Shown piece by piece: positions 1-64,000 of a DNA stretch of 64,000 nucleotides. The stretch covers positions 1 to 64,000 of the IMG/VR virus record IMGVR_UViG_3300013286_000009, one strand, 5' to 3'. A program made the position numbers and the translations under genes. Position 1 is the first letter of the stretch, and every line of letters begins with the position of its first letter. The notes below the pieces were generated by a model that was given only the letters and a program-made list of their open reading frames with translations, had not been told where the DNA came from and searched no databases. The stretch comes from a virus.

Positions 1-52
1 TGCCGCTACTGCCGGTGCCGCTACTGCCGGTGCCGCTACTGCTGGTGCCGCT
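1..52. repeat. 15-bp tandem repeat (TGCCGCTACTGCCGG, about 3.5 copies) encoding APAVA repeats
   Basis: Directly visible at 1-15, 16-30, 31-45 (one mismatch) and 46-52. Confidence 0.9.
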
Positions 53-288
53 GTCGGCATTGGGCCGTATTTTACATTCCAAATATCACCATATCGACTA
101 CGCCAAACTGTGCCATCACCACTAGTTGTTGCAGATAAAATTTTTCTGCCTTTGCCTTGAGGGCTATTATCAACATCGCCAATTTTTAATGGGGGATATA
201 TTTTAGGATCTAAAGGTTGCACTTCTTGATCACGCCCGCCTTCTTCTATACGTTCTAGCGATTCTAACAGTTGTTTCATCGAACTCAT
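1..288 (-). CDS. Hypothetical protein, truncated by the window edge; possible internal head protein with Ala/Pro repeats
   Basis: Not in the ORF track; hand translation from ATG at 288 gives MSSMKQLLESLERIEEGGRD...MPTAAPAVAAPAVAAPAVAA, open to position 1; it starts 13 nt after the stop of the 302 ORF. Confidence 0.7.
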   Translation of the reverse strand, partial: MSSMKQLLESLERIEEGGRDQEVQPLDPKIYPPLKIGDVDNSPQGKGRKILSATTSGDGTVWRSRYGDIWNVKYGPMPTAAPAVAAPAVAAPAVAA

Positions 289-301
289 AGTCTAGTACCT
301 G

Positions 302-2365
302 TTAATTTTTAAGATAAGATTCCATAACATCGTGTGCTTTGGCGATATTATCAACGGCACCTAGTCCAGATAATTTTTTAATACGCTCTTGTTGATGTAA
401 ACTACTACTTGGATCTATACGATCGATAGTGGCAAATACCTGTGCCTTTTCCCTCGGATCAGCATCCATAAATTCTTTTTCAAGTTTAACTTTAACTCCA
501 GTGCCACCGATAGTAAAGTTTTTCTTTTCACGATTGTAAAAACCACTGGCAAATCTTAACATGTCTTCAGCACTACTACCTTGTGGTTCTGTAGCAGGGG
601 CCATTGGTTTATCACTAGGGTCCATACCAAACTCTTCTAAAGTAAGGCCAGCCGCTAGAACCATTTCGCCCAATGTTTTATTTCCAATACGTGTATCAGC
701 AGTTGCTCCTGCCTTAACTGCTTTTGCAACAACGTAGGATAATCTATTTTCAGTTACAGGTGCGGCAGGGCCCGCTGATGCTTCTCCGCCTTCTGGTGCG
801 GCTGGGGCTGCTGGTGCGGCAGGTGCTTCACCGCTGTCTGGAGCGGGAGCAGCCGATGCGTCTGGAGCGGGAGCAGCCGATGCGTCTGGTGTTTCTTGTT
901 TAGTATCTCCGCCTTCTGCACTAAACATATCTTTATTGCCTTCATAGAATTCCGGATGATTATTTTTAAAATATTCAATAACTAATGCACGAGCATCTAT
1001 GTTAGGATTGGCACCTTCAAGGCTATGAAGCAATGTAGGGTCTGGATATACTGCTTTTACACTATCACTAATGTTAGGAAATCCTGTTAATTCTTTTGAC
1101 AATAAATCTTTTAACTTAGTCTTAGTCTCTTCATCTTCTAAACTAGGTAAATCGTCTATTTCTTCAACTAAAGAATCCATAAAGTTGATAAACTGTTTTT
1201 CTTCCTTAGTCATTTTTTCTGTTTCACGACGTGCTTTATCACTCATGTTAGTAACTTTGCCGCGGCCGTCTTTAGGTGTTGTGGATTTTTTCCATTCGCC
1301 TTCTTCCTTCCAGCTGATGACTTTACCGTCTTTATCCTTAACTTCAGTGCGCTTTTCAGCTAGCAAGTCTTCAGGATCTAACTCGCGTGTTGGTAACTCG
1401 CTTTCATCTACTAGTTTGTAGATGTATGGAAATACATCTTTCAATTCGTCTTTAAAACTACGCACAGTCAACCGATCGATCCAGTCATTCATTAGACTTT
1501 CTGGAATTTGTTTTGACTCGCTTGGTTGAAAACTTTCTGCAAACTGTTCGTAATATCCGTTTGTTTGCAATTTATGAATTTCTTTTTTAACTTGTTCTAA
1601 GCGTTCAGCAACCTTGCCATTGATTTCGCTCATTGCTTCACTTAATTGTTCGTTACGATTTACATACCCTTTGAACATGCGTAATTTTACTAGCTCTTCG
1701 CTTAAACTAACTACATGTTGTCCAATAGCATCGTATGGATTGCCGCCGTGATTGATATGTTGTGCCATTGCTCGGGCACCATTTAAATGACGTAATGGAT
1801 AACGGAAACGTTCACCTTGTGCATTGTCAATATAAATGCTTTCAATGTGCATGGTACGGCCTGCTGCCAAATCAAAGTTAACAGGCTGGGTATGTCTCAC
1901 AACTAACCTTGCCTCTCCCAAGTCTTGGTAACTTACTTTTGTAGTACCAAACATTTTGCTTTCCATCATTTTATCTTCTCCATCTTTTGCGTGGAATTCA
2001 TAATCCCGTTTATCTAGATTGCTCTTGCCTAGATTATCAACGTGATATCCTAGTAAATTTCTTCTCGCCAAATCTCTAAAACTTCTAATGAATTTGTACG
2101 CACCGTGGTGAGTTTCATTGGTTTCTTTATCGATAAGATCGCCGCCGGCTTTGATCACAACACCGTCGTCTTCATCTAGGGTAATAGTAATAGTACCCAA
2201 GGTGTTGCCGTCTTCTTTGTAATCAAACTCGAACCAACGAGCATTGGGAATATCACTTTTTTTACTTAAAACTTCGGTGGATTCGTCCGCGAACTTAATG
2301 GGGCGAAAACGGCTTTCAATTTTACCGTAAATCTCTTTTGCTACTGAATCTAAATTTGGGTCCAT
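302..2365 (-). CDS. Hypothetical acidic protein, probable prohead core/internal protein
   Basis: Start moved to MDPNLDS (2365) to remove the overlap with terL; TAAATA lies 4 nt upstream; many hydrophobic-X-E sites (MME, FAE, LAE, LVE, VTE, VME) like T4 prohead-protease sites; Ala/Pro linker. Confidence 0.55.
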   Translation of the reverse strand: MDPNLDSVAKEIYGKIESRFRPIKFADESTEVLSKKSDIPNARWFEFDYKEDGNTLGTITITLDEDDGVVIKAGGDLIDKETNETHHGAYKFIRSFRDLARRNLLGYHVDNLGKSNLDKRDYEFHAKDGEDKMMESKMFGTTKVSYQDLGEARLVVRHTQPVNFDLAAGRTMHIESIYIDNAQGERFRYPLRHLNGARAMAQHINHGGNPYDAIGQHVVSLSEELVKLRMFKGYVNRNEQLSEAMSEINGKVAERLEQVKKEIHKLQTNGYYEQFAESFQPSESKQIPESLMNDWIDRLTVRSFKDELKDVFPYIYKLVDESELPTRELDPEDLLAEKRTEVKDKDGKVISWKEEGEWKKSTTPKDGRGKVTNMSDKARRETEKMTKEEKQFINFMDSLVEEIDDLPSLEDEETKTKLKDLLSKELTGFPNISDSVKAVYPDPTLLHSLEGANPNIDARALVIEYFKNNHPEFYEGNKDMFSAEGGDTKQETPDASAAPAPDASAAPAPDSGEAPAAPAAPAAPEGGEASAGPAAPVTENRLSYVVAKAVKAGATADTRIGNKTLGEMVLAAGLTLEEFGMDPSDKPMAPATEPQGSSAEDMLRFASGFYNREKKNFTIGGTGVKVKLEKEFMDADPREKAQVFATIDRIDPSSSLHQQERIKKLSGLGAVDNIAKAHDVMESYLKN
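836..889. repeat. 24-bp tandem repeat encoding PDASAAPA x2
   Basis: TCTGGAGCGGGAGCAGCCGATGCG at 837-860 and 861-884 plus a partial copy. Confidence 0.9.
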
Positions 2366-2369
2366 ATGG

Positions 2370-2375
2370 TATTTA
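2370..2375 (-). promoter_or_regulatory. T4-late-like promoter motif TAAATA
   Basis: TAAATA-ccat-ATG; its TAA is also the terL stop codon. Confidence 0.6.
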
Positions 2376-3968
2376 TCCGAGTCCTGATATAAAAATAGGC
2401 ATAGGCGGGTCGTAATCTTCCTGCCATTCATCCCTGCTGGTCATGCTATCTGCGACACGAATGTCCCAATCGCATAGTATTTCTGCCACTCTGATAATTA
2501 GCAATAGGCTAGATACCAGGTCGTCGTGTTGTCCGTCTTTTGCTTTAAATGTGATATTGTGTGCTACAAACGTCTTTAGCTGTGTAATTGTGGGCTTGCT
2601 AGAAATCTTCATTCTATCAGTTTCTATTAGGTACTTTAACCGAGCACAGGCCGCAATTTTAGCACCATGTGTGGTGTTAAATCCTTTGCGGAACTTGCGC
2701 ACATGTCCTTTGCGTACAGGTTCGCTTACAAACAGCCCTGGGAATGTTTCTTCACCGTTTTCACTAATAGCAACTAGGGCCGCTTCGCCCACAGTGTTGT
2801 TTTCCACACTCCAGAATATGTTGTTCACATTGCGCTCGCCTATCTTTTCTTGAATATGACGCAGTATTTCTCGCAACAATTTTATCTGTTCTTGCACTTT
2901 GGTAATGTTGTTTTGCCACTCGCCTACTTGTATAAAGCCGGGTAATTCAAATATCTGTATAGCGGCAAAGTCGCCGCCTGTACCTAAACTAGGGTCTAAA
3001 CATATCGCATAAAGGTGTTGATCGCTGAGCTCTTTATACCAGCGCACTTGACCCATTTTTAACATGGGTTCTCGTCCTAACATTTCACTTAGTTTAATAC
3101 TGTCTATTAATGTTTCGTCATAAATTAGGAATTCACATCCATATTCACGGCGGAATTTTTCTTCGCCAATGCGTCCCATTTCTGTAATGCGCCATGCGTC
3201 ATCACGATCAGGATGTTCGTCCCACGCGGCTCTAAAGCCAAAGAATCCGTTACGACCACGGCCATCTTCAGTTTCATTGCCAAACGTGTCAAACTTATCT
3301 TGGCTTTCTTTCCAGATAGTAGCAAAAGTATCTTCGTCACTGTTTGGGGTTGATGTAATAATTGCTCGTCCACCAGTTGCTAGTGTTGGACTTATTGAAG
3401 TCCAAAATTCTTCAGCAATGTTAGGCTGTACGAACGCAAACTCATCACAATATAATAACGATATCGACATACCACGACCTGTGTTTCCCGTAGTAGTTTG
3501 ACTTACGATACGTGATCCGTTGTCAAATTCTATACTGCCTTTGTTATAACTAACAACACCTGCACGAATATGATCAGGGCAAAGTTCGTATCCGTAGCGA
3601 ATACGTTGCATAATTTCTTGTGCGCCCAAATACTTGTGTGCGGCAACTAAAATAGTTTGATCTGGATGGAACATGGCGTACCATAACAAGTATGCTGAAG
3701 CACAAGTGGTCTTGCCACTTTGACGCGGTAGCATGTTTACATTGAATCGGCTGTTGTGATAACTGGCTAATAATCTTATTTGATAATCAAACGGTTCAAA
3801 TAAAATCTTACCACGGACTGCATGTTGAATATAGAAAAAATGCCTAGCAAAATATAAGTATCCGTCATCTGGATGCATACATGCGGCAAAGTCAACGACT
3901 TCGTTTTCGGTAAATTTGGATTTAGTGTGCGCCTTTTTGACAAGGACGCCTTCTAATGATTTTGACAT
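2373..3968 (-). CDS. terL: Terminase large subunit (T4 gp17-like)
   Basis: Walker A PRQSGKTT, Walker B LLYCDEFAF, coupling motif ITSTPN, nuclease motifs LDPSLG and HDDLVSS. Confidence 0.95.
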   Translation of the reverse strand: MSKSLEGVLVKKAHTKSKFTENEVVDFAACMHPDDGYLYFARHFFYIQHAVRGKILFEPFDYQIRLLASYHNSRFNVNMLPRQSGKTTCASAYLLWYAMFHPDQTILVAAHKYLGAQEIMQRIRYGYELCPDHIRAGVVSYNKGSIEFDNGSRIVSQTTTGNTGRGMSISLLYCDEFAFVQPNIAEEFWTSISPTLATGGRAIITSTPNSDEDTFATIWKESQDKFDTFGNETEDGRGRNGFFGFRAAWDEHPDRDDAWRITEMGRIGEEKFRREYGCEFLIYDETLIDSIKLSEMLGREPMLKMGQVRWYKELSDQHLYAICLDPSLGTGGDFAAIQIFELPGFIQVGEWQNNITKVQEQIKLLREILRHIQEKIGERNVNNIFWSVENNTVGEAALVAISENGEETFPGLFVSEPVRKGHVRKFRKGFNTTHGAKIAACARLKYLIETDRMKISSKPTITQLKTFVAHNITFKAKDGQHDDLVSSLLLIIRVAEILCDWDIRVADSMTSRDEWQEDYDPPMPIFISGLG

Positions 3969-3973
3969 AGTTT

Positions 3974-3979
3974 TATTTA
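3974..3979 (-). promoter_or_regulatory. T4-late-like promoter motif TAAATA
   Basis: TAAATA-aaact-ATG of terL, immediately after a terminator. Confidence 0.6.
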
Positions 3980-3982
3980 CAC

Positions 3983-4010
3983 AAAAAAATAGCTCCCGAA
4001 GGAGCTATTT
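3983..4010 (-). terminator. Rho-independent terminator with UUCG loop
   Basis: Minus strand reads AAATAGCTCC-TTCG-GGAGCTATTTTTTT. Confidence 0.9.
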
Positions 4011-4029
4011 GGCATGGTTAAACAGTATA

Positions 4030-4821
4030 TTATTTGCTTTCTCTTAGTTTAACTTCTTGATATAAATTGGCCAATTGATCTAATAAACCGCCTTCTCTCA
4101 TTGGGTTAACGCCTATTGGTTGTCCTGGTCTCTGGGTTTGATCATGTTGCTTGTCTTGTCCGCCTGTGATGTCGTTGTTCATATATCCCATGCCTTGATG
4201 ACTAACATCTGGACGATTTGCGTATTCTTCATCCATATCGTCATCACCAACTGCTGCCGCTACTGCCGCCTTAATTTTCTTTTCTGGACTAATTACTGGA
4301 GTTTCTGCTTCGTGATCGCCGCTGTCAATAATTTCCATGTCGCCGTGATGTTCGCCTGGATCTAATTCGTCGTGTCCCATTTCAGGCTCATCGTGATCCA
4401 TTTCAAGACCTCCGATTGGACCATCAATTTCGATTGCACCATCTAAATCTGGTTCTGATACTGGATTATAATGCGGAGCGTGTTGGGCCGCATCTTCGAT
4501 ATTTTTTAACACATTCATTAGGTCACGAATGCCGCCTTTACCGCTAGCGTTCATGCTAACATTCATGCTGACAGTATCTTGTTGTGGAGGTTGCATGCCT
4601 GGCATAGCATGTGGCATGTTCATCATACCTGGCATTGCTGGCATATCGCCACATTCTGCTACTGGGGTTGAAGCACCACCACCTGCATTTTTAGCAGGAG
4701 TACCTGATGTGCTGAAATTTGTAAAATTATTTTTTTCAAAACTATGAGTTTCAAATGATTCCATCAACGTTTGACTTCCGTCAATCTTTCTTAATTTTTC
4801 TGCTAGTTCATGAAAATTCAT
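4030..4821 (-). CDS. Acidic low-complexity protein, probable head internal/scaffold protein
   Basis: Start MNFHELAEKL at 4821 with AAGGG upstream; D/E/H/P/M-rich; X-X-E sites (LME, VAE, MRE); lies between terS-like and terL. Confidence 0.5.
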   Translation of the reverse strand: MNFHELAEKLRKIDGSQTLMESFETHSFEKNNFTNFSTSGTPAKNAGGGASTPVAECGDMPAMPGMMNMPHAMPGMQPPQQDTVSMNVSMNASGKGGIRDLMNVLKNIEDAAQHAPHYNPVSEPDLDGAIEIDGPIGGLEMDHDEPEMGHDELDPGEHHGDMEIIDSGDHEAETPVISPEKKIKAAVAAAVGDDDMDEEYANRPDVSHQGMGYMNNDITGGQDKQHDQTQRPGQPIGVNPMREGGLLDQLANLYQEVKLRESK

Positions 4822-4822
4822 A

Positions 4823-5371
4823 TTAGTTTCCCTTGGCCGGCGTGCCAGCAAATAATTGATCGTTTACGCCTTTGTATTCTTCCAGGCCATGCTTTTCTAA
4901 GGTTTTTAGAAAGCTCATAACTTTTTTATCGCCAACCATTTCTTGGTAATCGGCATCAGCATAAGGTGTGTTTAACAATGCTTCGTCTGCATTTTTAGAA
5001 GTTGTAGTTTCTAAACCTTTCATATACTGAACGTTTAATTCTGTTTCTTGTTCTTCACCAAGTGTGCGTACTACAATGTGTTTAGTGTCGATACCTAATT
5101 TAGTATTGATAAGTTGTTGAATAACAGGAGTAATTGTTGGATAGCGTAAGGCAATATCAAACACAGTTACTTCTCTAAATTTTACGTTGGGAAAGTCGAT
5201 TGGACTTTCTTGAATAGGTGTACGTTTGGCATTTTTAATGCTTTCAACATTAAATTGTGATAGTGCAATCTTAAGATTTGTTGCGAAATCTTTAGGGATA
5301 TCACCCGCAATTTTAACCTTGTATTCGTAGGTTTTCTTGCTTTCTGTTAAGTATTCTTTGTATGATTTCAT
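4823..5371 (-). CDS. Hypothetical protein with an N-terminus resembling the T4 capsid-targeting sequence
   Basis: Start MKSYKEYLTE (5371), compared with MKTYQEFIAE of T4 internal proteins; GGAAG upstream; TAAATA at 5388-5393. Confidence 0.55.
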   Translation of the reverse strand: MKSYKEYLTESKKTYEYKVKIAGDIPKDFATNLKIALSQFNVESIKNAKRTPIQESPIDFPNVKFREVTVFDIALRYPTITPVIQQLINTKLGIDTKHIVVRTLGEEQETELNVQYMKGLETTTSKNADEALLNTPYADADYQEMVGDKKVMSFLKTLEKHGLEEYKGVNDQLFAGTPAKGN

Positions 5372-5390
5372 ATTGGCTTCCATCATGTAT

Positions 5391-5870
5391 TTATTTCATA
5401 TTCTTCAATTTTTCAATTAGGCTATTACGATCGGTGATAATAACACCTTCACCCGATATAGTAACACCGTCATCTGAACTTGAATCGTTGTCTAATTTCT
5501 GTTTCTTTAACTGCAAATCTATCATTTTTAGCTTTTTATCCAGCTTGGCTGTTTTAGCTGTAATCGCATGTCCCAGCATACTAGCCGCAACTTCAAACAT
5601 ACGGGCACTATAACGTGCTTCTACGTTCATTCCCAAGTCCATAATATCGTCATAAGCATCTTTGGCTTTTTGAGCTAGTTCATCTAGTTCTTGATCACCT
5701 AAATCTCCTAGGCCTTTTACCGCAGGTAGTGCGGCACTGATCTTATCAAATTCACTAATATCTCTAAGTAGTGGCGGTACTGCTGGCGGAAGTTCACGCT
5801 TAGTTTCTTCCGCTTTTACTACCTTTTTACTTTCAGGTAAATTTAGGATTTCTTCAAGTTTTTTAGTCAT
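5391..5870 (-). CDS. Probable terminase small subunit (T4 gp16-like)
   Basis: 159 aa, helical core DDIMDLG...ARMFEVAASML...KLKMIDLQ and a C-terminal strand-helix; lies near terL; TAAGTA 4 nt upstream. Confidence 0.6.
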   Translation of the reverse strand: MTKKLEEILNLPESKKVVKAEETKRELPPAVPPLLRDISEFDKISAALPAVKGLGDLGDQELDELAQKAKDAYDDIMDLGMNVEARYSARMFEVAASMLGHAITAKTAKLDKKLKMIDLQLKKQKLDNDSSSDDGVTISGEGVIITDRNSLIEKLKNMK

Positions 5871-5877
5871 ACTTTAC

Positions 5878-6315
5878 TTATCTTCCAGTTTGGCTGAATA
5901 GATCATTTTCATTAAGTACTCGAAACTTAATACCTTGTTGTTTCGCCCATGCACTGGCACTGGCCCACTTGGCTTGATTTTTTATATACTGTGCCTGATT
6001 ATATTTGTTCTTGCCTACTCGTTCTAGTATAGCTTGACTAGCAGGTTTAATTTCAACTAATTCTGTATGTACTTGATGATTTTTATCAATATATTGAATA
6101 AAAAAATCCGGAACGTAAACTGTTTGCTTACCAGTTAGCGGATCTCTGTAAGGTATTTTAACAGCTTCGCTAGCCCATTTTTGCACACTGACATTAGTAT
6201 CGCAAAAATTCATGAAGCTCCATTCCCAACTTGATCGGTATGTAGGTGCCGTCAACCCTACATACTTTTCGGGGTTCTTCATGACAAATTTACCTTTTGC
6301 AAATCTATTAGCCAT
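5878..6315 (-). CDS. Head completion nuclease (T4 gp4, TnsA-like PD-(D/E)xK fold)
   Basis: YRSSWE..F..FCD, WASE..IPY, YVPDF, VEIKP and NQAKW motifs. Confidence 0.9.
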   Translation of the reverse strand: MANRFAKGKFVMKNPEKYVGLTAPTYRSSWEWSFMNFCDTNVSVQKWASEAVKIPYRDPLTGKQTVYVPDFFIQYIDKNHQVHTELVEIKPASQAILERVGKNKYNQAQYIKNQAKWASASAWAKQQGIKFRVLNENDLFSQTGR

Positions 6316-6316
6316 A

Positions 6317-6688
6317 TCAGACTAGAATATTTCTAGATTCAAGTGGACTGTTTGCACCTTGTACTTTATATCCTAGCAAACTTGTATTTTCCCTATAGGT
6401 ATTCATTACCTGTGTAATCACCTGAGTCAACTGCAAATCTGTAATAGTTTTTAAACTATCTAGTAATTCAAATACATTGATACTATCTATACGAGCTTGA
6501 TTAAGCATTACAATACTAACAGTTCTTGCACTGTTAATATCAAATCCTCTTTTTTGGAAAAAACCAACTACAGCATCGATTTCGCCTGCTGGAAAACTGA
6601 CCGGATATTGATAATATTTGTCAAAAAATTGTCTAACAATAGTGGAACTATCTGTAGTACTGTTGATAGGTAAATTTGTTTGATTCAT
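6317..6688 (-). CDS. Hypothetical protein in the tail/head operon
   Basis: 123-aa ORF tightly packed between its neighbours. Confidence 0.6.
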   Translation of the reverse strand: MNQTNLPINSTTDSSTIVRQFFDKYYQYPVSFPAGEIDAVVGFFQKRGFDINSARTVSIVMLNQARIDSINVFELLDSLKTITDLQLTQVITQVMNTYRENTSLLGYKVQGANSPLESRNILV

Positions 6689-7689
6689 TATAGATTCTTT
6701 GATTTAGCTTCAGTTGTGTAAGTAACACTTTTTGTCGGAACTTGTATGTTTGACATGTTTCCACCCGACGCTGGATTATTTTGTGTTGTAGTGGTTCCTC
6801 GCTTAACTGGAACTGCACTATTAGTATTTTGATAACTGTTAACTGTTTTAATCGCGTTGTTGATAAAATTAGATTTATTGTTGTTAGTTAAATTGGCATC
6901 TAACAAAGTTGACCCATTTTTAATATCGTTGATATTGCTGATAGCGTTTAATCCAACTAACGGGCTTGGTACCTGATCGTAATTTTCAATACCAAATCCT
7001 TCAGGATCGCCGGGAGCTACAATACCAGACCCGTATTCAACTGCTTCAAATGCAATAGTCATCATGTTTTCGTGAGGCGACTGCGTCTGAGCATAGTCAA
7101 CACTTTCATGACTCCAACTAGTGACTATAGGGTTAATAAGTTTATAACTTACATACTGTCCCTGAGCCATTTGGTATATTGTGATGTAGTTAAAAAATGA
7201 ACCAGAACTACCACTATCTAATCCATAAGCATTTCTTATAAAATTAAATTTCTTAGTTGCTGTTTGATTAAAGGCGCCGGCTGTTCTTGCACTAACACTG
7301 TCTGAATAATAATAATTAAAATAATTTTGCCACATCAAATTAATTAAACCCATATTATCATCATGGAATTTAATAGTGGCATCGTCATAGGTAACTTTTT
7401 GTTGTATATTTCTTTTACGATTGTACTGGTTTACCTTATCTACCTGCATGGTAAATTTAGGCAATGATACATTTTTAACTAACATTCCTAAAACATTTTT
7501 ATAATTGTTAACTAAAACAGGTGTAGTTACTGCGTTCGGATTAATGCTTATTGCAACATGGAATAAGAAATTTTGTTTAGGACCGTAATTTTGATTATTG
7601 TCAGTAAACATCCTCGCGGCATGTTGCCAGTCGCGAAGATCGGGTCCTATATTGTTATTGCCAAGATAACCAGAGTTTTGATTTGCCAT
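6688..7689 (-). CDS. Tail-tube-fold protein (baseplate/tube initiator, gp48/gp54-like)
   Basis: LVKNVSLPKF...NQYNRKR...TYDDATIKFHDD...MTIAFE pattern typical of tube-fold proteins; adjacent to the tail tube gene. Confidence 0.65.
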   Translation of the reverse strand: MANQNSGYLGNNNIGPDLRDWQHAARMFTDNNQNYGPKQNFLFHVAISINPNAVTTPVLVNNYKNVLGMLVKNVSLPKFTMQVDKVNQYNRKRNIQQKVTYDDATIKFHDDNMGLINLMWQNYFNYYYSDSVSARTAGAFNQTATKKFNFIRNAYGLDSGSSGSFFNYITIYQMAQGQYVSYKLINPIVTSWSHESVDYAQTQSPHENMMTIAFEAVEYGSGIVAPGDPEGFGIENYDQVPSPLVGLNAISNINDIKNGSTLLDANLTNNNKSNFINNAIKTVNSYQNTNSAVPVKRGTTTTQNNPASGGNMSNIQVPTKSVTYTTEAKSKNL

Positions 7690-7693
7690 ACTA

Positions 7694-7699
7694 TATTTA
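7694..7699 (-). promoter_or_regulatory. T4-late-like promoter motif TAAATA
   Basis: TAAATA-tagt-ATG, preceded by an inverted repeat at 7706-7727. Confidence 0.6.
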
Positions 7700-7735
7700 T
7701 TACATTCATTAACTGTGTAGTTAATGATTGCCTAT

Positions 7736-7761
7736 AAAAAAGCTCGCCTAAGCGAGCTTTT
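7736..7761 (-). terminator. Rho-independent terminator after the tail tube gene
   Basis: Plus strand AAAAGCTCGC-CTAA-GCGAGCTTTT; the minus strand ends in a T6 run. Confidence 0.85.
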
Positions 7762-7763
7762 GT

Positions 7764-8408
7764 TTAACGTGGGCCTGCGCCGCCGCCAGTCGCCAGTGTA
7801 CCTGGAGTAGATGGACGTACTGAAGTTGCATTGCCGATCCCTGAACCATTTGGACTTTGTACTGCATTGTCCATTTGTAAAGTCAATGTAATTTCAGCTG
7901 GGCCTTGTTGGCCGTAATCGATAGCTTCGTAGTTAGCTTGTTGTACATAACAACCATAACACTGCCATGTTTCAAGAACATTAGGTGTACTTGCACCATT
8001 ACCACCGTCTAACATTTCGATACGTAATGTAAACTTGTAGTCTTGTCCGCTTGCGGCACTTGATTGCTCATAAAAGTCAAACTGTTTCTGCATCTGTTCG
8101 CCAACTAGTTTACTAACTGCGCCAGTGCTGTCATCGCGTAACTTAATTTGAATAGTCTGCCACTTAGGCTTTCCAGCATAGTGAATTTGACTATTGTAAA
8201 TTGGGATTACTTGATCTTCGAACTGTACGTTAGGACGAGCCGCTGACATAACTTGTTTAGTTAATTCAGTTGTAGGTGTACTAATACCGAAGTTTTCAAA
8301 GCTCACTCGAAAGCGATACTTTAACTTCGGCATCAACATACCTTGTGAGGTAGCACTTTGGTCTGACGCTAAAGGTACTGTAAAATTTGATAATGCCGCT
8401 ATTGCCAT
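7764..8408 (-). CDS. Tail tube protein (gp19-like)
   Basis: PKLKYRFRV, YAGKPKW.TI.IKLRDD, ETW.CYGCY, ITLTLQMD; directly downstream of the sheath gene. Confidence 0.88.
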   Translation of the reverse strand: MAIAALSNFTVPLASDQSATSQGMLMPKLKYRFRVSFENFGISTPTTELTKQVMSAARPNVQFEDQVIPIYNSQIHYAGKPKWQTIQIKLRDDSTGAVSKLVGEQMQKQFDFYEQSSAASGQDYKFTLRIEMLDGGNGASTPNVLETWQCYGCYVQQANYEAIDYGQQGPAEITLTLQMDNAVQSPNGSGIGNATSVRPSTPGTLATGGGAGPR

Positions 8409-8423
8409 GTTATATATTCTCCG

Positions 8424-11400
8424 TTACTTTGAAAGACCTTTGATTGCACCAGTATTTTCTAAGCGCATCGGAATGTAAATAAACTCCGCTGCCTTCACTG
8501 GTTCAATTGCTACGTCAAGATGTAATTCACTGCGGTCTATACGAGCAGGTGTATTGTTTGATGTGTCGCAAACCACTAGGTAGTCATAGATAGCACGTTG
8601 TCCAACTAGTTCTAACAATAAACTTTCCGCAGAATTTTTAATTTCATTACGTGTAATTGTATCGTTTGGTTCAAACACAAATGGTTTTGCCAATACTGTA
8701 AATTGACGACGTAGGAAAATTATTAAACGTGCTACGTTGATACGATCTAAACTACTTGCCGCCAATTGACGTGTATATTGTCCGTATGCAACTAATCCTG
8801 TACCGCTAATAAATGTTATAGGATTAACGTGGATCGCTGCCAATGCGTCGCGCTGTCCGCTATTTAATGCTACTGAATAGAATTCGCCAGTATTTCCAAC
8901 ATATCCGACTGCTGAAGCATTTGTAATTCCACCACGACGTGTACCGGCTGGTGCAAACCATGGATAAGAAACATTGTCGCTTAGAGCAATAGTGCGCAAC
9001 ATCATGTGACTCGGTGGAACTGCAATATTGTTTCCTTTATTGTCAGTTGAATAGCCCCATGGATAGTAAACGCCTAAATATGGATCTGTAGTTGTTAAGC
9101 CTGCTTCCCCATTGCCAACTGATTTAGCTGTGTTATTGCCCCAGTTGCTTAAACTTGTAGCATCTGGTGTCAAACGGGCTGGCGTATCTGCAACTACAAA
9201 ACTTTGAATACCGCGATCATAGTTCAATGAAACCATTTCGTCGATTAGTTCTGTATAGCCAGGTGCCGCAATCAAGTTATATGTTAATGAATCTTCATCC
9301 CGTATATTTTGATTACCTGAAATTAATGCTGCCAATGCTTGCACAACTACTGCACGTTGAGCTTTACGACCAAAAGTGCCAGCGCCATTCGCTTGATTAG
9401 CCGCTTGGCTTACCCATGCATTTGCAAAATACGAAGTTTGATTTTCGTTAGACCAGCTACGTGGGTTTTTACCTTGTGTGTTAACATAGTTGCGAACATA
9501 TTTCTTAACGTTGTATCCGCTACGACGTAAGTTGAACAGCAACATGCCTTTTGGATATTTGGCAGGATCTGGAGCATCATAATCTAAGAAATCGCTGTTC
9601 ATCATAGTGATAATACTATCTTGAGTACTGTTTAATCCAGTGCTGTTCCAACGAGCATCGGCAAATATAATACCGTTTTCAGTTGTGTTATCTGTTTTAT
9701 CTAGTACAACCCATTTCACACTGCTTGCATTCCAAACACTGATCTTAGGATAATTTTCTAAATCGCTTGAATCAATCCACAAATCACCTTGCACTAATGC
9801 AGTGCCGTCTGATTGTAGTGTTGGAGTTGTGCTTGATACTATTGGACCGTTTGGATCTGTTGCATTAGTCGTAGCGTATGCCGATACGTTGTTTAAACCA
9901 TAATTAAATGATGCACCTGTACGTGCTGTGAAGTTATAATTGTTTAAACCTCTCCAATGGGTACCGTCATTAACTAAAATATCTGTATCAGTAATTATAT
10001 TGTTATACCATAATTGCTGATCTGCTGTTACTGTTGTTGGAGTAGTAGCACTTGCACTGTATGTTAAACCGTCAGTTGCATTGGTATCCAATGTTTTCCA
10101 GTTGCTCATCTGTCCAAAACTGTATGTTGCTTCTCCCGCCGGCACAGCGTAGAAATTAGCAGTTGTTCCTGTAACTAGTCCCGATTTAGCCAACGGCGTA
10201 TTTGTTCCGTCAGCCAAGCGAACAATTCCGCCGGCTGCATGAGTGATAACAACTTGGTTACTGCTATTCACGCTGGCAGTTATATTAGCAAATCCTGCAC
10301 TGTTGATAGCGCCTGCAAATGCAGTAGCATCGGCTGTTCCGCTTGTACCAGTTGCAGTAAACGTCACTGTCTTGCCGGAACCTTGCGATCCTGCAAATGT
10401 GTAGTCGCCCAAATATGCTGAACCTACAACGCTTTCAATGGCCGAAAATGTATTTGAACCGCCAGTAAATGTTGAATTTTTAATAATTCCAGTAGTTACT
10501 GTAGTAGGCCCTGAATTCAAACGACGGTGGATTTTAAAATCTACCACAGTTGGGTTTGCGCCATGGCTGTTATATTCGCTGTCATTGTATTTTACATACA
10601 ACGCACCGACTGGAATATTAAGTCCGCCACCTGCTGGATCTAGTCCGTAAAGAGCGGCTGAACTTGTTGCATATAATGGAGCATTTAGTTGTCCAAATGT
10701 TGCTGTAGTGGTGTTATATAACCAAACAGCCCAGTTTGCACCCAAGTTAGGATAAGTTGATTTAACCCATACACTTCCTGTTGGACGTGGATTAGAATCT
10801 GTTAATTTGTAAGCCGGTACACTAGTATGAGATTGTATACTTAACAATGGAGAATAATAAGTAGAAATTCCACCGTCTGCAGAAGTCAAACCAATTTGAT
10901 AAGCCAAGTCCGAACCTGAAGTGCCCTGAATTATTAATTTATCAACAGTTCCATCACAATAAATTGACACTTGATTATTGCTATTGACACTAGCAGTAAC
11001 TCCTGGAATTTTGCCAGTAAGTGCTGAAACAAAACCTGCAAATGTTGTAATATTAGCAGTTGTTCCGCCAATAGTAATAAATGTTTCTGTTTCTACGGCT
11101 GTCATCAATGCGCCGCTGGCAGTTGTCAATGCAAATGGAACAGCATTAGCTGTATTAGATGCGCTAATTGCAAAATAATTACCTGTTACAGAAATAACAT
11201 AGTATGTTGTTCCTGAAACAATGCTACCAAATACAGTTCCGCCAAACACAATTGGATCTCCAACTTGTAATGGGGTAGTAATAGTAGCTGTAATTACGTT
11301 ACATGGGGTTCCAGTAGTAGTTGTTACTGTACCAGTTGCCGCATAACTGGCAGTTGTTAATGTTACTGGAATTCCGCCAGGTGTTAAACTAATTGCAAAG

Positions 11401-12377
11401 TTACTGGATGTTAAATTAGCTGACAATACATAGTATGCTGTGTTTGCAGTAATGCCGTTACCAGTTACAGAGAATGAAACAATATCGCCGGCGAACAATG
11501 TGTTTGTTGCCGCAATTAAATTGTTTGCTGCCGCGGTAGCTGTTGTAGTAAGTGATCTACCAACAGTGGTAGCACTTGGTGTTACACTAATGCTCGGAGC
11601 AGTACCGTTGTATGTTGGACTAATTTTTAATGAGTATGCGGCAGTTAATGTCTGTGAAGATTTTGTACTAGTCACTGTTGGCCAGCTGGATGTCCATGCA
11701 TTTGAACCAACTTGCACCCATGTGCCTGAATAATTTTTAAACCATAATCTGCTAAGAACAGGTTGACTAGCACCGGAATATGTTGTCACAGCATATGAGT
11801 TAATTGCGCCAATGCTTGACAATGGAGCATAGTTGTTACTTGCATCCAGTTTAGCGGAATCACTAATAACTACTGGTACACGATTTGTAAATGTTTGGCC
11901 GCCTGTTGTACTTGCAGAATTTGCATTCCATTCAAATACACCAAACGCTGTATCAGTAGTGTCGAACCAATATGTTCCTGCGGCAGGAGCTCCTGCCGGG
12001 ATAGTACTAGTACCAACTAGCTGTGCTGTGTTAATATCTGCGCGAACAACATACGCACGGCTACTTACACCTAAATAACTGTATGCGGCTTGCAATCCAT
12101 ATTCATTTAGTTCACCTGCATGAACTGGATTATTGTTAGCATCAGTTTGAAAGTAAGGTGTACCAAATGTATTGCCCAAGTCCATTTGACTGGTCATTAA
12201 ATACACATCGCCTGCGTTTGCTTTTAAGGTACCTGAAGCAATTCCAGTACCTGCTGAATTCGTTTTATTTTCTTGGGTTGCAACAAAAATTAAAGGTGTT
12301 GTCCCTGGGGCTGCTGGTGTGTAGAACGACTCGTCTACTACTGTAACCGCTACGCCTGGTGAACCGAGTGTGGCCAT
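8424..12377 (-). CDS. Tail sheath protein (gp18-like) with large insertion domains
   Basis: N-terminal SPGV.V..VDES, C-terminal WFAPAG.RRG, VNPI, LDRINVARL, FVFEPND, IEPVKAAEFIYI; GGAG SD. Confidence 0.95.
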   Translation of the reverse strand: MATLGSPGVAVTVVDESFYTPAAPGTTPLIFVATQENKTNSAGTGIASGTLKANAGDVYLMTSQMDLGNTFGTPYFQTDANNNPVHAGELNEYGLQAAYSYLGVSSRAYVVRADINTAQLVGTSTIPAGAPAAGTYWFDTTDTAFGVFEWNANSASTTGGQTFTNRVPVVISDSAKLDASNNYAPLSSIGAINSYAVTTYSGASQPVLSRLWFKNYSGTWVQVGSNAWTSSWPTVTSTKSSQTLTAAYSLKISPTYNGTAPSISVTPSATTVGRSLTTTATAAANNLIAATNTLFAGDIVSFSVTGNGITANTAYYVLSANLTSSNFAISLTPGGIPVTLTTASYAATGTVTTTTGTPCNVITATITTPLQVGDPIVFGGTVFGSIVSGTTYYVISVTGNYFAISASNTANAVPFALTTASGALMTAVETETFITIGGTTANITTFAGFVSALTGKIPGVTASVNSNNQVSIYCDGTVDKLIIQGTSGSDLAYQIGLTSADGGISTYYSPLLSIQSHTSVPAYKLTDSNPRPTGSVWVKSTYPNLGANWAVWLYNTTTATFGQLNAPLYATSSAALYGLDPAGGGLNIPVGALYVKYNDSEYNSHGANPTVVDFKIHRRLNSGPTTVTTGIIKNSTFTGGSNTFSAIESVVGSAYLGDYTFAGSQGSGKTVTFTATGTSGTADATAFAGAINSAGFANITASVNSSNQVVITHAAGGIVRLADGTNTPLAKSGLVTGTTANFYAVPAGEATYSFGQMSNWKTLDTNATDGLTYSASATTPTTVTADQQLWYNNIITDTDILVNDGTHWRGLNNYNFTARTGASFNYGLNNVSAYATTNATDPNGPIVSSTTPTLQSDGTALVQGDLWIDSSDLENYPKISVWNASSVKWVVLDKTDNTTENGIIFADARWNSTGLNSTQDSIITMMNSDFLDYDAPDPAKYPKGMLLFNLRRSGYNVKKYVRNYVNTQGKNPRSWSNENQTSYFANAWVSQAANQANGAGTFGRKAQRAVVVQALAALISGNQNIRDEDSLTYNLIAAPGYTELIDEMVSLNYDRGIQSFVVADTPARLTPDATSLSNWGNNTAKSVGNGEAGLTTTDPYLGVYYPWGYSTDNKGNNIAVPPSHMMLRTIALSDNVSYPWFAPAGTRRGGITNASAVGYVGNTGEFYSVALNSGQRDALAAIHVNPITFISGTGLVAYGQYTRQLAASSLDRINVARLIIFLRRQFTVLAKPFVFEPNDTITRNEIKNSAESLLLELVGQRAIYDYLVVCDTSNNTPARIDRSELHLDVAIEPVKAAEFIYIPMRLENTGAIKGLSK

Positions 12378-12412
12378 ATTGTGATCTCCGGTGAATACAA
12401 GTTTCCTACATG

Positions 12413-12420
12413 TATTTATA
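12413..12420 (-). promoter_or_regulatory. Perfect T4 late promoter TATAAATA upstream of the sheath gene
   Basis: TATTTATA on the plus strand; a divergent TAAATA at 12477-12482 precedes the HNH-like gene. Confidence 0.7.
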
Positions 12421-12486
12421 GATAATTGGTTAATTTGTGGCGCTATAACTAGTTTTGAAAAGGTTTAAAAAAGGCTTAAATATCAC

Positions 12487-12813
12487 ATGCGATCACTTTG
12501 TTCATGCGGCCGTGGGCCCGTAGCCATAAATTACTATAAAGAAGGACAGGCATACTATAGAAGTCGATGTGGTGCTTGTTTACGAGGCGTAAAAATAGCC
12601 CGATGGCAACAAGCAGGCTATAATATGAAAAATACTTGTGACAAGTGCGGGTTTAAAAGTCCGTACAAGGAAATATTTTCAGTGTTTCATGTAGATGCTA
12701 ATTTAAATAACTGCATACACACCAATCTTAAGACGGTATGTGCAAACTGTCAGCGTGTCCTACATAAAGAGGGGATTCGGTGGAGACAAGGCGATCTTGT
12801 ACCAGACCTTTAA
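12487..12813 (+). CDS. Zn-finger/HNH-like protein
   Basis: Cys pairs CSC, CGAC, CDKC and CANC; HVD..N..N...NL.TVCANC; the final His position is Gln. Confidence 0.7.
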   Translation: MRSLCSCGRGPVAINYYKEGQAYYRSRCGACLRGVKIARWQQAGYNMKNTCDKCGFKSPYKEIFSVFHVDANLNNCIHTNLKTVCANCQRVLHKEGIRWRQGDLVPDL

Positions 12814-13426
12814 CCTTAGACATTAAGTCATCGATAGTACTATCATTGAATAGTACTGCATCAAAATTAGTTCCAACCCATGCTGTTTCGCTAGCATGAA
12901 TTCCTATTTTTTCTAATCTGCTACGACTAGTAGCCCATGCAAAATTACCACTTTCTCCACGATTTGCGTTGACTGCATCGTCATACCAATCAGGCAATTC
13001 GCCCCGGCGGACCCATACGATAATTCCGCCTGCGGCTTTAATTGATTTAATTTCGTTAGGAAAACGACAGTCTGAAATAACAATATCGTCTGTACTGTTG
13101 CGTAGTTTATTTTCCAAGCTAGCGATCCAGATATCATCATGGAATGCTTTGCGGCATACTTCAGTACCCCACAGTTGAAGCATCAACCGAGGAGTCAAAT
13201 TAGGCATATTCAAACGCTTTGCCCACCATGGGTCCACTTGTTCGCGCCATTCACGGGCTTGTTTTGTGCGACCTTCCAACATGGTTCTGTCCCAACCAAA
13301 TACTTGTGCTACTGCGTCTTTTAAACTGTTAGCAAAACTTTCTCGTCTAAAGCCATGAAAGTTAGTAAGATAATCGGCAATTGTATCTTTGCCAGAACCA
13401 ATAAAACCGCACACACCTATAATCAT
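12728..13426 (-). CDS. Deoxynucleoside monophosphate kinase (T4 gp1-like)
   Basis: IIGVCGFIGSGKDT P-loop, FANSLKD, PR.MLQ.WGTE..R, ISDCRFPNE, HASE; AGGAGG SD. Confidence 0.92.
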   Translation of the reverse strand: MIIGVCGFIGSGKDTIADYLTNFHGFRRESFANSLKDAVAQVFGWDRTMLEGRTKQAREWREQVDPWWAKRLNMPNLTPRLMLQLWGTEVCRKAFHDDIWIASLENKLRNSTDDIVISDCRFPNEIKSIKAAGGIIVWVRRGELPDWYDDAVNANRGESGNFAWATSRSRLEKIGIHASETAWVGTNFDAVLFNDSTIDDLMSKVKGLVQDRLVSTESPLYVGHADSLHIPS

Positions 13427-13448
13427 AGAGCCTCCTGAAAGTAAGTCT

Positions 13449-13477
13449 AGTATATAACAGTTTTATTACAATGTCAA
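13449..13477 (-). promoter_or_regulatory. sigma70-type early promoter
   Basis: TTGACA-17 nt-TATACT on the minus strand upstream of dNMP kinase. Confidence 0.85.
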
Positions 13478-13478
13478 A

Positions 13479-14048
13479 TTATTTGTTAACCATTCTAATA
13501 TCCATTGCTATGGATATCCTATCATCCCCAGAAATGTTTTTTGACACACTATGAACCAACCATCCGGGAATAATTACTAGTTTGCCCGTGGCTGGAGGTA
13601 TAACCCACGAAGTTGAATTAAAGACATTTGGCTCTTCTACTAACGATGACAAAATATAATGCTCTAATGGTATCACCGGAGTATGCACTATCAAGTTTCC
13701 ACTCACTGCTCCAGATGCCTTTACATAGTATACTGCGGCAAACACATAACCTGGGTGACAATGTTTTACATCAATGGCCGAAGTGTTATCAGTATTGGCC
13801 CAAGCACGGTCGATAACCAGCTCAGCATTTCGAGATAAACCCAGTGATCTCCACAACGAATTAACTCTCACCAGGGTAGCATCGAGTAGATCTGTTATTA
13901 CAGGATCTTGCAAATTGACAAAATCAGATTGATTGTTTGGAACTAGCTCTTTTGCCACTGCTTGTTTGCAAAATTTTTCCAATGATATATTATCTAAAGT
14001 TAGATAATCTGTTACAATTGGGGTGGTAAAAATATGCTGTAGTTCCAT
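13479..14048 (-). CDS. 2OG-Fe(II) oxygenase-fold protein (TIGR02466-like)
   Basis: WAN...HCH...AAVYYV, IPGWLVHSV, DRISIAMD. Confidence 0.85.
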   Translation of the reverse strand: MELQHIFTTPIVTDYLTLDNISLEKFCKQAVAKELVPNNQSDFVNLQDPVITDLLDATLVRVNSLWRSLGLSRNAELVIDRAWANTDNTSAIDVKHCHPGYVFAAVYYVKASGAVSGNLIVHTPVIPLEHYILSSLVEEPNVFNSTSWVIPPATGKLVIIPGWLVHSVSKNISGDDRISIAMDIRMVNK

Positions 14049-14072
14049 AGAACTTCTCCGTGATTAAACTAC

Positions 14073-14101
14073 AGTATATTGTTGTTTGACTAGAATGTCA
14101 A
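14073..14101 (-). promoter_or_regulatory. sigma70-type early promoter
   Basis: TTGACA-17 nt-TATACT on the minus strand; a TTGAC/GTCAA inverted repeat (14086-14101) overlaps the -35. Confidence 0.85.
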
Positions 14102-14107
14102 GAGTTT

Positions 14108-14899
14108 TTACCCTAATATAAAAGTCATTGGCTGTCCGCCAGCAACTAAATCTCCCAATTCTTTTTCAAGTTTTTCGATTTCTTTGTCGCCTTCCTGTTT
14201 CAGCGCACTGCCATTTAATTGTGTGCCGCTTTGTGGGCCAACAATACTGGCAAATTTACCACGTGCTTCGCCTAGCATCAGTTTGCAAGTGGCTAGAGTA
14301 TAATCGTACAACCACTGTTTGGCATACATGTCTTGTAGAATAACAAAATCAGGTCGGAAATTGTCAGTACGAATTAATACCTGTTCGCCTTGTGCGAACG
14401 GACGTTGTAGTAAAGTTAACATGTGCTTGGTTGGATTCCATGCAAATTCAATATAACTACCAAATATACGACCTAATAACTTTTGATATCCGCTATACAT
14501 TTCGTAAGTTGCAATGCCGCCTAGCTGACTGCTGTTCATCAAATAAGTATTTGTATAGGCCAAGTTGAACGGTTCAAACAAACTGCCGCCTGCGCCTTGG
14601 CCAGTTCTACTACCTACACTACGACGGAATACTGTTCGAACGTTGATAATTTCATTGGGTAAAATGTACTCGTTTTGATCTACAAATAGTTCTAAAAACA
14701 AGTAACTTTCTTCGGTTGCGCCTGGACTACGTTGTCTAAACTTGGCAATGGCTCTGTTAAGAGCTGTTTCGTAGTGTACTGGGTCAAGCTCTACCTCAAC
14801 CATACCATTACCTAACATATTTTTAACATAGTCAAAAACTTTATTTCGCTCGGCTGTTGCGGTTGTAAGGGCAGGGTCTGTAGGGTAAATATCGGCCAT
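14108..14899 (-). CDS. Neck protein (gp13-like)
   Basis: VEVELD..HY, WLYDYTLA.CK..LG..RGKF, LNG..LK.EG..EIEKLE.EL; start MADIYP with GGAG SD. Confidence 0.85.
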   Translation of the reverse strand: MADIYPTDPALTTATAERNKVFDYVKNMLGNGMVEVELDPVHYETALNRAIAKFRQRSPGATEESYLFLELFVDQNEYILPNEIINVRTVFRRSVGSRTGQGAGGSLFEPFNLAYTNTYLMNSSQLGGIATYEMYSGYQKLLGRIFGSYIEFAWNPTKHMLTLLQRPFAQGEQVLIRTDNFRPDFVILQDMYAKQWLYDYTLATCKLMLGEARGKFASIVGPQSGTQLNGSALKQEGDKEIEKLEKELGDLVAGGQPMTFILG

Positions 14900-14916
14900 A
14901 TTGGTTTCTCCACTCA

Positions 14917-14936
14917 TATTTAGCATACGATAAATA
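14917..14936. promoter_or_regulatory. Back-to-back divergent TAAATA late motifs
   Basis: TATTTA at 14917-14922 (minus) and TAAATA at 14931-14936 (plus). Confidence 0.65.
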
Positions 14937-14941
14937 TCACT

Positions 14942-16108
14942 ATGCCACGAATATCCTTATACAAACCCGAAAGAGGGTCAGACTTTAAATTTATGGATCG
15001 CCAAGCTAGCGAAATGTTCCAACTTGGCGGAACCGACATTTATTTGCACAAATATCTAGGAGCAAATACCAGCTCTGAAAATGCTACTGCCGCACAACCG
15101 CATTATGCTACTGATAATGTTACAAATATACAAGACATGTTATTGTTAGAAAATCGTGATAGAAAATATGAGCCTGAAATTTACAGATTACGTGGTTGGT
15201 ACAACGTACAAAACATTGATTTTAACCTAAGCCAATTTGGGCTGTTTATCGATAACGATACAATCTACATGACTGTACATATTAATGATTTTATCAAATA
15301 CATAGGACGTAAACCTGTTAGTGGTGATGTGTTTGAACTGCCGCATCTGCGTGATGATTTTGCATTGAATGATTTTGATGTAACTTTACCCCGATACTAC
15401 CAGATTACTGATGTAGGCCGTGCTAGTGAAGGTTTTAGTCCAACGTGGTATCCGCATTTATACAGATTAAAGTGTACAAAGATTACAGACAGCCAACAAT
15501 TTGCCAGCATTCTTAGTTTGCCTGCCGATGCAGATAATCCTACCGGCCCAACTATACAAGATATTCTTAGCACTCGTGCTAAAGATTTAGTAATTAATCA
15601 AGCAGTTATTAATCAAGCAGAGTCCGATGCGGCCTTAAGCGGTTATCAGACCAGACAATTTTATACAATGGCAGTTGATCCTAAAACTGGAAAACCCATT
15701 ATTAAAACAGCCGACGACGCTGACCTCGATGCTAGCGGAATAGATGCTACTGCGGCAGATGTTGATGGTACTCCAACCCGCAGTGGTTATACTGGATACT
15801 TGCTGGGTGACGGTGTTGCTCCAAATGGAATACCAAATTTTGGTGCAGATATTCAGTTTCCATCTAGCGCAGAACAAAATGATTATTTTTTAAGAACAGA
15901 TTTTATGCCAAATAGACTATTCCGATTTGACGGAACACGTTGGATTAAAGTTGAAGATAGTGTACGTATGACTATGACTAATAATGATACTCGTCAAACA
16001 CTAAAAACCGGATTTATCAACAATACAAATACAAATGTTATCGGCGGAACAACTGTTACTGAACGTCAACCGCTATCATCAGCACTTAAACCCAAGGCGG
16101 ATCTATAA
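14942..16108 (+). CDS. Neck/head-closure protein (gp14-like)
   Basis: D.LLLENRDRKY, LSQFGLFIDND, P.SGDVFELP; divergent from the gp13-like gene. Confidence 0.7.
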   Translation: MPRISLYKPERGSDFKFMDRQASEMFQLGGTDIYLHKYLGANTSSENATAAQPHYATDNVTNIQDMLLLENRDRKYEPEIYRLRGWYNVQNIDFNLSQFGLFIDNDTIYMTVHINDFIKYIGRKPVSGDVFELPHLRDDFALNDFDVTLPRYYQITDVGRASEGFSPTWYPHLYRLKCTKITDSQQFASILSLPADADNPTGPTIQDILSTRAKDLVINQAVINQAESDAALSGYQTRQFYTMAVDPKTGKPIIKTADDADLDASGIDATAADVDGTPTRSGYTGYLLGDGVAPNGIPNFGADIQFPSSAEQNDYFLRTDFMPNRLFRFDGTRWIKVEDSVRMTMTNNDTRQTLKTGFINNTNTNVIGGTTVTERQPLSSALKPKADL

Positions 16109-17559
16109 TGCAATATTTTTACGATGGGCAAATTCGCAGATACTTGGTACAGACTATCAGACTGTTCAGTAATTTTACAGTCAAATACGGCGACGGCACA
16201 CTACATCAGATTCCAGTTAGCTATGGAGACCCGGATCGACAAGCGGCCGCTATCACTAGACAAAATAGTGAAAATGCTATTCAAAGTGTGCCGCGTATAG
16301 CTGTGCATATTAAAGATTTGCAATTAGATCGTACTAGATTAGCCGATGCAACTTATGTTGGAAAAGTACATTTACGTGAACGCGACACATATACTGATCC
16401 AGTAACAGGTAATCTAACTTACAGTGATGGTCAAGGTAAAAATTATACTGTTGAGCGTTTAATGCCGACACCATTTAAATTAACCTTAAGCGTTGATATC
16501 TGGTCAAGCAGTACCGAACAAAAATTACAAATACTTGAACAAATACTAGTTCTGTTTAATCCCAGTTTGGAAATACAAACGACTGACAACTATATCGATT
16601 GGACCAGTTTAAGTGTACTAGATTTAACGCAAGTACTATGGTCAAGTAGACAAGTACCGGTTGGTACAAATGATGCCATAGATCTAGCTACACTAACTTT
16701 AGAAGCGCCTGTGTGGATAAGTCCTCCTGCTAAGGTGAAAAATCTTGGTGTCATTGCCACTATTATTACTAGCATTTACGGAGCGGTAGGTGGTGACCCA
16801 GTAAATCAATATATAGAAGGGCTTGGAGTTGACATCATGGGAAATGACCCTACCATGAGCGATTTACTCAGTACACAATATACTACAAATACTGGAAATT
16901 TTGGAGTATTGCTACTAAACAGTACTGCTCAGATATTAAATCCTGGTAGTAATGTTAGCGCATCAAATGATAGTTTAACTGTTCCAGTTAATTTAAGTGT
17001 TCCTATCAATTGGCAGGACTTTTTAGCAGGTTGCAACGGTAGTTACCTAGCAGGTTCGAGTAAAATATATTTTAGACAAGCTACTGGATTTGAAGTGGGC
17101 GGAACTTTCACAATAAATTCATTGGATAATACCACTATTATAATAGTACTAGACTCGTCTACATATCCGAGCAACAGTATGCTCGCACCTTCCAGCGGTA
17201 ATAATAGGGCTAACGGATCCAGTGCAGGTACATTTGATGCTATTATTAATCCCATGACTGTATATCCTGGAAATGGTATGAGTAATTTACATGCAGGGGA
17301 TAGATTTTTAATTATAGAAGACATCGGCGCTATTGGAAATACTACACAAGCATGGGGCAACTTTGTAGCCAAAGCAAATGATATAATTGAATGGAGTGGT
17401 TCTGCATGGACTATTGTGTTTGATTATACTCAGAATTCCAACACCCTGCTATATCAAACGAATATATACAGTGGAGTCCAATATAAATGGAACGGCGTAA
17501 GCTGGGTTAAATCGTTTGAGGGCGAGTACGGGGCAGGTTTATGGAGAGTAGCACTCTAA
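16108..17559 (+). CDS. Tail terminator/sheath stabiliser (gp15-like) with C-terminal extension
   Basis: YFYD.QIRRY....I.LF, IPVSYG, P.P.KL....DIW, QILEQILVLFNP. Confidence 0.8.
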   Translation: MQYFYDGQIRRYLVQTIRLFSNFTVKYGDGTLHQIPVSYGDPDRQAAAITRQNSENAIQSVPRIAVHIKDLQLDRTRLADATYVGKVHLRERDTYTDPVTGNLTYSDGQGKNYTVERLMPTPFKLTLSVDIWSSSTEQKLQILEQILVLFNPSLEIQTTDNYIDWTSLSVLDLTQVLWSSRQVPVGTNDAIDLATLTLEAPVWISPPAKVKNLGVIATIITSIYGAVGGDPVNQYIEGLGVDIMGNDPTMSDLLSTQYTTNTGNFGVLLLNSTAQILNPGSNVSASNDSLTVPVNLSVPINWQDFLAGCNGSYLAGSSKIYFRQATGFEVGGTFTINSLDNTTIIIVLDSSTYPSNSMLAPSSGNNRANGSSAGTFDAIINPMTVYPGNGMSNLHAGDRFLIIEDIGAIGNTTQAWGNFVAKANDIIEWSGSAWTIVFDYTQNSNTLLYQTNIYSGVQYKWNGVSWVKSFEGEYGAGLWRVAL

Positions 17560-17990
17560 GAGATAAAATTGTATGTAGTGGCGCATTAATATACGCTAGA
17601 AATACTCATAGGTTTTTACTTTTACAGAAAGCTCGCGGTAAACATCAAGGTACTTGGGGACTAGTAGGCGGAACTACTATAGAGGGTGAAAATCCTTGGC
17701 AAGGTCTCCAGCGCGAAATAGTTGAAGAGATTGGATCTCTTCCTAGCATAATTAAAACAATCCCGCTTGAAACATTTGTCAGTAATGATGCTGTGTTTAA
17801 TTTTCACACGTACTTGTGCTTAGTCGATGACGAATTTGTTCCTGTATTAAGTGACGAACATTGTGCATGGGCTTGGGGAATACTTGACCAATCCCCAAAA
17901 CCTTTACATCAAGGTTTAAAAAATAGTTTTTCAAACAAAGCTATGAGAACAAAATTACAAACAATTTTTGATTTAGTGGATTTAATATGA
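17541..17990 (+). CDS. Nudix hydrolase
   Basis: Nudix box GGTTIEGENPWQGLQREIVEEIG; EH..WAW and PLH. Confidence 0.9.
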   Translation: MESSTLRDKIVCSGALIYARNTHRFLLLQKARGKHQGTWGLVGGTTIEGENPWQGLQREIVEEIGSLPSIIKTIPLETFVSNDAVFNFHTYLCLVDDEFVPVLSDEHCAWAWGILDQSPKPLHQGLKNSFSNKAMRTKLQTIFDLVDLI

Positions 17991-18640
17991 AAATAGAAAC
18001 TAACACCCTTGAAAGGACAATAATTTTACGTATGCGCGGAGTTTTTACTAAAGAACAATGCCGTGAAATTTCTTTTCAAATATTAAAGTACAAAGAAGGT
18101 GGATCGGAGCCGCCCGAATTTAATAGAAATGTTAACTCCGGTTGCTGGATGGGCAGGCCGTTACAATTTAATGGATTTACTCCGGACATAGCTGAATTAA
18201 TTGAAAAAAGATTTCGTATGGCGTGTACTACCTACTACGAAAATCTTCCTAAACCTGAATTTATTTTAACAAACAGTCCTACAAATTTATACGACGAGGA
18301 TTGGACATTATTTTCCTGGGCTAATGTAAATAACCCGGGAGCTGAAAACAGAGAACATACCCATACCGGAAATATTGTAAGTGGTGTAGCATATTTTCAA
18401 TCTCAGGGTACTGGTATGCTAGAATTTATGCCTTACAATTACACTTACAAGATGTCACACCCAGCATGGCCCTATTATGGTGTTGCTGAGTACGAGCCCG
18501 GGGACGGGGATATTTTATTATTTCCTAGTTTTTTATTGCACAGAGTAAAGCCAAACCCAAGCGAGCATCAGCGTATTAACATGTCATTTGATGCTAAACT
18601 AGTGCCAGAAATGCAACTAAGGCACTATGCCGATAAGTAA
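17987..18640 (+). CDS. 2OG-Fe(II) oxygenase-fold protein (TIGR02466-like)
   Basis: WANVN...EHTH...SGVAYF, LFPSFLLHRV.PN, RINMSFD. Confidence 0.85.
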   Translation: MKIETNTLERTIILRMRGVFTKEQCREISFQILKYKEGGSEPPEFNRNVNSGCWMGRPLQFNGFTPDIAELIEKRFRMACTTYYENLPKPEFILTNSPTNLYDEDWTLFSWANVNNPGAENREHTHTGNIVSGVAYFQSQGTGMLEFMPYNYTYKMSHPAWPYYGVAEYEPGDGDILLFPSFLLHRVKPNPSEHQRINMSFDAKLVPEMQLRHYADK

Positions 18641-18672
18641 ATATTGTCTCAAAGCATAATTAAGGAGAAACG

Positions 18673-20635
<1,963 letters not shown>

Positions 20636-20649
20636 AAAAGCTCACCCGT

Positions 20650-20679
20650 AAAAAAAGGCAGGATCATCCTGCCTTTTTT
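20650..20679. terminator. Bidirectional intrinsic terminator
   Basis: AAAAAAGGCAGGAT-C-ATCCTGCCTTTTTT between convergent genes. Confidence 0.9.
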
Positions 20680-20690
20680 ATTGATTTAAA

Positions 20691-21128
20691 TTATGCTGGT
20701 TTAGTCGGCCATTCGATATCATACGGAAAATTAGCTTGTTTACTAATATTTCTTAATGCATCTCGGTAGCCAGACCAAGCAGTTTTTTGACTGTCTGATA
20801 GCTTGGATTGTCCGATAGCTGTTTCAGTATAATCACTTCTTAACAATAAATCGTCACGAGTGGTGCGGGCATCTTTCTCTAATTCTGCCTGTTCTTTAGG
20901 TTCGGTGACAAACCATTCGCCAGTACCGTGATGAGTGTCGCCGTGTGCGCCGCTTTTTATCGATTCATAAACATCTTTAGAAAATTGCAGTCCAGATGTT
21001 GGAGAAGCCAAAAAATTACATGGGACTGATCCGCCCTTTAATTGAATTTTACACCAGAATTGTTCGACTCCGGTAACAAACGAAATCATTGTAATCTCTT
21101 GAATGTCGTTTAATGTGAATTGCTTCAT
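20691..21128 (-). CDS. Tail fibre assembly chaperone
   Basis: C-terminal R..RD.LL..SD...W..YR.ALR.I..Q..FP..I.WP.KP signature. Confidence 0.85.
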   Translation of the reverse strand: MKQFTLNDIQEITMISFVTGVEQFWCKIQLKGGSVPCNFLASPTSGLQFSKDVYESIKSGAHGDTHHGTGEWFVTEPKEQAELEKDARTTRDDLLLRSDYTETAIGQSKLSDSQKTAWSGYRDALRNISKQANFPYDIEWPTKPA

Positions 21129-21157
21129 TGCATAACCCCTTAATATACTCTTATAGA

Positions 21158-21754
21158 CTATTTATGCCTAAAACCTATCCCCGGACGCTTATCAAATGCA
21201 TATTCTGGGTAATAAGGCCCATTCTTGTCAATATAATGAAAAAATGCCTGAACTTGATAGCTACTGTTGTCAGAAACGAACGGATCTCTCCAATGCTCTA
21301 CTTCGCATCCTCTATAAATTATTAAATCGCCCGGCTGTTGTTGTATCATGTTATTTTCTCCCACATACATACCCCAATTATATTCAAAGTTTGGAGGATT
21401 TACATAATCCAAACCCATACAGATTGTGGTACTAATTTCACAACTAGGCCTATCTGTATGTTTTGTAAGAATCATGCCCGGATGATATACTCGGTAATAT
21501 GTGTATGTAGGACACAGTGTTAGACCTGTATGTTTTTCCATATGTGGAAGCATGAATGTCATTAGTGTTTCCATCAATGTATCACCGTATACAGACTGTG
21601 CATTTTCTACTTGAGCATGTTCGCCTGTTTCTGGCGTGAACTCGTATTGCTCTTTTAACAAAGCATATCGAGTAACGATCCTGCAAATATCTGTTGGTAT
21701 GATAGATTTGACACTAACATATTTGTTTATTTTAAAAAATTCAGGATTTGTCAT
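21158..21754 (-). CDS. 2OG-Fe(II) oxygenase
   Basis: YYRVY..G..L.KHTDR.SCEIS.T, GD.IIY.G..VEHWR, Q.FFHY. Confidence 0.85.
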   Translation of the reverse strand: MTNPEFFKINKYVSVKSIIPTDICRIVTRYALLKEQYEFTPETGEHAQVENAQSVYGDTLMETLMTFMLPHMEKHTGLTLCPTYTYYRVYHPGMILTKHTDRPSCEISTTICMGLDYVNPPNFEYNWGMYVGENNMIQQQPGDLIIYRGCEVEHWRDPFVSDNSSYQVQAFFHYIDKNGPYYPEYAFDKRPGIGFRHK

Positions 21755-22539
21755 TTAAATGGTGCTCCTAGATTCCATGCTACTAAGCTATAGCGTGTGC
21801 CTTTTGTTACTGGAGTAACTTGATGGTGTATATGTGAAGGGAATACCACTACAGACCCTTTTGGTCTTATTTCATTACAAGTATGATATCGATCGGGTCT
21901 ATGTGGCCCAAGATCAAACCTTAATTTTCCGCCGGTATAATCTTTACCATCGTTAAGACTTATAGTCACACTTAATTTTCTTGTTTTTCCAACCATTTTT
22001 GTGTTACCCGTTCGCCATTGTTCCTCGGGCATAGGATTTCCAGTTTGATCTACAAATATTGTACCGTCTGTATTTTTGTGAACTGGGTGTATTGTTGGAT
22101 CAAATGCTTCATACGGACGTTCGCTACAGTCAGTATGCCATCCGTAAAACTGTCCTGGAGTATATTTTGTGAATTGAAAATCCTCAGTAAAATCCCAATC
22201 AAAATTCCAGCTGGCTTTAGTGTTAGCCTCTCTAACGAACGGCCATACTATATCGAACAGCGATGAATTATTTAAAAAAACAACATTAGAATCTCTAACA
22301 TACAAGTTTTCTAGATCCGACTTTGCGTGTATTAATCCGCTTACTGTTTTATCACCAACCGGTACACCTCCTTTTAACGAACTTTTTTCACGCCAGCCTC
22401 CGGTAGTACCGGAAATAGCATCTTCACCATATTTAGATTGAGTATCGTGCATAGCACTAATACCCAGCTCTAATATTTGATCGCAAATTTCAGGAGGTAT
22501 TGCTGATTTAAAAAACCAATAATAATACTGAAGTATCAC
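21751..22539 (-). CDS. Prolyl-4-hydroxylase/PKHD-type 2OG-Fe(II) oxygenase
   Basis: QFTKY..GQFYGWHTD, RKLSVTISL, Y.GG, FPS..HHQVTPVTKGTRYSLV.W; GTG start overlaps the upstream TGA. Confidence 0.9.
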   Translation of the reverse strand: MILQYYYWFFKSAIPPEICDQILELGISAMHDTQSKYGEDAISGTTGGWREKSSLKGGVPVGDKTVSGLIHAKSDLENLYVRDSNVVFLNNSSLFDIVWPFVREANTKASWNFDWDFTEDFQFTKYTPGQFYGWHTDCSERPYEAFDPTIHPVHKNTDGTIFVDQTGNPMPEEQWRTGNTKMVGKTRKLSVTISLNDGKDYTGGKLRFDLGPHRPDRYHTCNEIRPKGSVVVFPSHIHHQVTPVTKGTRYSLVAWNLGAPFK

Positions 22540-23150
22540 CTAAACAATGCTCCGTGTACATGCCCGATTATGAAATGTGCTGTTCCTTTCTTCATTGGTG
22601 CAATTCGATAAGGGATAAAGGAAGGAAAAATAAGACAGCATCCCTGGTCGTTAACACCAGCTTGGGAAGTATCAATATTTAAAAACTCAACTTGGCCGCC
22701 TTCATACTCTGCAGGGTCCGTAAGATTGATAATAAAAGTCAATTTGCGCGAAGGTGCTACTGGTGTCATTTCGATATGCCAATTATAATAATCTTTTTCA
22801 GTATACTTGAAAACTTGGGGATAATCTTGATCTATAATACCTAACAAATTAAAATCATATACTGAATCGTTAGCATTTTTTGTAACATCACGGATATCCA
22901 TAAAAGGAAATCCTTCAACGTTGCCCCTTAGTTTTTGTCTTGTAGATTTATGCAAATCAACAGAACCTATCACTTTAGAAGGTAACCACAATTCTTCAAT
23001 GCAGTTTTTTAATACTTGTTCGCATTGATCTTTGGAAAATAATTCTGATTTGTTAATGGATGTAATTTCTAAACTAGCAATTTTAGTAGTCATTGCTGCC
23101 GCCGCATCGGTAAAACTGCTGTCGATAGATCCTAATTCTTCTGTTGCCAT
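22536..23150 (-). CDS. P4H-fold paralog with a degenerate active site
   Basis: KY...YYNWHIE, RKLTFIINL and YEGG retained, but FPSFIPYRIAPMKKGTAHF lacks the distal His and the 2OG-binding Arg. Confidence 0.75.
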   Translation of the reverse strand: MATEELGSIDSSFTDAAAAMTTKIASLEITSINKSELFSKDQCEQVLKNCIEELWLPSKVIGSVDLHKSTRQKLRGNVEGFPFMDIRDVTKNANDSVYDFNLLGIIDQDYPQVFKYTEKDYYNWHIEMTPVAPSRKLTFIINLTDPAEYEGGQVEFLNIDTSQAGVNDQGCCLIFPSFIPYRIAPMKKGTAHFIIGHVHGALFR

Positions 23151-23181
23151 AGTATGGGTCCTTGTATGGTTATTTTGTATG

Positions 23182-23261
23182 TACTTATCTTAAAGATATC
23201 GATGAATTTAAAGTTTTGGCGGTTCAAGTCTGCTGACCGCACGATAGAATTATTGTAAATA
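23182..23261. promoter_or_regulatory. Divergent late motifs (TAAGTA minus at 23182-23187; TAAATA plus at 23256-23261)
   Basis: Each motif is followed by an SD-like AAGGA(G) and a start codon. Confidence 0.5.
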
Positions 23262-23285
23262 TTGGGACAAGGAGAACTGTTTTTA

Positions 23286-23885
23286 ATGGGTTGGCTAGAA
23301 GATAACACCATGCATTCGCCGGTAACTATATACAAATCCGAGCACACATTTATAGAAACTGTGGTGTCGGGTTCTCGTTTTCCTTGGTTCTGGCAAGGGC
23401 AACAAACGTTCAACGATGCCAAGGAAAATGCGGCCTTGCCAAAAGATATGAAATATTTTAACGGGCCTTATCTTAGTCATATATTGTTACACAGGACTGA
23501 AGTAGAAGAAATCAGCCATTTAACAAGAATCGCAAAAGATTCTAGTGAACATTATGAATTCTTTATAGAAATTTTTCATAGATGGATGGTTGAACAGGGA
23601 TTAAAATATACTAAAATTTTCAGGGCAAATCTTAATCTCACATGGCATAACGGCAATTTGCATACAGAACCACATTTGGATCATGCATGGCCCCATAATA
23701 ATTTTGTAATGTATTTGGATACTTGCGAAGGAGCTGAAACATTACTATGGGATGACAAATTTGAACAAATGTTCGCAATACCCTGTGTTAGTTACACCGC
23801 TGTTACATTTAAATCTTGCTGGCATGCACATAGATATCCTGCTATTGGAAAACGTCGACTAATATTAGTGATTACATACGCATGA
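23286..23885 (+). CDS. 2OG-Fe(II) oxygenase-fold protein
   Basis: FPW.W, RANLNL, PHLD, VMYL, HAH..P, RRLILVITY; start chosen at ATG 23286 after AAGGAG (23310 is possible). Confidence 0.75.
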   Translation: MGWLEDNTMHSPVTIYKSEHTFIETVVSGSRFPWFWQGQQTFNDAKENAALPKDMKYFNGPYLSHILLHRTEVEEISHLTRIAKDSSEHYEFFIEIFHRWMVEQGLKYTKIFRANLNLTWHNGNLHTEPHLDHAWPHNNFVMYLDTCEGAETLLWDDKFEQMFAIPCVSYTAVTFKSCWHAHRYPAIGKRRLILVITYA

Positions 23886-23886
23886 C

Positions 23887-23940
23887 AGATATCCGGCGCC
23901 AAAACAGCGTAGAGTTGTGTTTGTAGTTACATATATATAG
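23887..23940 (+). pseudogene. Relic alternative 3' end of the upstream oxygenase
   Basis: Translates to RYPAPKQRRVVFVVTYI*, compared with the gene end RYPAIGKRRLILVITYA* (23832-23885). Confidence 0.8.
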
Positions 23941-23961
23941 TAAACATAAAATAGGAATCGT

Positions 23962-25518
23962 ATGAAAATAGTAATTGTTGGCGGAGGTACTGCTGGGTGG
24001 ACTACGGCAGTTTTAATGTCTAGCAGATGGCCTACACATCAGATTACCGTCATTGAATCTACTAAGATAGGAGTTATTGGGGTGGGAGAAAGTACCACCG
24101 GATTCTTAACAGACATACTTACCAATTACGGTCAGGATCTAGATATGGATCACGACGAATTTATTGCGGAAACAGGCGCAACTTTAAAGTATTCCATCAA
24201 ACACAAGGGATGGACTAACGATATAGACGACTTTTATCACGGGCCGATAGACGGTACCACTACTAAGGAAAGTACCCCAGATGTTGCTTTTGCATACGCT
24301 TTGAAATACCTGCAATCTAAACAACGACCTAATGCATCAGAATGCGGGTGGTTAATAACTTCTGGTAAATCTAATTTTAACAAACACACAAATACATTTG
24401 ACAATTATCGACATGCTATGCACGTCGATGCACATTTAGTCGGAAAATATTTTAAAAAGAAAGCGTTATGCAGATCTAATGCCTCTCATGTAGATTCAGA
24501 AGTTGTTAAAACTAATCTTGATGAAAAAGGATACATTAAATCCGTTAGATTAACTGATGGTTCTGAGGTAGCCGGTGATTTTTTTATAGATTGTACTGGA
24601 TTTTCTAAAATGTTGATGAAAGAAATGCCCGGTAACGGATGGGAAAGTTATCAAAAAAATCTCCCTTTAAATACCGGATTGCCATTCCAATTAAAATACT
24701 TAGATGATGAGATGCCAGAGCCGTTTACAACAGCTTGGGCTCAAAAGAACGGATGGATGTGGCAAATACCACTCATGGATCGCAAAGGATGTGGTTATGT
24801 ATTTTGTGATGCATTTACTACTCCAGATAAAGCACAAGAAGAAATTGAGACTATTTTAAAAAGACCAATAGAACCTATTAAAGTTATTAAATTTGATACT
24901 GGTAGACAAAAATCATCATGGATTAATAACTGTGTAACTATAGGGCTGTCTTCGGCCTTTTTAGAACCACTAGAAGCTACCAGTATTCATACTACTATTG
25001 TACAAGCAAGAATACTAGCATTTGAATTTATTAAACATACTCTTGAAGATACTATAAATCCTGGAAGTATTAACATATACAATCAAAGAACAAGACGTAT
25101 ATTCGACGATGTTAAAGATTTCTTAGTAATGCACTATATGGGTGGTAGGAATGATTCAGAATTTTGGAAATATATTGAAACTGGTGCAACTAAAACCCCG
25201 TATGTCAACGATTTACTGCTCATGGCTCAGAACAAATTGCCTACTGTAAATGATTTTCCACAATATCTTGGCTCGGCCGGTTGGGCACTGTACAGCTATG
25301 TTATGGCTGGAATAAATCGAATAGATATATCAAAGATGGATGGCGAATTAAATCTAGAAACCCCTGGCGGGAATTTAGAATTTATAGCTAGAGAATTTCA
25401 TTATGATTTCCAAGATCAGATGAAAAGAAAATATCAGGATTGCGCCAGCTATGATGACTTCATAAGACATTTCAGGGCAATTAGACACAAACACGGTTTT
25501 TCAGATCTTAAACCTTAA
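23962..25518 (+). CDS. Flavin-dependent halogenase, tryptophan halogenase family (1)
   Basis: GGGTAG, IGVGEST, GATLK (PrnA K79 position), FIDCTGF, WMWQIP, FLEPLEATSI. Confidence 0.9.
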   Translation: MKIVIVGGGTAGWTTAVLMSSRWPTHQITVIESTKIGVIGVGESTTGFLTDILTNYGQDLDMDHDEFIAETGATLKYSIKHKGWTNDIDDFYHGPIDGTTTKESTPDVAFAYALKYLQSKQRPNASECGWLITSGKSNFNKHTNTFDNYRHAMHVDAHLVGKYFKKKALCRSNASHVDSEVVKTNLDEKGYIKSVRLTDGSEVAGDFFIDCTGFSKMLMKEMPGNGWESYQKNLPLNTGLPFQLKYLDDEMPEPFTTAWAQKNGWMWQIPLMDRKGCGYVFCDAFTTPDKAQEEIETILKRPIEPIKVIKFDTGRQKSSWINNCVTIGLSSAFLEPLEATSIHTTIVQARILAFEFIKHTLEDTINPGSINIYNQRTRRIFDDVKDFLVMHYMGGRNDSEFWKYIETGATKTPYVNDLLLMAQNKLPTVNDFPQYLGSAGWALYSYVMAGINRIDISKMDGELNLETPGGNLEFIAREFHYDFQDQMKRKYQDCASYDDFIRHFRAIRHKHGFSDLKP

Positions 25519-26136
25519 TTAGAAAAAATTAAAGGATAGGCTTACTCTAAGATCGTCTTCATCTTCTGTAAGATTAGATTCAACATAGTGTGCTAAATGC
25601 CCGGGAAATAATAATAACATTCCTTCTTTGGGTTTAAATGAATATTGTGTCCATAGTCTGCTGTTATTAATATCTTTTCCTTGCTTTTCTAATTGTTGGC
25701 TAATGAAATTCATGCGGTCTACTTCTATTACCGATCTAGTAAACACGATGTTGCCGCTATTAGCCGGTACCTTAAGATAATAAACACCGCTTAGAAAAGC
25801 ATTATGATGAGTGTGTTCTCTGTTGTATGTATGGCGTGGATTGGCATTATACCAGTATGCAACAGTATCCATTTCTGAAGGTAATTCCCATGCAGATTTT
25901 ATACGTTTAGCAGACGGAATTATATAATTTTGAAATAATCGATCAGTTGCCCAGTTATCGTAATTAGGAGAATACATCGCCGGAGATTGCCAACCTCCTA
26001 AATTGCTCTTTTGCACACTAGGAGTAGTTGGTATTAATTGTTTTATGGCATCAAGAATAGGCGGATTGATCACCGGATCTAAATAAGTACTAAAACAAGA
26101 TGATACAAACAATAAATTTTCTTTTAGCTCTGCCAT
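25519..26136 (-). CDS. 2OG-Fe(II) oxygenase-fold protein (TIGR02466-like)
   Basis: SN.GGWQS, EHTH...LSGVYYL, FPGHLAHYV..N, RVSLSFNF. Confidence 0.88.
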   Translation of the reverse strand: MAELKENLLFVSSCFSTYLDPVINPPILDAIKQLIPTTPSVQKSNLGGWQSPAMYSPNYDNWATDRLFQNYIIPSAKRIKSAWELPSEMDTVAYWYNANPRHTYNREHTHHNAFLSGVYYLKVPANSGNIVFTRSVIEVDRMNFISQQLEKQGKDINNSRLWTQYSFKPKEGMLLLFPGHLAHYVESNLTEDEDDLRVSLSFNFF

Positions 26137-26141
26137 GTAGA

Positions 26142-26153
26142 TATTTATAAATG
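26142..26153. promoter_or_regulatory. Overlapping divergent late promoters
   Basis: TATAAATA on minus (26142-26149) and TATAAATG on plus (26146-26153) share the palindrome ATTTATAAAT. Confidence 0.65.
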
Positions 26154-26175
26154 CACATTTAACACGGAATCATTC

Positions 26176-27645
26176 ATGAAACAACTTAAAAAACTATCAG
26201 TGATAGGGGGCGGAACAGCTGGATTTGTTGCCGCTTTAATTCTTAAACAAAGATTTCCACTTATGGAAATTGAATTAGTTAGATCTAAAAAGATAGGTAT
26301 TATAGGTGTCGGTGAAGGTAGTACTGAACACTGGAATGAATTCCTCACATATATTGGAGTTAAATGGCAAGCTGTTATTCAGCACTGCGATGCTACGTTT
26401 AAATGCGGTATTATGTTTCGTGGGTGGGCAGATGAGGACTATATGCATAGCATCGGGCCAGAAAATGATGTTAAGAATGGACAATATCCTACCATCTATG
26501 GCAAATACATAGCAGAAGGTGCTGCCAACAGATTCTTTAATCCTAATTTAACGTGGGATAACAAGCTATACGCAAACTTTTTAAAGCCTGAGACATCTTC
26601 TCCCTACAATCAATATCATTTTAATACTCAAAAATTGAATGATTTCCTTACCATGATTGCCATACACAAAGGCATAACAGTTACCGATGATGAAATAGTC
26701 GATATTATCCTTAACGAACAAGGCGAAATAGAAGAGCTTGTTGGAGAAACAAGCTCTTATAAATCTGATTTTTACATAGATAGTACCGGTTTTAAAAGAT
26801 TATTGATATCTAAACTAGGAGCAAAGTGGTGCAGTTATAGCCAGTATCTTAAAATGAAAGCCGCTATTGTATTTCCTATAGGGGATACAGAAGAATACAA
26901 TATATGGACCACAGCACAAGCTATGGATTACGGTTGGATGTTTAAAATTCCAGTATGGGGACGTAGTGGCAACGGGTATATTTTTGATAGTGATTATATT
27001 ACTGCGGAACAGGCGCAAGAAGAAGTTGAAAAATTCCTCGGACATAAGATAGAAGTAGGTAAACATTTGACATTTGATCCGGGTGCCTTAGATAACGTAT
27101 GGATTAAAAATTGTTGCGCTGTTGGACTTAGTTCTAGTTTTGTAGAACCATTAGAAGCTACGAGTATTGGAACTAGTATACAACAAGTTTTTAAATTAAT
27201 GCATCGTATTCCAAATTATAACGAAGATACTATAGAAGAATATAATAAAGATATTAGTGATATGTTAACTAACATCAGAGATTTTGTTATTTTGCATTAT
27301 GTTACAAACAAATCAAATACACAATTTTGGAAAGATGTAGCTAATATTAAATTGCCAGACGAATTAGAACGTAATATTAAAAAATGGCGTAAAAATTTAC
27401 CCATAGCAGAAGATTTTCAAGGCAAGTCTGCTTATATTTTATTTAGAGATGCTCATTACTTACAAGTATTAGCTGGATTAAAATTGTTTGACCAGCAAAG
27501 CATACGTGCTGAATACGACATGATGAATCCAGCTGTTAAAAAAATAGCAGAAGATTTTATTAGAGAGACTAAAACTGCTGAAAAACGTGATCCAGTTATA
27601 GGTCACAAAGAATTTATTACAAAATTACGTAATACAAAATACTAA
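26176..27645 (+). CDS. Flavin-dependent halogenase, tryptophan halogenase family (2)
   Basis: GGGTAG, IGVGEGST, DATFK, YIDSTGF, WMFKIP, FVEPLEATSI. Confidence 0.9.
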   Translation: MKQLKKLSVIGGGTAGFVAALILKQRFPLMEIELVRSKKIGIIGVGEGSTEHWNEFLTYIGVKWQAVIQHCDATFKCGIMFRGWADEDYMHSIGPENDVKNGQYPTIYGKYIAEGAANRFFNPNLTWDNKLYANFLKPETSSPYNQYHFNTQKLNDFLTMIAIHKGITVTDDEIVDIILNEQGEIEELVGETSSYKSDFYIDSTGFKRLLISKLGAKWCSYSQYLKMKAAIVFPIGDTEEYNIWTTAQAMDYGWMFKIPVWGRSGNGYIFDSDYITAEQAQEEVEKFLGHKIEVGKHLTFDPGALDNVWIKNCCAVGLSSSFVEPLEATSIGTSIQQVFKLMHRIPNYNEDTIEEYNKDISDMLTNIRDFVILHYVTNKSNTQFWKDVANIKLPDELERNIKKWRKNLPIAEDFQGKSAYILFRDAHYLQVLAGLKLFDQQSIRAEYDMMNPAVKKIAEDFIRETKTAEKRDPVIGHKEFITKLRNTKY

Positions 27646-28227
27646 TCAGCTGAAATTCATTGCTATTGATATGCGGGGAGTAATATTCTTCCCAGGTTCT
27701 ACCATGTGTCTAAGCCAGGATCTGAATATTAAAAGTTTTGCAGGTTCTGGAGCATAAGATATACGGGTAAAGCTAAGTGTATTTTTCTTTTTAATTTTCT
27801 TAAGGCCAAACATATCAGGTTCTAGTGGGCTTTCAAATATGATACGCCCGGCATTTTCTGGAGCAGCCATATAAAAAACTGCACTAAAAATAGACCCGTT
27901 ATGTGTATGAAATTCTTGCCAACCCTTGTCATCAGATATGTTTAACCAAGCAGAATCATTTTTATATGTTCCTTCGCAATTATGTAACGATGCGAATTCA
28001 TTAACATGATCTGTAATTAAATCTAACAACGGTTTAAATACCGGATCGTTAGTTAAATCATGAGTACCGTGTGTATTATATGTACCACCTAACCATTCTG
28101 CTCCTCCAGTTGGAGTTTTATCTTTGATGATAAAAGAATGTTCTATAAGGTTTGCATTTTCTTCTGCGGATATAAGATTTTCTTCTACATAAATGCATGT
28201 AGGAAACCACATTTCAACTTTGCCCAT
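27646..28227 (-). CDS. 2OG-Fe(II) oxygenase-fold protein (TIGR02466-like)
   Basis: WLN...QEFHTH...SAVFY, IFRSWLRHMV, RISIAMNF. Confidence 0.88.
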   Translation of the reverse strand: MGKVEMWFPTCIYVEENLISAEENANLIEHSFIIKDKTPTGGAEWLGGTYNTHGTHDLTNDPVFKPLLDLITDHVNEFASLHNCEGTYKNDSAWLNISDDKGWQEFHTHNGSIFSAVFYMAAPENAGRIIFESPLEPDMFGLKKIKKKNTLSFTRISYAPEPAKLLIFRSWLRHMVEPGKNITPRISIAMNFS

Positions 28228-28831
28228 TTGGTCCTGCCCATATATTAAATGAAATTGCTATGCGATTCTTATCAGATTTATTAACAGTTACTGAATGATT
28301 TAACCAGGATTCAAATAATATAATTTCTCCTTTTACTGGCGTATGATTAACACTGTAAAAATTATAACCGTTATCTTCTTTTTTTAAAGTATTAAAAAAT
28401 ACATCTGTTACTCGCCTAGTTTCTATAGGATTAAAAAATACTATATCACCGCTGTCTTCTGGTACTTGCAAATAATAACAACCGCTTATTAATGCTCCGT
28501 AATGATCATGCCTATTAAAATCAGCACCCGGCGGGTATAACTGTAACCAGGACGTTATATCCAACAAACATTCGCGATCAAACCCTAATAATTCTAAAAA
28601 TTTTCTAGCTTCTGAATTAATTACCTCTATCATAGGAAAATCTTTAATTTTTCCTAAGAAATTTTTATCTGTTTGATAATAAGTTGTTAATAATTGTTTA
28701 GGATCTCGGGATTCTTCAAAGCATTTAGATTCGTCGATGTAGTCGTATACTAATCCTAAAGAATTAGCTACTAATTCTGGATCAACGGTTGTTGTTACTA
28801 TAGGAATTGGAAATATATGATCTATCTTCAT
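28214..28831 (-). CDS. 2OG-Fe(II) oxygenase-fold protein (TIGR02466-like)
   Basis: RHDH...ISGCYYL, LFESWLNHSV..N, RIAISFN. Confidence 0.88.
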   Translation of the reverse strand: MKIDHIFPIPIVTTTVDPELVANSLGLVYDYIDESKCFEESRDPKQLLTTYYQTDKNFLGKIKDFPMIEVINSEARKFLELLGFDRECLLDITSWLQLYPPGADFNRHDHYGALISGCYYLQVPEDSGDIVFFNPIETRRVTDVFFNTLKKEDNGYNFYSVNHTPVKGEIILFESWLNHSVTVNKSDKNRIAISFNIWAGPNGQS

Positions 28832-29433
28832 AATGGTTCTAGATTTATATTTAATATCACCCGTCTACTGGATTGTATAGGATTGCTAGCAGTATGGTAT
28901 TGTAAACCATTTATCCATACAAGTCGATTGGCTTTAGGATGTACTCGGGTGCGGGTGGTAAACTTGTCATATCCAATGCCATTACTACCTGGTACAGGGA
29001 TAAACGTTTGATCAAATATTCTAGTATCACCGTCGCAGTCGTTAAAATAAAATATCAATGTTTCGTGTGGTCGAAAATAATCAACATGTGGTAAGTTATA
29101 ATTTTCTTCTGTATAATTTATTCTAGGATGTTTCATACTGCATCTTGCACGTATCAAATGTCTTTCTGTAAAATTTAAGGTTGCAAGTTTTTTAAAAAAT
29201 GGCATGAATAAATCGTATGTAAAACTTTTTACGTCGTATGTTTTATCATAAATTACATGATTGAATCCATCCGTTTCAACTGCTAATAAATCTTTTACTA
29301 CATTATCTTCAGGAGCCAATGACACATGTTCAGAATAAAACCATGGAAATTTTTCCGATAATACAGCCGCGGCCAATGGTTGAAATTGTTCCGCAGGCAA
29401 AAAATCATCTATTATTTTTAATCGATCTGTCAT
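28828..29433 (-). CDS. 2OG-Fe(II) oxygenase-fold protein
   Basis: IIDDFLP, FPWFY, PHVD, IFYFND.DGDT, PKANRLV...G..YHT, RRVILNIN. Confidence 0.85.
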   Translation of the reverse strand: MTDRLKIIDDFLPAEQFQPLAAAVLSEKFPWFYSEHVSLAPEDNVVKDLLAVETDGFNHVIYDKTYDVKSFTYDLFMPFFKKLATLNFTERHLIRARCSMKHPRINYTEENYNLPHVDYFRPHETLIFYFNDCDGDTRIFDQTFIPVPGSNGIGYDKFTTRTRVHPKANRLVWINGLQYHTASNPIQSSRRVILNINLEPL

Positions 29434-29990
29434 TATATTACATCAAAATTAATAATGCATCTTACATCTTGTAAAGGTTGTTCAGCTGTATGATAGTACT
29501 TACCATTAAAAATAACAGCTCGTCCTTGTTTTGGAGTTATCCTATGTATGATATTGTAATCTTGTACCTTAGCATCAAATTCTTCAATTGCTCCATGGCG
29601 CTGTTTATCCACTATGATAGTATCTCCATCACTGTCTGTTACATAATATAATATTACTAAATGATCATATGTTAAATCTATGTGTAAATTATCAACTTGT
29701 TTTAAATTTTTTGATGGAAATTGCATAAAACTGCGACACTGTACTACATCGTTGTATCTAAAATTTATAGCATCGCATCCAATATATGCTAATGGTGCTA
29801 ACATATTATAAAAACTGCTTACAGTTTCTTTGCGATCTCTGTATAAATGAGCTAGCGCAGGAGTGTGTGTACTGGCCAAATTTCCAAATGTAATATCTGG
29901 AGTGAAATACCAGGGAAATGCAGGACCCATTAGTGTTTGTTTAATCTGTTCTTGATAAGTTTTTGGTATAAAATCGTCTATTATCTTCAT
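29433..29990 (-). CDS. 2OG-Fe(II) oxygenase-fold protein (paralog of 28828-29433)
   Basis: IIDDFIP, FPWYF, LHID, LYYV.DSDGDT, PKQGRAVIF.G..YHT, RCIINFD. Confidence 0.85.
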   Translation of the reverse strand: MKIIDDFIPKTYQEQIKQTLMGPAFPWYFTPDITFGNLASTHTPALAHLYRDRKETVSSFYNMLAPLAYIGCDAINFRYNDVVQCRSFMQFPSKNLKQVDNLHIDLTYDHLVILYYVTDSDGDTIIVDKQRHGAIEEFDAKVQDYNIIHRITPKQGRAVIFNGKYYHTAEQPLQDVRCIINFDVI

Positions 29991-29996
29991 GTTGGA

Positions 29997-30039
29997 TATT
30001 TATAGAAATTTTCTACGGTACCAAAAAAAACAATAAGTA
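29997..30039. promoter_or_regulatory. Divergent late motifs
   Basis: TATAAATA on minus at 29997-30004; TAAGTA on plus at 30034-30039, followed by GGAG and ATG 30064. Confidence 0.6.
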
Positions 30040-30063
30040 CTGATAGACGGAGCAATTAAACGA

Positions 30064-31530
30064 ATGAAAGTACAATCATTAACAATAGTAGGCGGAGGTA
30101 CTAGCGGTTGGCTAGCGGCCGCATATCTTTATAAAAATCAACCCGACATAAAAATAACGGTTATTGATAAAGAAGTAGGCACTCCTGTAGGTGTAGGAGA
30201 GGCGACACTGCTGTCATTCCGACCATTCCTAGACGAATGCGGAATACCTATAGAAGAATGGATTGTTCCCTTAGATGCTGGCTATAAATCTGGTATATTG
30301 TTTACTAATTGGCGAGAAGACGGCGATGATATATGGCATCCTTTTCAAAAAGGAAATAGAGAAATCATGGGAGAGATCAAAACTCATGATCTATGGAGCC
30401 GTAACCAACATCTAGATTTCAAAGAATATGCTTTAGATTTTTACTCGTCTTCTATAGATCATAATTCCGTCGATGTTATTAACATTGAAAACTATGCCAG
30501 TCATGTTGACTGTGGGAAATTAGTATTATTTTTACAGGATAGACTTAAAGATAAAATCGATATTATACGTTCAGACGTTGTTAGTGTTGTAAACAACGCT
30601 CAAGGAATTGACTATCTAGAATTAAAAGACGGTTCTAAAATTAAAAGCGATTTGTATGTGGATTGTACCGGGTTTAAGAACGTACTAAGAACACCTGCAA
30701 AAAGAATCAACTTGGAAGATAGACTATTTGTTAATACCGCATTGGCACATCCAGTACAATACCAAGACCGGTCTACTGAATTTAAACCACACGCCGTATG
30801 TGAAGCAGTAGAACATGGCTGGATATGGAAGATCGGTGTTGCCAGTCGTATCGGCACCGGACTAGTGTTTAATCGAAACATAACTACCGTAGAAGATGCT
30901 AAAGATTCTTTTGTTGCACACTGGAGTGATCGTATAAAGAAAGAAAACATTCGTGTAATTGACTGGTCTCCTTTTTACATAGAAGATCAATGGAGTGGCA
31001 ATGTAGTTAATATTGGATTAAGCGCAGGATTTATCGAACCGTTAGAAAGTACAGGCATTGCGCTAATCACTATCGGTATAACACAATTGCATAATGCATT
31101 AAATGAAAGATACTATACTGATATAAATCGAGATTATTATAATCTACAGATGAAAACATTGTTTGAAGATTGCATAGATTTTGTCAGTATGCACTATGCT
31201 AACAATCGCAGGCCTGGAAAATTCTGGGACCATGTGCGTAATACTTTTAAACCTTCGGAAAGAATGTTGCATCAGATAGACGAATTAGCTGATCCTAACA
31301 TAGTAGTACCTCGAAATTCTAAACATAATTATATGTTTGGAGGAAGTAACTGGATGTTGATGCTATATCAACTAGGATATACTTTGGCGCCACGCAATAT
31401 GTCAATCCCAGATGAAGTAGCTCTTGAAAAATTAGTAAAAAACTATAAAGAATATGCTAAGAATAGGCATGTATGGAGCAGGCATCACAGTACAGAAATA
31501 GATAGAATTCACGAGATTAGAAAACTATGA
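30064..31530 (+). CDS. Flavin-dependent halogenase, tryptophan halogenase family (3)
   Basis: GGGTSG, VGVGEAT, DAGYK, YVDCTGF, WIWKIG, FIEPLESTG. Confidence 0.9.
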   Translation: MKVQSLTIVGGGTSGWLAAAYLYKNQPDIKITVIDKEVGTPVGVGEATLLSFRPFLDECGIPIEEWIVPLDAGYKSGILFTNWREDGDDIWHPFQKGNREIMGEIKTHDLWSRNQHLDFKEYALDFYSSSIDHNSVDVINIENYASHVDCGKLVLFLQDRLKDKIDIIRSDVVSVVNNAQGIDYLELKDGSKIKSDLYVDCTGFKNVLRTPAKRINLEDRLFVNTALAHPVQYQDRSTEFKPHAVCEAVEHGWIWKIGVASRIGTGLVFNRNITTVEDAKDSFVAHWSDRIKKENIRVIDWSPFYIEDQWSGNVVNIGLSAGFIEPLESTGIALITIGITQLHNALNERYYTDINRDYYNLQMKTLFEDCIDFVSMHYANNRRPGKFWDHVRNTFKPSERMLHQIDELADPNIVVPRNSKHNYMFGGSNWMLMLYQLGYTLAPRNMSIPDEVALEKLVKNYKEYAKNRHVWSRHHSTEIDRIHEIRKL

Positions 31531-32270
31531 GAGAAATACGTTGGTCGTTTAGCACAAGTTGCGAATGGTTCGTTGATCATGCGTCGTCAATAGAGCATTT
31601 GGTACAGGACTACGATCCTTTTACTAGTCTGACTAAAGATGTTATGGCTGAACGTAAAGGAGCAGTGTTTACCAAATGTCCTGCACATACTGATTTTATC
31701 AAAAATACATTTATCATACGTGCTCCGTTTGATCTTACTATCAATAGCAAGATAGATCCTGTTACTAATGACGGTGAATTGTGGTGCGACAACCTCACAC
31801 AGGAACAATTTAAACAGATAATAGACACTAGATTTTTATTTAATAATGAACGCGGTATTAATCCGTGGCCTATTATTGGCATCGATTGGTTATACTGTTT
31901 TACTTCTGACGTTTCTACTATATTGCAAATAATGCCGGCATTCATGCACAGAAATCAATTTGTAGAAAAAACAATTATGGTTCCCGGGCAGTTTGATATT
32001 AGCAAATGGGTGCGTAATGTAGAAACAGCTTTTGAAGTAAGAGGCAACAACGAACGTATCGAGATAAAGAAAGGTGATGCCATTATGTATGCCAAATTTT
32101 TATGCGATGAACCTGTAAGATTAGTACAAGAATCTATTCCTTGGGAGGAGATGTATGTGTGTAACGAGATAAAAAGTAAAGATCGCAACAGGCCTCTGCA
32201 GAACCGTTACGAAGAATATGCCAAAGTACGTGCGGCAAAGTGTCCATATCCACATGACAAACAAGATTAA
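31527..32270 (+). CDS. Hypothetical protein (KCPA...IRAPFDL type, predicted beta-rich)
   Basis: 247-aa ORF overlapping halogenases 3 and 4 at both ends. Confidence 0.6.
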   Translation: MREIRWSFSTSCEWFVDHASSIEHLVQDYDPFTSLTKDVMAERKGAVFTKCPAHTDFIKNTFIIRAPFDLTINSKIDPVTNDGELWCDNLTQEQFKQIIDTRFLFNNERGINPWPIIGIDWLYCFTSDVSTILQIMPAFMHRNQFVEKTIMVPGQFDISKWVRNVETAFEVRGNNERIEIKKGDAIMYAKFLCDEPVRLVQESIPWEEMYVCNEIKSKDRNRPLQNRYEEYAKVRAAKCPYPHDKQD

Positions 32271-33819
32271 TTCCATTATCGTAGTAGGCGGTGGCAGTGC
32301 AGGCTGGATTACAGCGGCATCATTGATCACACAACTTAAAGATGTCAAGGTAACTGTGATTGAAAGTCCTAACATACCCACTGTAGGTGTGGGAGAAAGC
32401 ACAGTAGGCGGAATACGTGCTTGGTTGCGCATGGTGGGTATAGTAGATCGCGACTTTATGAAAGCTACCGATGCCAGCTACAAGATTGCTATTAAATTCA
32501 ATAATTTCTATGAAAAAGATCAAGGCACTTGGTATTATCCATTTGGTCGACCACTGCTGGAAGATAATTTGCATGGAAGAGATGATTGGTTTATTAAGAA
32601 ATCTCTATACCCAAAAACTCCTAGTCACGATTATGTAGACTGCTATTATCCGCAAATGGCACTGGTTAATTCTAATAAGATCATGATGAACAACGGTGAC
32701 CTTGATAATTTTAATTTTTATAACGACACTGCTTTTCATTTTGATGCGGCTAAACTAGGTATTTGGTTGCGAGATCATCACTGTAAACCTAAAGGTGTAA
32801 GTCACATACCTGCTGAAGTACAAGAAATAAAAGTAGATGAAACCGGTATACAATATCTCACATTAGATAGCGGTGCAAATATATCTGCTGACTTGTATAT
32901 AGACTGTACTGGATTTAAAAGTTTGCTGTTGGGAGAGGCATTGGCAGAACCATTCGTAAGTTACGAACATTTGCTACCTAACAATCGTGCTTGGGCTACT
33001 AGAATTCCTTATACCGATAAAGAAACACAACTGACCAATGTAACTGAATGCACTGCAACGGATAACGGTTGGGTATGGAACATACCTTTATGGAGTCGTA
33101 TTGGAACTGGCTATGTTTACAGTGACAAATATCTTACTCCTGAACAGGCAAAAAATGATTTTATTAACTATTTGTCAGCACAAGGACATCCCGTAGAAGA
33201 TCTAGAATTCCGTGATATTAAGATGCGTGTGGGTAAACATAAGAGACTATGGGTTAAAAATTGTGTAGCTCTGGGTCTTAGTGCGGCATTTATAGAACCT
33301 TTAGAATCAACAGGATTATTAACTACACATGATTTTGCTAGATCATTATGCGATATGTTGGTAAGAGATTCAATTAGCCAATGGGATAGAGATGAGTTCA
33401 ATCTTAAATGCGAAGATGAATTTAATTACTGGGCTCAATTTGTTTCCATGCATTACGCTCTAAGCCAAAGAAATGACAGTAAATATTGGCAAGATATTAA
33501 TAATAAATCCTATCTGGATTTAATGCCTGCTGTTAATAGACTAGGAACACAAAGTCTATATCATCATTCTATCTATTCAAAAAACTTTAATAAATTTTTT
33601 CAAGACGATGACGGAGTTAATTGTTTGGCAGCTGGAATGAATTGGAATCCCCAAACATCTGTAAATCTCAATACTATATTTGCTGTTGGTACTGATTTAC
33701 ACGAAGATTTTAGTCTAATGGTTGATAAATTAGAAGACAGAAAAGAAAGATGGAAAAGGGCTGTAGCAACAGCCCCTAGTCTTTATCAATATCTAAAAGA
33801 TAATTTTTATAAAGATTAA
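32254..33819 (+). CDS. Flavin-dependent halogenase, tryptophan halogenase family (4)
   Basis: Start MTNKINS; GGGSAGW, VGVGEST, DASYK, YIDCTGF, WVWNIP, FIEPLESTG. Confidence 0.92.
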   Translation: MTNKINSIIVVGGGSAGWITAASLITQLKDVKVTVIESPNIPTVGVGESTVGGIRAWLRMVGIVDRDFMKATDASYKIAIKFNNFYEKDQGTWYYPFGRPLLEDNLHGRDDWFIKKSLYPKTPSHDYVDCYYPQMALVNSNKIMMNNGDLDNFNFYNDTAFHFDAAKLGIWLRDHHCKPKGVSHIPAEVQEIKVDETGIQYLTLDSGANISADLYIDCTGFKSLLLGEALAEPFVSYEHLLPNNRAWATRIPYTDKETQLTNVTECTATDNGWVWNIPLWSRIGTGYVYSDKYLTPEQAKNDFINYLSAQGHPVEDLEFRDIKMRVGKHKRLWVKNCVALGLSAAFIEPLESTGLLTTHDFARSLCDMLVRDSISQWDRDEFNLKCEDEFNYWAQFVSMHYALSQRNDSKYWQDINNKSYLDLMPAVNRLGTQSLYHHSIYSKNFNKFFQDDDGVNCLAAGMNWNPQTSVNLNTIFAVGTDLHEDFSLMVDKLEDRKERWKRAVATAPSLYQYLKDNFYKD

Positions 33820-34961
33820 TATCTTACAACAACAATACCAGAACCACCGTCTGCACCATGCTGTCCACCACCGGCACCGCCACCTGTATTTGCGCCGCCG
33901 TGGCCGCCACGTGCTGTAGGTTGTGCATCTTGGCCTTGGGTAAGAGCCATTCCGCCGCCTTGGCTAAGTTTAATAGTTCCTCCGTATGGCCCGCCATGAT
34001 GATGTCCGCCACCGCCGCCACCACCAATGCCACCATCGCTAAATCCCCAGCCTAAATGGCCACCTCCGCCACCTCCGCCACCATAGTATATTGAGGCACC
34101 GCTACCGAGGATATCGCTCGCACGGCCTGCGCCGCCTATAATCATATTATTACGAAAACTACCACGGTATGCTTGACGTCCGTCAGGAGCACTTGCTCCA
34201 GGGCCGCCTGCACCGCCGCCACCTCCGCCTTGGTGAGTATTTTCGGTGTCGACATTGTATCTAAGGCCAGAACCTCCAGGATATCCTAATCCTACAGTTC
34301 CGTATCCACCATATGATCGCTGTCTACTGCCGCTAGTATCTGTATTTGAGCCGCCGCCACCGGATGCACTACTGCGGCCGCCGGTTGATCCGTTGTCCAT
34401 CGATCCGTTACTGCCGCCAGCCCAGGATCCACCGCCACCTCCGCCTGTGGCGGTTATGGATCCAAACACACTTGATCCTCCAGTTGGCCCTGCGACGTTA
34501 GGAGTACGGCCGCCGCCACCGCCGCCTACTGTAACACTAACACCAACGCCAGCACTAACCGGATAACTACGATTAAAGCTAACGCCACCCCCGCCACCCC
34601 CGGCAGCCCAATCGTATCCGCTTGAACCACCTCCGCCAACTACTAGCACTTGAACATTGCCGGTAAATGTTGGTGTAAATGTTGCAGATGTAACTGAGGT
34701 AAACATGTGAATAATAGCACCGTGAGCATAATATATGCTATCACCGCCTGTACCCACTAGACCCGGACTATAACCTGTTACTGGTCTCCAAGCACTACCG
34801 TCATAAAATTCTAAAGTTCCTGAAGAATTTCCTGCGGCATTATAGTTATTATTAGTAGTATTATATCTTAACTTTGCTAATCCCGTTGATGTACTAACTG
34901 TCTGATTAGGCAGTTTAATATTGTCTGATCCGTTGATTGTGGTATTTTTAAGGGTTGCCAT
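33816..34961 (-). CDS. Glycine-rich (polyglycine-II-type) tail/adhesin-like protein C
   Basis: N-terminal RYNT...EFYDG..W module; H.FT...TF.P, VLVVGGGG, many Gly runs, C-terminal GGSGIVVVRY. Confidence 0.75.
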   Translation of the reverse strand: MATLKNTTINGSDNIKLPNQTVSTSTGLAKLRYNTTNNNYNAAGNSSGTLEFYDGSAWRPVTGYSPGLVGTGGDSIYYAHGAIIHMFTSVTSATFTPTFTGNVQVLVVGGGGSSGYDWAAGGGGGGVSFNRSYPVSAGVGVSVTVGGGGGGRTPNVAGPTGGSSVFGSITATGGGGGGSWAGGSNGSMDNGSTGGRSSASGGGGSNTDTSGSRQRSYGGYGTVGLGYPGGSGLRYNVDTENTHQGGGGGGAGGPGASAPDGRQAYRGSFRNNMIIGGAGRASDILGSGASIYYGGGGGGGGHLGWGFSDGGIGGGGGGGHHHGGPYGGTIKLSQGGGMALTQGQDAQPTARGGHGGANTGGGAGGGQHGADGGSGIVVVRY

Positions 34962-36949
34962 CTATCGCTCCATTAGTATCTGATAATAACAATGCCACTG
35001 CCGCCATTGCCTGCTTGCCCGTATGAGCCACCACCACCACCGCCTGTATTATCTCCGGCACTGCCGCCAACATAATGACTAGACCCTTGTCCGCCATTAT
35101 TAATAGAATAGCCACCGCCTACTGATGTTCCTGTATGCTGTGTACCAGGATATCGAGGGCCGCCATGATATTGGGCGCCGCTACCACCACCACCAATACC
35201 ACCACTTGGACACATTGTGCTGTTACCATGGTGTACAGCGCCACCGCCACCACCACCCCAGTACTGTATGTAACCCATGACATCACTGGCTGCGCCTGCG
35301 CCGCCATTTTGTGCTAATCCTTGGTGGCAATCGTCCTCCATACTCCAACCAGGTTCGGCAGCTCCGCCGCCTCCGCCTGCATGGTGACTATCTTCACCTT
35401 GACGATTATATCTCATTCCGCTTCCGCCTGGAAATCCTTGGCCGCTTACACCGCGTCCGCCCAAATTTGTGTTACGACTGTCGTTTGGACCAGTATGGCT
35501 ATTTGATCCGTTGCCTTGTGATGCAGGACAACCGCCGCCGCCTGAACCGCCTGGTCGTGCGGCATATCCGTCCCAAGATCCGCCACCACCACCGCCGTAT
35601 GCGGTAATTGATCCAAATGTTGTGTTGGCTCCTGGATTTGAACTTTGCGCATAGGCAGGGGGTGAAGGCTGTGTACCGGCTACGTTTAGCGGAATTCCTG
35701 AACCTTGACTTACTGGATATGCTCTGTTGTAAACGAATCCTCCAGCGCCTCCGCCACCGCCTAGATGTCCTCCGCCTGAGCCACCGCCACCAATTACTAA
35801 AACTTCTACGGTTCCTGAAAATGCAGGTGTAAATGTTGCGGCGCCTGATGCAGTAAACATGTGTACTACACCGGGTGCTCGATTTGAATTATTTGGAGCA
35901 CTGTATATCAAAGTGCCGCCTGTACCTATAGAACCTTTGCTGATACCAGTAATAGGTCTCCAACCAGTAGAATCATAAAATTCCATCAAATTGTTAGCAG
36001 TATTTAATCTTAACATACCTGCTGTTGGACTACCGTTTCTACTAGCAGTTGCTCCTGTTGGTAAATCTAAATATCCAGTATCACTGATTGTTGTGCTTTG
36101 TAAAGTTGCCATTGATTAATACCTAACTATAACAATACCAGATCCACCGGTACCGTGATAACTTCCAGCGGCGCCGCCGCCGCCGCCTGTGTTTGCTCCG
36201 CCGTTGCCACCGAAACGAGAATGACCGTCACTGTTGCTAGCATTGCCGCCGTTGTTTAATGCTTGACTACCGCCATATCCATTTCCTACACTTGGAGTTC
36301 CTGGACTGTAATGGGCTCCGCCTGCACCTCCGCCACCGATGCCGCCATCGCCACCACCACCATCGCAGATGTGTGGGCCGCTGGCGCCGCCGCCGGACCA
36401 ATATAAAATACTGCCTAAAATATCACTGGCCGCGCCTGGGCCGCCATGTGTTGCTTGTTTTTGATTTGAATCTTGCGACGCAAGGCCCGGGCCGCCTGCG
36501 CCGCCGCCGCCGCCGCCATTGTGTGTATTTTCGCCGTCGTCATTGTATCTTACGCCGGCACCACCAGGAAATCCTTGACCTGTAGTTCCTGCGCCGCCAA
36601 AACATCTCATACGATTACCGTCTGAGTCACAGTTTGCTCCGCCACCCCCAGATCCTCCTGCATTTCCTGGAGTGTTTTGATTCCAAAATCCTGAATAGCC
36701 GCCGCCATATGCCGTTGTTGAACCAAACGTTGAGTTTCCCCCTTGGCCAGAACCGCTTGGGCCGCCACCGCCAACACTTAGTGGGATTCCAACACCTTGA
36801 CTAACTGGATAAGCACGGTTAAAAACTAGACCGCCACCACCACCGCCACCGCCCCAGCCACCATTGGCTCCGCCACCACCGCCTACTACTAATACCTGTA
36901 CATAACCTGTAAAGTTAGGAGTAAATGTTGCAGATGTAACTGAGGTAAA
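34675..36949. repeat. 29-bp perfect direct repeat at 34675-34703 and 36921-36949
   Basis: GTAAATGTTGCAGATGTAACTGAGGTAAA is identical in two Gly-rich paralogs; the flanking bases differ. Confidence 0.85.
34973..36112 (-). CDS. Glycine-rich (polyglycine-II-type) tail/adhesin-like protein B
   Basis: LP.G.TA.R...P..GM.R.NT...EFYD..GW module, Gly-rich domain, C-terminal GGSGIVIIRY. Confidence 0.75.
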   Translation of the reverse strand: MATLQSTTISDTGYLDLPTGATASRNGSPTAGMLRLNTANNLMEFYDSTGWRPITGISKGSIGTGGTLIYSAPNNSNRAPGVVHMFTASGAATFTPAFSGTVEVLVIGGGGSGGGHLGGGGGAGGFVYNRAYPVSQGSGIPLNVAGTQPSPPAYAQSSNPGANTTFGSITAYGGGGGGSWDGYAARPGGSGGGGCPASQGNGSNSHTGPNDSRNTNLGGRGVSGQGFPGGSGMRYNRQGEDSHHAGGGGGAAEPGWSMEDDCHQGLAQNGGAGAASDVMGYIQYWGGGGGGAVHHGNSTMCPSGGIGGGGSGAQYHGGPRYPGTQHTGTSVGGGYSINNGGQGSSHYVGGSAGDNTGGGGGGSYGQAGNGGSGIVIIRY

Positions 36950-37177
36950 TTGATGAACAACTCCGCCACCTAACATGCTGATATTATCGCCGCCGGTGCC
37001 TACAGTCCCATGACTATAACCGGTCACTGGACGCCAATTTGTACCGTCCCAATATTCCATTAAATTATAATCAGTATTATAACGCATCATTCCGTTAGCA
37101 GGGCTACCTGGACGCTGTGCAGAATTGCCTTGTGGTAATGTTAGCTCTGTAAATGTAGACGATTGTAGCTGTGCCAT
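36116..37177 (-). CDS. Glycine-rich (polyglycine-II-type) tail/adhesin-like protein A
   Basis: LPQG.SAQRP..P..GMMRYNTD...EYWDG.NW module, Gly-rich domain, C-terminal GGSGIVIVRY. Confidence 0.75.
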   Translation of the reverse strand: MAQLQSSTFTELTLPQGNSAQRPGSPANGMMRYNTDYNLMEYWDGTNWRPVTGYSHGTVGTGGDNISMLGGGVVHQFTSVTSATFTPNFTGYVQVLVVGGGGGANGGWGGGGGGGGLVFNRAYPVSQGVGIPLSVGGGGPSGSGQGGNSTFGSTTAYGGGYSGFWNQNTPGNAGGSGGGGANCDSDGNRMRCFGGAGTTGQGFPGGAGVRYNDDGENTHNGGGGGGAGGPGLASQDSNQKQATHGGPGAASDILGSILYWSGGGASGPHICDGGGGDGGIGGGGAGGAHYSPGTPSVGNGYGGSQALNNGGNASNSDGHSRFGGNGGANTGGGGGAAGSYHGTGGSGIVIVRY

Positions 37178-38293
37178 TTAATTGCTACCTTTTGTTTTTT
37201 TAGTAATAGTAGTTTTAGTAGCTACCGCTTTACCTTTGAGTTCGTTAATTTCTTCTTGGAGTGTTTTGATACACTCAATTAAGTATGCACTTACTTTTGT
37301 ATAGTGAATTCCGTAAGGATTGCCTTTATCATCTAAAGCAACTAGTTCTGGAACATGTTTGAATACATGTTCAGCAATTAAACCAGCTTCATGTTTCTTA
37401 TTGTCTTTACGATCATACGTCACACCAGTTAATTTTAATATTGCATCTAATGCGCCAGTAATAGGGTTAATATTTTCTTTAAATGCGATACTTGATGTTT
37501 CAACTAATCCAACTGTGTATATTGTTCCGCCGCAGCCAATACCGCCAACAACGTTAAATGCATTACTTGTGCTGGTTGCTGTGTTACCTTGACTACTGGA
37601 TGTGATTGCATTTAATCCACTACTTGCTGTTGAAGTAATTAAACCGGTAGTGCTCAATACACCGTTGCCGTAAATGGCACCGCTTACACCTAGACCACCA
37701 GTTACCAACAAAGCGGCCGACGCTGTGTTATAAGCTGTTGCCACGCCGCCTGTAACTGATAATGAATTGGCACTAGCCACGTTGGTTGATACAGATGTAA
37801 ATGCGCCGGCTTTAGCTGTAGTGCCGCCAATTATCATATTGTCTATTGAGCCAGTGGTCGCTGGATTGACTGTGACTACCCCAGAGCCGGTGGGACTTAA
37901 TACTACGTTGGCGTTTGCGGGACTAAGTGTTACAGTTGAACTGGCAGTTAATGTACTTGCACTAAGCGGGCCGCCTAATAGGGTAACTACAACATAATCA
38001 GTTCCATCAGAAACAAGTTGAACTGTTGAACCGTTTGGTAATGCTTGTGTTCCGGTACCCGAAGCACCTGGACCAATAAAGTTAGCACCAGTGCCTGTGA
38101 GAAGTGACACAACACTACCAGTTTTATTATAAAACACTTGTGTTACACCGTTGTATAAAGGTGCTAATGGTACTGTTACCGAATAAGGTCCAGTGCCGGT
38201 GAGTTCTGTAAACTGTCCTTGAGAAGGACTTGCAAGCGTAGCTCCGCTTAACGACCCACTTGTTGAACTAATTACGGTATTATAACGTGCCAT
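37178..38293 (-). CDS. Tail fibre protein with C-terminal intramolecular chaperone (peptidase S74)
   Basis: TSS..FKENI.PI..AL..I..L.GV.YD, GLIAE.V...VPELV, Y......LIE.IK.L...I.ELK. Confidence 0.85.
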   Translation of the reverse strand: MARYNTVISSTSGSLSGATLASPSQGQFTELTGTGPYSVTVPLAPLYNGVTQVFYNKTGSVVSLLTGTGANFIGPGASGTGTQALPNGSTVQLVSDGTDYVVVTLLGGPLSASTLTASSTVTLSPANANVVLSPTGSGVVTVNPATTGSIDNMIIGGTTAKAGAFTSVSTNVASANSLSVTGGVATAYNTASAALLVTGGLGVSGAIYGNGVLSTTGLITSTASSGLNAITSSSQGNTATSTSNAFNVVGGIGCGGTIYTVGLVETSSIAFKENINPITGALDAILKLTGVTYDRKDNKKHEAGLIAEHVFKHVPELVALDDKGNPYGIHYTKVSAYLIECIKTLQEEINELKGKAVATKTTITKKTKGSN

Positions 38294-38316
38294 ATTTTAT
38301 CTCTCTTTAATTTCTA

Positions 38317-38646
38317 TTATGATGTCGATGTTTCAATACCATAAACAGTTGCATTGACTTGATTACCTGTGCTTGCACTTGCTACTACGTATAGGTTTGA
38401 ACCAGCTACTAATCCTGTACGCTCAAATACACCGTAACCTACAAGGGTGGTTTGTTGTTCTATAAAATCACTAGTACCCGGTGTAGCTGATGTTGCTATC
38501 GCCAATTTGATAGTCACTGCGGATGATCCAGTATTGGTCAACGAAACGTTGAATACTGAATAGTAGTTGTTAGGAACTATGTAAAGTGTTGTATTACCAG
38601 TTGCTAACTGTAGTGAGCCGCCTATCGTTAAACGTCCTGTTGCCAT
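38317..38646 (-). CDS. Small beta-sandwich virion protein (family also at 58364 and 62868)
   Basis: TTLY.VP...N......TI.LAI...I.....L...ERTGLV...V..YG.E pattern. Confidence 0.6.
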   Translation of the reverse strand: MATGRLTIGGSLQLATGNTTLYIVPNNYYSVFNVSLTNTGSSAVTIKLAIATSATPGTSDFIEQQTTLVGYGVFERTGLVAGSNLYVVASASTGNQVNATVYGIETSTS

Positions 38647-38664
38647 TTTTATTTCTCCAAAATT

Positions 38665-41600
38665 TTATCGTTGACTAAAGAATACAAGGGCAACTGGTGC
38701 TCCGTCAATTCCGCCCGAAAACGTCATCTTAGAAGTTACCAGGATTTGTGCCCCAGTTGTATTACTTATCACATTATTTGCTATCTGAACTTGTCCTGCT
38801 ATCAAAGTATTTACGTTCAAGCTACTAGATCCGCCACCAATTTGAGCTGTAATATAGCTCTTAATCGCTTTTTGTGTTGGTACAATACTGTCGCTATTTG
38901 CTGTAAAGTACGGGTCTGTTGAAAATTGCGTAATAATTGCACTTCCAACACCTAAACTTACTGCACCCAGTTGCAATGATTGTAATCCTGACAAATTAAA
39001 CGCACTAGCGTTCAACGTAGCTGTACCAGTTGCTTGTTGAACTCCGAACAAGTTACCCACGTTAAAGTTACCGTCTTGATCAGTTGATGTAAAGAACACA
39101 CGACCGCCACCACTTGAATTTTGCTGATTTGCTTGAATAGCATTGGCAGCAATTACATATGGATAATTGGTTTGTGTTTGATTTCCAGTACCAATGTACA
39201 AGAAATCGTGTCCGGTTAAACGAACTTGACTGTATTTCAAACGTGTTGTAATTAGTGTACCTTGTGCCGGCGCCAGCAACGTACTCATACTTGGATTAAT
39301 CTGGAATGATGCTGTATAATTTCCAGCTATTCCTAAGATATTAGTTACTTGTACCAGTTTGTACCATTGTGAGCTACCAGTAATTGTTGCAAATTGCACG
39401 TTTGATCCTGCCGCTGGCATACTAGGTAGACCAGCAACGTTGATATAACTACCAACTTGATACAAATCGCTATAGCCATCACCTGCTGTTACAGCAGTAG
39501 CAGTTGTATTGTTTGTACCTCTGTTAGGAAAACTAGGATTACCTAATGCCCCGTCGGTTGTACGAACTCGAGTACTTGCAACGTTAACTTTGTTAGGATC
39601 AGTTATAGTAATAATTGGACCAGCAGTATAAATCATACCACTTGTAGTTGCCGCAGTAAATGCAATACTAGTGCCTGCTGTTGCTAATGCCGCACTAGTT
39701 GCAACTTGGAATGTCAATGAACCAATACTTGATCCTACAACATAATATATGGTGTTGGTAGATAAGCCGCTGAATGCCGCGTTAAATTCAATTGGCTGAT
39801 TGGCAATTAAGTTTTCAGTGTTGTCAGCAATAATAACACCCTGCACAGTTGCTACAACTGTTAGACCTGTTGTTGTTCCTACAGATGCCGCGCTGCCTGT
39901 CGGTGTTGTAGCAACTGATAGACTTGTGCCTGAACTTGATTGTACATAGTAAACCGTTGGGCTGGCAGATAAACTACCAACTGTGCTAGCAAATGTTATC
40001 GGCGATCCGACAGTTAAACTAGCACTAGAACTCAATGTAATGACTGTAGTACTGCTTGAGTTTACTGTTACAGTGGTAGCCGCAGTAATTGAACTGATAG
40101 TTCCTTTTGGATATCCGCTACCTGGTTCAACCATGCGTATCTCAGTAATTGCGTTGCTTGCCACTTTTGCTCTAGCCTGTGCAGTTGCGCCAGTGTGTGC
40201 AGATACTGCAACTGTTGAACTGGCCGCGTTTGAAATGCCTACCCACAAAGGATTATATCCAATAGTTGAATTAGTTAATACACTACCAAATGTTACAGCT
40301 TGCCATGTAGTAGAATTTGCAAATGCTTGTAACGACCAGTTAATACCGTCAGAGCTTACAGCACAGAAGTTATTAGAACTGCCTTTGGCCACTGCCATAA
40401 ACAAGCCTTCGCCGTAAGCAATACTTGACCATGTTGCCGCACTAGGCAATCCTGGACTGCCAGCTGCCGTAGATGCAAACCAAGTAACACCTAAATCGTA
40501 ACTGTAAGCTGTTGTGGTGGTGCCAGATGCTATTGCAACAAAACGTCCATTACCATATGTAATGCCGGTCCATGTTGCAGTACTAGGCAAAACTCCGCCT
40601 AGTGCCCATGTGTTACCATTTGTTGATTTTGCAGTAGTTGTACTGCCGCTGGCAATAGCAATATAAGCACCGTTACCGTATGCAACACTAGTGTAAGTTA
40701 CTGCACCAACTGTATTAGCGGCCGCTGTCCAGTTGGTATTTGCGCCATCGCTAGTATATGCCAATGCTGGAGTAGTAGTTGTTCCGCCAACAGCAATCCA
40801 TTTGCCGTTTCCGTAACAAACTGAATTAAAGTTTGAACCAGGTAATGTGCCGCCTGCACTCCATGATACACCAGTAGTACTGTAAACAGAACTTGTTGAA
40901 CTATTTGAAATAGCCAAGAAGCGACTTACAGCATCTGTAACAGTTATAGTTGGTACTGCGGTATATCCGTAACCGGGTATTGTTATAGTATAGCTACTTA
41001 CACCATAGTTGGTCATTGTTGCTGTTGCAACAGCCAATGTACCAACATAAGTTAATGCAACTCCGTATGTTCCCGCCGAGCCAGTTCCAGATGTAAATGT
41101 TGGAGCGGCAGCGGTAAACGTTCCGTTAGCACCTGCTTGATAGTAAGTGGTTGTAAATGTTGTACTATTATAATAAGAATAGTAAGTGTTTAAGGTAGCT
41201 GATCCGCCGCTACTCCAAATTGTTGCACTGTATGGAGGTGCAATAACAACTGAGGGAGTGCTGTAATAGTTTGAACCCCATTTTACAGGTGTAACGACAG
41301 TAACAATACTGGTTACTGCGGTAACTGTTGGTGTAGATGCATATCCGTTTCCTGGAATTATTACAGTTACTGATGAAATTGCGCCGTTTAATACTGTACA
41401 TGTTGCAGTTGCACCTGTGCCGCCGCCGCCCGAAAATACTATAACAGGAGGAGTTAAGTAGTTAAATCCGCCACTGACAATGTTTACTCCAATAATTTGA
41501 GAATAGCTGGAACCTGTAGTTCCAACAACTGCTGTTAATACCGCGGCTGATCCGCCAAAGCCGCCAACTGTAACTGTTGCAGAAGCGCCAGAGCCGCCAC

Positions 41601-44600
41601 CAAACGCAATGGATGACAATGAAGTCACACCCGATGCACCACCTGCATTCCAAGTTTTTCCGTCTGTACTGTAAGCAGTGGTAGTACTACCATTGGCAAT
41701 AGCTACATAACGATTAACTCCGTAAGCAACAGCTTGCCAAGTTGCACTTCCTATAGTTCTTGCTGTACTGCTGAATCCTGGGCCAGTATATGAAACTGCT
41801 GGCTCAATAATGTATGTAGTAGTTGAATCCATTGAAGTTTGGATTGCAGTTCCTGGAACAATATGATCCCAACTTGCGGCATATAGCGACACTGATTGAC
41901 TAGTAGTAGTTGTAATAGCTGAAGTAAATGCCACGCCGCCTGATGTGTCCGTTACTGAGAATGTGGTCGTGTTGACAACAGTTTTAACATAATAAACAAT
42001 ATTTGTTAATAATCCGCCAACCGCAGACGCTACATAGAATGGCATGTTGGCATATAATGTTGCTGTACTTGCAACTGTAACAGTTGAAGGTGTACCGTTT
42101 GTTGTTGCTGTAATAGTCAACGTAGCAAATGATGGTCTGATAATTTGGGCAATTTTACTGCCGTTAGTATATGAATAAATTGTTGCATATTGACCTACAC
42201 CAGTTCCAGCAGTTATCTGAATTTTCATTCCAACATAAGCGCCAGTTAGTGCTAAATCAGTAGCCGCAATAGTTATAAATCCAACTGTTGATCCAGCAGT
42301 AACAGCTTGTGCAGTACTAGTCGCAGTTACATAACTACTACCTCCCACACCTTGGCCATTATTCAAGTCAGTTAATCTTGTTTCGGTAACTGCGGCATCT
42401 CTAAATTCATCATGTGTTGCAGTTGCATTGTATCCACTACCGCTGATACCTGCTACGCTGTTTGAATAAGATGAACCAGCGTTTCCATATTCAAATCTCA
42501 ATACTTGATTCAGAACATCGGTGACTACGTTAGTAATTTGTGCGCCGTTGGCACGATTGTTTAATGTTCCGTAAATAGGAGTTTCGTATGTATCAACACC
42601 TTCTGCTACAACACCATATGTACCATATGAACTGTTGCCGTTGGTTGCACGAATACGTGCTCCTAGTTCTGCTAGGTATCCTGCATAGCCGTAGTAATTA
42701 AACACTGAAACTAGTTCTGATAAAGCGCCGGATCCAGTGACCCAGAAGCCAATACCGTCACCAATAATTGTTGTATAATCGTTGGCAACCATTGATTTAT
42801 TGCCACCGTTGTGCAATGCCGCATCCACTTTAGCGCCAGAACATGCATAGCCAAACATGGTATTATTTTGAACATAGCACGAACGTGCATAGATCCAACT
42901 GTTAGCATCGTTAGGGCCAAAGCCTGGATCAAGTGCCGCATAAGCACCAGCAGTTGGACGTTTGGTTCCAAAGCTGTTTACTACACTTAGATATCCGGTT
43001 AATCCGTTCATAGTGGTATTACGTATACCTGAACTATTACGCACTTGGAACATGTTAGATGTGATTGAGCCGCCAGTAACCGCATTAACATATAATTGGG
43101 CCGAACGTAATGATTTATAATTTCCCGGGAAATTTAAATCGTAAATCATAGCTGTTATATAAGCATTTGTATCGCGTAAACACTTAGCCAATGAATAGTA
43201 ATAAGATATAATCATCGAGCCAGCGCCGTTAATAACTTGGAATGGAGTTGTGCTTGATGCAGTGGTAGTCAATACCAGGGTAGTACTGCTAGGAACTGCA
43301 AGTACATAGTAAGTTGTTGTCAGTGCAAGATTTCCATATACTCCGCCAGCAACGCCTGTCATACTGCCCGATCCAATACCTAACGTAATTGCAGTGCCGC
43401 CGTATGTACTACTTAAAGTAATTGTACTTGCGCCTGAATTTACGTTGATGATATAGTATGGACTTCCTGAGTTAATTTGATTTCCAGTACCAGTTCCAAT
43501 AGGAGTTCCTGTAAACGTAACAATCATACCAGTTACTAAATTAGTAGTGCTATTTACAGTGACCACACCGCTTGCGGCTGTTGCTGTTGCAGTCGGTGTT
43601 GCTGTAACTGCACTGATAATTTGTACAGGATCGCCTATGGATAAATTATGAGCCGCACTGGTTGTTTGGTAATTATTCTGGCCAGTCACCGATGTTGATG
43701 CAACAGTTTGATTGGCGTTGACTGTAAACACTGTAGCACTGGTTGTTGCAACAATATAAGTTCCAGCAGTGACGCCTGTTCCGCTAAGAACTGTTCCAAT
43801 TTGGAAAGTTCCTGTTACAGAGCCACCAGCGGTGAATGTATAACCTGAGATTGTGCCTGCGCTTGCACTGGCACTGGCATTGGTTGTTGAAGTTATAGTT
43901 CCACTAAAATTAGCAGTGGTATAAGCACTGGCTTCGTATGCTAGAAAGTTTGCATTAGCACGTAAAATTTCTGCACCTTGAATAGTAGCCAAGGTATTAT
44001 TATAAGTTAATGTGCCGTGAACTTCAGGAGTTGTTCCAATTCCGTTAGTTAGGATATTAATAAACAATGCCATACTAGAGCTTGCATTGGCAGCGGCTGT
44101 ACTATTTCCTGCTAGTGTAGTAGCTATTTGACTTGTCAAATAATTGAATGCCGCAATAGTTGCTGATTTTTGTATGCCAACCACTCTGCTAGCCTGTGCT
44201 TGATAGTAACTCATTCCAGCTTTTACTGTTTGATAATTACTTCCAAGTATTGAATCGTACCCTACGCTATCAATTAGTAATCCAATGTCTCTATAGCAAA
44301 TAGTTTGTAAGTATGATAAGTTTGGAAAGTTAGTAGAAATATAATTAATAACACCTGCTTGCAAACTTGCACGAGCCGCACTTAATACAGCCTGACCCGA
44401 TTGTAGTGTAGTACTGGCTTGACTATAAGCAGGCAAACTAGAAACTTCAGCAGATATGGTTAAACCTGAACCGCTGACAAACGTTGTTATTACAGATCCG
44501 TTAAAACTATTGGATAATTGGAATTGTGTGCTAGTTAAGCCTGTACTTGAAACAAAATAAGCAACATTAGATCCAGTGATTGTAGTACTTGATACAGTTT

Positions 44601-47600
44601 GACTTATATTAACTGTATATGTTCCAGTACCGCCAGTTCCGGATACTAATGCAGTAATATATGTTCCTTGTGCAACACCTGTGCCGGTTATAATTTGACC
44701 AACTGCAAATGCACCAGTTGGTGAGCCGCTTATTGTTAGAGTATATGCACTAATGACACCTGTTCCAGATCCTGGAACAATTACAGTATCGTTAGCATTC
44801 AAATTATGTGTTGTACTAGCTGTAAATGTTGTTCCTGTAGCAATAGTATTAATTGTAATCTTAGGTGCACTGGTATAGCCGTTGGTAACAATATTGGTAA
44901 TATTGGTCATCAATGTACTTACTAATGTCGCTTGAGTACTTGTTCCACTAGCGCCAGTCACGCGAGGTACTGTAGTTTGTAACCTAGTGTATGCCGCGCC
45001 TTGTGCAAGTGCTTGAGCAATGGTGCTGATCTGCGATATGCTGGCTAACCAAGCTGTTTGTTCAGTCGAAGCTAACAAGAACTGTCCAGTAATAAAACTA
45101 TAGTATGCCTTGGCAGCTTTAACAGTGGCATAATTTCCACCATATGTCAAATCATAACGTAGAGCATCAATGATATATCCTATGTTTTGCTGATATACAG
45201 TTTGACTATAAACTAAACTTGCATAGTTAGTCGTAATGTATTGAATAATTTCGGCTTGTATAAATGCTTTATTTGCAAAAATAATTTTTGCGGCATTTCC
45301 AGTATTAGTAACAATATTACTAGGATCAGGCCATGTAAATCTTGCTGGAACACTTCCGCCATTAACATAAGCAATTATGTCATTAATCATGTTAGTCAAC
45401 TGCGCAACACTACCGCTGGCCGCAATATGACGTGCTTTATATTTGATAAAGTTTACTGCGCCTAATTCTGCGGCTAGTTGGCTTGTTCTTACAATATTAA
45501 CACTGGCAATATTTCTATTGTATGAACGACCAACAGTTATAGAACTAAAGTTACTACCAAATACCAAATCATAAACAAGGGCATCAACAATATAACCAGC
45601 ATCGCGGCTACATGTTGAACTATTAAAGTTCATTGTTTGATAGTTCTTTTGTACCCATGCAACTGTATCGGCTTGAATTTCTGAACGTTTAGCAACCACG
45701 GCATTATATGCTGTTTGTAAACTTGAACTTGTAAGTGCGATAGCACTAGTCGGCAATACGCTTGCATCAGCCGCACTATTATTGATCCAGTCGTTAATTT
45801 CAGTCATACGTGCTTGAGCAAATGTTGCCGCTGCCGACGATCCGGCAGTACCGAATGTTACTTGAGATGTTCCTGAGAAACCAGTCGATGTTGTTACTGT
45901 TTGCGCTTGGATAATTTGTCCTAAAATAGTAGACAAACGTCCGTATGCGGCAACAGTTGCGGCTTTTTCTGTTGTAGCGATAGTTGTAAGATAGTTACTG
46001 TAGTAAGAACTACCTGCAATTAATGTTTGATTATTACAACCATAAGTCATATCAAACTGCAATGCATCTAGCAAATAACCAACGTCACGTTGGCATGTTG
46101 CTTGTACGATTGCAGTCCAAACAGAACTATAGTTATAAGCTAGATAAGCCGAAATTTCATCTTTAATAAATTGATAATTTCTTATAATCTGTGCAAGACC
46201 ATCACCATAGCCTACTAAGAATGAAGAGTTATATCCCGTAACTGGAGGAATTGTAAATGCTTGGTTAAGACTAGTTATAGTACCTTGTACAGTAATTGAG
46301 CCAGTTGTTGTAGATGCAAAACTTACACTAGTTGTTGTACATGCTGTAACAGCATAGTAACTATTATATCCAACTGGTGTTACTCCGTATACTTGTATGT
46401 TTTGTCCTACTTGATACGGAGGTGCGCTTTGAATTGAAAAATTCAATGTAACTACTGATCCAGTTGCACTTGCTAAACCAGTAGTAGCTAACGATACCAC
46501 TGCAGGTGCTGTTGGTACATTACTAATACCATTATTAATAATGTCGTACATTAAATCACAATTAGTACTAACTCTAGTTGTTGCTAATGTGCTACCAACA
46601 TCGCCCGCTGGCAATGAAGTAACTTGAGTTTGTGTATTTCCGCTAGTAGCAGTAACAGTAGCATTTGATAATAAAGTAGGCAATATTGTTTGGATACGAG
46701 TTAGTGCCGCTATTGATTTTGGTTTATCAGTGGCTAGTAATGCAATAGCTTGTGCTGGCTGGATAACTGTACTTCGTAGTTCGTCTCCTACTATTGCTGT
46801 ATATGCTGGAAGTATGATTGGTAAAATTTCATTGTACGTGCCAGTTTTAACACTGACAGTAGTATTTGGATTGATTACGTTAGCAATACCAGTATTGGTT
46901 CCAGCAATTAACGCTGTGGTTATAATACTTAAATTGGCCTGAGTAATTGCCAATGCTGTTGATTCAGCAGTCAATGTCGAATCAATAATTTGTAGAGCTC
47001 TAGTAGAAATACTAGTTAATGTTTGGTAATTACTTGCCGGAGCAGTATTTGCCAATACACTGGCGAATAATGTATTTGCTAGATAATTGTAACTGGCTAC
47101 AGATTGGCTTGCTTGATATCCAAACGCTGTGGTAATGTATGCGCCGTTTGAGAAATAACTTTGAGCCGCTGTATAATTTTTATAAGTGCCACCATGTGTT
47201 AAATCAAATATTGCCGCATCAACTAGATAACCGACATCGCGTTCGCACTTAGCTGTATTGTAAACTAGCGTGGCAGTCATTGCCGTAGACCCAGCAGTTA
47301 AAACAAGAGCCTGGCCTCCATAAGTAGTTGTAATACTAAAGTGAGTTGAATCAACAATACTTTGTACATAATAAGTTTGGCCTGCGGTTACTCCGCCACC
47401 AGTCCCTGAAAAACTGATTGGCATACCCACTGTCATAGTTGCAGTAGTTGATTGATATGAGCTACCTGCACCGACAGCAAATGCTGTTGTACTAGCAGAT
47501 AATACACTATATGAATATTGGTATACAGTCCATGCACTAACTTCTTTCATCATAAACTGTTTGTTTTTTGTTAATAATGCTCCAGCATTGGTATTTAAAT

Positions 47601-49785
47601 AACCATCTTCGATTTGTTTGCAAGCATAACGAATGGTCGCCCAAGGTTTATCAATAGTTGTACCTTGTCCGTTAGTAGTTGCATCTGTACCGTTAGTTGC
47701 TACGTAAACAATATTGTTGATTTGTCCGTAATATTGCCACGCTGGAATAGTATTGTTGACACGTAATAATTGTCCGTCAGTACCGATTGGTAGGCGTGTC
47801 GGGCCGTTTGCTCCGTAATAGAACATATCGCCCTGTGTGGTTAGAACAGCTGACTCTGCGCCGCTGGCTAGTAAATTCCAATATGTTGCTACAGTATCTG
47901 CATCTGGGCGATTGCCGCTTGTTGCCACGTGTGCCGATACACAAATATAACTGTTTGCTCCAAAGTACACACTGTCGCCTAGCACATAGGCAGTACCAGT
48001 AACCCATGTAACTGAATAGCCTGTTGCACTTATACCGCCTGATTGAATTACTCCACTACTAACAGTATTAACTGTAATTGTAATATCGTTTGCTGGACTA
48101 ATACCGCCAACACTAGTACCTAAAATCTTTATAGTATTGTTTGTTCCGTATCCGGTCCCGCCATTGTTGACAGTAACAGTATATATTGTTTTGCTTGCAG
48201 TAATATTGAATGTTGCACTCGAGCCTGTACCAATAATATTTGTTCCACTAACGGCAGAATAAGTTGAATTTGTTGGGTTCCAACGAATACCAGAATTTAA
48301 TCTTGTCCAAAATGTGGCAAATGGCGGTGTTGGATTAGAGGTAACTGTAAATGCACTACCGCTACTAGTGCCGGCTGTAAGAGCAGTTGCACTTCCAGCA
48401 CTTATAGTTGTTGCTACTTTAAAGTGGGTACTATCAACCACCGCTTGTACATAATATTGTTGTGATGTTGATAATCCGCCAATTGCGGTTCCTGAAAAAT
48501 TAATAGGTAAATTTAAAACTAGGCCAGCAGTTGAACTAACGGTAATTTGATTTGGAATTGATACGTCGCCGCTGGCAGCGGTTGCTGTTACATTTAAAGT
48601 TACCGCACTGTTGTCAACTGTTGCAAGATAAGTATATCCGCCTAAACGCACAACATGACCAATTTTATAAGAGTTTGAATTTACCCAATCGCCTTGGAAA
48701 CTAAAACCCGATGTGAATGGTTGCCAGTATGCCGTAGCAGTACTAGGAATTTGATTTAATCCGTTTTGAATAGCAGTATATGTATTACCGCCATAAGTTA
48801 CGACATCACCTAGGATGTAATTAGTTGCGCTTGACCAGCTGTTAACAAATTCAAAACCACTTACAAACAAACTAAACTTAGTACCATCTAGGGTGGTGCC
48901 AGAAGATGTATGTTGTGTCGTACAAATCCATAGATCAGCACCGTAGGTTACAACGTCGTTTAATCGATATCGAACACTACTCCCACTCCATGTACTGCGA
49001 TAAATGATACCAGCATTGAATGTATCCCATTTGCCAGAATCATTTTCTAAACCTAATGTAGTTGTGTTTGCGGATATGTGTGCGGCATTACATAGATAGC
49101 TATATCCGCCATAGGTTACTAAATCTCGAACTTTATATCGCGTGTTAGTAGACCAAGATTGAGACCAATTAATATTTGACGCAAAAGCAGTCCATTTCGC
49201 TTGATCGTTTTCTAAACCAAATTGATTTGTTCCTGTCACGGTTCCTAAAGTTACAACAGAATAAGTTCCAGTTAGTGCAAATGTCAGCTGTGTGGTTGAG
49301 CAAGTTACAACTGTGAATGTTGTGTTAACAGTATTAACTACAGTACTAGTTGATGTTGGACTGAATCCAGCCAACGTGATAGTTGAACCAACAAGAAACG
49401 GCTGTACAATCTGACTTGAATAAGTCAACGTCGCAGTGCCACCGCTGACTATAAATCCAGTAGCAGTTATTGTGGATGTTGTAGCAACGCTAGTATGCGG
49501 TGTAACACACTGGTATACAATTCCGCCATATAACGCTTGATCGCCCGTATTATAATACGTATTATTAGCCCAAGAGCCTGTCCATTTTGAGCCATCGGCC
49601 ACAAGATTCCAGTTGGTTGGATTAGCAGTTAAATCTGTTACAAACAAAGACGAAGCCGTGTGGCTAATTACACAAATATATGTTTTTCCGCCTACTGTAA
49701 CAACATCATCAACTACATACGCAGTGCTAGTTGCCCAAGCACCTTGATAAACAAACTTAATCCTACCAAGTTTAAATTCTGCCAT
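38665..49785 (-). CDS. Giant virion structural protein (3706 aa), fibre/baseplate-associated
   Basis: N-terminal W...T.Y...D.V.YGG..Y.C...H repeats (CBM5/12-like), pectin-lyase-like YVA..G.D...PW.TI.YA, CxRD helical repeats, W..VAYG.G.F.A propeller-like repeats, C-terminal HDFL..GRVF.TSTDQDGNF; TAAATA at 49805-49810 and GAGGA SD. Confidence 0.75.
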   Translation of the reverse strand: MAEFKLGRIKFVYQGAWATSTAYVVDDVVTVGGKTYICVISHTASSLFVTDLTANPTNWNLVADGSKWTGSWANNTYYNTGDQALYGGIVYQCVTPHTSVATTSTITATGFIVSGGTATLTYSSQIVQPFLVGSTITLAGFSPTSTSTVVNTVNTTFTVVTCSTTQLTFALTGTYSVVTLGTVTGTNQFGLENDQAKWTAFASNINWSQSWSTNTRYKVRDLVTYGGYSYLCNAAHISANTTTLGLENDSGKWDTFNAGIIYRSTWSGSSVRYRLNDVVTYGADLWICTTQHTSSGTTLDGTKFSLFVSGFEFVNSWSSATNYILGDVVTYGGNTYTAIQNGLNQIPSTATAYWQPFTSGFSFQGDWVNSNSYKIGHVVRLGGYTYLATVDNSAVTLNVTATAASGDVSIPNQITVSSTAGLVLNLPINFSGTAIGGLSTSQQYYVQAVVDSTHFKVATTISAGSATALTAGTSSGSAFTVTSNPTPPFATFWTRLNSGIRWNPTNSTYSAVSGTNIIGTGSSATFNITASKTIYTVTVNNGGTGYGTNNTIKILGTSVGGISPANDITITVNTVSSGVIQSGGISATGYSVTWVTGTAYVLGDSVYFGANSYICVSAHVATSGNRPDADTVATYWNLLASGAESAVLTTQGDMFYYGANGPTRLPIGTDGQLLRVNNTIPAWQYYGQINNIVYVATNGTDATTNGQGTTIDKPWATIRYACKQIEDGYLNTNAGALLTKNKQFMMKEVSAWTVYQYSYSVLSASTTAFAVGAGSSYQSTTATMTVGMPISFSGTGGGVTAGQTYYVQSIVDSTHFSITTTYGGQALVLTAGSTAMTATLVYNTAKCERDVGYLVDAAIFDLTHGGTYKNYTAAQSYFSNGAYITTAFGYQASQSVASYNYLANTLFASVLANTAPASNYQTLTSISTRALQIIDSTLTAESTALAITQANLSIITTALIAGTNTGIANVINPNTTVSVKTGTYNEILPIILPAYTAIVGDELRSTVIQPAQAIALLATDKPKSIAALTRIQTILPTLLSNATVTATSGNTQTQVTSLPAGDVGSTLATTRVSTNCDLMYDIINNGISNVPTAPAVVSLATTGLASATGSVVTLNFSIQSAPPYQVGQNIQVYGVTPVGYNSYYAVTACTTTSVSFASTTTGSITVQGTITSLNQAFTIPPVTGYNSSFLVGYGDGLAQIIRNYQFIKDEISAYLAYNYSSVWTAIVQATCQRDVGYLLDALQFDMTYGCNNQTLIAGSSYYSNYLTTIATTEKAATVAAYGRLSTILGQIIQAQTVTTSTGFSGTSQVTFGTAGSSAAATFAQARMTEINDWINNSAADASVLPTSAIALTSSSLQTAYNAVVAKRSEIQADTVAWVQKNYQTMNFNSSTCSRDAGYIVDALVYDLVFGSNFSSITVGRSYNRNIASVNIVRTSQLAAELGAVNFIKYKARHIAASGSVAQLTNMINDIIAYVNGGSVPARFTWPDPSNIVTNTGNAAKIIFANKAFIQAEIIQYITTNYASLVYSQTVYQQNIGYIIDALRYDLTYGGNYATVKAAKAYYSFITGQFLLASTEQTAWLASISQISTIAQALAQGAAYTRLQTTVPRVTGASGTSTQATLVSTLMTNITNIVTNGYTSAPKITINTIATGTTFTASTTHNLNANDTVIVPGSGTGVISAYTLTISGSPTGAFAVGQIITGTGVAQGTYITALVSGTGGTGTYTVNISQTVSSTTITGSNVAYFVSSTGLTSTQFQLSNSFNGSVITTFVSGSGLTISAEVSSLPAYSQASTTLQSGQAVLSAARASLQAGVINYISTNFPNLSYLQTICYRDIGLLIDSVGYDSILGSNYQTVKAGMSYYQAQASRVVGIQKSATIAAFNYLTSQIATTLAGNSTAAANASSSMALFINILTNGIGTTPEVHGTLTYNNTLATIQGAEILRANANFLAYEASAYTTANFSGTITSTTNASASASAGTISGYTFTAGGSVTGTFQIGTVLSGTGVTAGTYIVATTSATVFTVNANQTVASTSVTGQNNYQTTSAAHNLSIGDPVQIISAVTATPTATATAASGVVTVNSTTNLVTGMIVTFTGTPIGTGTGNQINSGSPYYIINVNSGASTITLSSTYGGTAITLGIGSGSMTGVAGGVYGNLALTTTYYVLAVPSSTTLVLTTTASSTTPFQVINGAGSMIISYYYSLAKCLRDTNAYITAMIYDLNFPGNYKSLRSAQLYVNAVTGGSITSNMFQVRNSSGIRNTTMNGLTGYLSVVNSFGTKRPTAGAYAALDPGFGPNDANSWIYARSCYVQNNTMFGYACSGAKVDAALHNGGNKSMVANDYTTIIGDGIGFWVTGSGALSELVSVFNYYGYAGYLAELGARIRATNGNSSYGTYGVVAEGVDTYETPIYGTLNNRANGAQITNVVTDVLNQVLRFEYGNAGSSYSNSVAGISGSGYNATATHDEFRDAAVTETRLTDLNNGQGVGGSSYVTATSTAQAVTAGSTVGFITIAATDLALTGAYVGMKIQITAGTGVGQYATIYSYTNGSKIAQIIRPSFATLTITATTNGTPSTVTVASTATLYANMPFYVASAVGGLLTNIVYYVKTVVNTTTFSVTDTSGGVAFTSAITTTTSQSVSLYAASWDHIVPGTAIQTSMDSTTTYIIEPAVSYTGPGFSSTARTIGSATWQAVAYGVNRYVAIANGSTTTAYSTDGKTWNAGGASGVTSLSSIAFGGGSGASATVTVGGFGGSAAVLTAVVGTTGSSYSQIIGVNIVSGGFNYLTPPVIVFSGGGGTGATATCTVLNGAISSVTVIIPGNGYASTPTVTAVTSIVTVVTPVKWGSNYYSTPSVVIAPPYSATIWSSGGSATLNTYYSYYNSTTFTTTYYQAGANGTFTAAAPTFTSGTGSAGTYGVALTYVGTLAVATATMTNYGVSSYTITIPGYGYTAVPTITVTDAVSRFLAISNSSTSSVYSTTGVSWSAGGTLPGSNFNSVCYGNGKWIAVGGTTTTPALAYTSDGANTNWTAAANTVGAVTYTSVAYGNGAYIAIASGSTTTAKSTNGNTWALGGVLPSTATWTGITYGNGRFVAIASGTTTTAYSYDLGVTWFASTAAGSPGLPSAATWSSIAYGEGLFMAVAKGSSNNFCAVSSDGINWSLQAFANSTTWQAVTFGSVLTNSTIGYNPLWVGISNAASSTVAVSAHTGATAQARAKVASNAITEIRMVEPGSGYPKGTISSITAATTVTVNSSSTTVITLSSSASLTVGSPITFASTVGSLSASPTVYYVQSSSGTSLSVATTPTGSAASVGTTTGLTVVATVQGVIIADNTENLIANQPIEFNAAFSGLSTNTIYYVVGSSIGSLTFQVATSAALATAGTSIAFTAATTSGMIYTAGPIITITDPNKVNVASTRVRTTDGALGNPSFPNRGTNNTTATAVTAGDGYSDLYQVGSYINVAGLPSMPAAGSNVQFATITGSSQWYKLVQVTNILGIAGNYTASFQINPSMSTLLAPAQGTLITTRLKYSQVRLTGHDFLYIGTGNQTQTNYPYVIAANAIQANQQNSSGGGRVFFTSTDQDGNFNVGNLFGVQQATGTATLNASAFNLSGLQSLQLGAVSLGVGSAIITQFSTDPYFTANSDSIVPTQKAIKSYITAQIGGGSSSLNVNTLIAGQVQIANNVISNTTGAQILVTSKMTFSGGIDGAPVALVFFSQR

Positions 49786-49832
49786 TTTATTATTCCTCTG
49801 ATAATATTTATCTTAATTAAAATTATTAAGTT

Positions 49833-52800
49833 TTAGTTTCTACGAAAAGCGTTTCTTGCAAAAAAGTCAAAAGCCGCCATATTTCCGTCAACACTTGCGC
49901 CTGCGCCTTGGAACATTACTTTACTACCCATTTTTACACTACCAGTTGCTAGTGTCGATCTAATGTAGTTAGGATTTCCCACGGTTACTGTACCTGCTGT
50001 CAATTGTCCAGTGCTTGTGTTTGAGCCACCTTGACTCAATCGACTTGCCAAATAAGTCTTAACTGCTTTTTGTGTCGGTAATACACTGTCGGAGTTTGCA
50101 GTAAAGGTACTATCAGTGCTGAACTGTGTAATTACAACACTTGATCCGCCAACTGCAATACCGCCTAAACTCAGCGTGTTTAGTCCAGTTAATCCAAATT
50201 GACTTGCACTTAATGTAATAACACCAGTCGCTTGCTGGACTCCAAACAAACTACCAACCTTGAAGTTACCGTCTTGGTCGGTACTTGTGTAAAATACACG
50301 ACCGTAGTTTGCTTCCACTGTTTGATTTTGATAAAGTGCTACATAACCGTTAGCTGGAAAACCTGGATAATTACTTGTTATAAAATCACCATAACCAATA
50401 TTTAAAAAGTCATGATTTGTTAAACGTGCTTGACTGTACTTACTTCTTATCTGTATTGTTGTGCCATTGGCCACGGCATTGGCTACACTAACTGAAGGGC
50501 TTAAACTTACATTAGCTTCTAAATTTGGAACAGTTGTACCGTAAACGGCATAAGCACTAGTAACTTTGTACGCCGTAGATACACCTGCAACTGTTAAACT
50601 ATCGCCCGGGCTTGGCAAACGTGTAAGATTATTTAAAATAATACTTAGACCGGTTTGATATTGATCTGCATAACCATTTCCAGTTATATAAATTAGTGTA
50701 CTATTACTATTATATCCAGATCCTCTATTAACAAAAGTTGGGCTAGCCAATACACCGTTGCTAATTCGCGGAGTAACTACTGCTAAACTTGTGACGTTAG
50801 GGTCAGTAAATGTAACTGTAGGAATTTGAGGTCCGAAAATACTTATACTACTTGTATATCCAGAGCCCGGTTCAAACTCACTAATACTAGTTATGACACC
50901 AGAAGTAATATTTCCCCGACCTTTTGTTCGACACCCTGCACTCATGTAGATTGCAGTTGATGAACCGGCTAATGCCGAAAACGTACCGTTATAATATGTA
51001 CCAGTAAATCCAAATGCCAATGCTGTATACGATGCAGACGGAACGCTTTGCTGACTCCAGTCTAAACTACTTTCGCTGGTCCATGCTGTAGTACTCGATG
51101 CAGAAATTGCTAAAAATACTCCCTGGCCGTAGGCAATTTTATCGGCTGCAATTGGTATAGTAGCAGTATACCAAGTTTTGCCATCAAACGAGTATGCTGG
51201 ATATGCGGTGGTAGAAGCCACCGCAGTAAATCTGCCTTGGCCGTATGCAATACTAGACCAAGTAGACGAACTTGGTAAGTTACTGGTAGTCCATGTAATG
51301 CCGTCAGTACTATAAGCCGCTAGACTGTTACTAGTAATAGTGCCAGCGCCGCCCGTTGTTGATGTACCGTTAAAATATCTAACAGTGGTAGTATCACAAT
51401 AGGTAACAGTTTGTGTACCGTTATATCCATTTTGATTTATGCCCGTTACTGTTATAATTTGTCCTACTGCATACGGTGCTGTAGCTTGTGCAGATGTAAA
51501 TGTTAATGTTGCTACAGTTCCAGATCCAGTTGCTCCTGATACAGATAAATTATTAGACCCATTGGAAACTGCCACAAATAAATTTGCACCATATGTCACA
51601 CTGGTCCATGCTGCCGATGCTGGAAGTGTACTCGATGTCCAGGTTGCTCCGTAAGTAGTGCTGACTGCGGCAGCAGATGATGCTGTAGCTAATGCAACAA
51701 ATTTACCCGAACCAAATGCAATAGTATTCCATGTAGTATTGCTAGGTAATGTGGATTTCCTCCAACCGATACCGTTACTATTAGAATATACTGCGGTAGC
51801 ACTTGTTGAATTAATAGCCACCCAGTAGTTGTTTCCATATGCTAATGCTGTCCATGTGGCACTCAGTGGAAGAACAATGCTGGTCCAAGTGGATGCATCT
51901 GTACTAACAGCCGCAGTGGTATTTGCATTTCCAAGGGCCATCCAATAATTATTGCCATATGCCATTGCACTATACGTTGCACTCAAAGGCAATGTAATTG
52001 GACTTGTAGCTGTAGCCTGATAGAATCCCGGAGCTGTAAATGTAGTTCGAGGTTCAATATAGTAAATGCTAGAACTATCCGGATTTACAGATGGCTGGCC
52101 TGGTGTGACATGATCCCACCCTAATGCCGCAAGATTCATAGACCCTGTTTTAGAAGCCAACGTAACCGGAGTACCGCTTCCTTGTGTTGTAGTTACTGTA
52201 ATGGTACTCGACGAAGGTATTGTGTTAATATAGTACGTAGTACCCGCTGTAATGTTTGAACCACCAAATAACTGTGTAGAGAATGTGGCATTCATAGATC
52301 CTATAGCAAGAGTTAATGTACTCTTTTTAGCTGTAGTTGTGCCAACCATACTTCCTGATGCTGTTAACAACGAAAACGATGCTCCTGCGGTTTTACCTGT
52401 ACAGCTTCCAGTTAATATCGAAGTTCCGGATACTGTGTTCAACGGAACAACACTGCCGCTTGGAGTTTGACTAACGGTAAATGTATTAGCATCGTTAATA
52501 ACTAAAATATAATATGTTGTTTCAGCTGTTAAACCGCTGCCAAAAGTGTTGCCAACAAATATAATCGGTTGTCCTATAACTAAACTAGCAGTAACATTAG
52601 AACCAACAGCATATATCAAGTTGGTAGTAAGATATGTTGCAGTTATATTCAAATTAATTATATTACTTGCAATGGTAAAAGTAGTATTATCAACGATTGA
52701 GCTTATATAATATTTTGTACTTTCAACAATGTTACCATATACAGTACCACTAAAAATAATTGGATTCAGCGGAGTTAATGAACTAGTTGTAGATACCGTT

Positions 52801-55800
52801 AATAAATTAGTTCCAGATGTAGTGTTTGTTATTGTTACATTTACTAACGACGGAGCTACTGTAAAATTATTGACATCTATTATATCTTGAATATAATAAG
52901 TTACCCCGTTACTTAATCCGCCCAGTGCAGTTCCGGTAAATTGAATTGGATAATTAACTACCATGTTTGTAGTAGATGCTGCCAGGTAGCTGGTGTTCGA
53001 ACTAAAATTCATAACCATCGGTGACGCTGGTGGTGTAGCAGTACTTAGCGGCCACACAGTTCCAAAAATTTGCGAACTAATTTGAATAGTAACACTGTCA
53101 ATAATTGCATACACGTAGTAGGTATATCCTGTGGTTACTGTACTAAACACCGGTGAAGTAAAAGTTATTGGGGTGTTTACTGCCAAACCAACTGTACTTC
53201 CTACGGTCATTTGATTTATAGTTCCGCCTACAGTTGCAGTCACCGTGGTTTGTGCTAAAGATGTGCTGGTAACAGATGTTGTGTAGTATGTTGGTATAAA
53301 CTGTAAGGGCATTCCAACCCACAAAGTATTAGTATTATAAGAACCGTTTAATGTCATAACGTTTCCGGTAATATTGGTAGAAATAATAGGAATACTTGTG
53401 AACGATTCTTTTAATACATACGCAACTTTGGTGCTGGCATTGTAGTTTGAAATATAGCCGTATTGTCCTGCGCCAGTACCGTTATTGATAAACACTCGCA
53501 TGCCAGTGTAGTTGGCCGCAGTATTGGTATCTGCTTGTGCAATTTGTATAGATACAGATGTACCAGCTTGTGCATTGTTGCTGGCTGTAAGATATCCTGT
53601 TCCGCCCGCGCCGGATCCTGGATCGGTGATGCGTGTTTGGAAAACCGACCAGCTTCGTGTCTCATCGCCGATGGTCGATACACCGGTACCGGAACCAGAT
53701 ACGTTGAAATTAGCATAAGCAGTAAAGTTTACATTCAACGTATCTGAATAAAAACTCGGAGCATAAGTGCTTGATGATATTTCAATTTGCGGAGCGTAGA
53801 AATAACTGTAAGTTCCAGCATTGCCGCTGGTGCCTTTTGGATAAATTCTAAAAGTAAGTTGGTTATTTAATCCTGAAGTATCGTTGATTGTAAACCATAA
53901 ACGATACCAACCTGCAACCAATGATTGTTGTGCTCCGTAATTTACTGGTAAGAATCCAGTAGCACTGCCAGGAGTCACTGTATTTGCTCCAAAGTTATAT
54001 GTAAGAGTGCTCGTACGTGTGCTAGTACCACTAAACTGTCCCCATAAATCTATACTTGATGCTGTACCAACATAGGTATAAACACTCAATGTGTAATTTT
54101 GAGCACTGCCCGAGGGCACTGTTCCTGATACTGAAACAGTTAATATTGCACTACCTGTGATTGATTGAATAGTAAGATAACATTCATTTACTCCTGCTTT
54201 GCCGCCAAGCAAATTACCTGCTATCACCAATTGCTGAGATGTATTATAACCTGTACCACCGTTCGTCACTGCAACGGTATAGGCAGTACTTGTTACGGTA
54301 ACTGTTACAGTGGCATTGGATCCAGTACCAGCGCCGTAATTAGATGGTTGAATGCCAGTATACACCGCGCCTGCTGGATTAATAGTTATTGTTTGCTGTA
54401 CATAGCCTGTTCCAGGAGTAGCCGATGTGCCAGTTAATGCCCATGCTTCTGTTAATCCTGTTGGAGCAGTATAAATTTTGTTAAGAGAAATATTGCCGTC
54501 GTTGGTCCACGGACTTGTTGTAAGCTGGTTACTATAAAATAGCATGTTTGTAGTAGTAGTGTTATAAGCACTCCCTGCATTGCTGTAATTTATTTTAATC
54601 AGCTGAGCGTTTGTTCCTAAACTACTTTGTACTTGTGCTTGTACCTGTGTACTTTGATTGTACACAATACCGGTAGCTGGTATTTCTGTAGAATCAAATC
54701 CTGTAGCTATCACACCGTATGTACCGTATGAACTATTGCCGTTGGTTGCACGAATACGACCTCCTGCTTCGGCAAGATATCCCGAGTATGCATAATAAGA
54801 AAACACACTTACTGCTTCTGTTTTTGAATCCGGACCGTAGCACCATATACCAATGCCGTCACTAATAATTTGTGTAAAATCATTCGACGTCATTGATTTA
54901 TTTCCGCCATTGTGCAAGGTACCATCGATCTTCATACCCGAGCACCCGTTACCGAATGTGGTAACGTTTTGTACATAGGGGCTACGACGGAAAATCCATA
55001 CACTGGAATCATTTGGGCCTGTTCCTGGATCAAATGCACAATAAGATCCGCCGGTTGGACGTTGAATATAATTTGCATCAACCGCACTCAAAGTACCTAA
55101 CAGTCCTACTAGAGTCACATTACGTAATCCAGTAGCATTTCGCAAACGGAACATGTCTTTTAAACAATCGCCTGCATACGCATACATGACTGTACTGGCC
55201 GCTACTGTTCCAGACCCTGAAGTAAGTGTTACTGGCGCACCAGTAGCTGTGATAGTAGTGTTTACTATTGTAGTTGAACCTAACTGATTAACAGTTATAG
55301 TATTTGCCACTGCATTAGTAGCCGCAATTCCGATTCCAGTAATAATTGTATTAGCTGGCAATCCGCTGCCAGTAAGAATCGCACCGACTACTAAACCGTT
55401 TATATTTACAACATCGGTAATTACATAGCTGTTTAGCGTTACTGTTCCTACAAAAGTAGTAGTCGCACTGGCTACAATACCAAATTTTGTTGAAGTAATT
55501 GTTGAACCTTTAACATAATAAGTCTGGCCAAGAGTAACTCCTCCAAATCCAGTAAATGACAAACTAGTGTTAATATTTGGATCAACAAATTGCACTGGCA
55601 TTTGATCGGTAAGGCCAGTAGTAGAGTTTACTGTGAATAAACTTGTGTCGCAAGAATACACAGTCATTGTTATACTAGTTGCAGGTTGTATTACTACTCC
55701 GCGTAATTCGTCTCCTATAACAGCAGTGTTTTCAGGAATTGCAATTGGCAATGTTTCAGAATATGTGCCTGTCTTGACAAAAATACTGGCTGTAAGTCCA

Positions 55801-57959
55801 TTATTTTGTGGAGGAACAGCTTGTGTACTTGCTGTAGACAATGCTGTATATAGTATAGAAAATAAACTTGCTATACTAGCGGTTGCTGAAATTTCTGTGC
55901 CAAATGCTCCGCCGTTGTTAGCCGAAGTCACTTGGTATACTAAATTGCTAGCAATAACGTTATTAAGAGATTGATAATTTTGAGATGGAGTACCACCATT
56001 CAATGCGCTATTGATGAGACTAAGAAGCTGATTAAGAATTGGCAAATAGTAAGGCACATCTGCTGTAACTGCGGCATTAAAAAATTGATTTGTACTACCG
56101 TATTGAAAATATGCCAACGTGGTTGCTACTGTTTGACTGTTGCCGCCGCGTGTTAAATCATAAACAAATGCATCAAGTATAAATCCAGCATCTCTCACAG
56201 TTTTTGTTCTATCTAACACATAAGAACTTGTAAAAGGAGAAAGATTATTAGTAACCTGGTATGCTACCCAATTTACTAATTCAGTTGTAATCCAAGTATG
56301 GTTTGCATTAATTGAATTTGCAGACAACGGATATAATACACCGTTACTGATAAAATTACATGCATATCTAATAGTTTTCCAAGGCTGATCCCAAGAAGTT
56401 CCGTAATCTGCACGGTCTATTCCTGTAGGTGCAACATAGTATACATATGGAACAGTATTAATTTTTGTCCAAGTTGGAGTATTATTTGTACTTCTTAAAA
56501 CATAACTGTTAGAACTGAGTGGTATAGCATTGTAGCCTCCCACTGTGCTACTATAAATTTCAATGTCACCTTGTGTATTCATCGCATTTTTTCTTGCGTG
56601 AGCTATGAAAGTAGTCCAGTATGTATTTGTTAGATCATTATCAGGGCGTGTTAAAACAGCCGCAGTATGACGTTGTGTACAAATATATGTGGAATTTTGC
56701 CAAATAGCAAGATCGCCGATGGCATAAGTGGTCCCACTCGCCCATGTTTTAGTCCAATAGGATCCGGTTACAACTAATTTCCAATAAACGTAATTTACAC
56801 CAACAAAATTTAAAAACTGGCTATTTGTTAATGTACCGTCTGGTGCTTTGTTCAGTACTATGGTATTTGAATTGATTGCCGCAACAACCTGGCCTTGTGT
56901 AATGCCTACACCAATTACGTTCATACCTAATTGGATGCCTGCCGTGTTAAGAACGTTTACATTTACGCCACTGCTACCGGTAGAATTATAAGTCTGTTGT
57001 ATTACAAATGCTACTGGGTCTTGTCCGCTGTTATCCGATACTGCTACAAACACTTGTCCGTTTCTTCTGATGATACTTCCAACTTTGTAAGTATCCACCG
57101 ATGTCCAATCACTTCGTATTTCGTACCCTTGATTTAATAAGGTCCAATCAACTGCATCAAGTGACGGAACATTATTTAAATTGTTGGCTGTGGCACTTAT
57201 GTAATCATAACCGCCATAGCTGACTACATCTCCAAGTTGGAATGTCTTACTTGAACTCCAGGTAGAAAAACTACCTTGCCCGGGAAGATATATAGTCCAT
57301 TTAGCTGGAGTAAATGTTGCATCGGCATTGTAAGTTATACAGGTATAAAGATCAACATCTAATTTAACAATATCGTTGATCTTGTATCGAGTAGCACTTG
57401 CCCAAGCGCCCTTATATTCAATACCGTTTTCAACAATAGTCCAGTTTGATTGGTTGGCTTCTAAGCCCAATAACGTTGTAGCGGCACTTGTGTGATTTGC
57501 CACACACTCATATACAATACCGCCGTATTTGACCAAATCGTTGACACCATAAACATAATTTGGAAGCCATCCAGCAGATCGCCATGCAGTAAATGTTGTA
57601 TAGATAGTCCAGTAACTACTTTGCAAAGCAAATGTTGTACTGGTATGCTGTGTATTGGCATAGTAAACTACTCCGCCAAAAATAACTAAATTACCTAGAC
57701 TATAAACAGTACTGGTAGCCCAGTTTCCTAAAAATGTTTTACCATCTACTACTAAATTCCAATAAGGAGTTTGAGCTCCGGTTCCGCTTACTTTATATAA
57801 GTCGCTATAAAAACTCGAGACGTCTGAAGTATTTGGTAATAAACAGACATACGTTTTACCTTGATATGAAACTACATCGTCGCGGGCGTATGCTGTTGCT
57901 GGCGTCCATACACCTTTCCAACTAAAACGCAATCTTCCAATTTTAAATTCTGATGCCAT
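49833..57959 (-). CDS. Giant virion structural protein (2708 aa), paralog of 38665-49785
   Basis: Same N-terminus (EFK.GR..F...G.W), same core segments and C-terminal domain, different inserts. Confidence 0.75.
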   Translation of the reverse strand: MASEFKIGRLRFSWKGVWTPATAYARDDVVSYQGKTYVCLLPNTSDVSSFYSDLYKVSGTGAQTPYWNLVVDGKTFLGNWATSTVYSLGNLVIFGGVVYYANTQHTSTTFALQSSYWTIYTTFTAWRSAGWLPNYVYGVNDLVKYGGIVYECVANHTSAATTLLGLEANQSNWTIVENGIEYKGAWASATRYKINDIVKLDVDLYTCITYNADATFTPAKWTIYLPGQGSFSTWSSSKTFQLGDVVSYGGYDYISATANNLNNVPSLDAVDWTLLNQGYEIRSDWTSVDTYKVGSIIRRNGQVFVAVSDNSGQDPVAFVIQQTYNSTGSSGVNVNVLNTAGIQLGMNVIGVGITQGQVVAAINSNTIVLNKAPDGTLTNSQFLNFVGVNYVYWKLVVTGSYWTKTWASGTTYAIGDLAIWQNSTYICTQRHTAAVLTRPDNDLTNTYWTTFIAHARKNAMNTQGDIEIYSSTVGGYNAIPLSSNSYVLRSTNNTPTWTKINTVPYVYYVAPTGIDRADYGTSWDQPWKTIRYACNFISNGVLYPLSANSINANHTWITTELVNWVAYQVTNNLSPFTSSYVLDRTKTVRDAGFILDAFVYDLTRGGNSQTVATTLAYFQYGSTNQFFNAAVTADVPYYLPILNQLLSLINSALNGGTPSQNYQSLNNVIASNLVYQVTSANNGGAFGTEISATASIASLFSILYTALSTASTQAVPPQNNGLTASIFVKTGTYSETLPIAIPENTAVIGDELRGVVIQPATSITMTVYSCDTSLFTVNSTTGLTDQMPVQFVDPNINTSLSFTGFGGVTLGQTYYVKGSTITSTKFGIVASATTTFVGTVTLNSYVITDVVNINGLVVGAILTGSGLPANTIITGIGIAATNAVANTITVNQLGSTTIVNTTITATGAPVTLTSGSGTVAASTVMYAYAGDCLKDMFRLRNATGLRNVTLVGLLGTLSAVDANYIQRPTGGSYCAFDPGTGPNDSSVWIFRRSPYVQNVTTFGNGCSGMKIDGTLHNGGNKSMTSNDFTQIISDGIGIWCYGPDSKTEAVSVFSYYAYSGYLAEAGGRIRATNGNSSYGTYGVIATGFDSTEIPATGIVYNQSTQVQAQVQSSLGTNAQLIKINYSNAGSAYNTTTTNMLFYSNQLTTSPWTNDGNISLNKIYTAPTGLTEAWALTGTSATPGTGYVQQTITINPAGAVYTGIQPSNYGAGTGSNATVTVTVTSTAYTVAVTNGGTGYNTSQQLVIAGNLLGGKAGVNECYLTIQSITGSAILTVSVSGTVPSGSAQNYTLSVYTYVGTASSIDLWGQFSGTSTRTSTLTYNFGANTVTPGSATGFLPVNYGAQQSLVAGWYRLWFTINDTSGLNNQLTFRIYPKGTSGNAGTYSYFYAPQIEISSSTYAPSFYSDTLNVNFTAYANFNVSGSGTGVSTIGDETRSWSVFQTRITDPGSGAGGTGYLTASNNAQAGTSVSIQIAQADTNTAANYTGMRVFINNGTGAGQYGYISNYNASTKVAYVLKESFTSIPIISTNITGNVMTLNGSYNTNTLWVGMPLQFIPTYYTTSVTSTSLAQTTVTATVGGTINQMTVGSTVGLAVNTPITFTSPVFSTVTTGYTYYVYAIIDSVTIQISSQIFGTVWPLSTATPPASPMVMNFSSNTSYLAASTTNMVVNYPIQFTGTALGGLSNGVTYYIQDIIDVNNFTVAPSLVNVTITNTTSGTNLLTVSTTSSLTPLNPIIFSGTVYGNIVESTKYYISSIVDNTTFTIASNIINLNITATYLTTNLIYAVGSNVTASLVIGQPIIFVGNTFGSGLTAETTYYILVINDANTFTVSQTPSGSVVPLNTVSGTSILTGSCTGKTAGASFSLLTASGSMVGTTTAKKSTLTLAIGSMNATFSTQLFGGSNITAGTTYYINTIPSSSTITVTTTQGSGTPVTLASKTGSMNLAALGWDHVTPGQPSVNPDSSSIYYIEPRTTFTAPGFYQATATSPITLPLSATYSAMAYGNNYWMALGNANTTAAVSTDASTWTSIVLPLSATWTALAYGNNYWVAINSTSATAVYSNSNGIGWRKSTLPSNTTWNTIAFGSGKFVALATASSAAAVSTTYGATWTSSTLPASAAWTSVTYGANLFVAVSNGSNNLSVSGATGSGTVATLTFTSAQATAPYAVGQIITVTGINQNGYNGTQTVTYCDTTTVRYFNGTSTTGGAGTITSNSLAAYSTDGITWTTSNLPSSSTWSSIAYGQGRFTAVASTTAYPAYSFDGKTWYTATIPIAADKIAYGQGVFLAISASSTTAWTSESSLDWSQQSVPSASYTALAFGFTGTYYNGTFSALAGSSTAIYMSAGCRTKGRGNITSGVITSISEFEPGSGYTSSISIFGPQIPTVTFTDPNVTSLAVVTPRISNGVLASPTFVNRGSGYNSNSTLIYITGNGYADQYQTGLSIILNNLTRLPSPGDSLTVAGVSTAYKVTSAYAVYGTTVPNLEANVSLSPSVSVANAVANGTTIQIRSKYSQARLTNHDFLNIGYGDFITSNYPGFPANGYVALYQNQTVEANYGRVFYTSTDQDGNFKVGSLFGVQQATGVITLSASQFGLTGLNTLSLGGIAVGGSSVVITQFSTDSTFTANSDSVLPTQKAVKTYLASRLSQGGSNTSTGQLTAGTVTVGNPNYIRSTLATGSVKMGSKVMFQGAGASVDGNMAAFDFFARNAFRRN

Positions 57960-57971
57960 TTGAATATCCTA

Positions 57972-58352
57972 TTAATTTGAACTAACGATTTGTGCGACTG
58001 AATATGTGTACACTTGATTAATACGCACTACTAGTTGTCCTTGACTATCTATATAATAATAACAATTTTTATTGTCCCAACGATACTGATCAAAGTATAA
58101 ATTAGGATAAGGACGACTATGATCTGTTGCTAGCCGTCCATCGAAGAAATCTACGCCATATTCAAAGTTTTCAAAATTTCCGCTATTAGGGCCAGCTACG
58201 TTTAAATTAAAAGATGCTGTGCTAGTTAACTGATCTACTTTTTCAAAATACAATGTACCATCATCTGATCTTCGTAGTCCGTAAAAAAATCTAGGACTAT
58301 CTCCAAGAATATCGTTTAACGATGTATCGCCTATGTAATAATTTCCGCTCAT
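57972..58352 (-). CDS. Hypothetical protein in the tail operon
   Basis: 126-aa aromatic-rich ORF with AAGGA SD, tightly packed. Confidence 0.6.
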   Translation of the reverse strand: MSGNYYIGDTSLNDILGDSPRFFYGLRRSDDGTLYFEKVDQLTSTASFNLNVAGPNSGNFENFEYGVDFFDGRLATDHSRPYPNLYFDQYRWDNKNCYYYIDSQGQLVVRINQVYTYSVAQIVSSN

Positions 58353-58363
58353 AATATTAATCC

Positions 58364-58921
58364 TTAAACAATTTCAACCAAACTTACAACAGCATCTACG
58401 CTGGCCGCTGTGTTGGAGACGATACTTAATGTGTTACTTCCGCCTAATACTAAGCGTTCTCCGCCGTTGATAACCCGCAAACTTTGATTTGGTGGAATTA
58501 CTACATCTTTAATATAGTATGCACTGATAGCGGTGGCATCTGTGAAACTTACAACTATAGCTGTAGAAGCAGATCCTGCTGAAGCATTTTGGCTCATAGT
58601 GATTGTTCCAGCGGCTATGTTAAAACTGCTGACTGTGGTCAATGCTGGAATATAACCAACAGATGTAAGAGCCGCTCCATTTTGTATTTCACTGAATGTG
58701 TTTACATTACTAATAGTTGGGCTACCACTTACAAATGTTCCTGTAAAAGTTGATGTTGGACCCGGATCAGTAACAATTACACTAACTGTAATAAAACCGC
58801 TGGTAATATTTGCAAGACTGATGCCTAATACAGTAGTTCTCACGTTACTGCTTGCTGTATAAACAATAGTTGCTGTTGTTCCAAGAGCCGGGCTTAATGC
58901 ATTTTTAAATGTGGTTGCCAT
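58364..58921 (-). CDS. Small beta-sandwich virion protein with an inserted module
   Basis: VYT....TTVLG.SLAN...YYIKDV.IP...SL....ERLVL...L....DAV.S.VEI, with about 75 aa inserted. Confidence 0.6.
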   Translation of the reverse strand: MATTFKNALSPALGTTATIVYTASSNVRTTVLGISLANITSGFITVSVIVTDPGPTSTFTGTFVSGSPTISNVNTFSEIQNGAALTSVGYIPALTTVSSFNIAAGTITMSQNASAGSASTAIVVSFTDATAISAYYIKDVVIPPNQSLRVINGGERLVLGGSNTLSIVSNTAASVDAVVSLVEIV

Positions 58922-58925
58922 GTTA

Positions 58926-60416
58926 TTATCCTAATGTTAGTGCCCACTGGACACTGATGTCTGACGCTTGGCTAACTGTAATACCACTTTGTACACCAGC
59001 AACACTGGTCCATGCAGAACCGTTATAAATTTCAACAGCAAGTGAGCTGTTGTCAGTGTTAAATCGTATCATTCCAGTTGTTGGAATACTTGGGCGCTGT
59101 AATGTTGTTCCTGACGGAATAACAACTCCGTTAGTTCCGCCAATATTGACATAACCAGAAACAGTTCCTGTAATACTTGTACTAATACCTAAGGCTTGTG
59201 CTGGAGTTACATAATATGTTCCTGCTCCGCCTGTGCCTGTTAATAGTGCAGTAATAATAGTTCCGCTTGTAACTCCGGATCCTGTTAAAATCATGCCTTT
59301 GTAAATTGTGGCTGTCGGTGTTCCAGTTACAGTTAATACCGTTGGTGTTACTGTGATAGTTGTATTAGCTTGAGTTAAGTAGTTATTAATTTGCCACTGA
59401 CTGCCGTTACCAGATCCTGCAATATTGGCTACAATATATGTGCCTGCTGGCAAACTTCCGCCGCTTATTACTTGTCCGATGGCAATTGTTCCGCCAGGCA
59501 CTGAGTTAACAGTTAATGTTGTTCCGCTTGTACTTCCTGAAAAAGTAAAAGTTGATCCAAGAGCAATAGTCCCATTAAAAGTTGAACTTGAAGTTTGCTG
59601 TTGGAAATTTGAAATAGCATTTGGAGTGGTGTTTTGTATAGTGTTTCCACTGATTCTAAAATTACCAATGTTTACTCCGGCAGCACCAGTTGTTATAATC
59701 GAAATATCTTGATTGTTGGCAGTATTTGTTATACTATTGCCAGAAAATGTAAAGTTAGCTGTGCTTAAATTGCTAGCAGAAAAAGTATTTAATGTTAAGG
59801 TATTAGCATATACGTTTGCCCATTGTAAACTATTGCTACCTAAATTATATGTGTTTGTGGTCGCAGGTAAAATATTACTGCTAACACCTGCGGTAATAGC
59901 CACAGTATCGGTCGTTGCATCACCAATTTGAATATTTCCTGCAACTGTAAGTACCCCCTGTACAGTTAAATTACCGGCAGTATTAAAGTTGCCGTTTACT
60001 GTTAAATTACCATTTACTGTTGTTGCACCGGTACCCGATGTAGTGAATACAATGTTTTGATTGTAGCTGATTGTGCTAATTGTACTACCAGTAAGTTGTA
60101 GATTACCTACTTGCAAAATGCCTTGATACACTACAGGATTTGCGCCGCTGGCTGATAAATTTATAGTGCCGCTTGTACTAGTGATGTTGTTAGAGCTGAA
60201 ACTAATGGTGCCAAGCGTAGCTGTACCACTAGCATTTAAATTAGTAGTTCGTATTGTACCAACTACTTGAAGGTCGTCTGAAGGAGTGCTGGTATTAATA
60301 CCTACACGGCGATTGGTAACATCCAAGTATAATAAGTTCGTCTCAAAAGCTAAATCTACACCATTACGAAGTAGATTCGATTTTAAGAGCGGACCCGAAA
60401 TTCGACCTAAGGCCAT
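58926..60416 (-). CDS. Tail fibre-like protein
   Basis: MALGRISGPLL..NL, LYLDV.N.RVGIN, Thr/Gly beta repeats, C-terminal IPSG.T.QRP..P..GM.RFNT..E.Y.G..W module; GAGGAG SD. Confidence 0.7.
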   Translation of the reverse strand: MALGRISGPLLKSNLLRNGVDLAFETNLLYLDVTNRRVGINTSTPSDDLQVVGTIRTTNLNASGTATLGTISFSSNNITSTSGTINLSASGANPVVYQGILQVGNLQLTGSTISTISYNQNIVFTTSGTGATTVNGNLTVNGNFNTAGNLTVQGVLTVAGNIQIGDATTDTVAITAGVSSNILPATTNTYNLGSNSLQWANVYANTLTLNTFSASNLSTANFTFSGNSITNTANNQDISIITTGAAGVNIGNFRISGNTIQNTTPNAISNFQQQTSSSTFNGTIALGSTFTFSGSTSGTTLTVNSVPGGTIAIGQVISGGSLPAGTYIVANIAGSGNGSQWQINNYLTQANTTITVTPTVLTVTGTPTATIYKGMILTGSGVTSGTIITALLTGTGGAGTYYVTPAQALGISTSITGTVSGYVNIGGTNGVVIPSGTTLQRPSIPTTGMIRFNTDNSSLAVEIYNGSAWTSVAGVQSGITVSQASDISVQWALTLG

Positions 60417-60521
60417 GTACTCTCCTCAAACCCCGTGTTTCACGGTTAACCACCTTGCATTGCGGGTTTACCACAGTTTAATATCGGGAATTTTGGTCAA
60501 ACTCCACAGTAATAGTATTTA
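60417..60521 (-). promoter_or_regulatory. Late promoter motif plus a ~100-nt structured 5' leader (candidate cis-regulatory RNA)
   Basis: TAAATA at 60516-60521; GTGGT(A/T)AACC repeats; CCGTG/CACGG hairpin; AAACCC/GGGTTT stem abutting the SD. Confidence 0.5.
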
Positions 60522-60534
60522 GCGGATTGGGTTT

Positions 60535-61656
60535 TTAACCTAGTATAATGTCGTAAATGACACTAAGATCTGCGGCGTCTGTAGCTGATGTAGAAGCTCC
60601 TGAGCCGATAGCCGCTTGCCAACTTGAACCGTTATAAATTTCCAAATACTGTAAAGTAGAGTTATAACGAGTCATGCCAACAGTTGCTGGTATACGTTGT
60701 GCGGTAGTTCCTGAAGGAATTACCAGGGCTGTTACATTATTAAAATCCCAATAACCATCACTTGTCGAAAGCAAATTATAAGGTTGATTAGTTGAGTTAA
60801 TAACATCGTTAGCTGAAAACGGATATATTCCGTTAAGACTAACTTTGCCTGTTCCCGTTGTTGTAAACGTAATATCTTGCGTTGGATTAACGCTACTAAT
60901 TGTGTAACCTGTAAATCGTATTCCGCCGGCATTTAGGGTTGTTGCAGTAGTTGACGATACTCCGCTAGCAGTTGTAGCGTAGAGATTATTCCATTGTAAA
61001 CTAGAACTACCTAATGTGTCAGTATTAGTGATACTGGGTATTAAGTCACTAGTTAGTTCAGCAGTAAAACTTACAGTATCTGTTGTTTGGTCGCCAATAT
61101 TAATAACACCTGTTGCTGATAAATTTCCGGTGACATATCCGTTGCCCGTAATAGTAGTTAAAGATCCTGAGCCGGTAACTGCTCCGTCGCCTGTCCAATT
61201 TACAATAGCTGTACCGGACGGTGAAAGATTAATATTAGAATTGGTTGTTGGTGTGTAGATTCCGTTAATATTATCTACATAAATGCCTAAAACACCAACT
61301 CCGCTTGCAATAATAGTAGGAGTACTTGCTTGATTTGGAGATACAGTTAGTGTTGCATTAAGGGCATCGCTGATAGTATTTCCGCTGATGGTCCAGTTGT
61401 TATTAGTAAATGCTGTATCAACTTTTAAGTTTGTGGTACGTATTCCATTAGCACCTCCAAGAAATAATGCAGTAGGACTGGTGCCGTAATTATTGATACC
61501 GATGCGCTTATTAGTAACATCAAAATATAATAAATCAGTATCGAAACTTAAATCGCCGGCTTGAGAATTTTCAAAATTAGCAAGATTATCGGCTAATAGT
61601 GGGCCGCTTATTCTTCCTAAACTTGCGGCATAATCTGGAGTTATATCCGCTGCCAT
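60535..61656 (-). CDS. Tail fibre-like protein, paralog of 58926-60416
   Basis: LGRISGPLL..NL, LYFDVTN.RIGIN and the same C-terminal module. Confidence 0.7.
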   Translation of the reverse strand: MAADITPDYAASLGRISGPLLADNLANFENSQAGDLSFDTDLLYFDVTNKRIGINNYGTSPTALFLGGANGIRTTNLKVDTAFTNNNWTISGNTISDALNATLTVSPNQASTPTIIASGVGVLGIYVDNINGIYTPTTNSNINLSPSGTAIVNWTGDGAVTGSGSLTTITGNGYVTGNLSATGVINIGDQTTDTVSFTAELTSDLIPSITNTDTLGSSSLQWNNLYATTASGVSSTTATTLNAGGIRFTGYTISSVNPTQDITFTTTGTGKVSLNGIYPFSANDVINSTNQPYNLLSTSDGYWDFNNVTALVIPSGTTAQRIPATVGMTRYNSTLQYLEIYNGSSWQAAIGSGASTSATDAADLSVIYDIILG

Positions 61657-61671
61657 ATGCTGTTCCTAGTA

Positions 61672-62868
61672 TTATTGGTCAAAACCTGACAATACTGTTA
61701 CAGGTTTTCCTAAGGGAACTGCGCTGGTAAATCTAATATAATAGCCTGCTGGTCTACTAGATTGTATTGCACGATTAGCGGCAATAGCACCGGTAGTTGG
61801 ATTGTTGATTGTAATTGTATTTGTTGTTGTATTAACACTGGTTACTGTGGTGCTTGCCGCAAAAACTGCGCTACTTGCTGAACTTGTAAACACCATTGCT
61901 CCAGTAGGTGTACTGTCTGGAGTTGAACTGAGTACTACAATATTACTTCCACTCGTACTTACCACAGTTTGAAAGCTATCAAAACCAATACCGTTAACAT
62001 ACATGCCAGCAGTAATACCTGCGTTACTTGCAACAAGTAAATTTGCTCCGTTAGAGCCCGGGCTTGATCCTGCAACATCAAATGTTAATGTTCCTATAGG
62101 TTGTGTATTTGCCACAGCGTTTAATACAATAGTCCAACTTCCGCCGCCGCTATTGGTAGCTGATTGCACATATTGATTACTGTTAAAACCAGTTCCTACT
62201 ATACGTTGTCCTACGACGATTGCTGTACCAGTAAAGCTGGTTACAGTCATAGTAGTTGATACAACTCCGCCTGTATTATAAGTTGCCGTGTTAGCCACTA
62301 TATTAACTGTTGTACTAACTGTTGTCGTAGGAGCCGCAGTGGATAATGTATCTCCTACATTGATATCAAGTACTGTTGAAAGAATCAATTGAGTCGATGA
62401 CGTGCCAGCCAATGTTGTGACAACTGATTCAACAATTGGATTTTGAGCAAGAAGATAATTTGTTACTGCAATTTGCAATACGTTTTCTACTACCACTATT
62501 AAATTTTGTGGCCCAAAAGTTGCGCCGCTTTGTACTTGACTTGGAAAAGTTCCTGCCGATAACGGCCCAAATAATGTGTTAAGTGCATTACCATTACCCA
62601 ATGTTTGTTGTGTAATTGCTGTTGATTCTTTGAATCTTAAGGCACGCCATCCTGTTGCTTGATATACCATAACTTGGTTAGTTGTTGTATCATAACGCAT
62701 CATACCAGTTGAAGGAGCACTGGGTTGACTACCAGTAGGTCCGTTTGGCAATACCAAACTTCCTTGTCCAACAGGGCTGACATAAACGTTAGCTCGTGCG
62801 GCATCAGAATACAATGTTGTATTATTTGCGCTTCTTCTATCTAGTGCTTGACGTTTTAAAAATCTCAT
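61672..62868 (-). CDS. Virion structural protein with inserted beta-modules
   Basis: N-terminal LP.G.T..QP..P..GMMRY.T module; V.VENVLQ...NY and C-terminal I.FTSAVP.GKPVTV..GFD flank the inserts. Confidence 0.65.
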   Translation of the reverse strand: MRFLKRQALDRRSANNTTLYSDAARANVYVSPVGQGSLVLPNGPTGSQPSAPSTGMMRYDTTTNQVMVYQATGWRALRFKESTAITQQTLGNGNALNTLFGPLSAGTFPSQVQSGATFGPQNLIVVVENVLQIAVTNYLLAQNPIVESVVTTLAGTSSTQLILSTVLDINVGDTLSTAAPTTTVSTTVNIVANTATYNTGGVVSTTMTVTSFTGTAIVVGQRIVGTGFNSNQYVQSATNSGGGSWTIVLNAVANTQPIGTLTFDVAGSSPGSNGANLLVASNAGITAGMYVNGIGFDSFQTVVSTSGSNIVVLSSTPDSTPTGAMVFTSSASSAVFAASTTVTSVNTTTNTITINNPTTGAIAANRAIQSSRPAGYYIRFTSAVPLGKPVTVLSGFDQ

Positions 62869-63188
62869 TATACTGCCAATGTGCTTATGGTAAATGTTAA
62901 CATACTAGCAAGACTTGCTATGGCAATCAATACATCGCCGTTTGCTAAAACTAATTTTTCTTGATCTAAACTTACAGTTTCGCCTGCCGGAATGGGTAAT
63001 GCTGAAATAATTGTGTGTTTAACTTGGGTGGTTGTCCCGCTGACATCGGCCGCAGGAACGGCAAATAATGTTAAATTACTAGTTGATGCTCCGTAGTTAC
63101 AAATAATTATAGTTGAAATAGCATTTGCACCGCTACTTGTATACATAACTGAATTACTTGCTGTAACTAATGTATTTTGAATTGCCAT
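62868..63188 (-). CDS. Small beta-sandwich virion protein
   Basis: YTSSG.NAI..II.CN...L.AVP...I...L.IPAGET...D.EKLVL..GD.L. Confidence 0.6.
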   Translation of the reverse strand: MAIQNTLVTASNSVMYTSSGANAISTIIICNYGASTSNLTLFAVPAADVSGTTTQVKHTIISALPIPAGETVSLDQEKLVLANGDVLIAIASLASMLTFTISTLAV

Positions 63189-63197
63189 GTTTGTTCC

Positions 63198-64000
63198 TTA
63201 AAATAGTATACTCAACAATAATGCTCTGTTTTTTGCAATTAATTCATCATTATAGTTAGCACTATTTACAAAATATATACCTGTCTTACCTGCACCTATG
63301 GTTGAACTAGCATAAAGTTCCGCACCAGAGGATGTGTATGTCGGTACACTAACCAAATTATCTAACATTAAATAACCATTTACTTCAACTGCCGCACTGC
63401 TGGCCGCAGTTAGTACTAGATTATTTCCGCCAGTGCCACTAATAGTGTTTTGTGTTGTATTTCCACCAATACGTACATTACCTAAGAAGAAACCAGCATT
63501 GGTCATAGTTCCAATCGTAGTAGGAGACGATGCGACTTGCGCTTGGAAAGTGATTGTACTACTACCAGCTTGTATACTTGTATTAGCTGTACCTATTGTT
63601 GATCCAACTGTTGATGGATATTGTAAATTTGATACTAATGCATTACCTGGAGTGCCGTTCGTATACGTACTTGATACATAATTTTGTAAAAATTTGTATG
63701 TTGGAATATCATTATCTCTAATAACATAATTGGCATAATTAATACTATTTGCAACTGTCAATACTTTAGTCGTATTGCGCATGTCAAATACTATATCAGT
63801 TGGATTGCCGCCGTTAGTGATGGTTTCAAGAGCCAATCCGTTCAACTTACCATCTACAGTTTTTAATTGGAATACACCGGCTAAATCAGCACCAGTACTT
63901 GCTACTATTGTAGCTGTTAAATTAGTTCCGCTACTACTAGTAGTTGTAATAGCAGGGCCGCTATAAGTTGCAGACAATGTAAATGCTGATATACCGCCGG
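63198..64000 (-). CDS. Virion structural protein, 5' end outside the window
   Basis: The frame stays open from 63977 to the window end; Thr/Ser/Gly-rich; ends in G.TGIYFVN...DELI.KNRALL.SILF. Confidence 0.6.
   Translation of the reverse strand, partial: GGISAFTLSATYSGPAITTTSSSGTNLTATIVASTGADLAGVFQLKTVDGKLNGLALETITNGGNPTDIVFDMRNTTKVLTVANSINYANYVIRDNDIPTYKFLQNYVSSTYTNGTPGNALVSNLQYPSTVGSTIGTANTSIQAGSSTITFQAQVASSPTTIGTMTNAGFFLGNVRIGGNTTQNTISGTGGNNLVLTAASSAAVEVNGYLMLDNLVSVPTYTSSGAELYASSTIGAGKTGIYFVNSANYNDELIAKNRALLLSILF

Follow-up and report, generated by a model that had tools for sequence, protein, structure and literature searches.

A possible Syn9-type cluster of tandem dioxygenases and flavin halogenases between the neck and fibre genes of a freshwater jumbo phage

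Introduction

VirX1, a flavin halogenase of cyanophage Syn10 (PDB 6qgm), reportedly halogenates small aromatic compounds in vitro and is said to iodinate small molecules. In the part of Iyer et al. 2010 (PMC2938197) devoted to Syn9, the cluster of that phage comprises ten tandem dioxygenases, two halogenases and a Cys protein, and is read in terms of secondary metabolites. The part of the same paper on bacterial dioxygenase operons describes co-encoded tail-collar/Gly-rich proteins and proposes them as substrates. Cyanomyoviruses also carry a hyperplastic region between g15 and g18 (Millard et al. 2009, as described in the relevant section of Clokie et al. 2010, PMC2984593).

We analysed a stretch of 64,000 nucleotides (the window; positions 1 to 64,000 of IMG/VR record IMGVR_UViG_3300013286_000009). 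The source contig is a fragment of an uncultured freshwater T4-related jumbo phage (CheckV 23%) with a genome of roughly 350 kb and a TerL at most 51% identical to that of any cultured phage. A cluster of this kind was already published in 2010 for the marine cyanophage Syn9, and the families found here match those of Syn9. We tentatively read positions 17987–33819 (the island) as a Syn9-type tandem dioxygenase and flavin-halogenase cluster in a hypervariable neck-to-fibre cassette, together with a proposed late tailoring of distal fibre proteins; our confidence in this joint reading falls somewhat short of even.

Results

The first-pass annotation had placed the island directly between the gp15-like gene and the Gly-rich/fibre genes. 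The position holds, except that a NUDIX hydrolase gene separates g15 from the island. The surrounding genes are as follows.

13479–14048 (−): fifth 2OG-FeII_Oxy_5 paralogue, outside the island (phrog_81, 6e-25; PF13759, 7e-17)
16108–17559 (+): gp15-like tail sheath stabiliser, the conserved left flank (phrog_11196, phrog_227; 325 relatives in IMG/VR)
17541–17990 (+): NUDIX hydrolase, the final conserved core gene ahead of the variable block (phrog_1198, 3e-19; after g15 in nearly all of 80 loci)
33816–37177 (−): three tandem Gly-rich fibre-type paralogues, 28–31% Gly (PF21722; phrog_2295; composition; family HMM)
37178–38646 (−): fibre protein (371 aa) and its 109-aa partner (tail-fibre PHROGs; conserved beside the giant fibre genes)
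38665–57959 (−): two giant fibre proteins (3706 and 2708 aa; ORFs), the right part of a block replaced in relative G001

All four flavin halogenases annotated in the island match PF04820 (E 4e-83 to 3e-108).

23962–25518 (+): flavin-dependent halogenase 1 (PF04820, 6e-97; top PDB match 2wet, a Trp 5-halogenase)
26176–27645 (+): flavin-dependent halogenase 2, WxFxIP variant (PF04820, 6e-96; alignment of the four; PDB 5lv9)
30064–31530 (+): flavin-dependent halogenase 3, WxWxIG variant (PF04820, 4e-83; alignment of the four; PDB Thal, PrnA)
32218–33819 (+): flavin-dependent halogenase 4, VirX1-like (PF04820, 3e-108; 6qgm VirX1, 9e-107)

In the alignment, the N-terminal FAD-binding GxGxxG (G7, G8, G9 and G12) is invariant in all four proteins, as are the K76 and E335/E338 columns, which we take to correspond to the PrnA catalytic residues K79/E346. 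WxWxIP is present in halogenases 1 and 4 and reads WMFKIP in halogenase 2 and WIWKIG in halogenase 3. Family and conserved residues identify the four genes as tryptophan-type flavin halogenases, and halogenating activity is predicted for them. Halogenase 4 matches VirX1 over its full length with the Lys/Glu columns kept, and shares 46% identity with the S-B64 halogenase and 37.6% with the Syn10 gene. Halogenases 1–3, by contrast, are closer to bacterial enzymes, with Trp 5-, 6- and 7-halogenases outscoring VirX1, and two of them carry the variant motifs. The best PDB matches of all four are free-substrate halogenases or VirX1, and 5uao, presumably the peptide halogenase MibH, ranks last of the 30 PDB chains listed for each. 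No flavin reductase family was matched among the window ORFs scanned (Pfam, PHROGs).

Ten oxygenase-fold genes had been counted in the island. Six lie above the Pfam cut-off; the other four comprise two sub-threshold matches, one case of paralogy, and one of a motif combined with Syn9 gp54 homology and literature.

17987–18640 (+): 2OG-FeII_Oxy_5 oxygenase ox5_a (PF13759, 7.5e-16; HxH...H...R retained)
21158–21754 (−): Syn9 gp54-family protein fch, labelled 'ferrochelatase', probable 2OG dioxygenase (phrog_2954, 1e-42; gp54, 2e-23)
21751–22539 (−): 2OG-FeII_Oxy_3 (prolyl-hydroxylase-type) oxygenase ox3_a (PF13640, 9.5e-14; weak PiuC match; HTD...HHQ)
22536–23150 (−): 2OG-FeII_Oxy_3 paralogue ox3_b (PF13640, 5e-6)
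23262–23885 (+): phrog_274 protein labelled 'DNA endonuclease V' ('denV'), putative DSBH oxygenase paralogue (phrog_274, 2e-21)
25519–26136 (−): 2OG-FeII_Oxy_5 oxygenase ox5_b (PF13759, 1e-19; TATAAATA at 26142–26149)
27646–29990 (−): four-gene oxygenase unit of ox3_d, ox3_c, ox5_d and ox5_c (PF13759, 2e-19 and 3e-21; PF13640, 7e-4 and 2e-3; phrog_274, 3e-34 and 1e-36)

Within the four-gene unit, 27646–28227 and 28214–28831 exceed the PF13759 cut-off, and the PF13640 matches of 28828–29433 (E 7e-4) and 29433–29990 (E 2e-3) fall below theirs. The gene at 23262–23885 returned no Pfam family at E ≤ 0.01; it is paralogous to 28828–29433 (phmmer 5e-8), with phrog_274 common to both, and matches Syn9 gp51 and gp53. 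Because the phrog_274 proteins are paralogous to PF13640-matching oxygenases with HxD...H, the endonuclease V label looks wrong. The gene at 21158–21754 gave no Pfam hit, a probability of 3% against the Oxy_3 profile in hhalign and an empty PDB profile search, and carries an invariant HxD...HxR (HWR) kept across 10 homologues. In the Atlas search on the members without a Pfam hit, the nearest named cluster was PF13640, at 0.91. Syn9 gp54 is classed as a 2OGFeDO in the pertinent part of Iyer et al. 2010 (PMC2938197), and its relative at 21158–21754 is probably a 2OG dioxygenase.

The HxH...H...R motif occurs in the four island Oxy_5 paralogues and in the fifth outside it, and HxD...H in ox3_a, ox3_c, ox3_d, the 'denV'-labelled protein and fch. 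The distal His is missing from ox3_b and its three orthologues, so that nine of the ten island candidates carry the metal-binding feature. Halogenases and oxygenase candidates together have intact catalytic motifs in 13 of 14 cases. The oxygenase candidates split into at least four mutually distant groups.

GroES, GroEL and a tail-fibre chaperone all lie inside the island, as annotated (PF00166, PF00118, PF16778), beside a Cys-motif protein.

18673–18984 (+): GroES, Cpn10 (PF00166, 2e-27; L052 and L073 versions 62–63% identical)
18971–20635 (+): GroEL, Cpn60 (PF00118, 1e-70)
20651–20679 (+): terminator-like hairpin in the gap where the GroEL and chaperone genes converge (13-pair stem, then a T run)
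20691–21128 (−): tail-fibre assembly chaperone, Phage_tail_APC (PF16778, 6e-15; tail fibre assembly PHROGs)
31527–32270 (+): Cys-motif protein that recurs beside halogenases (phrog_17480; invariant KCPA)

The chaperonin domains are full length (PF00166, 2–93 of 93; PF00118, 2–486 of 490), and the GroES and GroEL genes overlap by 14 nt. A GroEL-like gene occurs in 256 phage records; the full-length Cpn60 here resembles these and differs in being GroES-paired, in lying inside a variable island and in reaching no more than 50.5% identity with any record of the collection. GroEL is accessory in this lineage, being present in one of five relative records and missing from the 94%-complete relative G003. 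The protein at 31527–32270 is not an oxygenase; the Atlas clusters closest to it are either unnamed or in part DUF6065 (12–44% of members). Consistent with the first-pass annotation, the Pfam scan of the island ORFs matched no NRPS, PKS or transporter family, nor did it reveal a scaffold synthetase. No precursor-peptide gene, a RiPP feature, was found in the island: intergenic gaps are at most about 110 nt, and the sole extra ORF (23132–23422) overlaps its neighbours.

Compared with the Syn9 cluster as given in the corresponding part of Iyer et al. 2010, the island likewise combines about ten distantly related 2OG dioxygenases in tandem with tryptophan-halogenase genes and a possibly corresponding Cys-motif protein, and lies between fibre/fibre-assembly genes and neck genes. 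By family, fch matches gp54; ox3_c, ox3_d and the 'denV'-labelled protein match gp51/gp53; the Oxy_5 members match gp45/gp48/gp60; the halogenases match gp41/gp42; and gly2 matches gp38. In Syn9-type neighbourhoods a Cys protein with a dUTPase-like fold stands beside the halogenases; the candidate counterpart here, 31527–32270, matches gp43 weakly (CP motif, E 0.001), the two belonging to separate PHROGs (17480 vs 7084). The island differs in having four halogenases rather than two, in enclosing GroES, GroEL and the fibre chaperone, and in its freshwater jumbo carrier, where the genes lie on both strands in 7–8 short units. No JmjC/MINA/No66-like member was detected, with no JmjC, Cupin_4 or Syn9 gp49 match at E ≤ 0.01 among the island ORFs.

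Like the g15–g18 hyperplastic region described by Clokie et al. 2010, the island is a variable insertion adjoining g15 within a conserved structural module. The block here, however, extends from g15-nudix as far as the fibre genes, the sheath lying on the opposite side, and carries oxidative tailoring enzymes in place of carbon-metabolism genes. The island shares with the bacterial operons, for which the protein-substrate reading was published, a linkage of dioxygenases to Gly-rich/phage-fibre-like proteins. Those operons, as presented in that account, contain sulfotransferases and PAPS synthetases, whereas none was found among the island ORFs (Pfam).

The transcription units had been said to carry the TAAATA/TAAGTA motifs of the sheath, terL and neck genes. 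Both hexamers are frequent (64 and 53 copies in the contig), and only the full TATAAATA is informative. Perfect copies number three in the window against 9.5 expected, and stand upstream of the sheath gene, of 25519–26136 (26142–26149) and of the 29990→27646 unit (29997–30004). As a T4-late-type motif heading two oxygenase units, TATAAATA counts circumstantially for virion tailoring. No strong sigma70-like site was found in the island intergenic gaps; the Oxy_5 gene at 13479–14048 is preceded by a sigma70-like promoter, TTGACA-N17-TATACT (14101–14073, 11/12 match).

Among 21 related records, halogenases are present in 11 and absent from 10, and every record that extends far enough contains the fibre module. 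ORFs in the islands of the 11 halogenase-bearing relatives were labelled with window proteins and ten Pfam scans. In every one of these 11 the island is flanked by nudix and the fibre module, which counts for the tailoring reading; Syn9 and S-RIM44 share the neck-fibre placement, and HTVC008M does so in part. In G001, a 94–99% identical relative, 17987–57959 (island plus distal fibres) is replaced as one block, and the giant fibre genes are 48–52% identical while the flanks are 76–99% identical. G002 keeps the complete island in synteny, GroESL and the Gly triplet included, at 47–68% identity. Islands differ entirely among relatives that share 91–99% identity, and halogenase presence switches at least six times on the 21-row g15 tree. 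Oxy_5 paralogues also occur far from the fibres in G003, the S-B64 halogenase is located in the replication module, and carbamoyltransferases of NodU/CmcH type are found in the same region of some relatives.

Covariation of the enzymes with fibre paralogues, a further expectation, held in raw counts and was lost in a relatedness-aware test. Of the 11 records with halogenases, 6 have the Gly-rich triplet family, against 0 of the 10 without (Fisher p 0.012); the relatedness-aware test left 3 independent pairs (p 0.5–1), and with so few contrasts the association is not significant once relatedness is allowed for. The family is missing from 5 of the 11 halogenase islands, and 7 of the 10 records without halogenases hold ORFs of ≥20% Gly (p 0.31). 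Gly-rich ORFs also border the Syn9, S-RIM44 and HTVC008M clusters. Collagen-like repeats, a suitable target for a prolyl hydroxylase, were absent in a composition check of the Gly-rich proteins.

Discussion

The proposal that the island tailors the virion is circumstantially supported and unproven when the motif, position and turnover evidence is set against the contrary points. The late motifs, the neck-fibre position, the joint replacement of island and fibres and the lack of a precursor or synthetase gene among the island ORFs speak for it. Against it, the ten halogenase-free relatives retain homologous fibres; the halogenases are most like free-substrate enzymes or VirX1, with 5uao at the bottom of the 30 chains listed; and related genes lie elsewhere, as the G003 Oxy_5 genes, 13479–14048 with its sigma70-like promoter and the S-B64 halogenase show. 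Adjacency in a recombination hot spot may also account for the linkage without shared function.

If the proposal holds, the island enzymes would be made late and would act serially, hydroxylating and halogenating side chains of a substrate not encoded in the island. With modest confidence, the preferred substrate would be the distal fibre proteins of the phage itself, above all the three neighbouring Gly-rich paralogues, and GroESL and the fibre chaperone would help such clients to fold in this sub-lineage. We lean towards late serial tailoring with distal fibre proteins as preferred substrate, while granting it a little under an even chance. The narrower version, in which the enzymes covalently decorate Gly-rich fibre-tip proteins by hydroxylating and halogenating variable-loop residues, is doubtful.

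A strong rival is secondary-metabolite tailoring, in which the enzymes act serially inside the infected cell, with free amino acids, indoles or peptides made by the host as substrates, and the halogenated or hydroxylated small molecules benefit the phage or host population. This is the published reading of the Syn9 cluster in the part of Iyer et al. 2010 cited above; the sections of the related literature concerned (including Iyer, Clokie and Sullivan et al. 2010), however, tie no natural product to any phage cluster. VirX1 is the closest solved homologue, all four enzymes group with free-substrate halogenases, the relatives' carbamoyltransferases fit such a role, and a patchy distribution is what accessory metabolism typically shows. 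The Pfam scan, on the other hand, revealed no scaffold-making, export or resistance gene in the window's island, the promoters are of late type and the location is within a structural module, and a benefit of late small-molecule synthesis is hard to see for a lytic jumbo phage. We consider this explanation possible and rather unlikely.

Prolyl hydroxylases that act on cellular proteins are among the characterised PF13640 members, which counts for host take-over or metabolic reprogramming: the oxygenases would hydroxylate host proteins (translation factors, ribosomal proteins) or just consume 2-oxoglutarate, and the halogenases would act on metabolites or proteins of the host. For the 2OG oxygenases of cyanophages, a role in nitrogen stress linked to 2OG was put forward by Sullivan et al. 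2010; the sigma70-like promoter of one Oxy_5 paralogue and the scattered Oxy_5 genes of G003 also favour the take-over account. The motifs of the island units, however, are of the late type and not sigma70-like, a set of ten or more divergent paralogues is too many for a 2OG drain, and the halogenases and fibre linkage are left unexplained, making this account improbable.

Less probable still is hitch-hiking cargo, whereby a recombination hot spot beside the fibres gathers selfish or weakly selected paralogues with no common pathway. The repeated halogenase switches, the wholly different islands of close relatives and the unrelated metabolic genes in cyanomyovirus hyperplastic regions, as described in PMC2984593, point that way; against this, the same family combination recurs from marine cyanophages to this lineage, synteny is retained in G002 at 47–68% identity, and nearly all the enzymes keep their catalytic motifs. 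A nucleic-acid repair or modification role (AlkB-like or base-hydroxylase) is very improbable: the DNA-repair suggestion of Weigele et al. 2007, as cited in the relevant passage of Sullivan et al. 2010, and the phrog_274 label favour it, but the phrog_274 proteins show no Pfam family at E ≤ 0.01 except sub-threshold PF13640, and no AlkB or TET/JBP family was found among the scanned island ORFs.

Should tailoring of the fibres prove true, it would be the first case of a virus particle being halogenated or hydroxylated by enzymes. Viral flavin halogenases would then have their long-sought natural substrate, and a swappable enzyme-plus-adhesin cassette would tune host range.

Carrier phage and left flank

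The viral contig, of which the window is the leading 64 kb, is 85,596 bp long and was rated 23% complete by CheckV; a full genome of about 350 kb is therefore probable. One 345-kb relative was rated 94% complete. The window DNA is contained in freshwater metagenome runs, one of which may be its source; a second run, belonging to a different study, covers 93% of the words sampled. Among cultured phages, none has a large terminase more than 50.8% identical to this one, and PA5oct-type jumbo phages give the best matches. Megablast with the island as query gave zero matches in 50,697 phage records. The left flank is T4-like:

Left flank, minus strand: sheath, dNMP kinase, gp13-like
Left flank, plus strand: gp14-like, gp15-like, NUDIX

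Enzyme inventory of the island

The ORFs of 17987-33819 were scanned with Pfam and PHROG. The enzyme island described in the first-pass annotation was confirmed as a whole by family scans and motifs, and its four flavin halogenases, GroES/GroEL pair and tail-fibre chaperone were all recovered.

Genes of the island identified by Pfam and PHROG
Within 17987-33819: four halogenases (PF04820)
Within 17987-33819: GroES and GroEL (Pfam/PHROG scan)
Within 17987-33819: tail-fibre assembly chaperone (Pfam/PHROG scan)
Oxygenases above the Pfam cut-off: four PF13759 and two PF13640
Oxygenases under the Pfam cut-off: two PF13640 matches
21158-21754: labelled "ferrochelatase" by PHROG
23262-23885: labelled "DNA endonuclease V" by PHROG
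31527-32270: Cys-motif protein (Pfam/PHROG scan)

The FAD-binding glycines and the conserved Lys and Glu columns, which we take to be the PrnA catalytic residues, are kept in all four halogenases; variant WxWxIP motifs occur in two, and pairwise identity among the four is only 27-32%.

The count of ten oxygenase-fold genes proved reasonable when graded as six firm, two sub-threshold, one by paralogy and one by motif. The protein of 23262-23885 had no Pfam match; it is paralogous to 28828-29433 (5e-8), one of the sub-threshold oxygenases, and both fall in phrog_274. The protein of 21158-21754 carries an HxD...HWR motif invariant across ten homologues and matches Syn9 gp54 at 2e-23, and it was kept as an oxygenase candidate because of this motif and homology only; profile searches gave no confirmation of a DSBH fold (hhalign probability 3%; nothing in the PDB profile search or in Pfam on the 10 homologues). 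The metal triad is kept in nine of the ten candidates, and the distal His is absent from 22536-23150 and its three orthologues.

PDB profile and Pfam searches with the Cys-motif protein gave no match. Proteins of about 245 aa with an invariant KCPA were found at window 31527-32270, L085:9580-10320, L038:9913-10641, L010:8450-9250 and L083:7014-7757 (L-numbers are related loci), adjoining a halogenase in the window as well as in three of the four relatives. The KCPA protein may be the counterpart of the Syn9 Cys protein noted by Iyer et al. (PMC2938197).

A Syn9-type cluster

This type of cluster is already published. Iyer, Abhiman, de Souza and Aravind 2010 (PMC2938197) reported "remarkable" gene neighbourhoods in cyanophages: Syn9 has a tandem array of ten dioxygenases from at least five families (nine classical members and one that is JmjC/MINA-like), accompanied by two tryptophan halogenases and by a protein with conserved Cys residues and a dUTPase-like fold. 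The island families map onto those of the Syn9 cluster, and in Syn9, S-RIM44 and HTVC008M the enzymes likewise lie between fibre-type genes and gp13-gp15 neck genes, in HTVC008M only partly so. Gly-rich ORFs also flank the clusters of these three phages. S-B64 differs in that its single halogenase lies behind gp46/47, in the replication module. The island can be securely assigned to the Syn9 type of tandem dioxygenase/halogenase clusters, and it lies in a hypervariable neck-to-fibre cassette.

The cyanophage RefSeq/PHROG labels "DNA endonuclease V", "ferrochelatase" and "minor coat protein" are attached to genes that appear to encode dioxygenases. The genes concerned are window 23262-23885 and 28828-29990, and gp51, gp53, gp54, gp46 and gp52 of Syn9 (L003). 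For "DNA endonuclease V" (phrog_274) and "ferrochelatase" (phrog_2954), the dioxygenase assignment is supported by paralogy, Syn9 matches and motifs. In Iyer et al. (PMC2938197), gp52 and gp54 are named 2OGFeDOs; for "minor coat protein", gp52 follows that paper, and for gp46 we infer which ten tandem genes its authors meant.

Transcription signals

The island's transcription units had been noted to share TAAATA/TAAGTA motifs with the sheath, terL and neck genes. The hexamers are too common in the contig (64 and 53 occurrences, respectively) to carry much meaning, but TATAAATA, which we take to be the full T4-late promoter consensus, heads two oxygenase units and the sheath gene. It is depleted in the window (3 occurrences vs 9.5 expected), and all three sites lie directly upstream of genes: one before the sheath gene, one before the oxygenase at 25519-26136 and one before the unit of four oxygenases, 29990->27646. 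Promoters ahead of the halogenase units agree with the late consensus only in part. Only two strong sigma70-like sites (TTGACA-N17-TATACT) were found in 12-32 kb, before the dNMP kinase gene and before a fifth Oxy_5 (PF13759) paralogue outside the island. Given the placement of TATAAATA and the restriction of strong sigma70-like sites to outside the island, late expression is very probable for part of the island, "late" being read from the T4 consensus. Island-type genes go unmentioned in two published cyanophage transcriptome studies.

The sigma70-like pair at 13449-13477 and 14073-14101 (minus strand) has identical architecture and comprises the sole 11-of-12 matches in 20 kb. In many late-type genes, ATAAATA or TATAAATA ends only 1-6 nt upstream of the ATG and no Shine-Dalgarno sequence is present, while others have clear GGAG-type sites. 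The former are window 2373-3968, 4823-5386, 5391-5870, 6688-7689, 14942-16108, 25519-26136 and 29433-29990, and contig 74877-75731; their transcripts would be leaderless late mRNAs if the spacing is T4-like.

Variation across the lineage

For the gp15-like protein, 325 relatives were found in IMG/VR. We fetched 80 related loci and extended the 20 that lie on longer contigs, giving a map of 21 records including the window. In tblastn comparisons of the related loci, hits with less than 35-40% query coverage were dropped except for giant proteins and the sheath. The sheath-to-nudix core is conserved and the stretch beyond nudix is hypervariable. Halogenases are present in 11 of the 21 records, with up to five halogenase-labelled ORFs per record, and absent from the other 10; on the gp15 tree their presence switches at least six times, and sister records with near-identical gp15 (G005 and G016) differ. 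Oxy_5 genes occur in eight of 10 relative records, some distant from fibres. GroEL is accessory (one of five records) and is absent from the 94%-complete genome. A module of a fibre, a 109-aa protein and two giant fibre proteins is present in every record reaching that far.

Relative to the record G001, the window is 86-99% identical in the left flank and 76-94% in the right flank, whereas everything over 17987-57959 is at most 52% identical or missing; the island and the distal fibres therefore form one replaced block. The record G002 has the whole island, GroESL and the Gly-rich triplet in synteny at 47-68%. Fibre homologues are 31-57% identical in all relatives irrespective of gp15 or core-gene identity, and the fibre module is therefore itself hypervariable. 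In the window, two adjoining giant fibre proteins, 3706 and 2708 aa long, occupy 38665-57959.

The variable neck-to-fibre region also holds NodU/CmcH-type carbamoyltransferases of about 600 aa at L088:8501-10291 and L101:3006-4805 (records G003 and G004). Both adjoin proteins of about 310-340 aa with no assigned function, and one relative has halogenases while the other lacks them. Eight further records have unlabelled ORFs of 558-607 aa in that region.

The Gly-rich triplet

A test for covariation between enzyme count and fibre paralogues had been proposed. Triplets of the Gly family, the tandem fibre-type paralogues at 33816-37177 beside the island, are one-sided in distribution: a family HMM found them in six of 11 halogenase-bearing and none of 10 halogenase-free records (Fisher p 0.012), excluding r373/r398/r496-type proteins, whose hits are confined to the first ~100 positions (N-terminal domain). 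However, the family is absent from five halogenase islands, only three independent contrasts are available (sign test p 0.5-1), and ORFs containing 20% Gly or more are present in 10 of 11 halogenase-bearing vs seven of 10 halogenase-free records (p 0.31). The association is fragile, and because of the three independent pairs covariation is not claimed.

His content is 2.3-2.9% in the Gly-rich paralogues and 0-0.5% in the other fibre proteins (38665-64751). The Gly-family HMM also matches several fibre proteins further downstream over their first ~100 positions, which form an N-terminal domain.

Candidate substrates

We know of no natural substrate reported for viral flavin halogenases, or for the many cyanophage 2OG oxygenases, since they were first noticed in 2005-2010. 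Our preferred, still tentative, reading is that the enzymes would act on proteins of the phage itself, either those of the distal fibres or the Gly-rich ones. Late motifs, the lack of a scaffold or precursor gene, fibre-gene linkage conserved across very distant phages, co-replacement of the island with the fibres and the one-sided Gly-triplet pattern point to such a substrate. In Iyer et al. (PMC2938197), co-encoded tail-collar or Gly-rich proteins are proposed as dioxygenase substrates in certain bacterial operons.

Small-molecule chemistry by the halogenases and oxygenases is a strong rival, which we rate only somewhat lower. The halogenases resemble free-substrate enzymes: among solved structures halogenase 4 matches VirX1 best, and 5uao, which we take to be MibH, comes at the bottom of the 30 chains listed for every one of the four. 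Half of the relatives also lack halogenases. For the cyanophage clusters, Iyer et al. (PMC2938197) proposed the making of halogenated secondary metabolites. The idea that island enzymes decorate virion proteins is partly supported, by late motifs, fibre linkage and co-replacement, and is weakened by the free-substrate-like halogenases and their absence from 10 of 21 records.

Host-protein or 2OG effects and nucleic-acid roles are less likely. Further readings in print are DNA repair and a role in nitrogen stress tied to 2OG (Sullivan et al. 2010), and antibiotic protection (Clokie et al. 2010, PMC2984593). Mere hitch-hiking as cargo is likewise less likely.

A collagen substrate for prolyl-hydroxylase-type enzymes was rejected, with one GXY run of five among 20 structural proteins. 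Literature searches for halogenated or hydroxylated virions, or for a phage prolyl 4-hydroxylase with a collagen-like tail fibre, found no paper on such virions.

IMG/VR contains 325 related loci, which makes this an abundant lineage, and here the enzyme island and distal tail fibres belong to the same replaceable cassette under late-type promoters. The Gly-rich triplet offers a concrete and testable candidate substrate for an old question. Virion modification by these enzymes would bring a new type of chemistry to the virus particle. Small-molecule synthesis would instead make phages producers of halogenated metabolites in lake and ocean waters.
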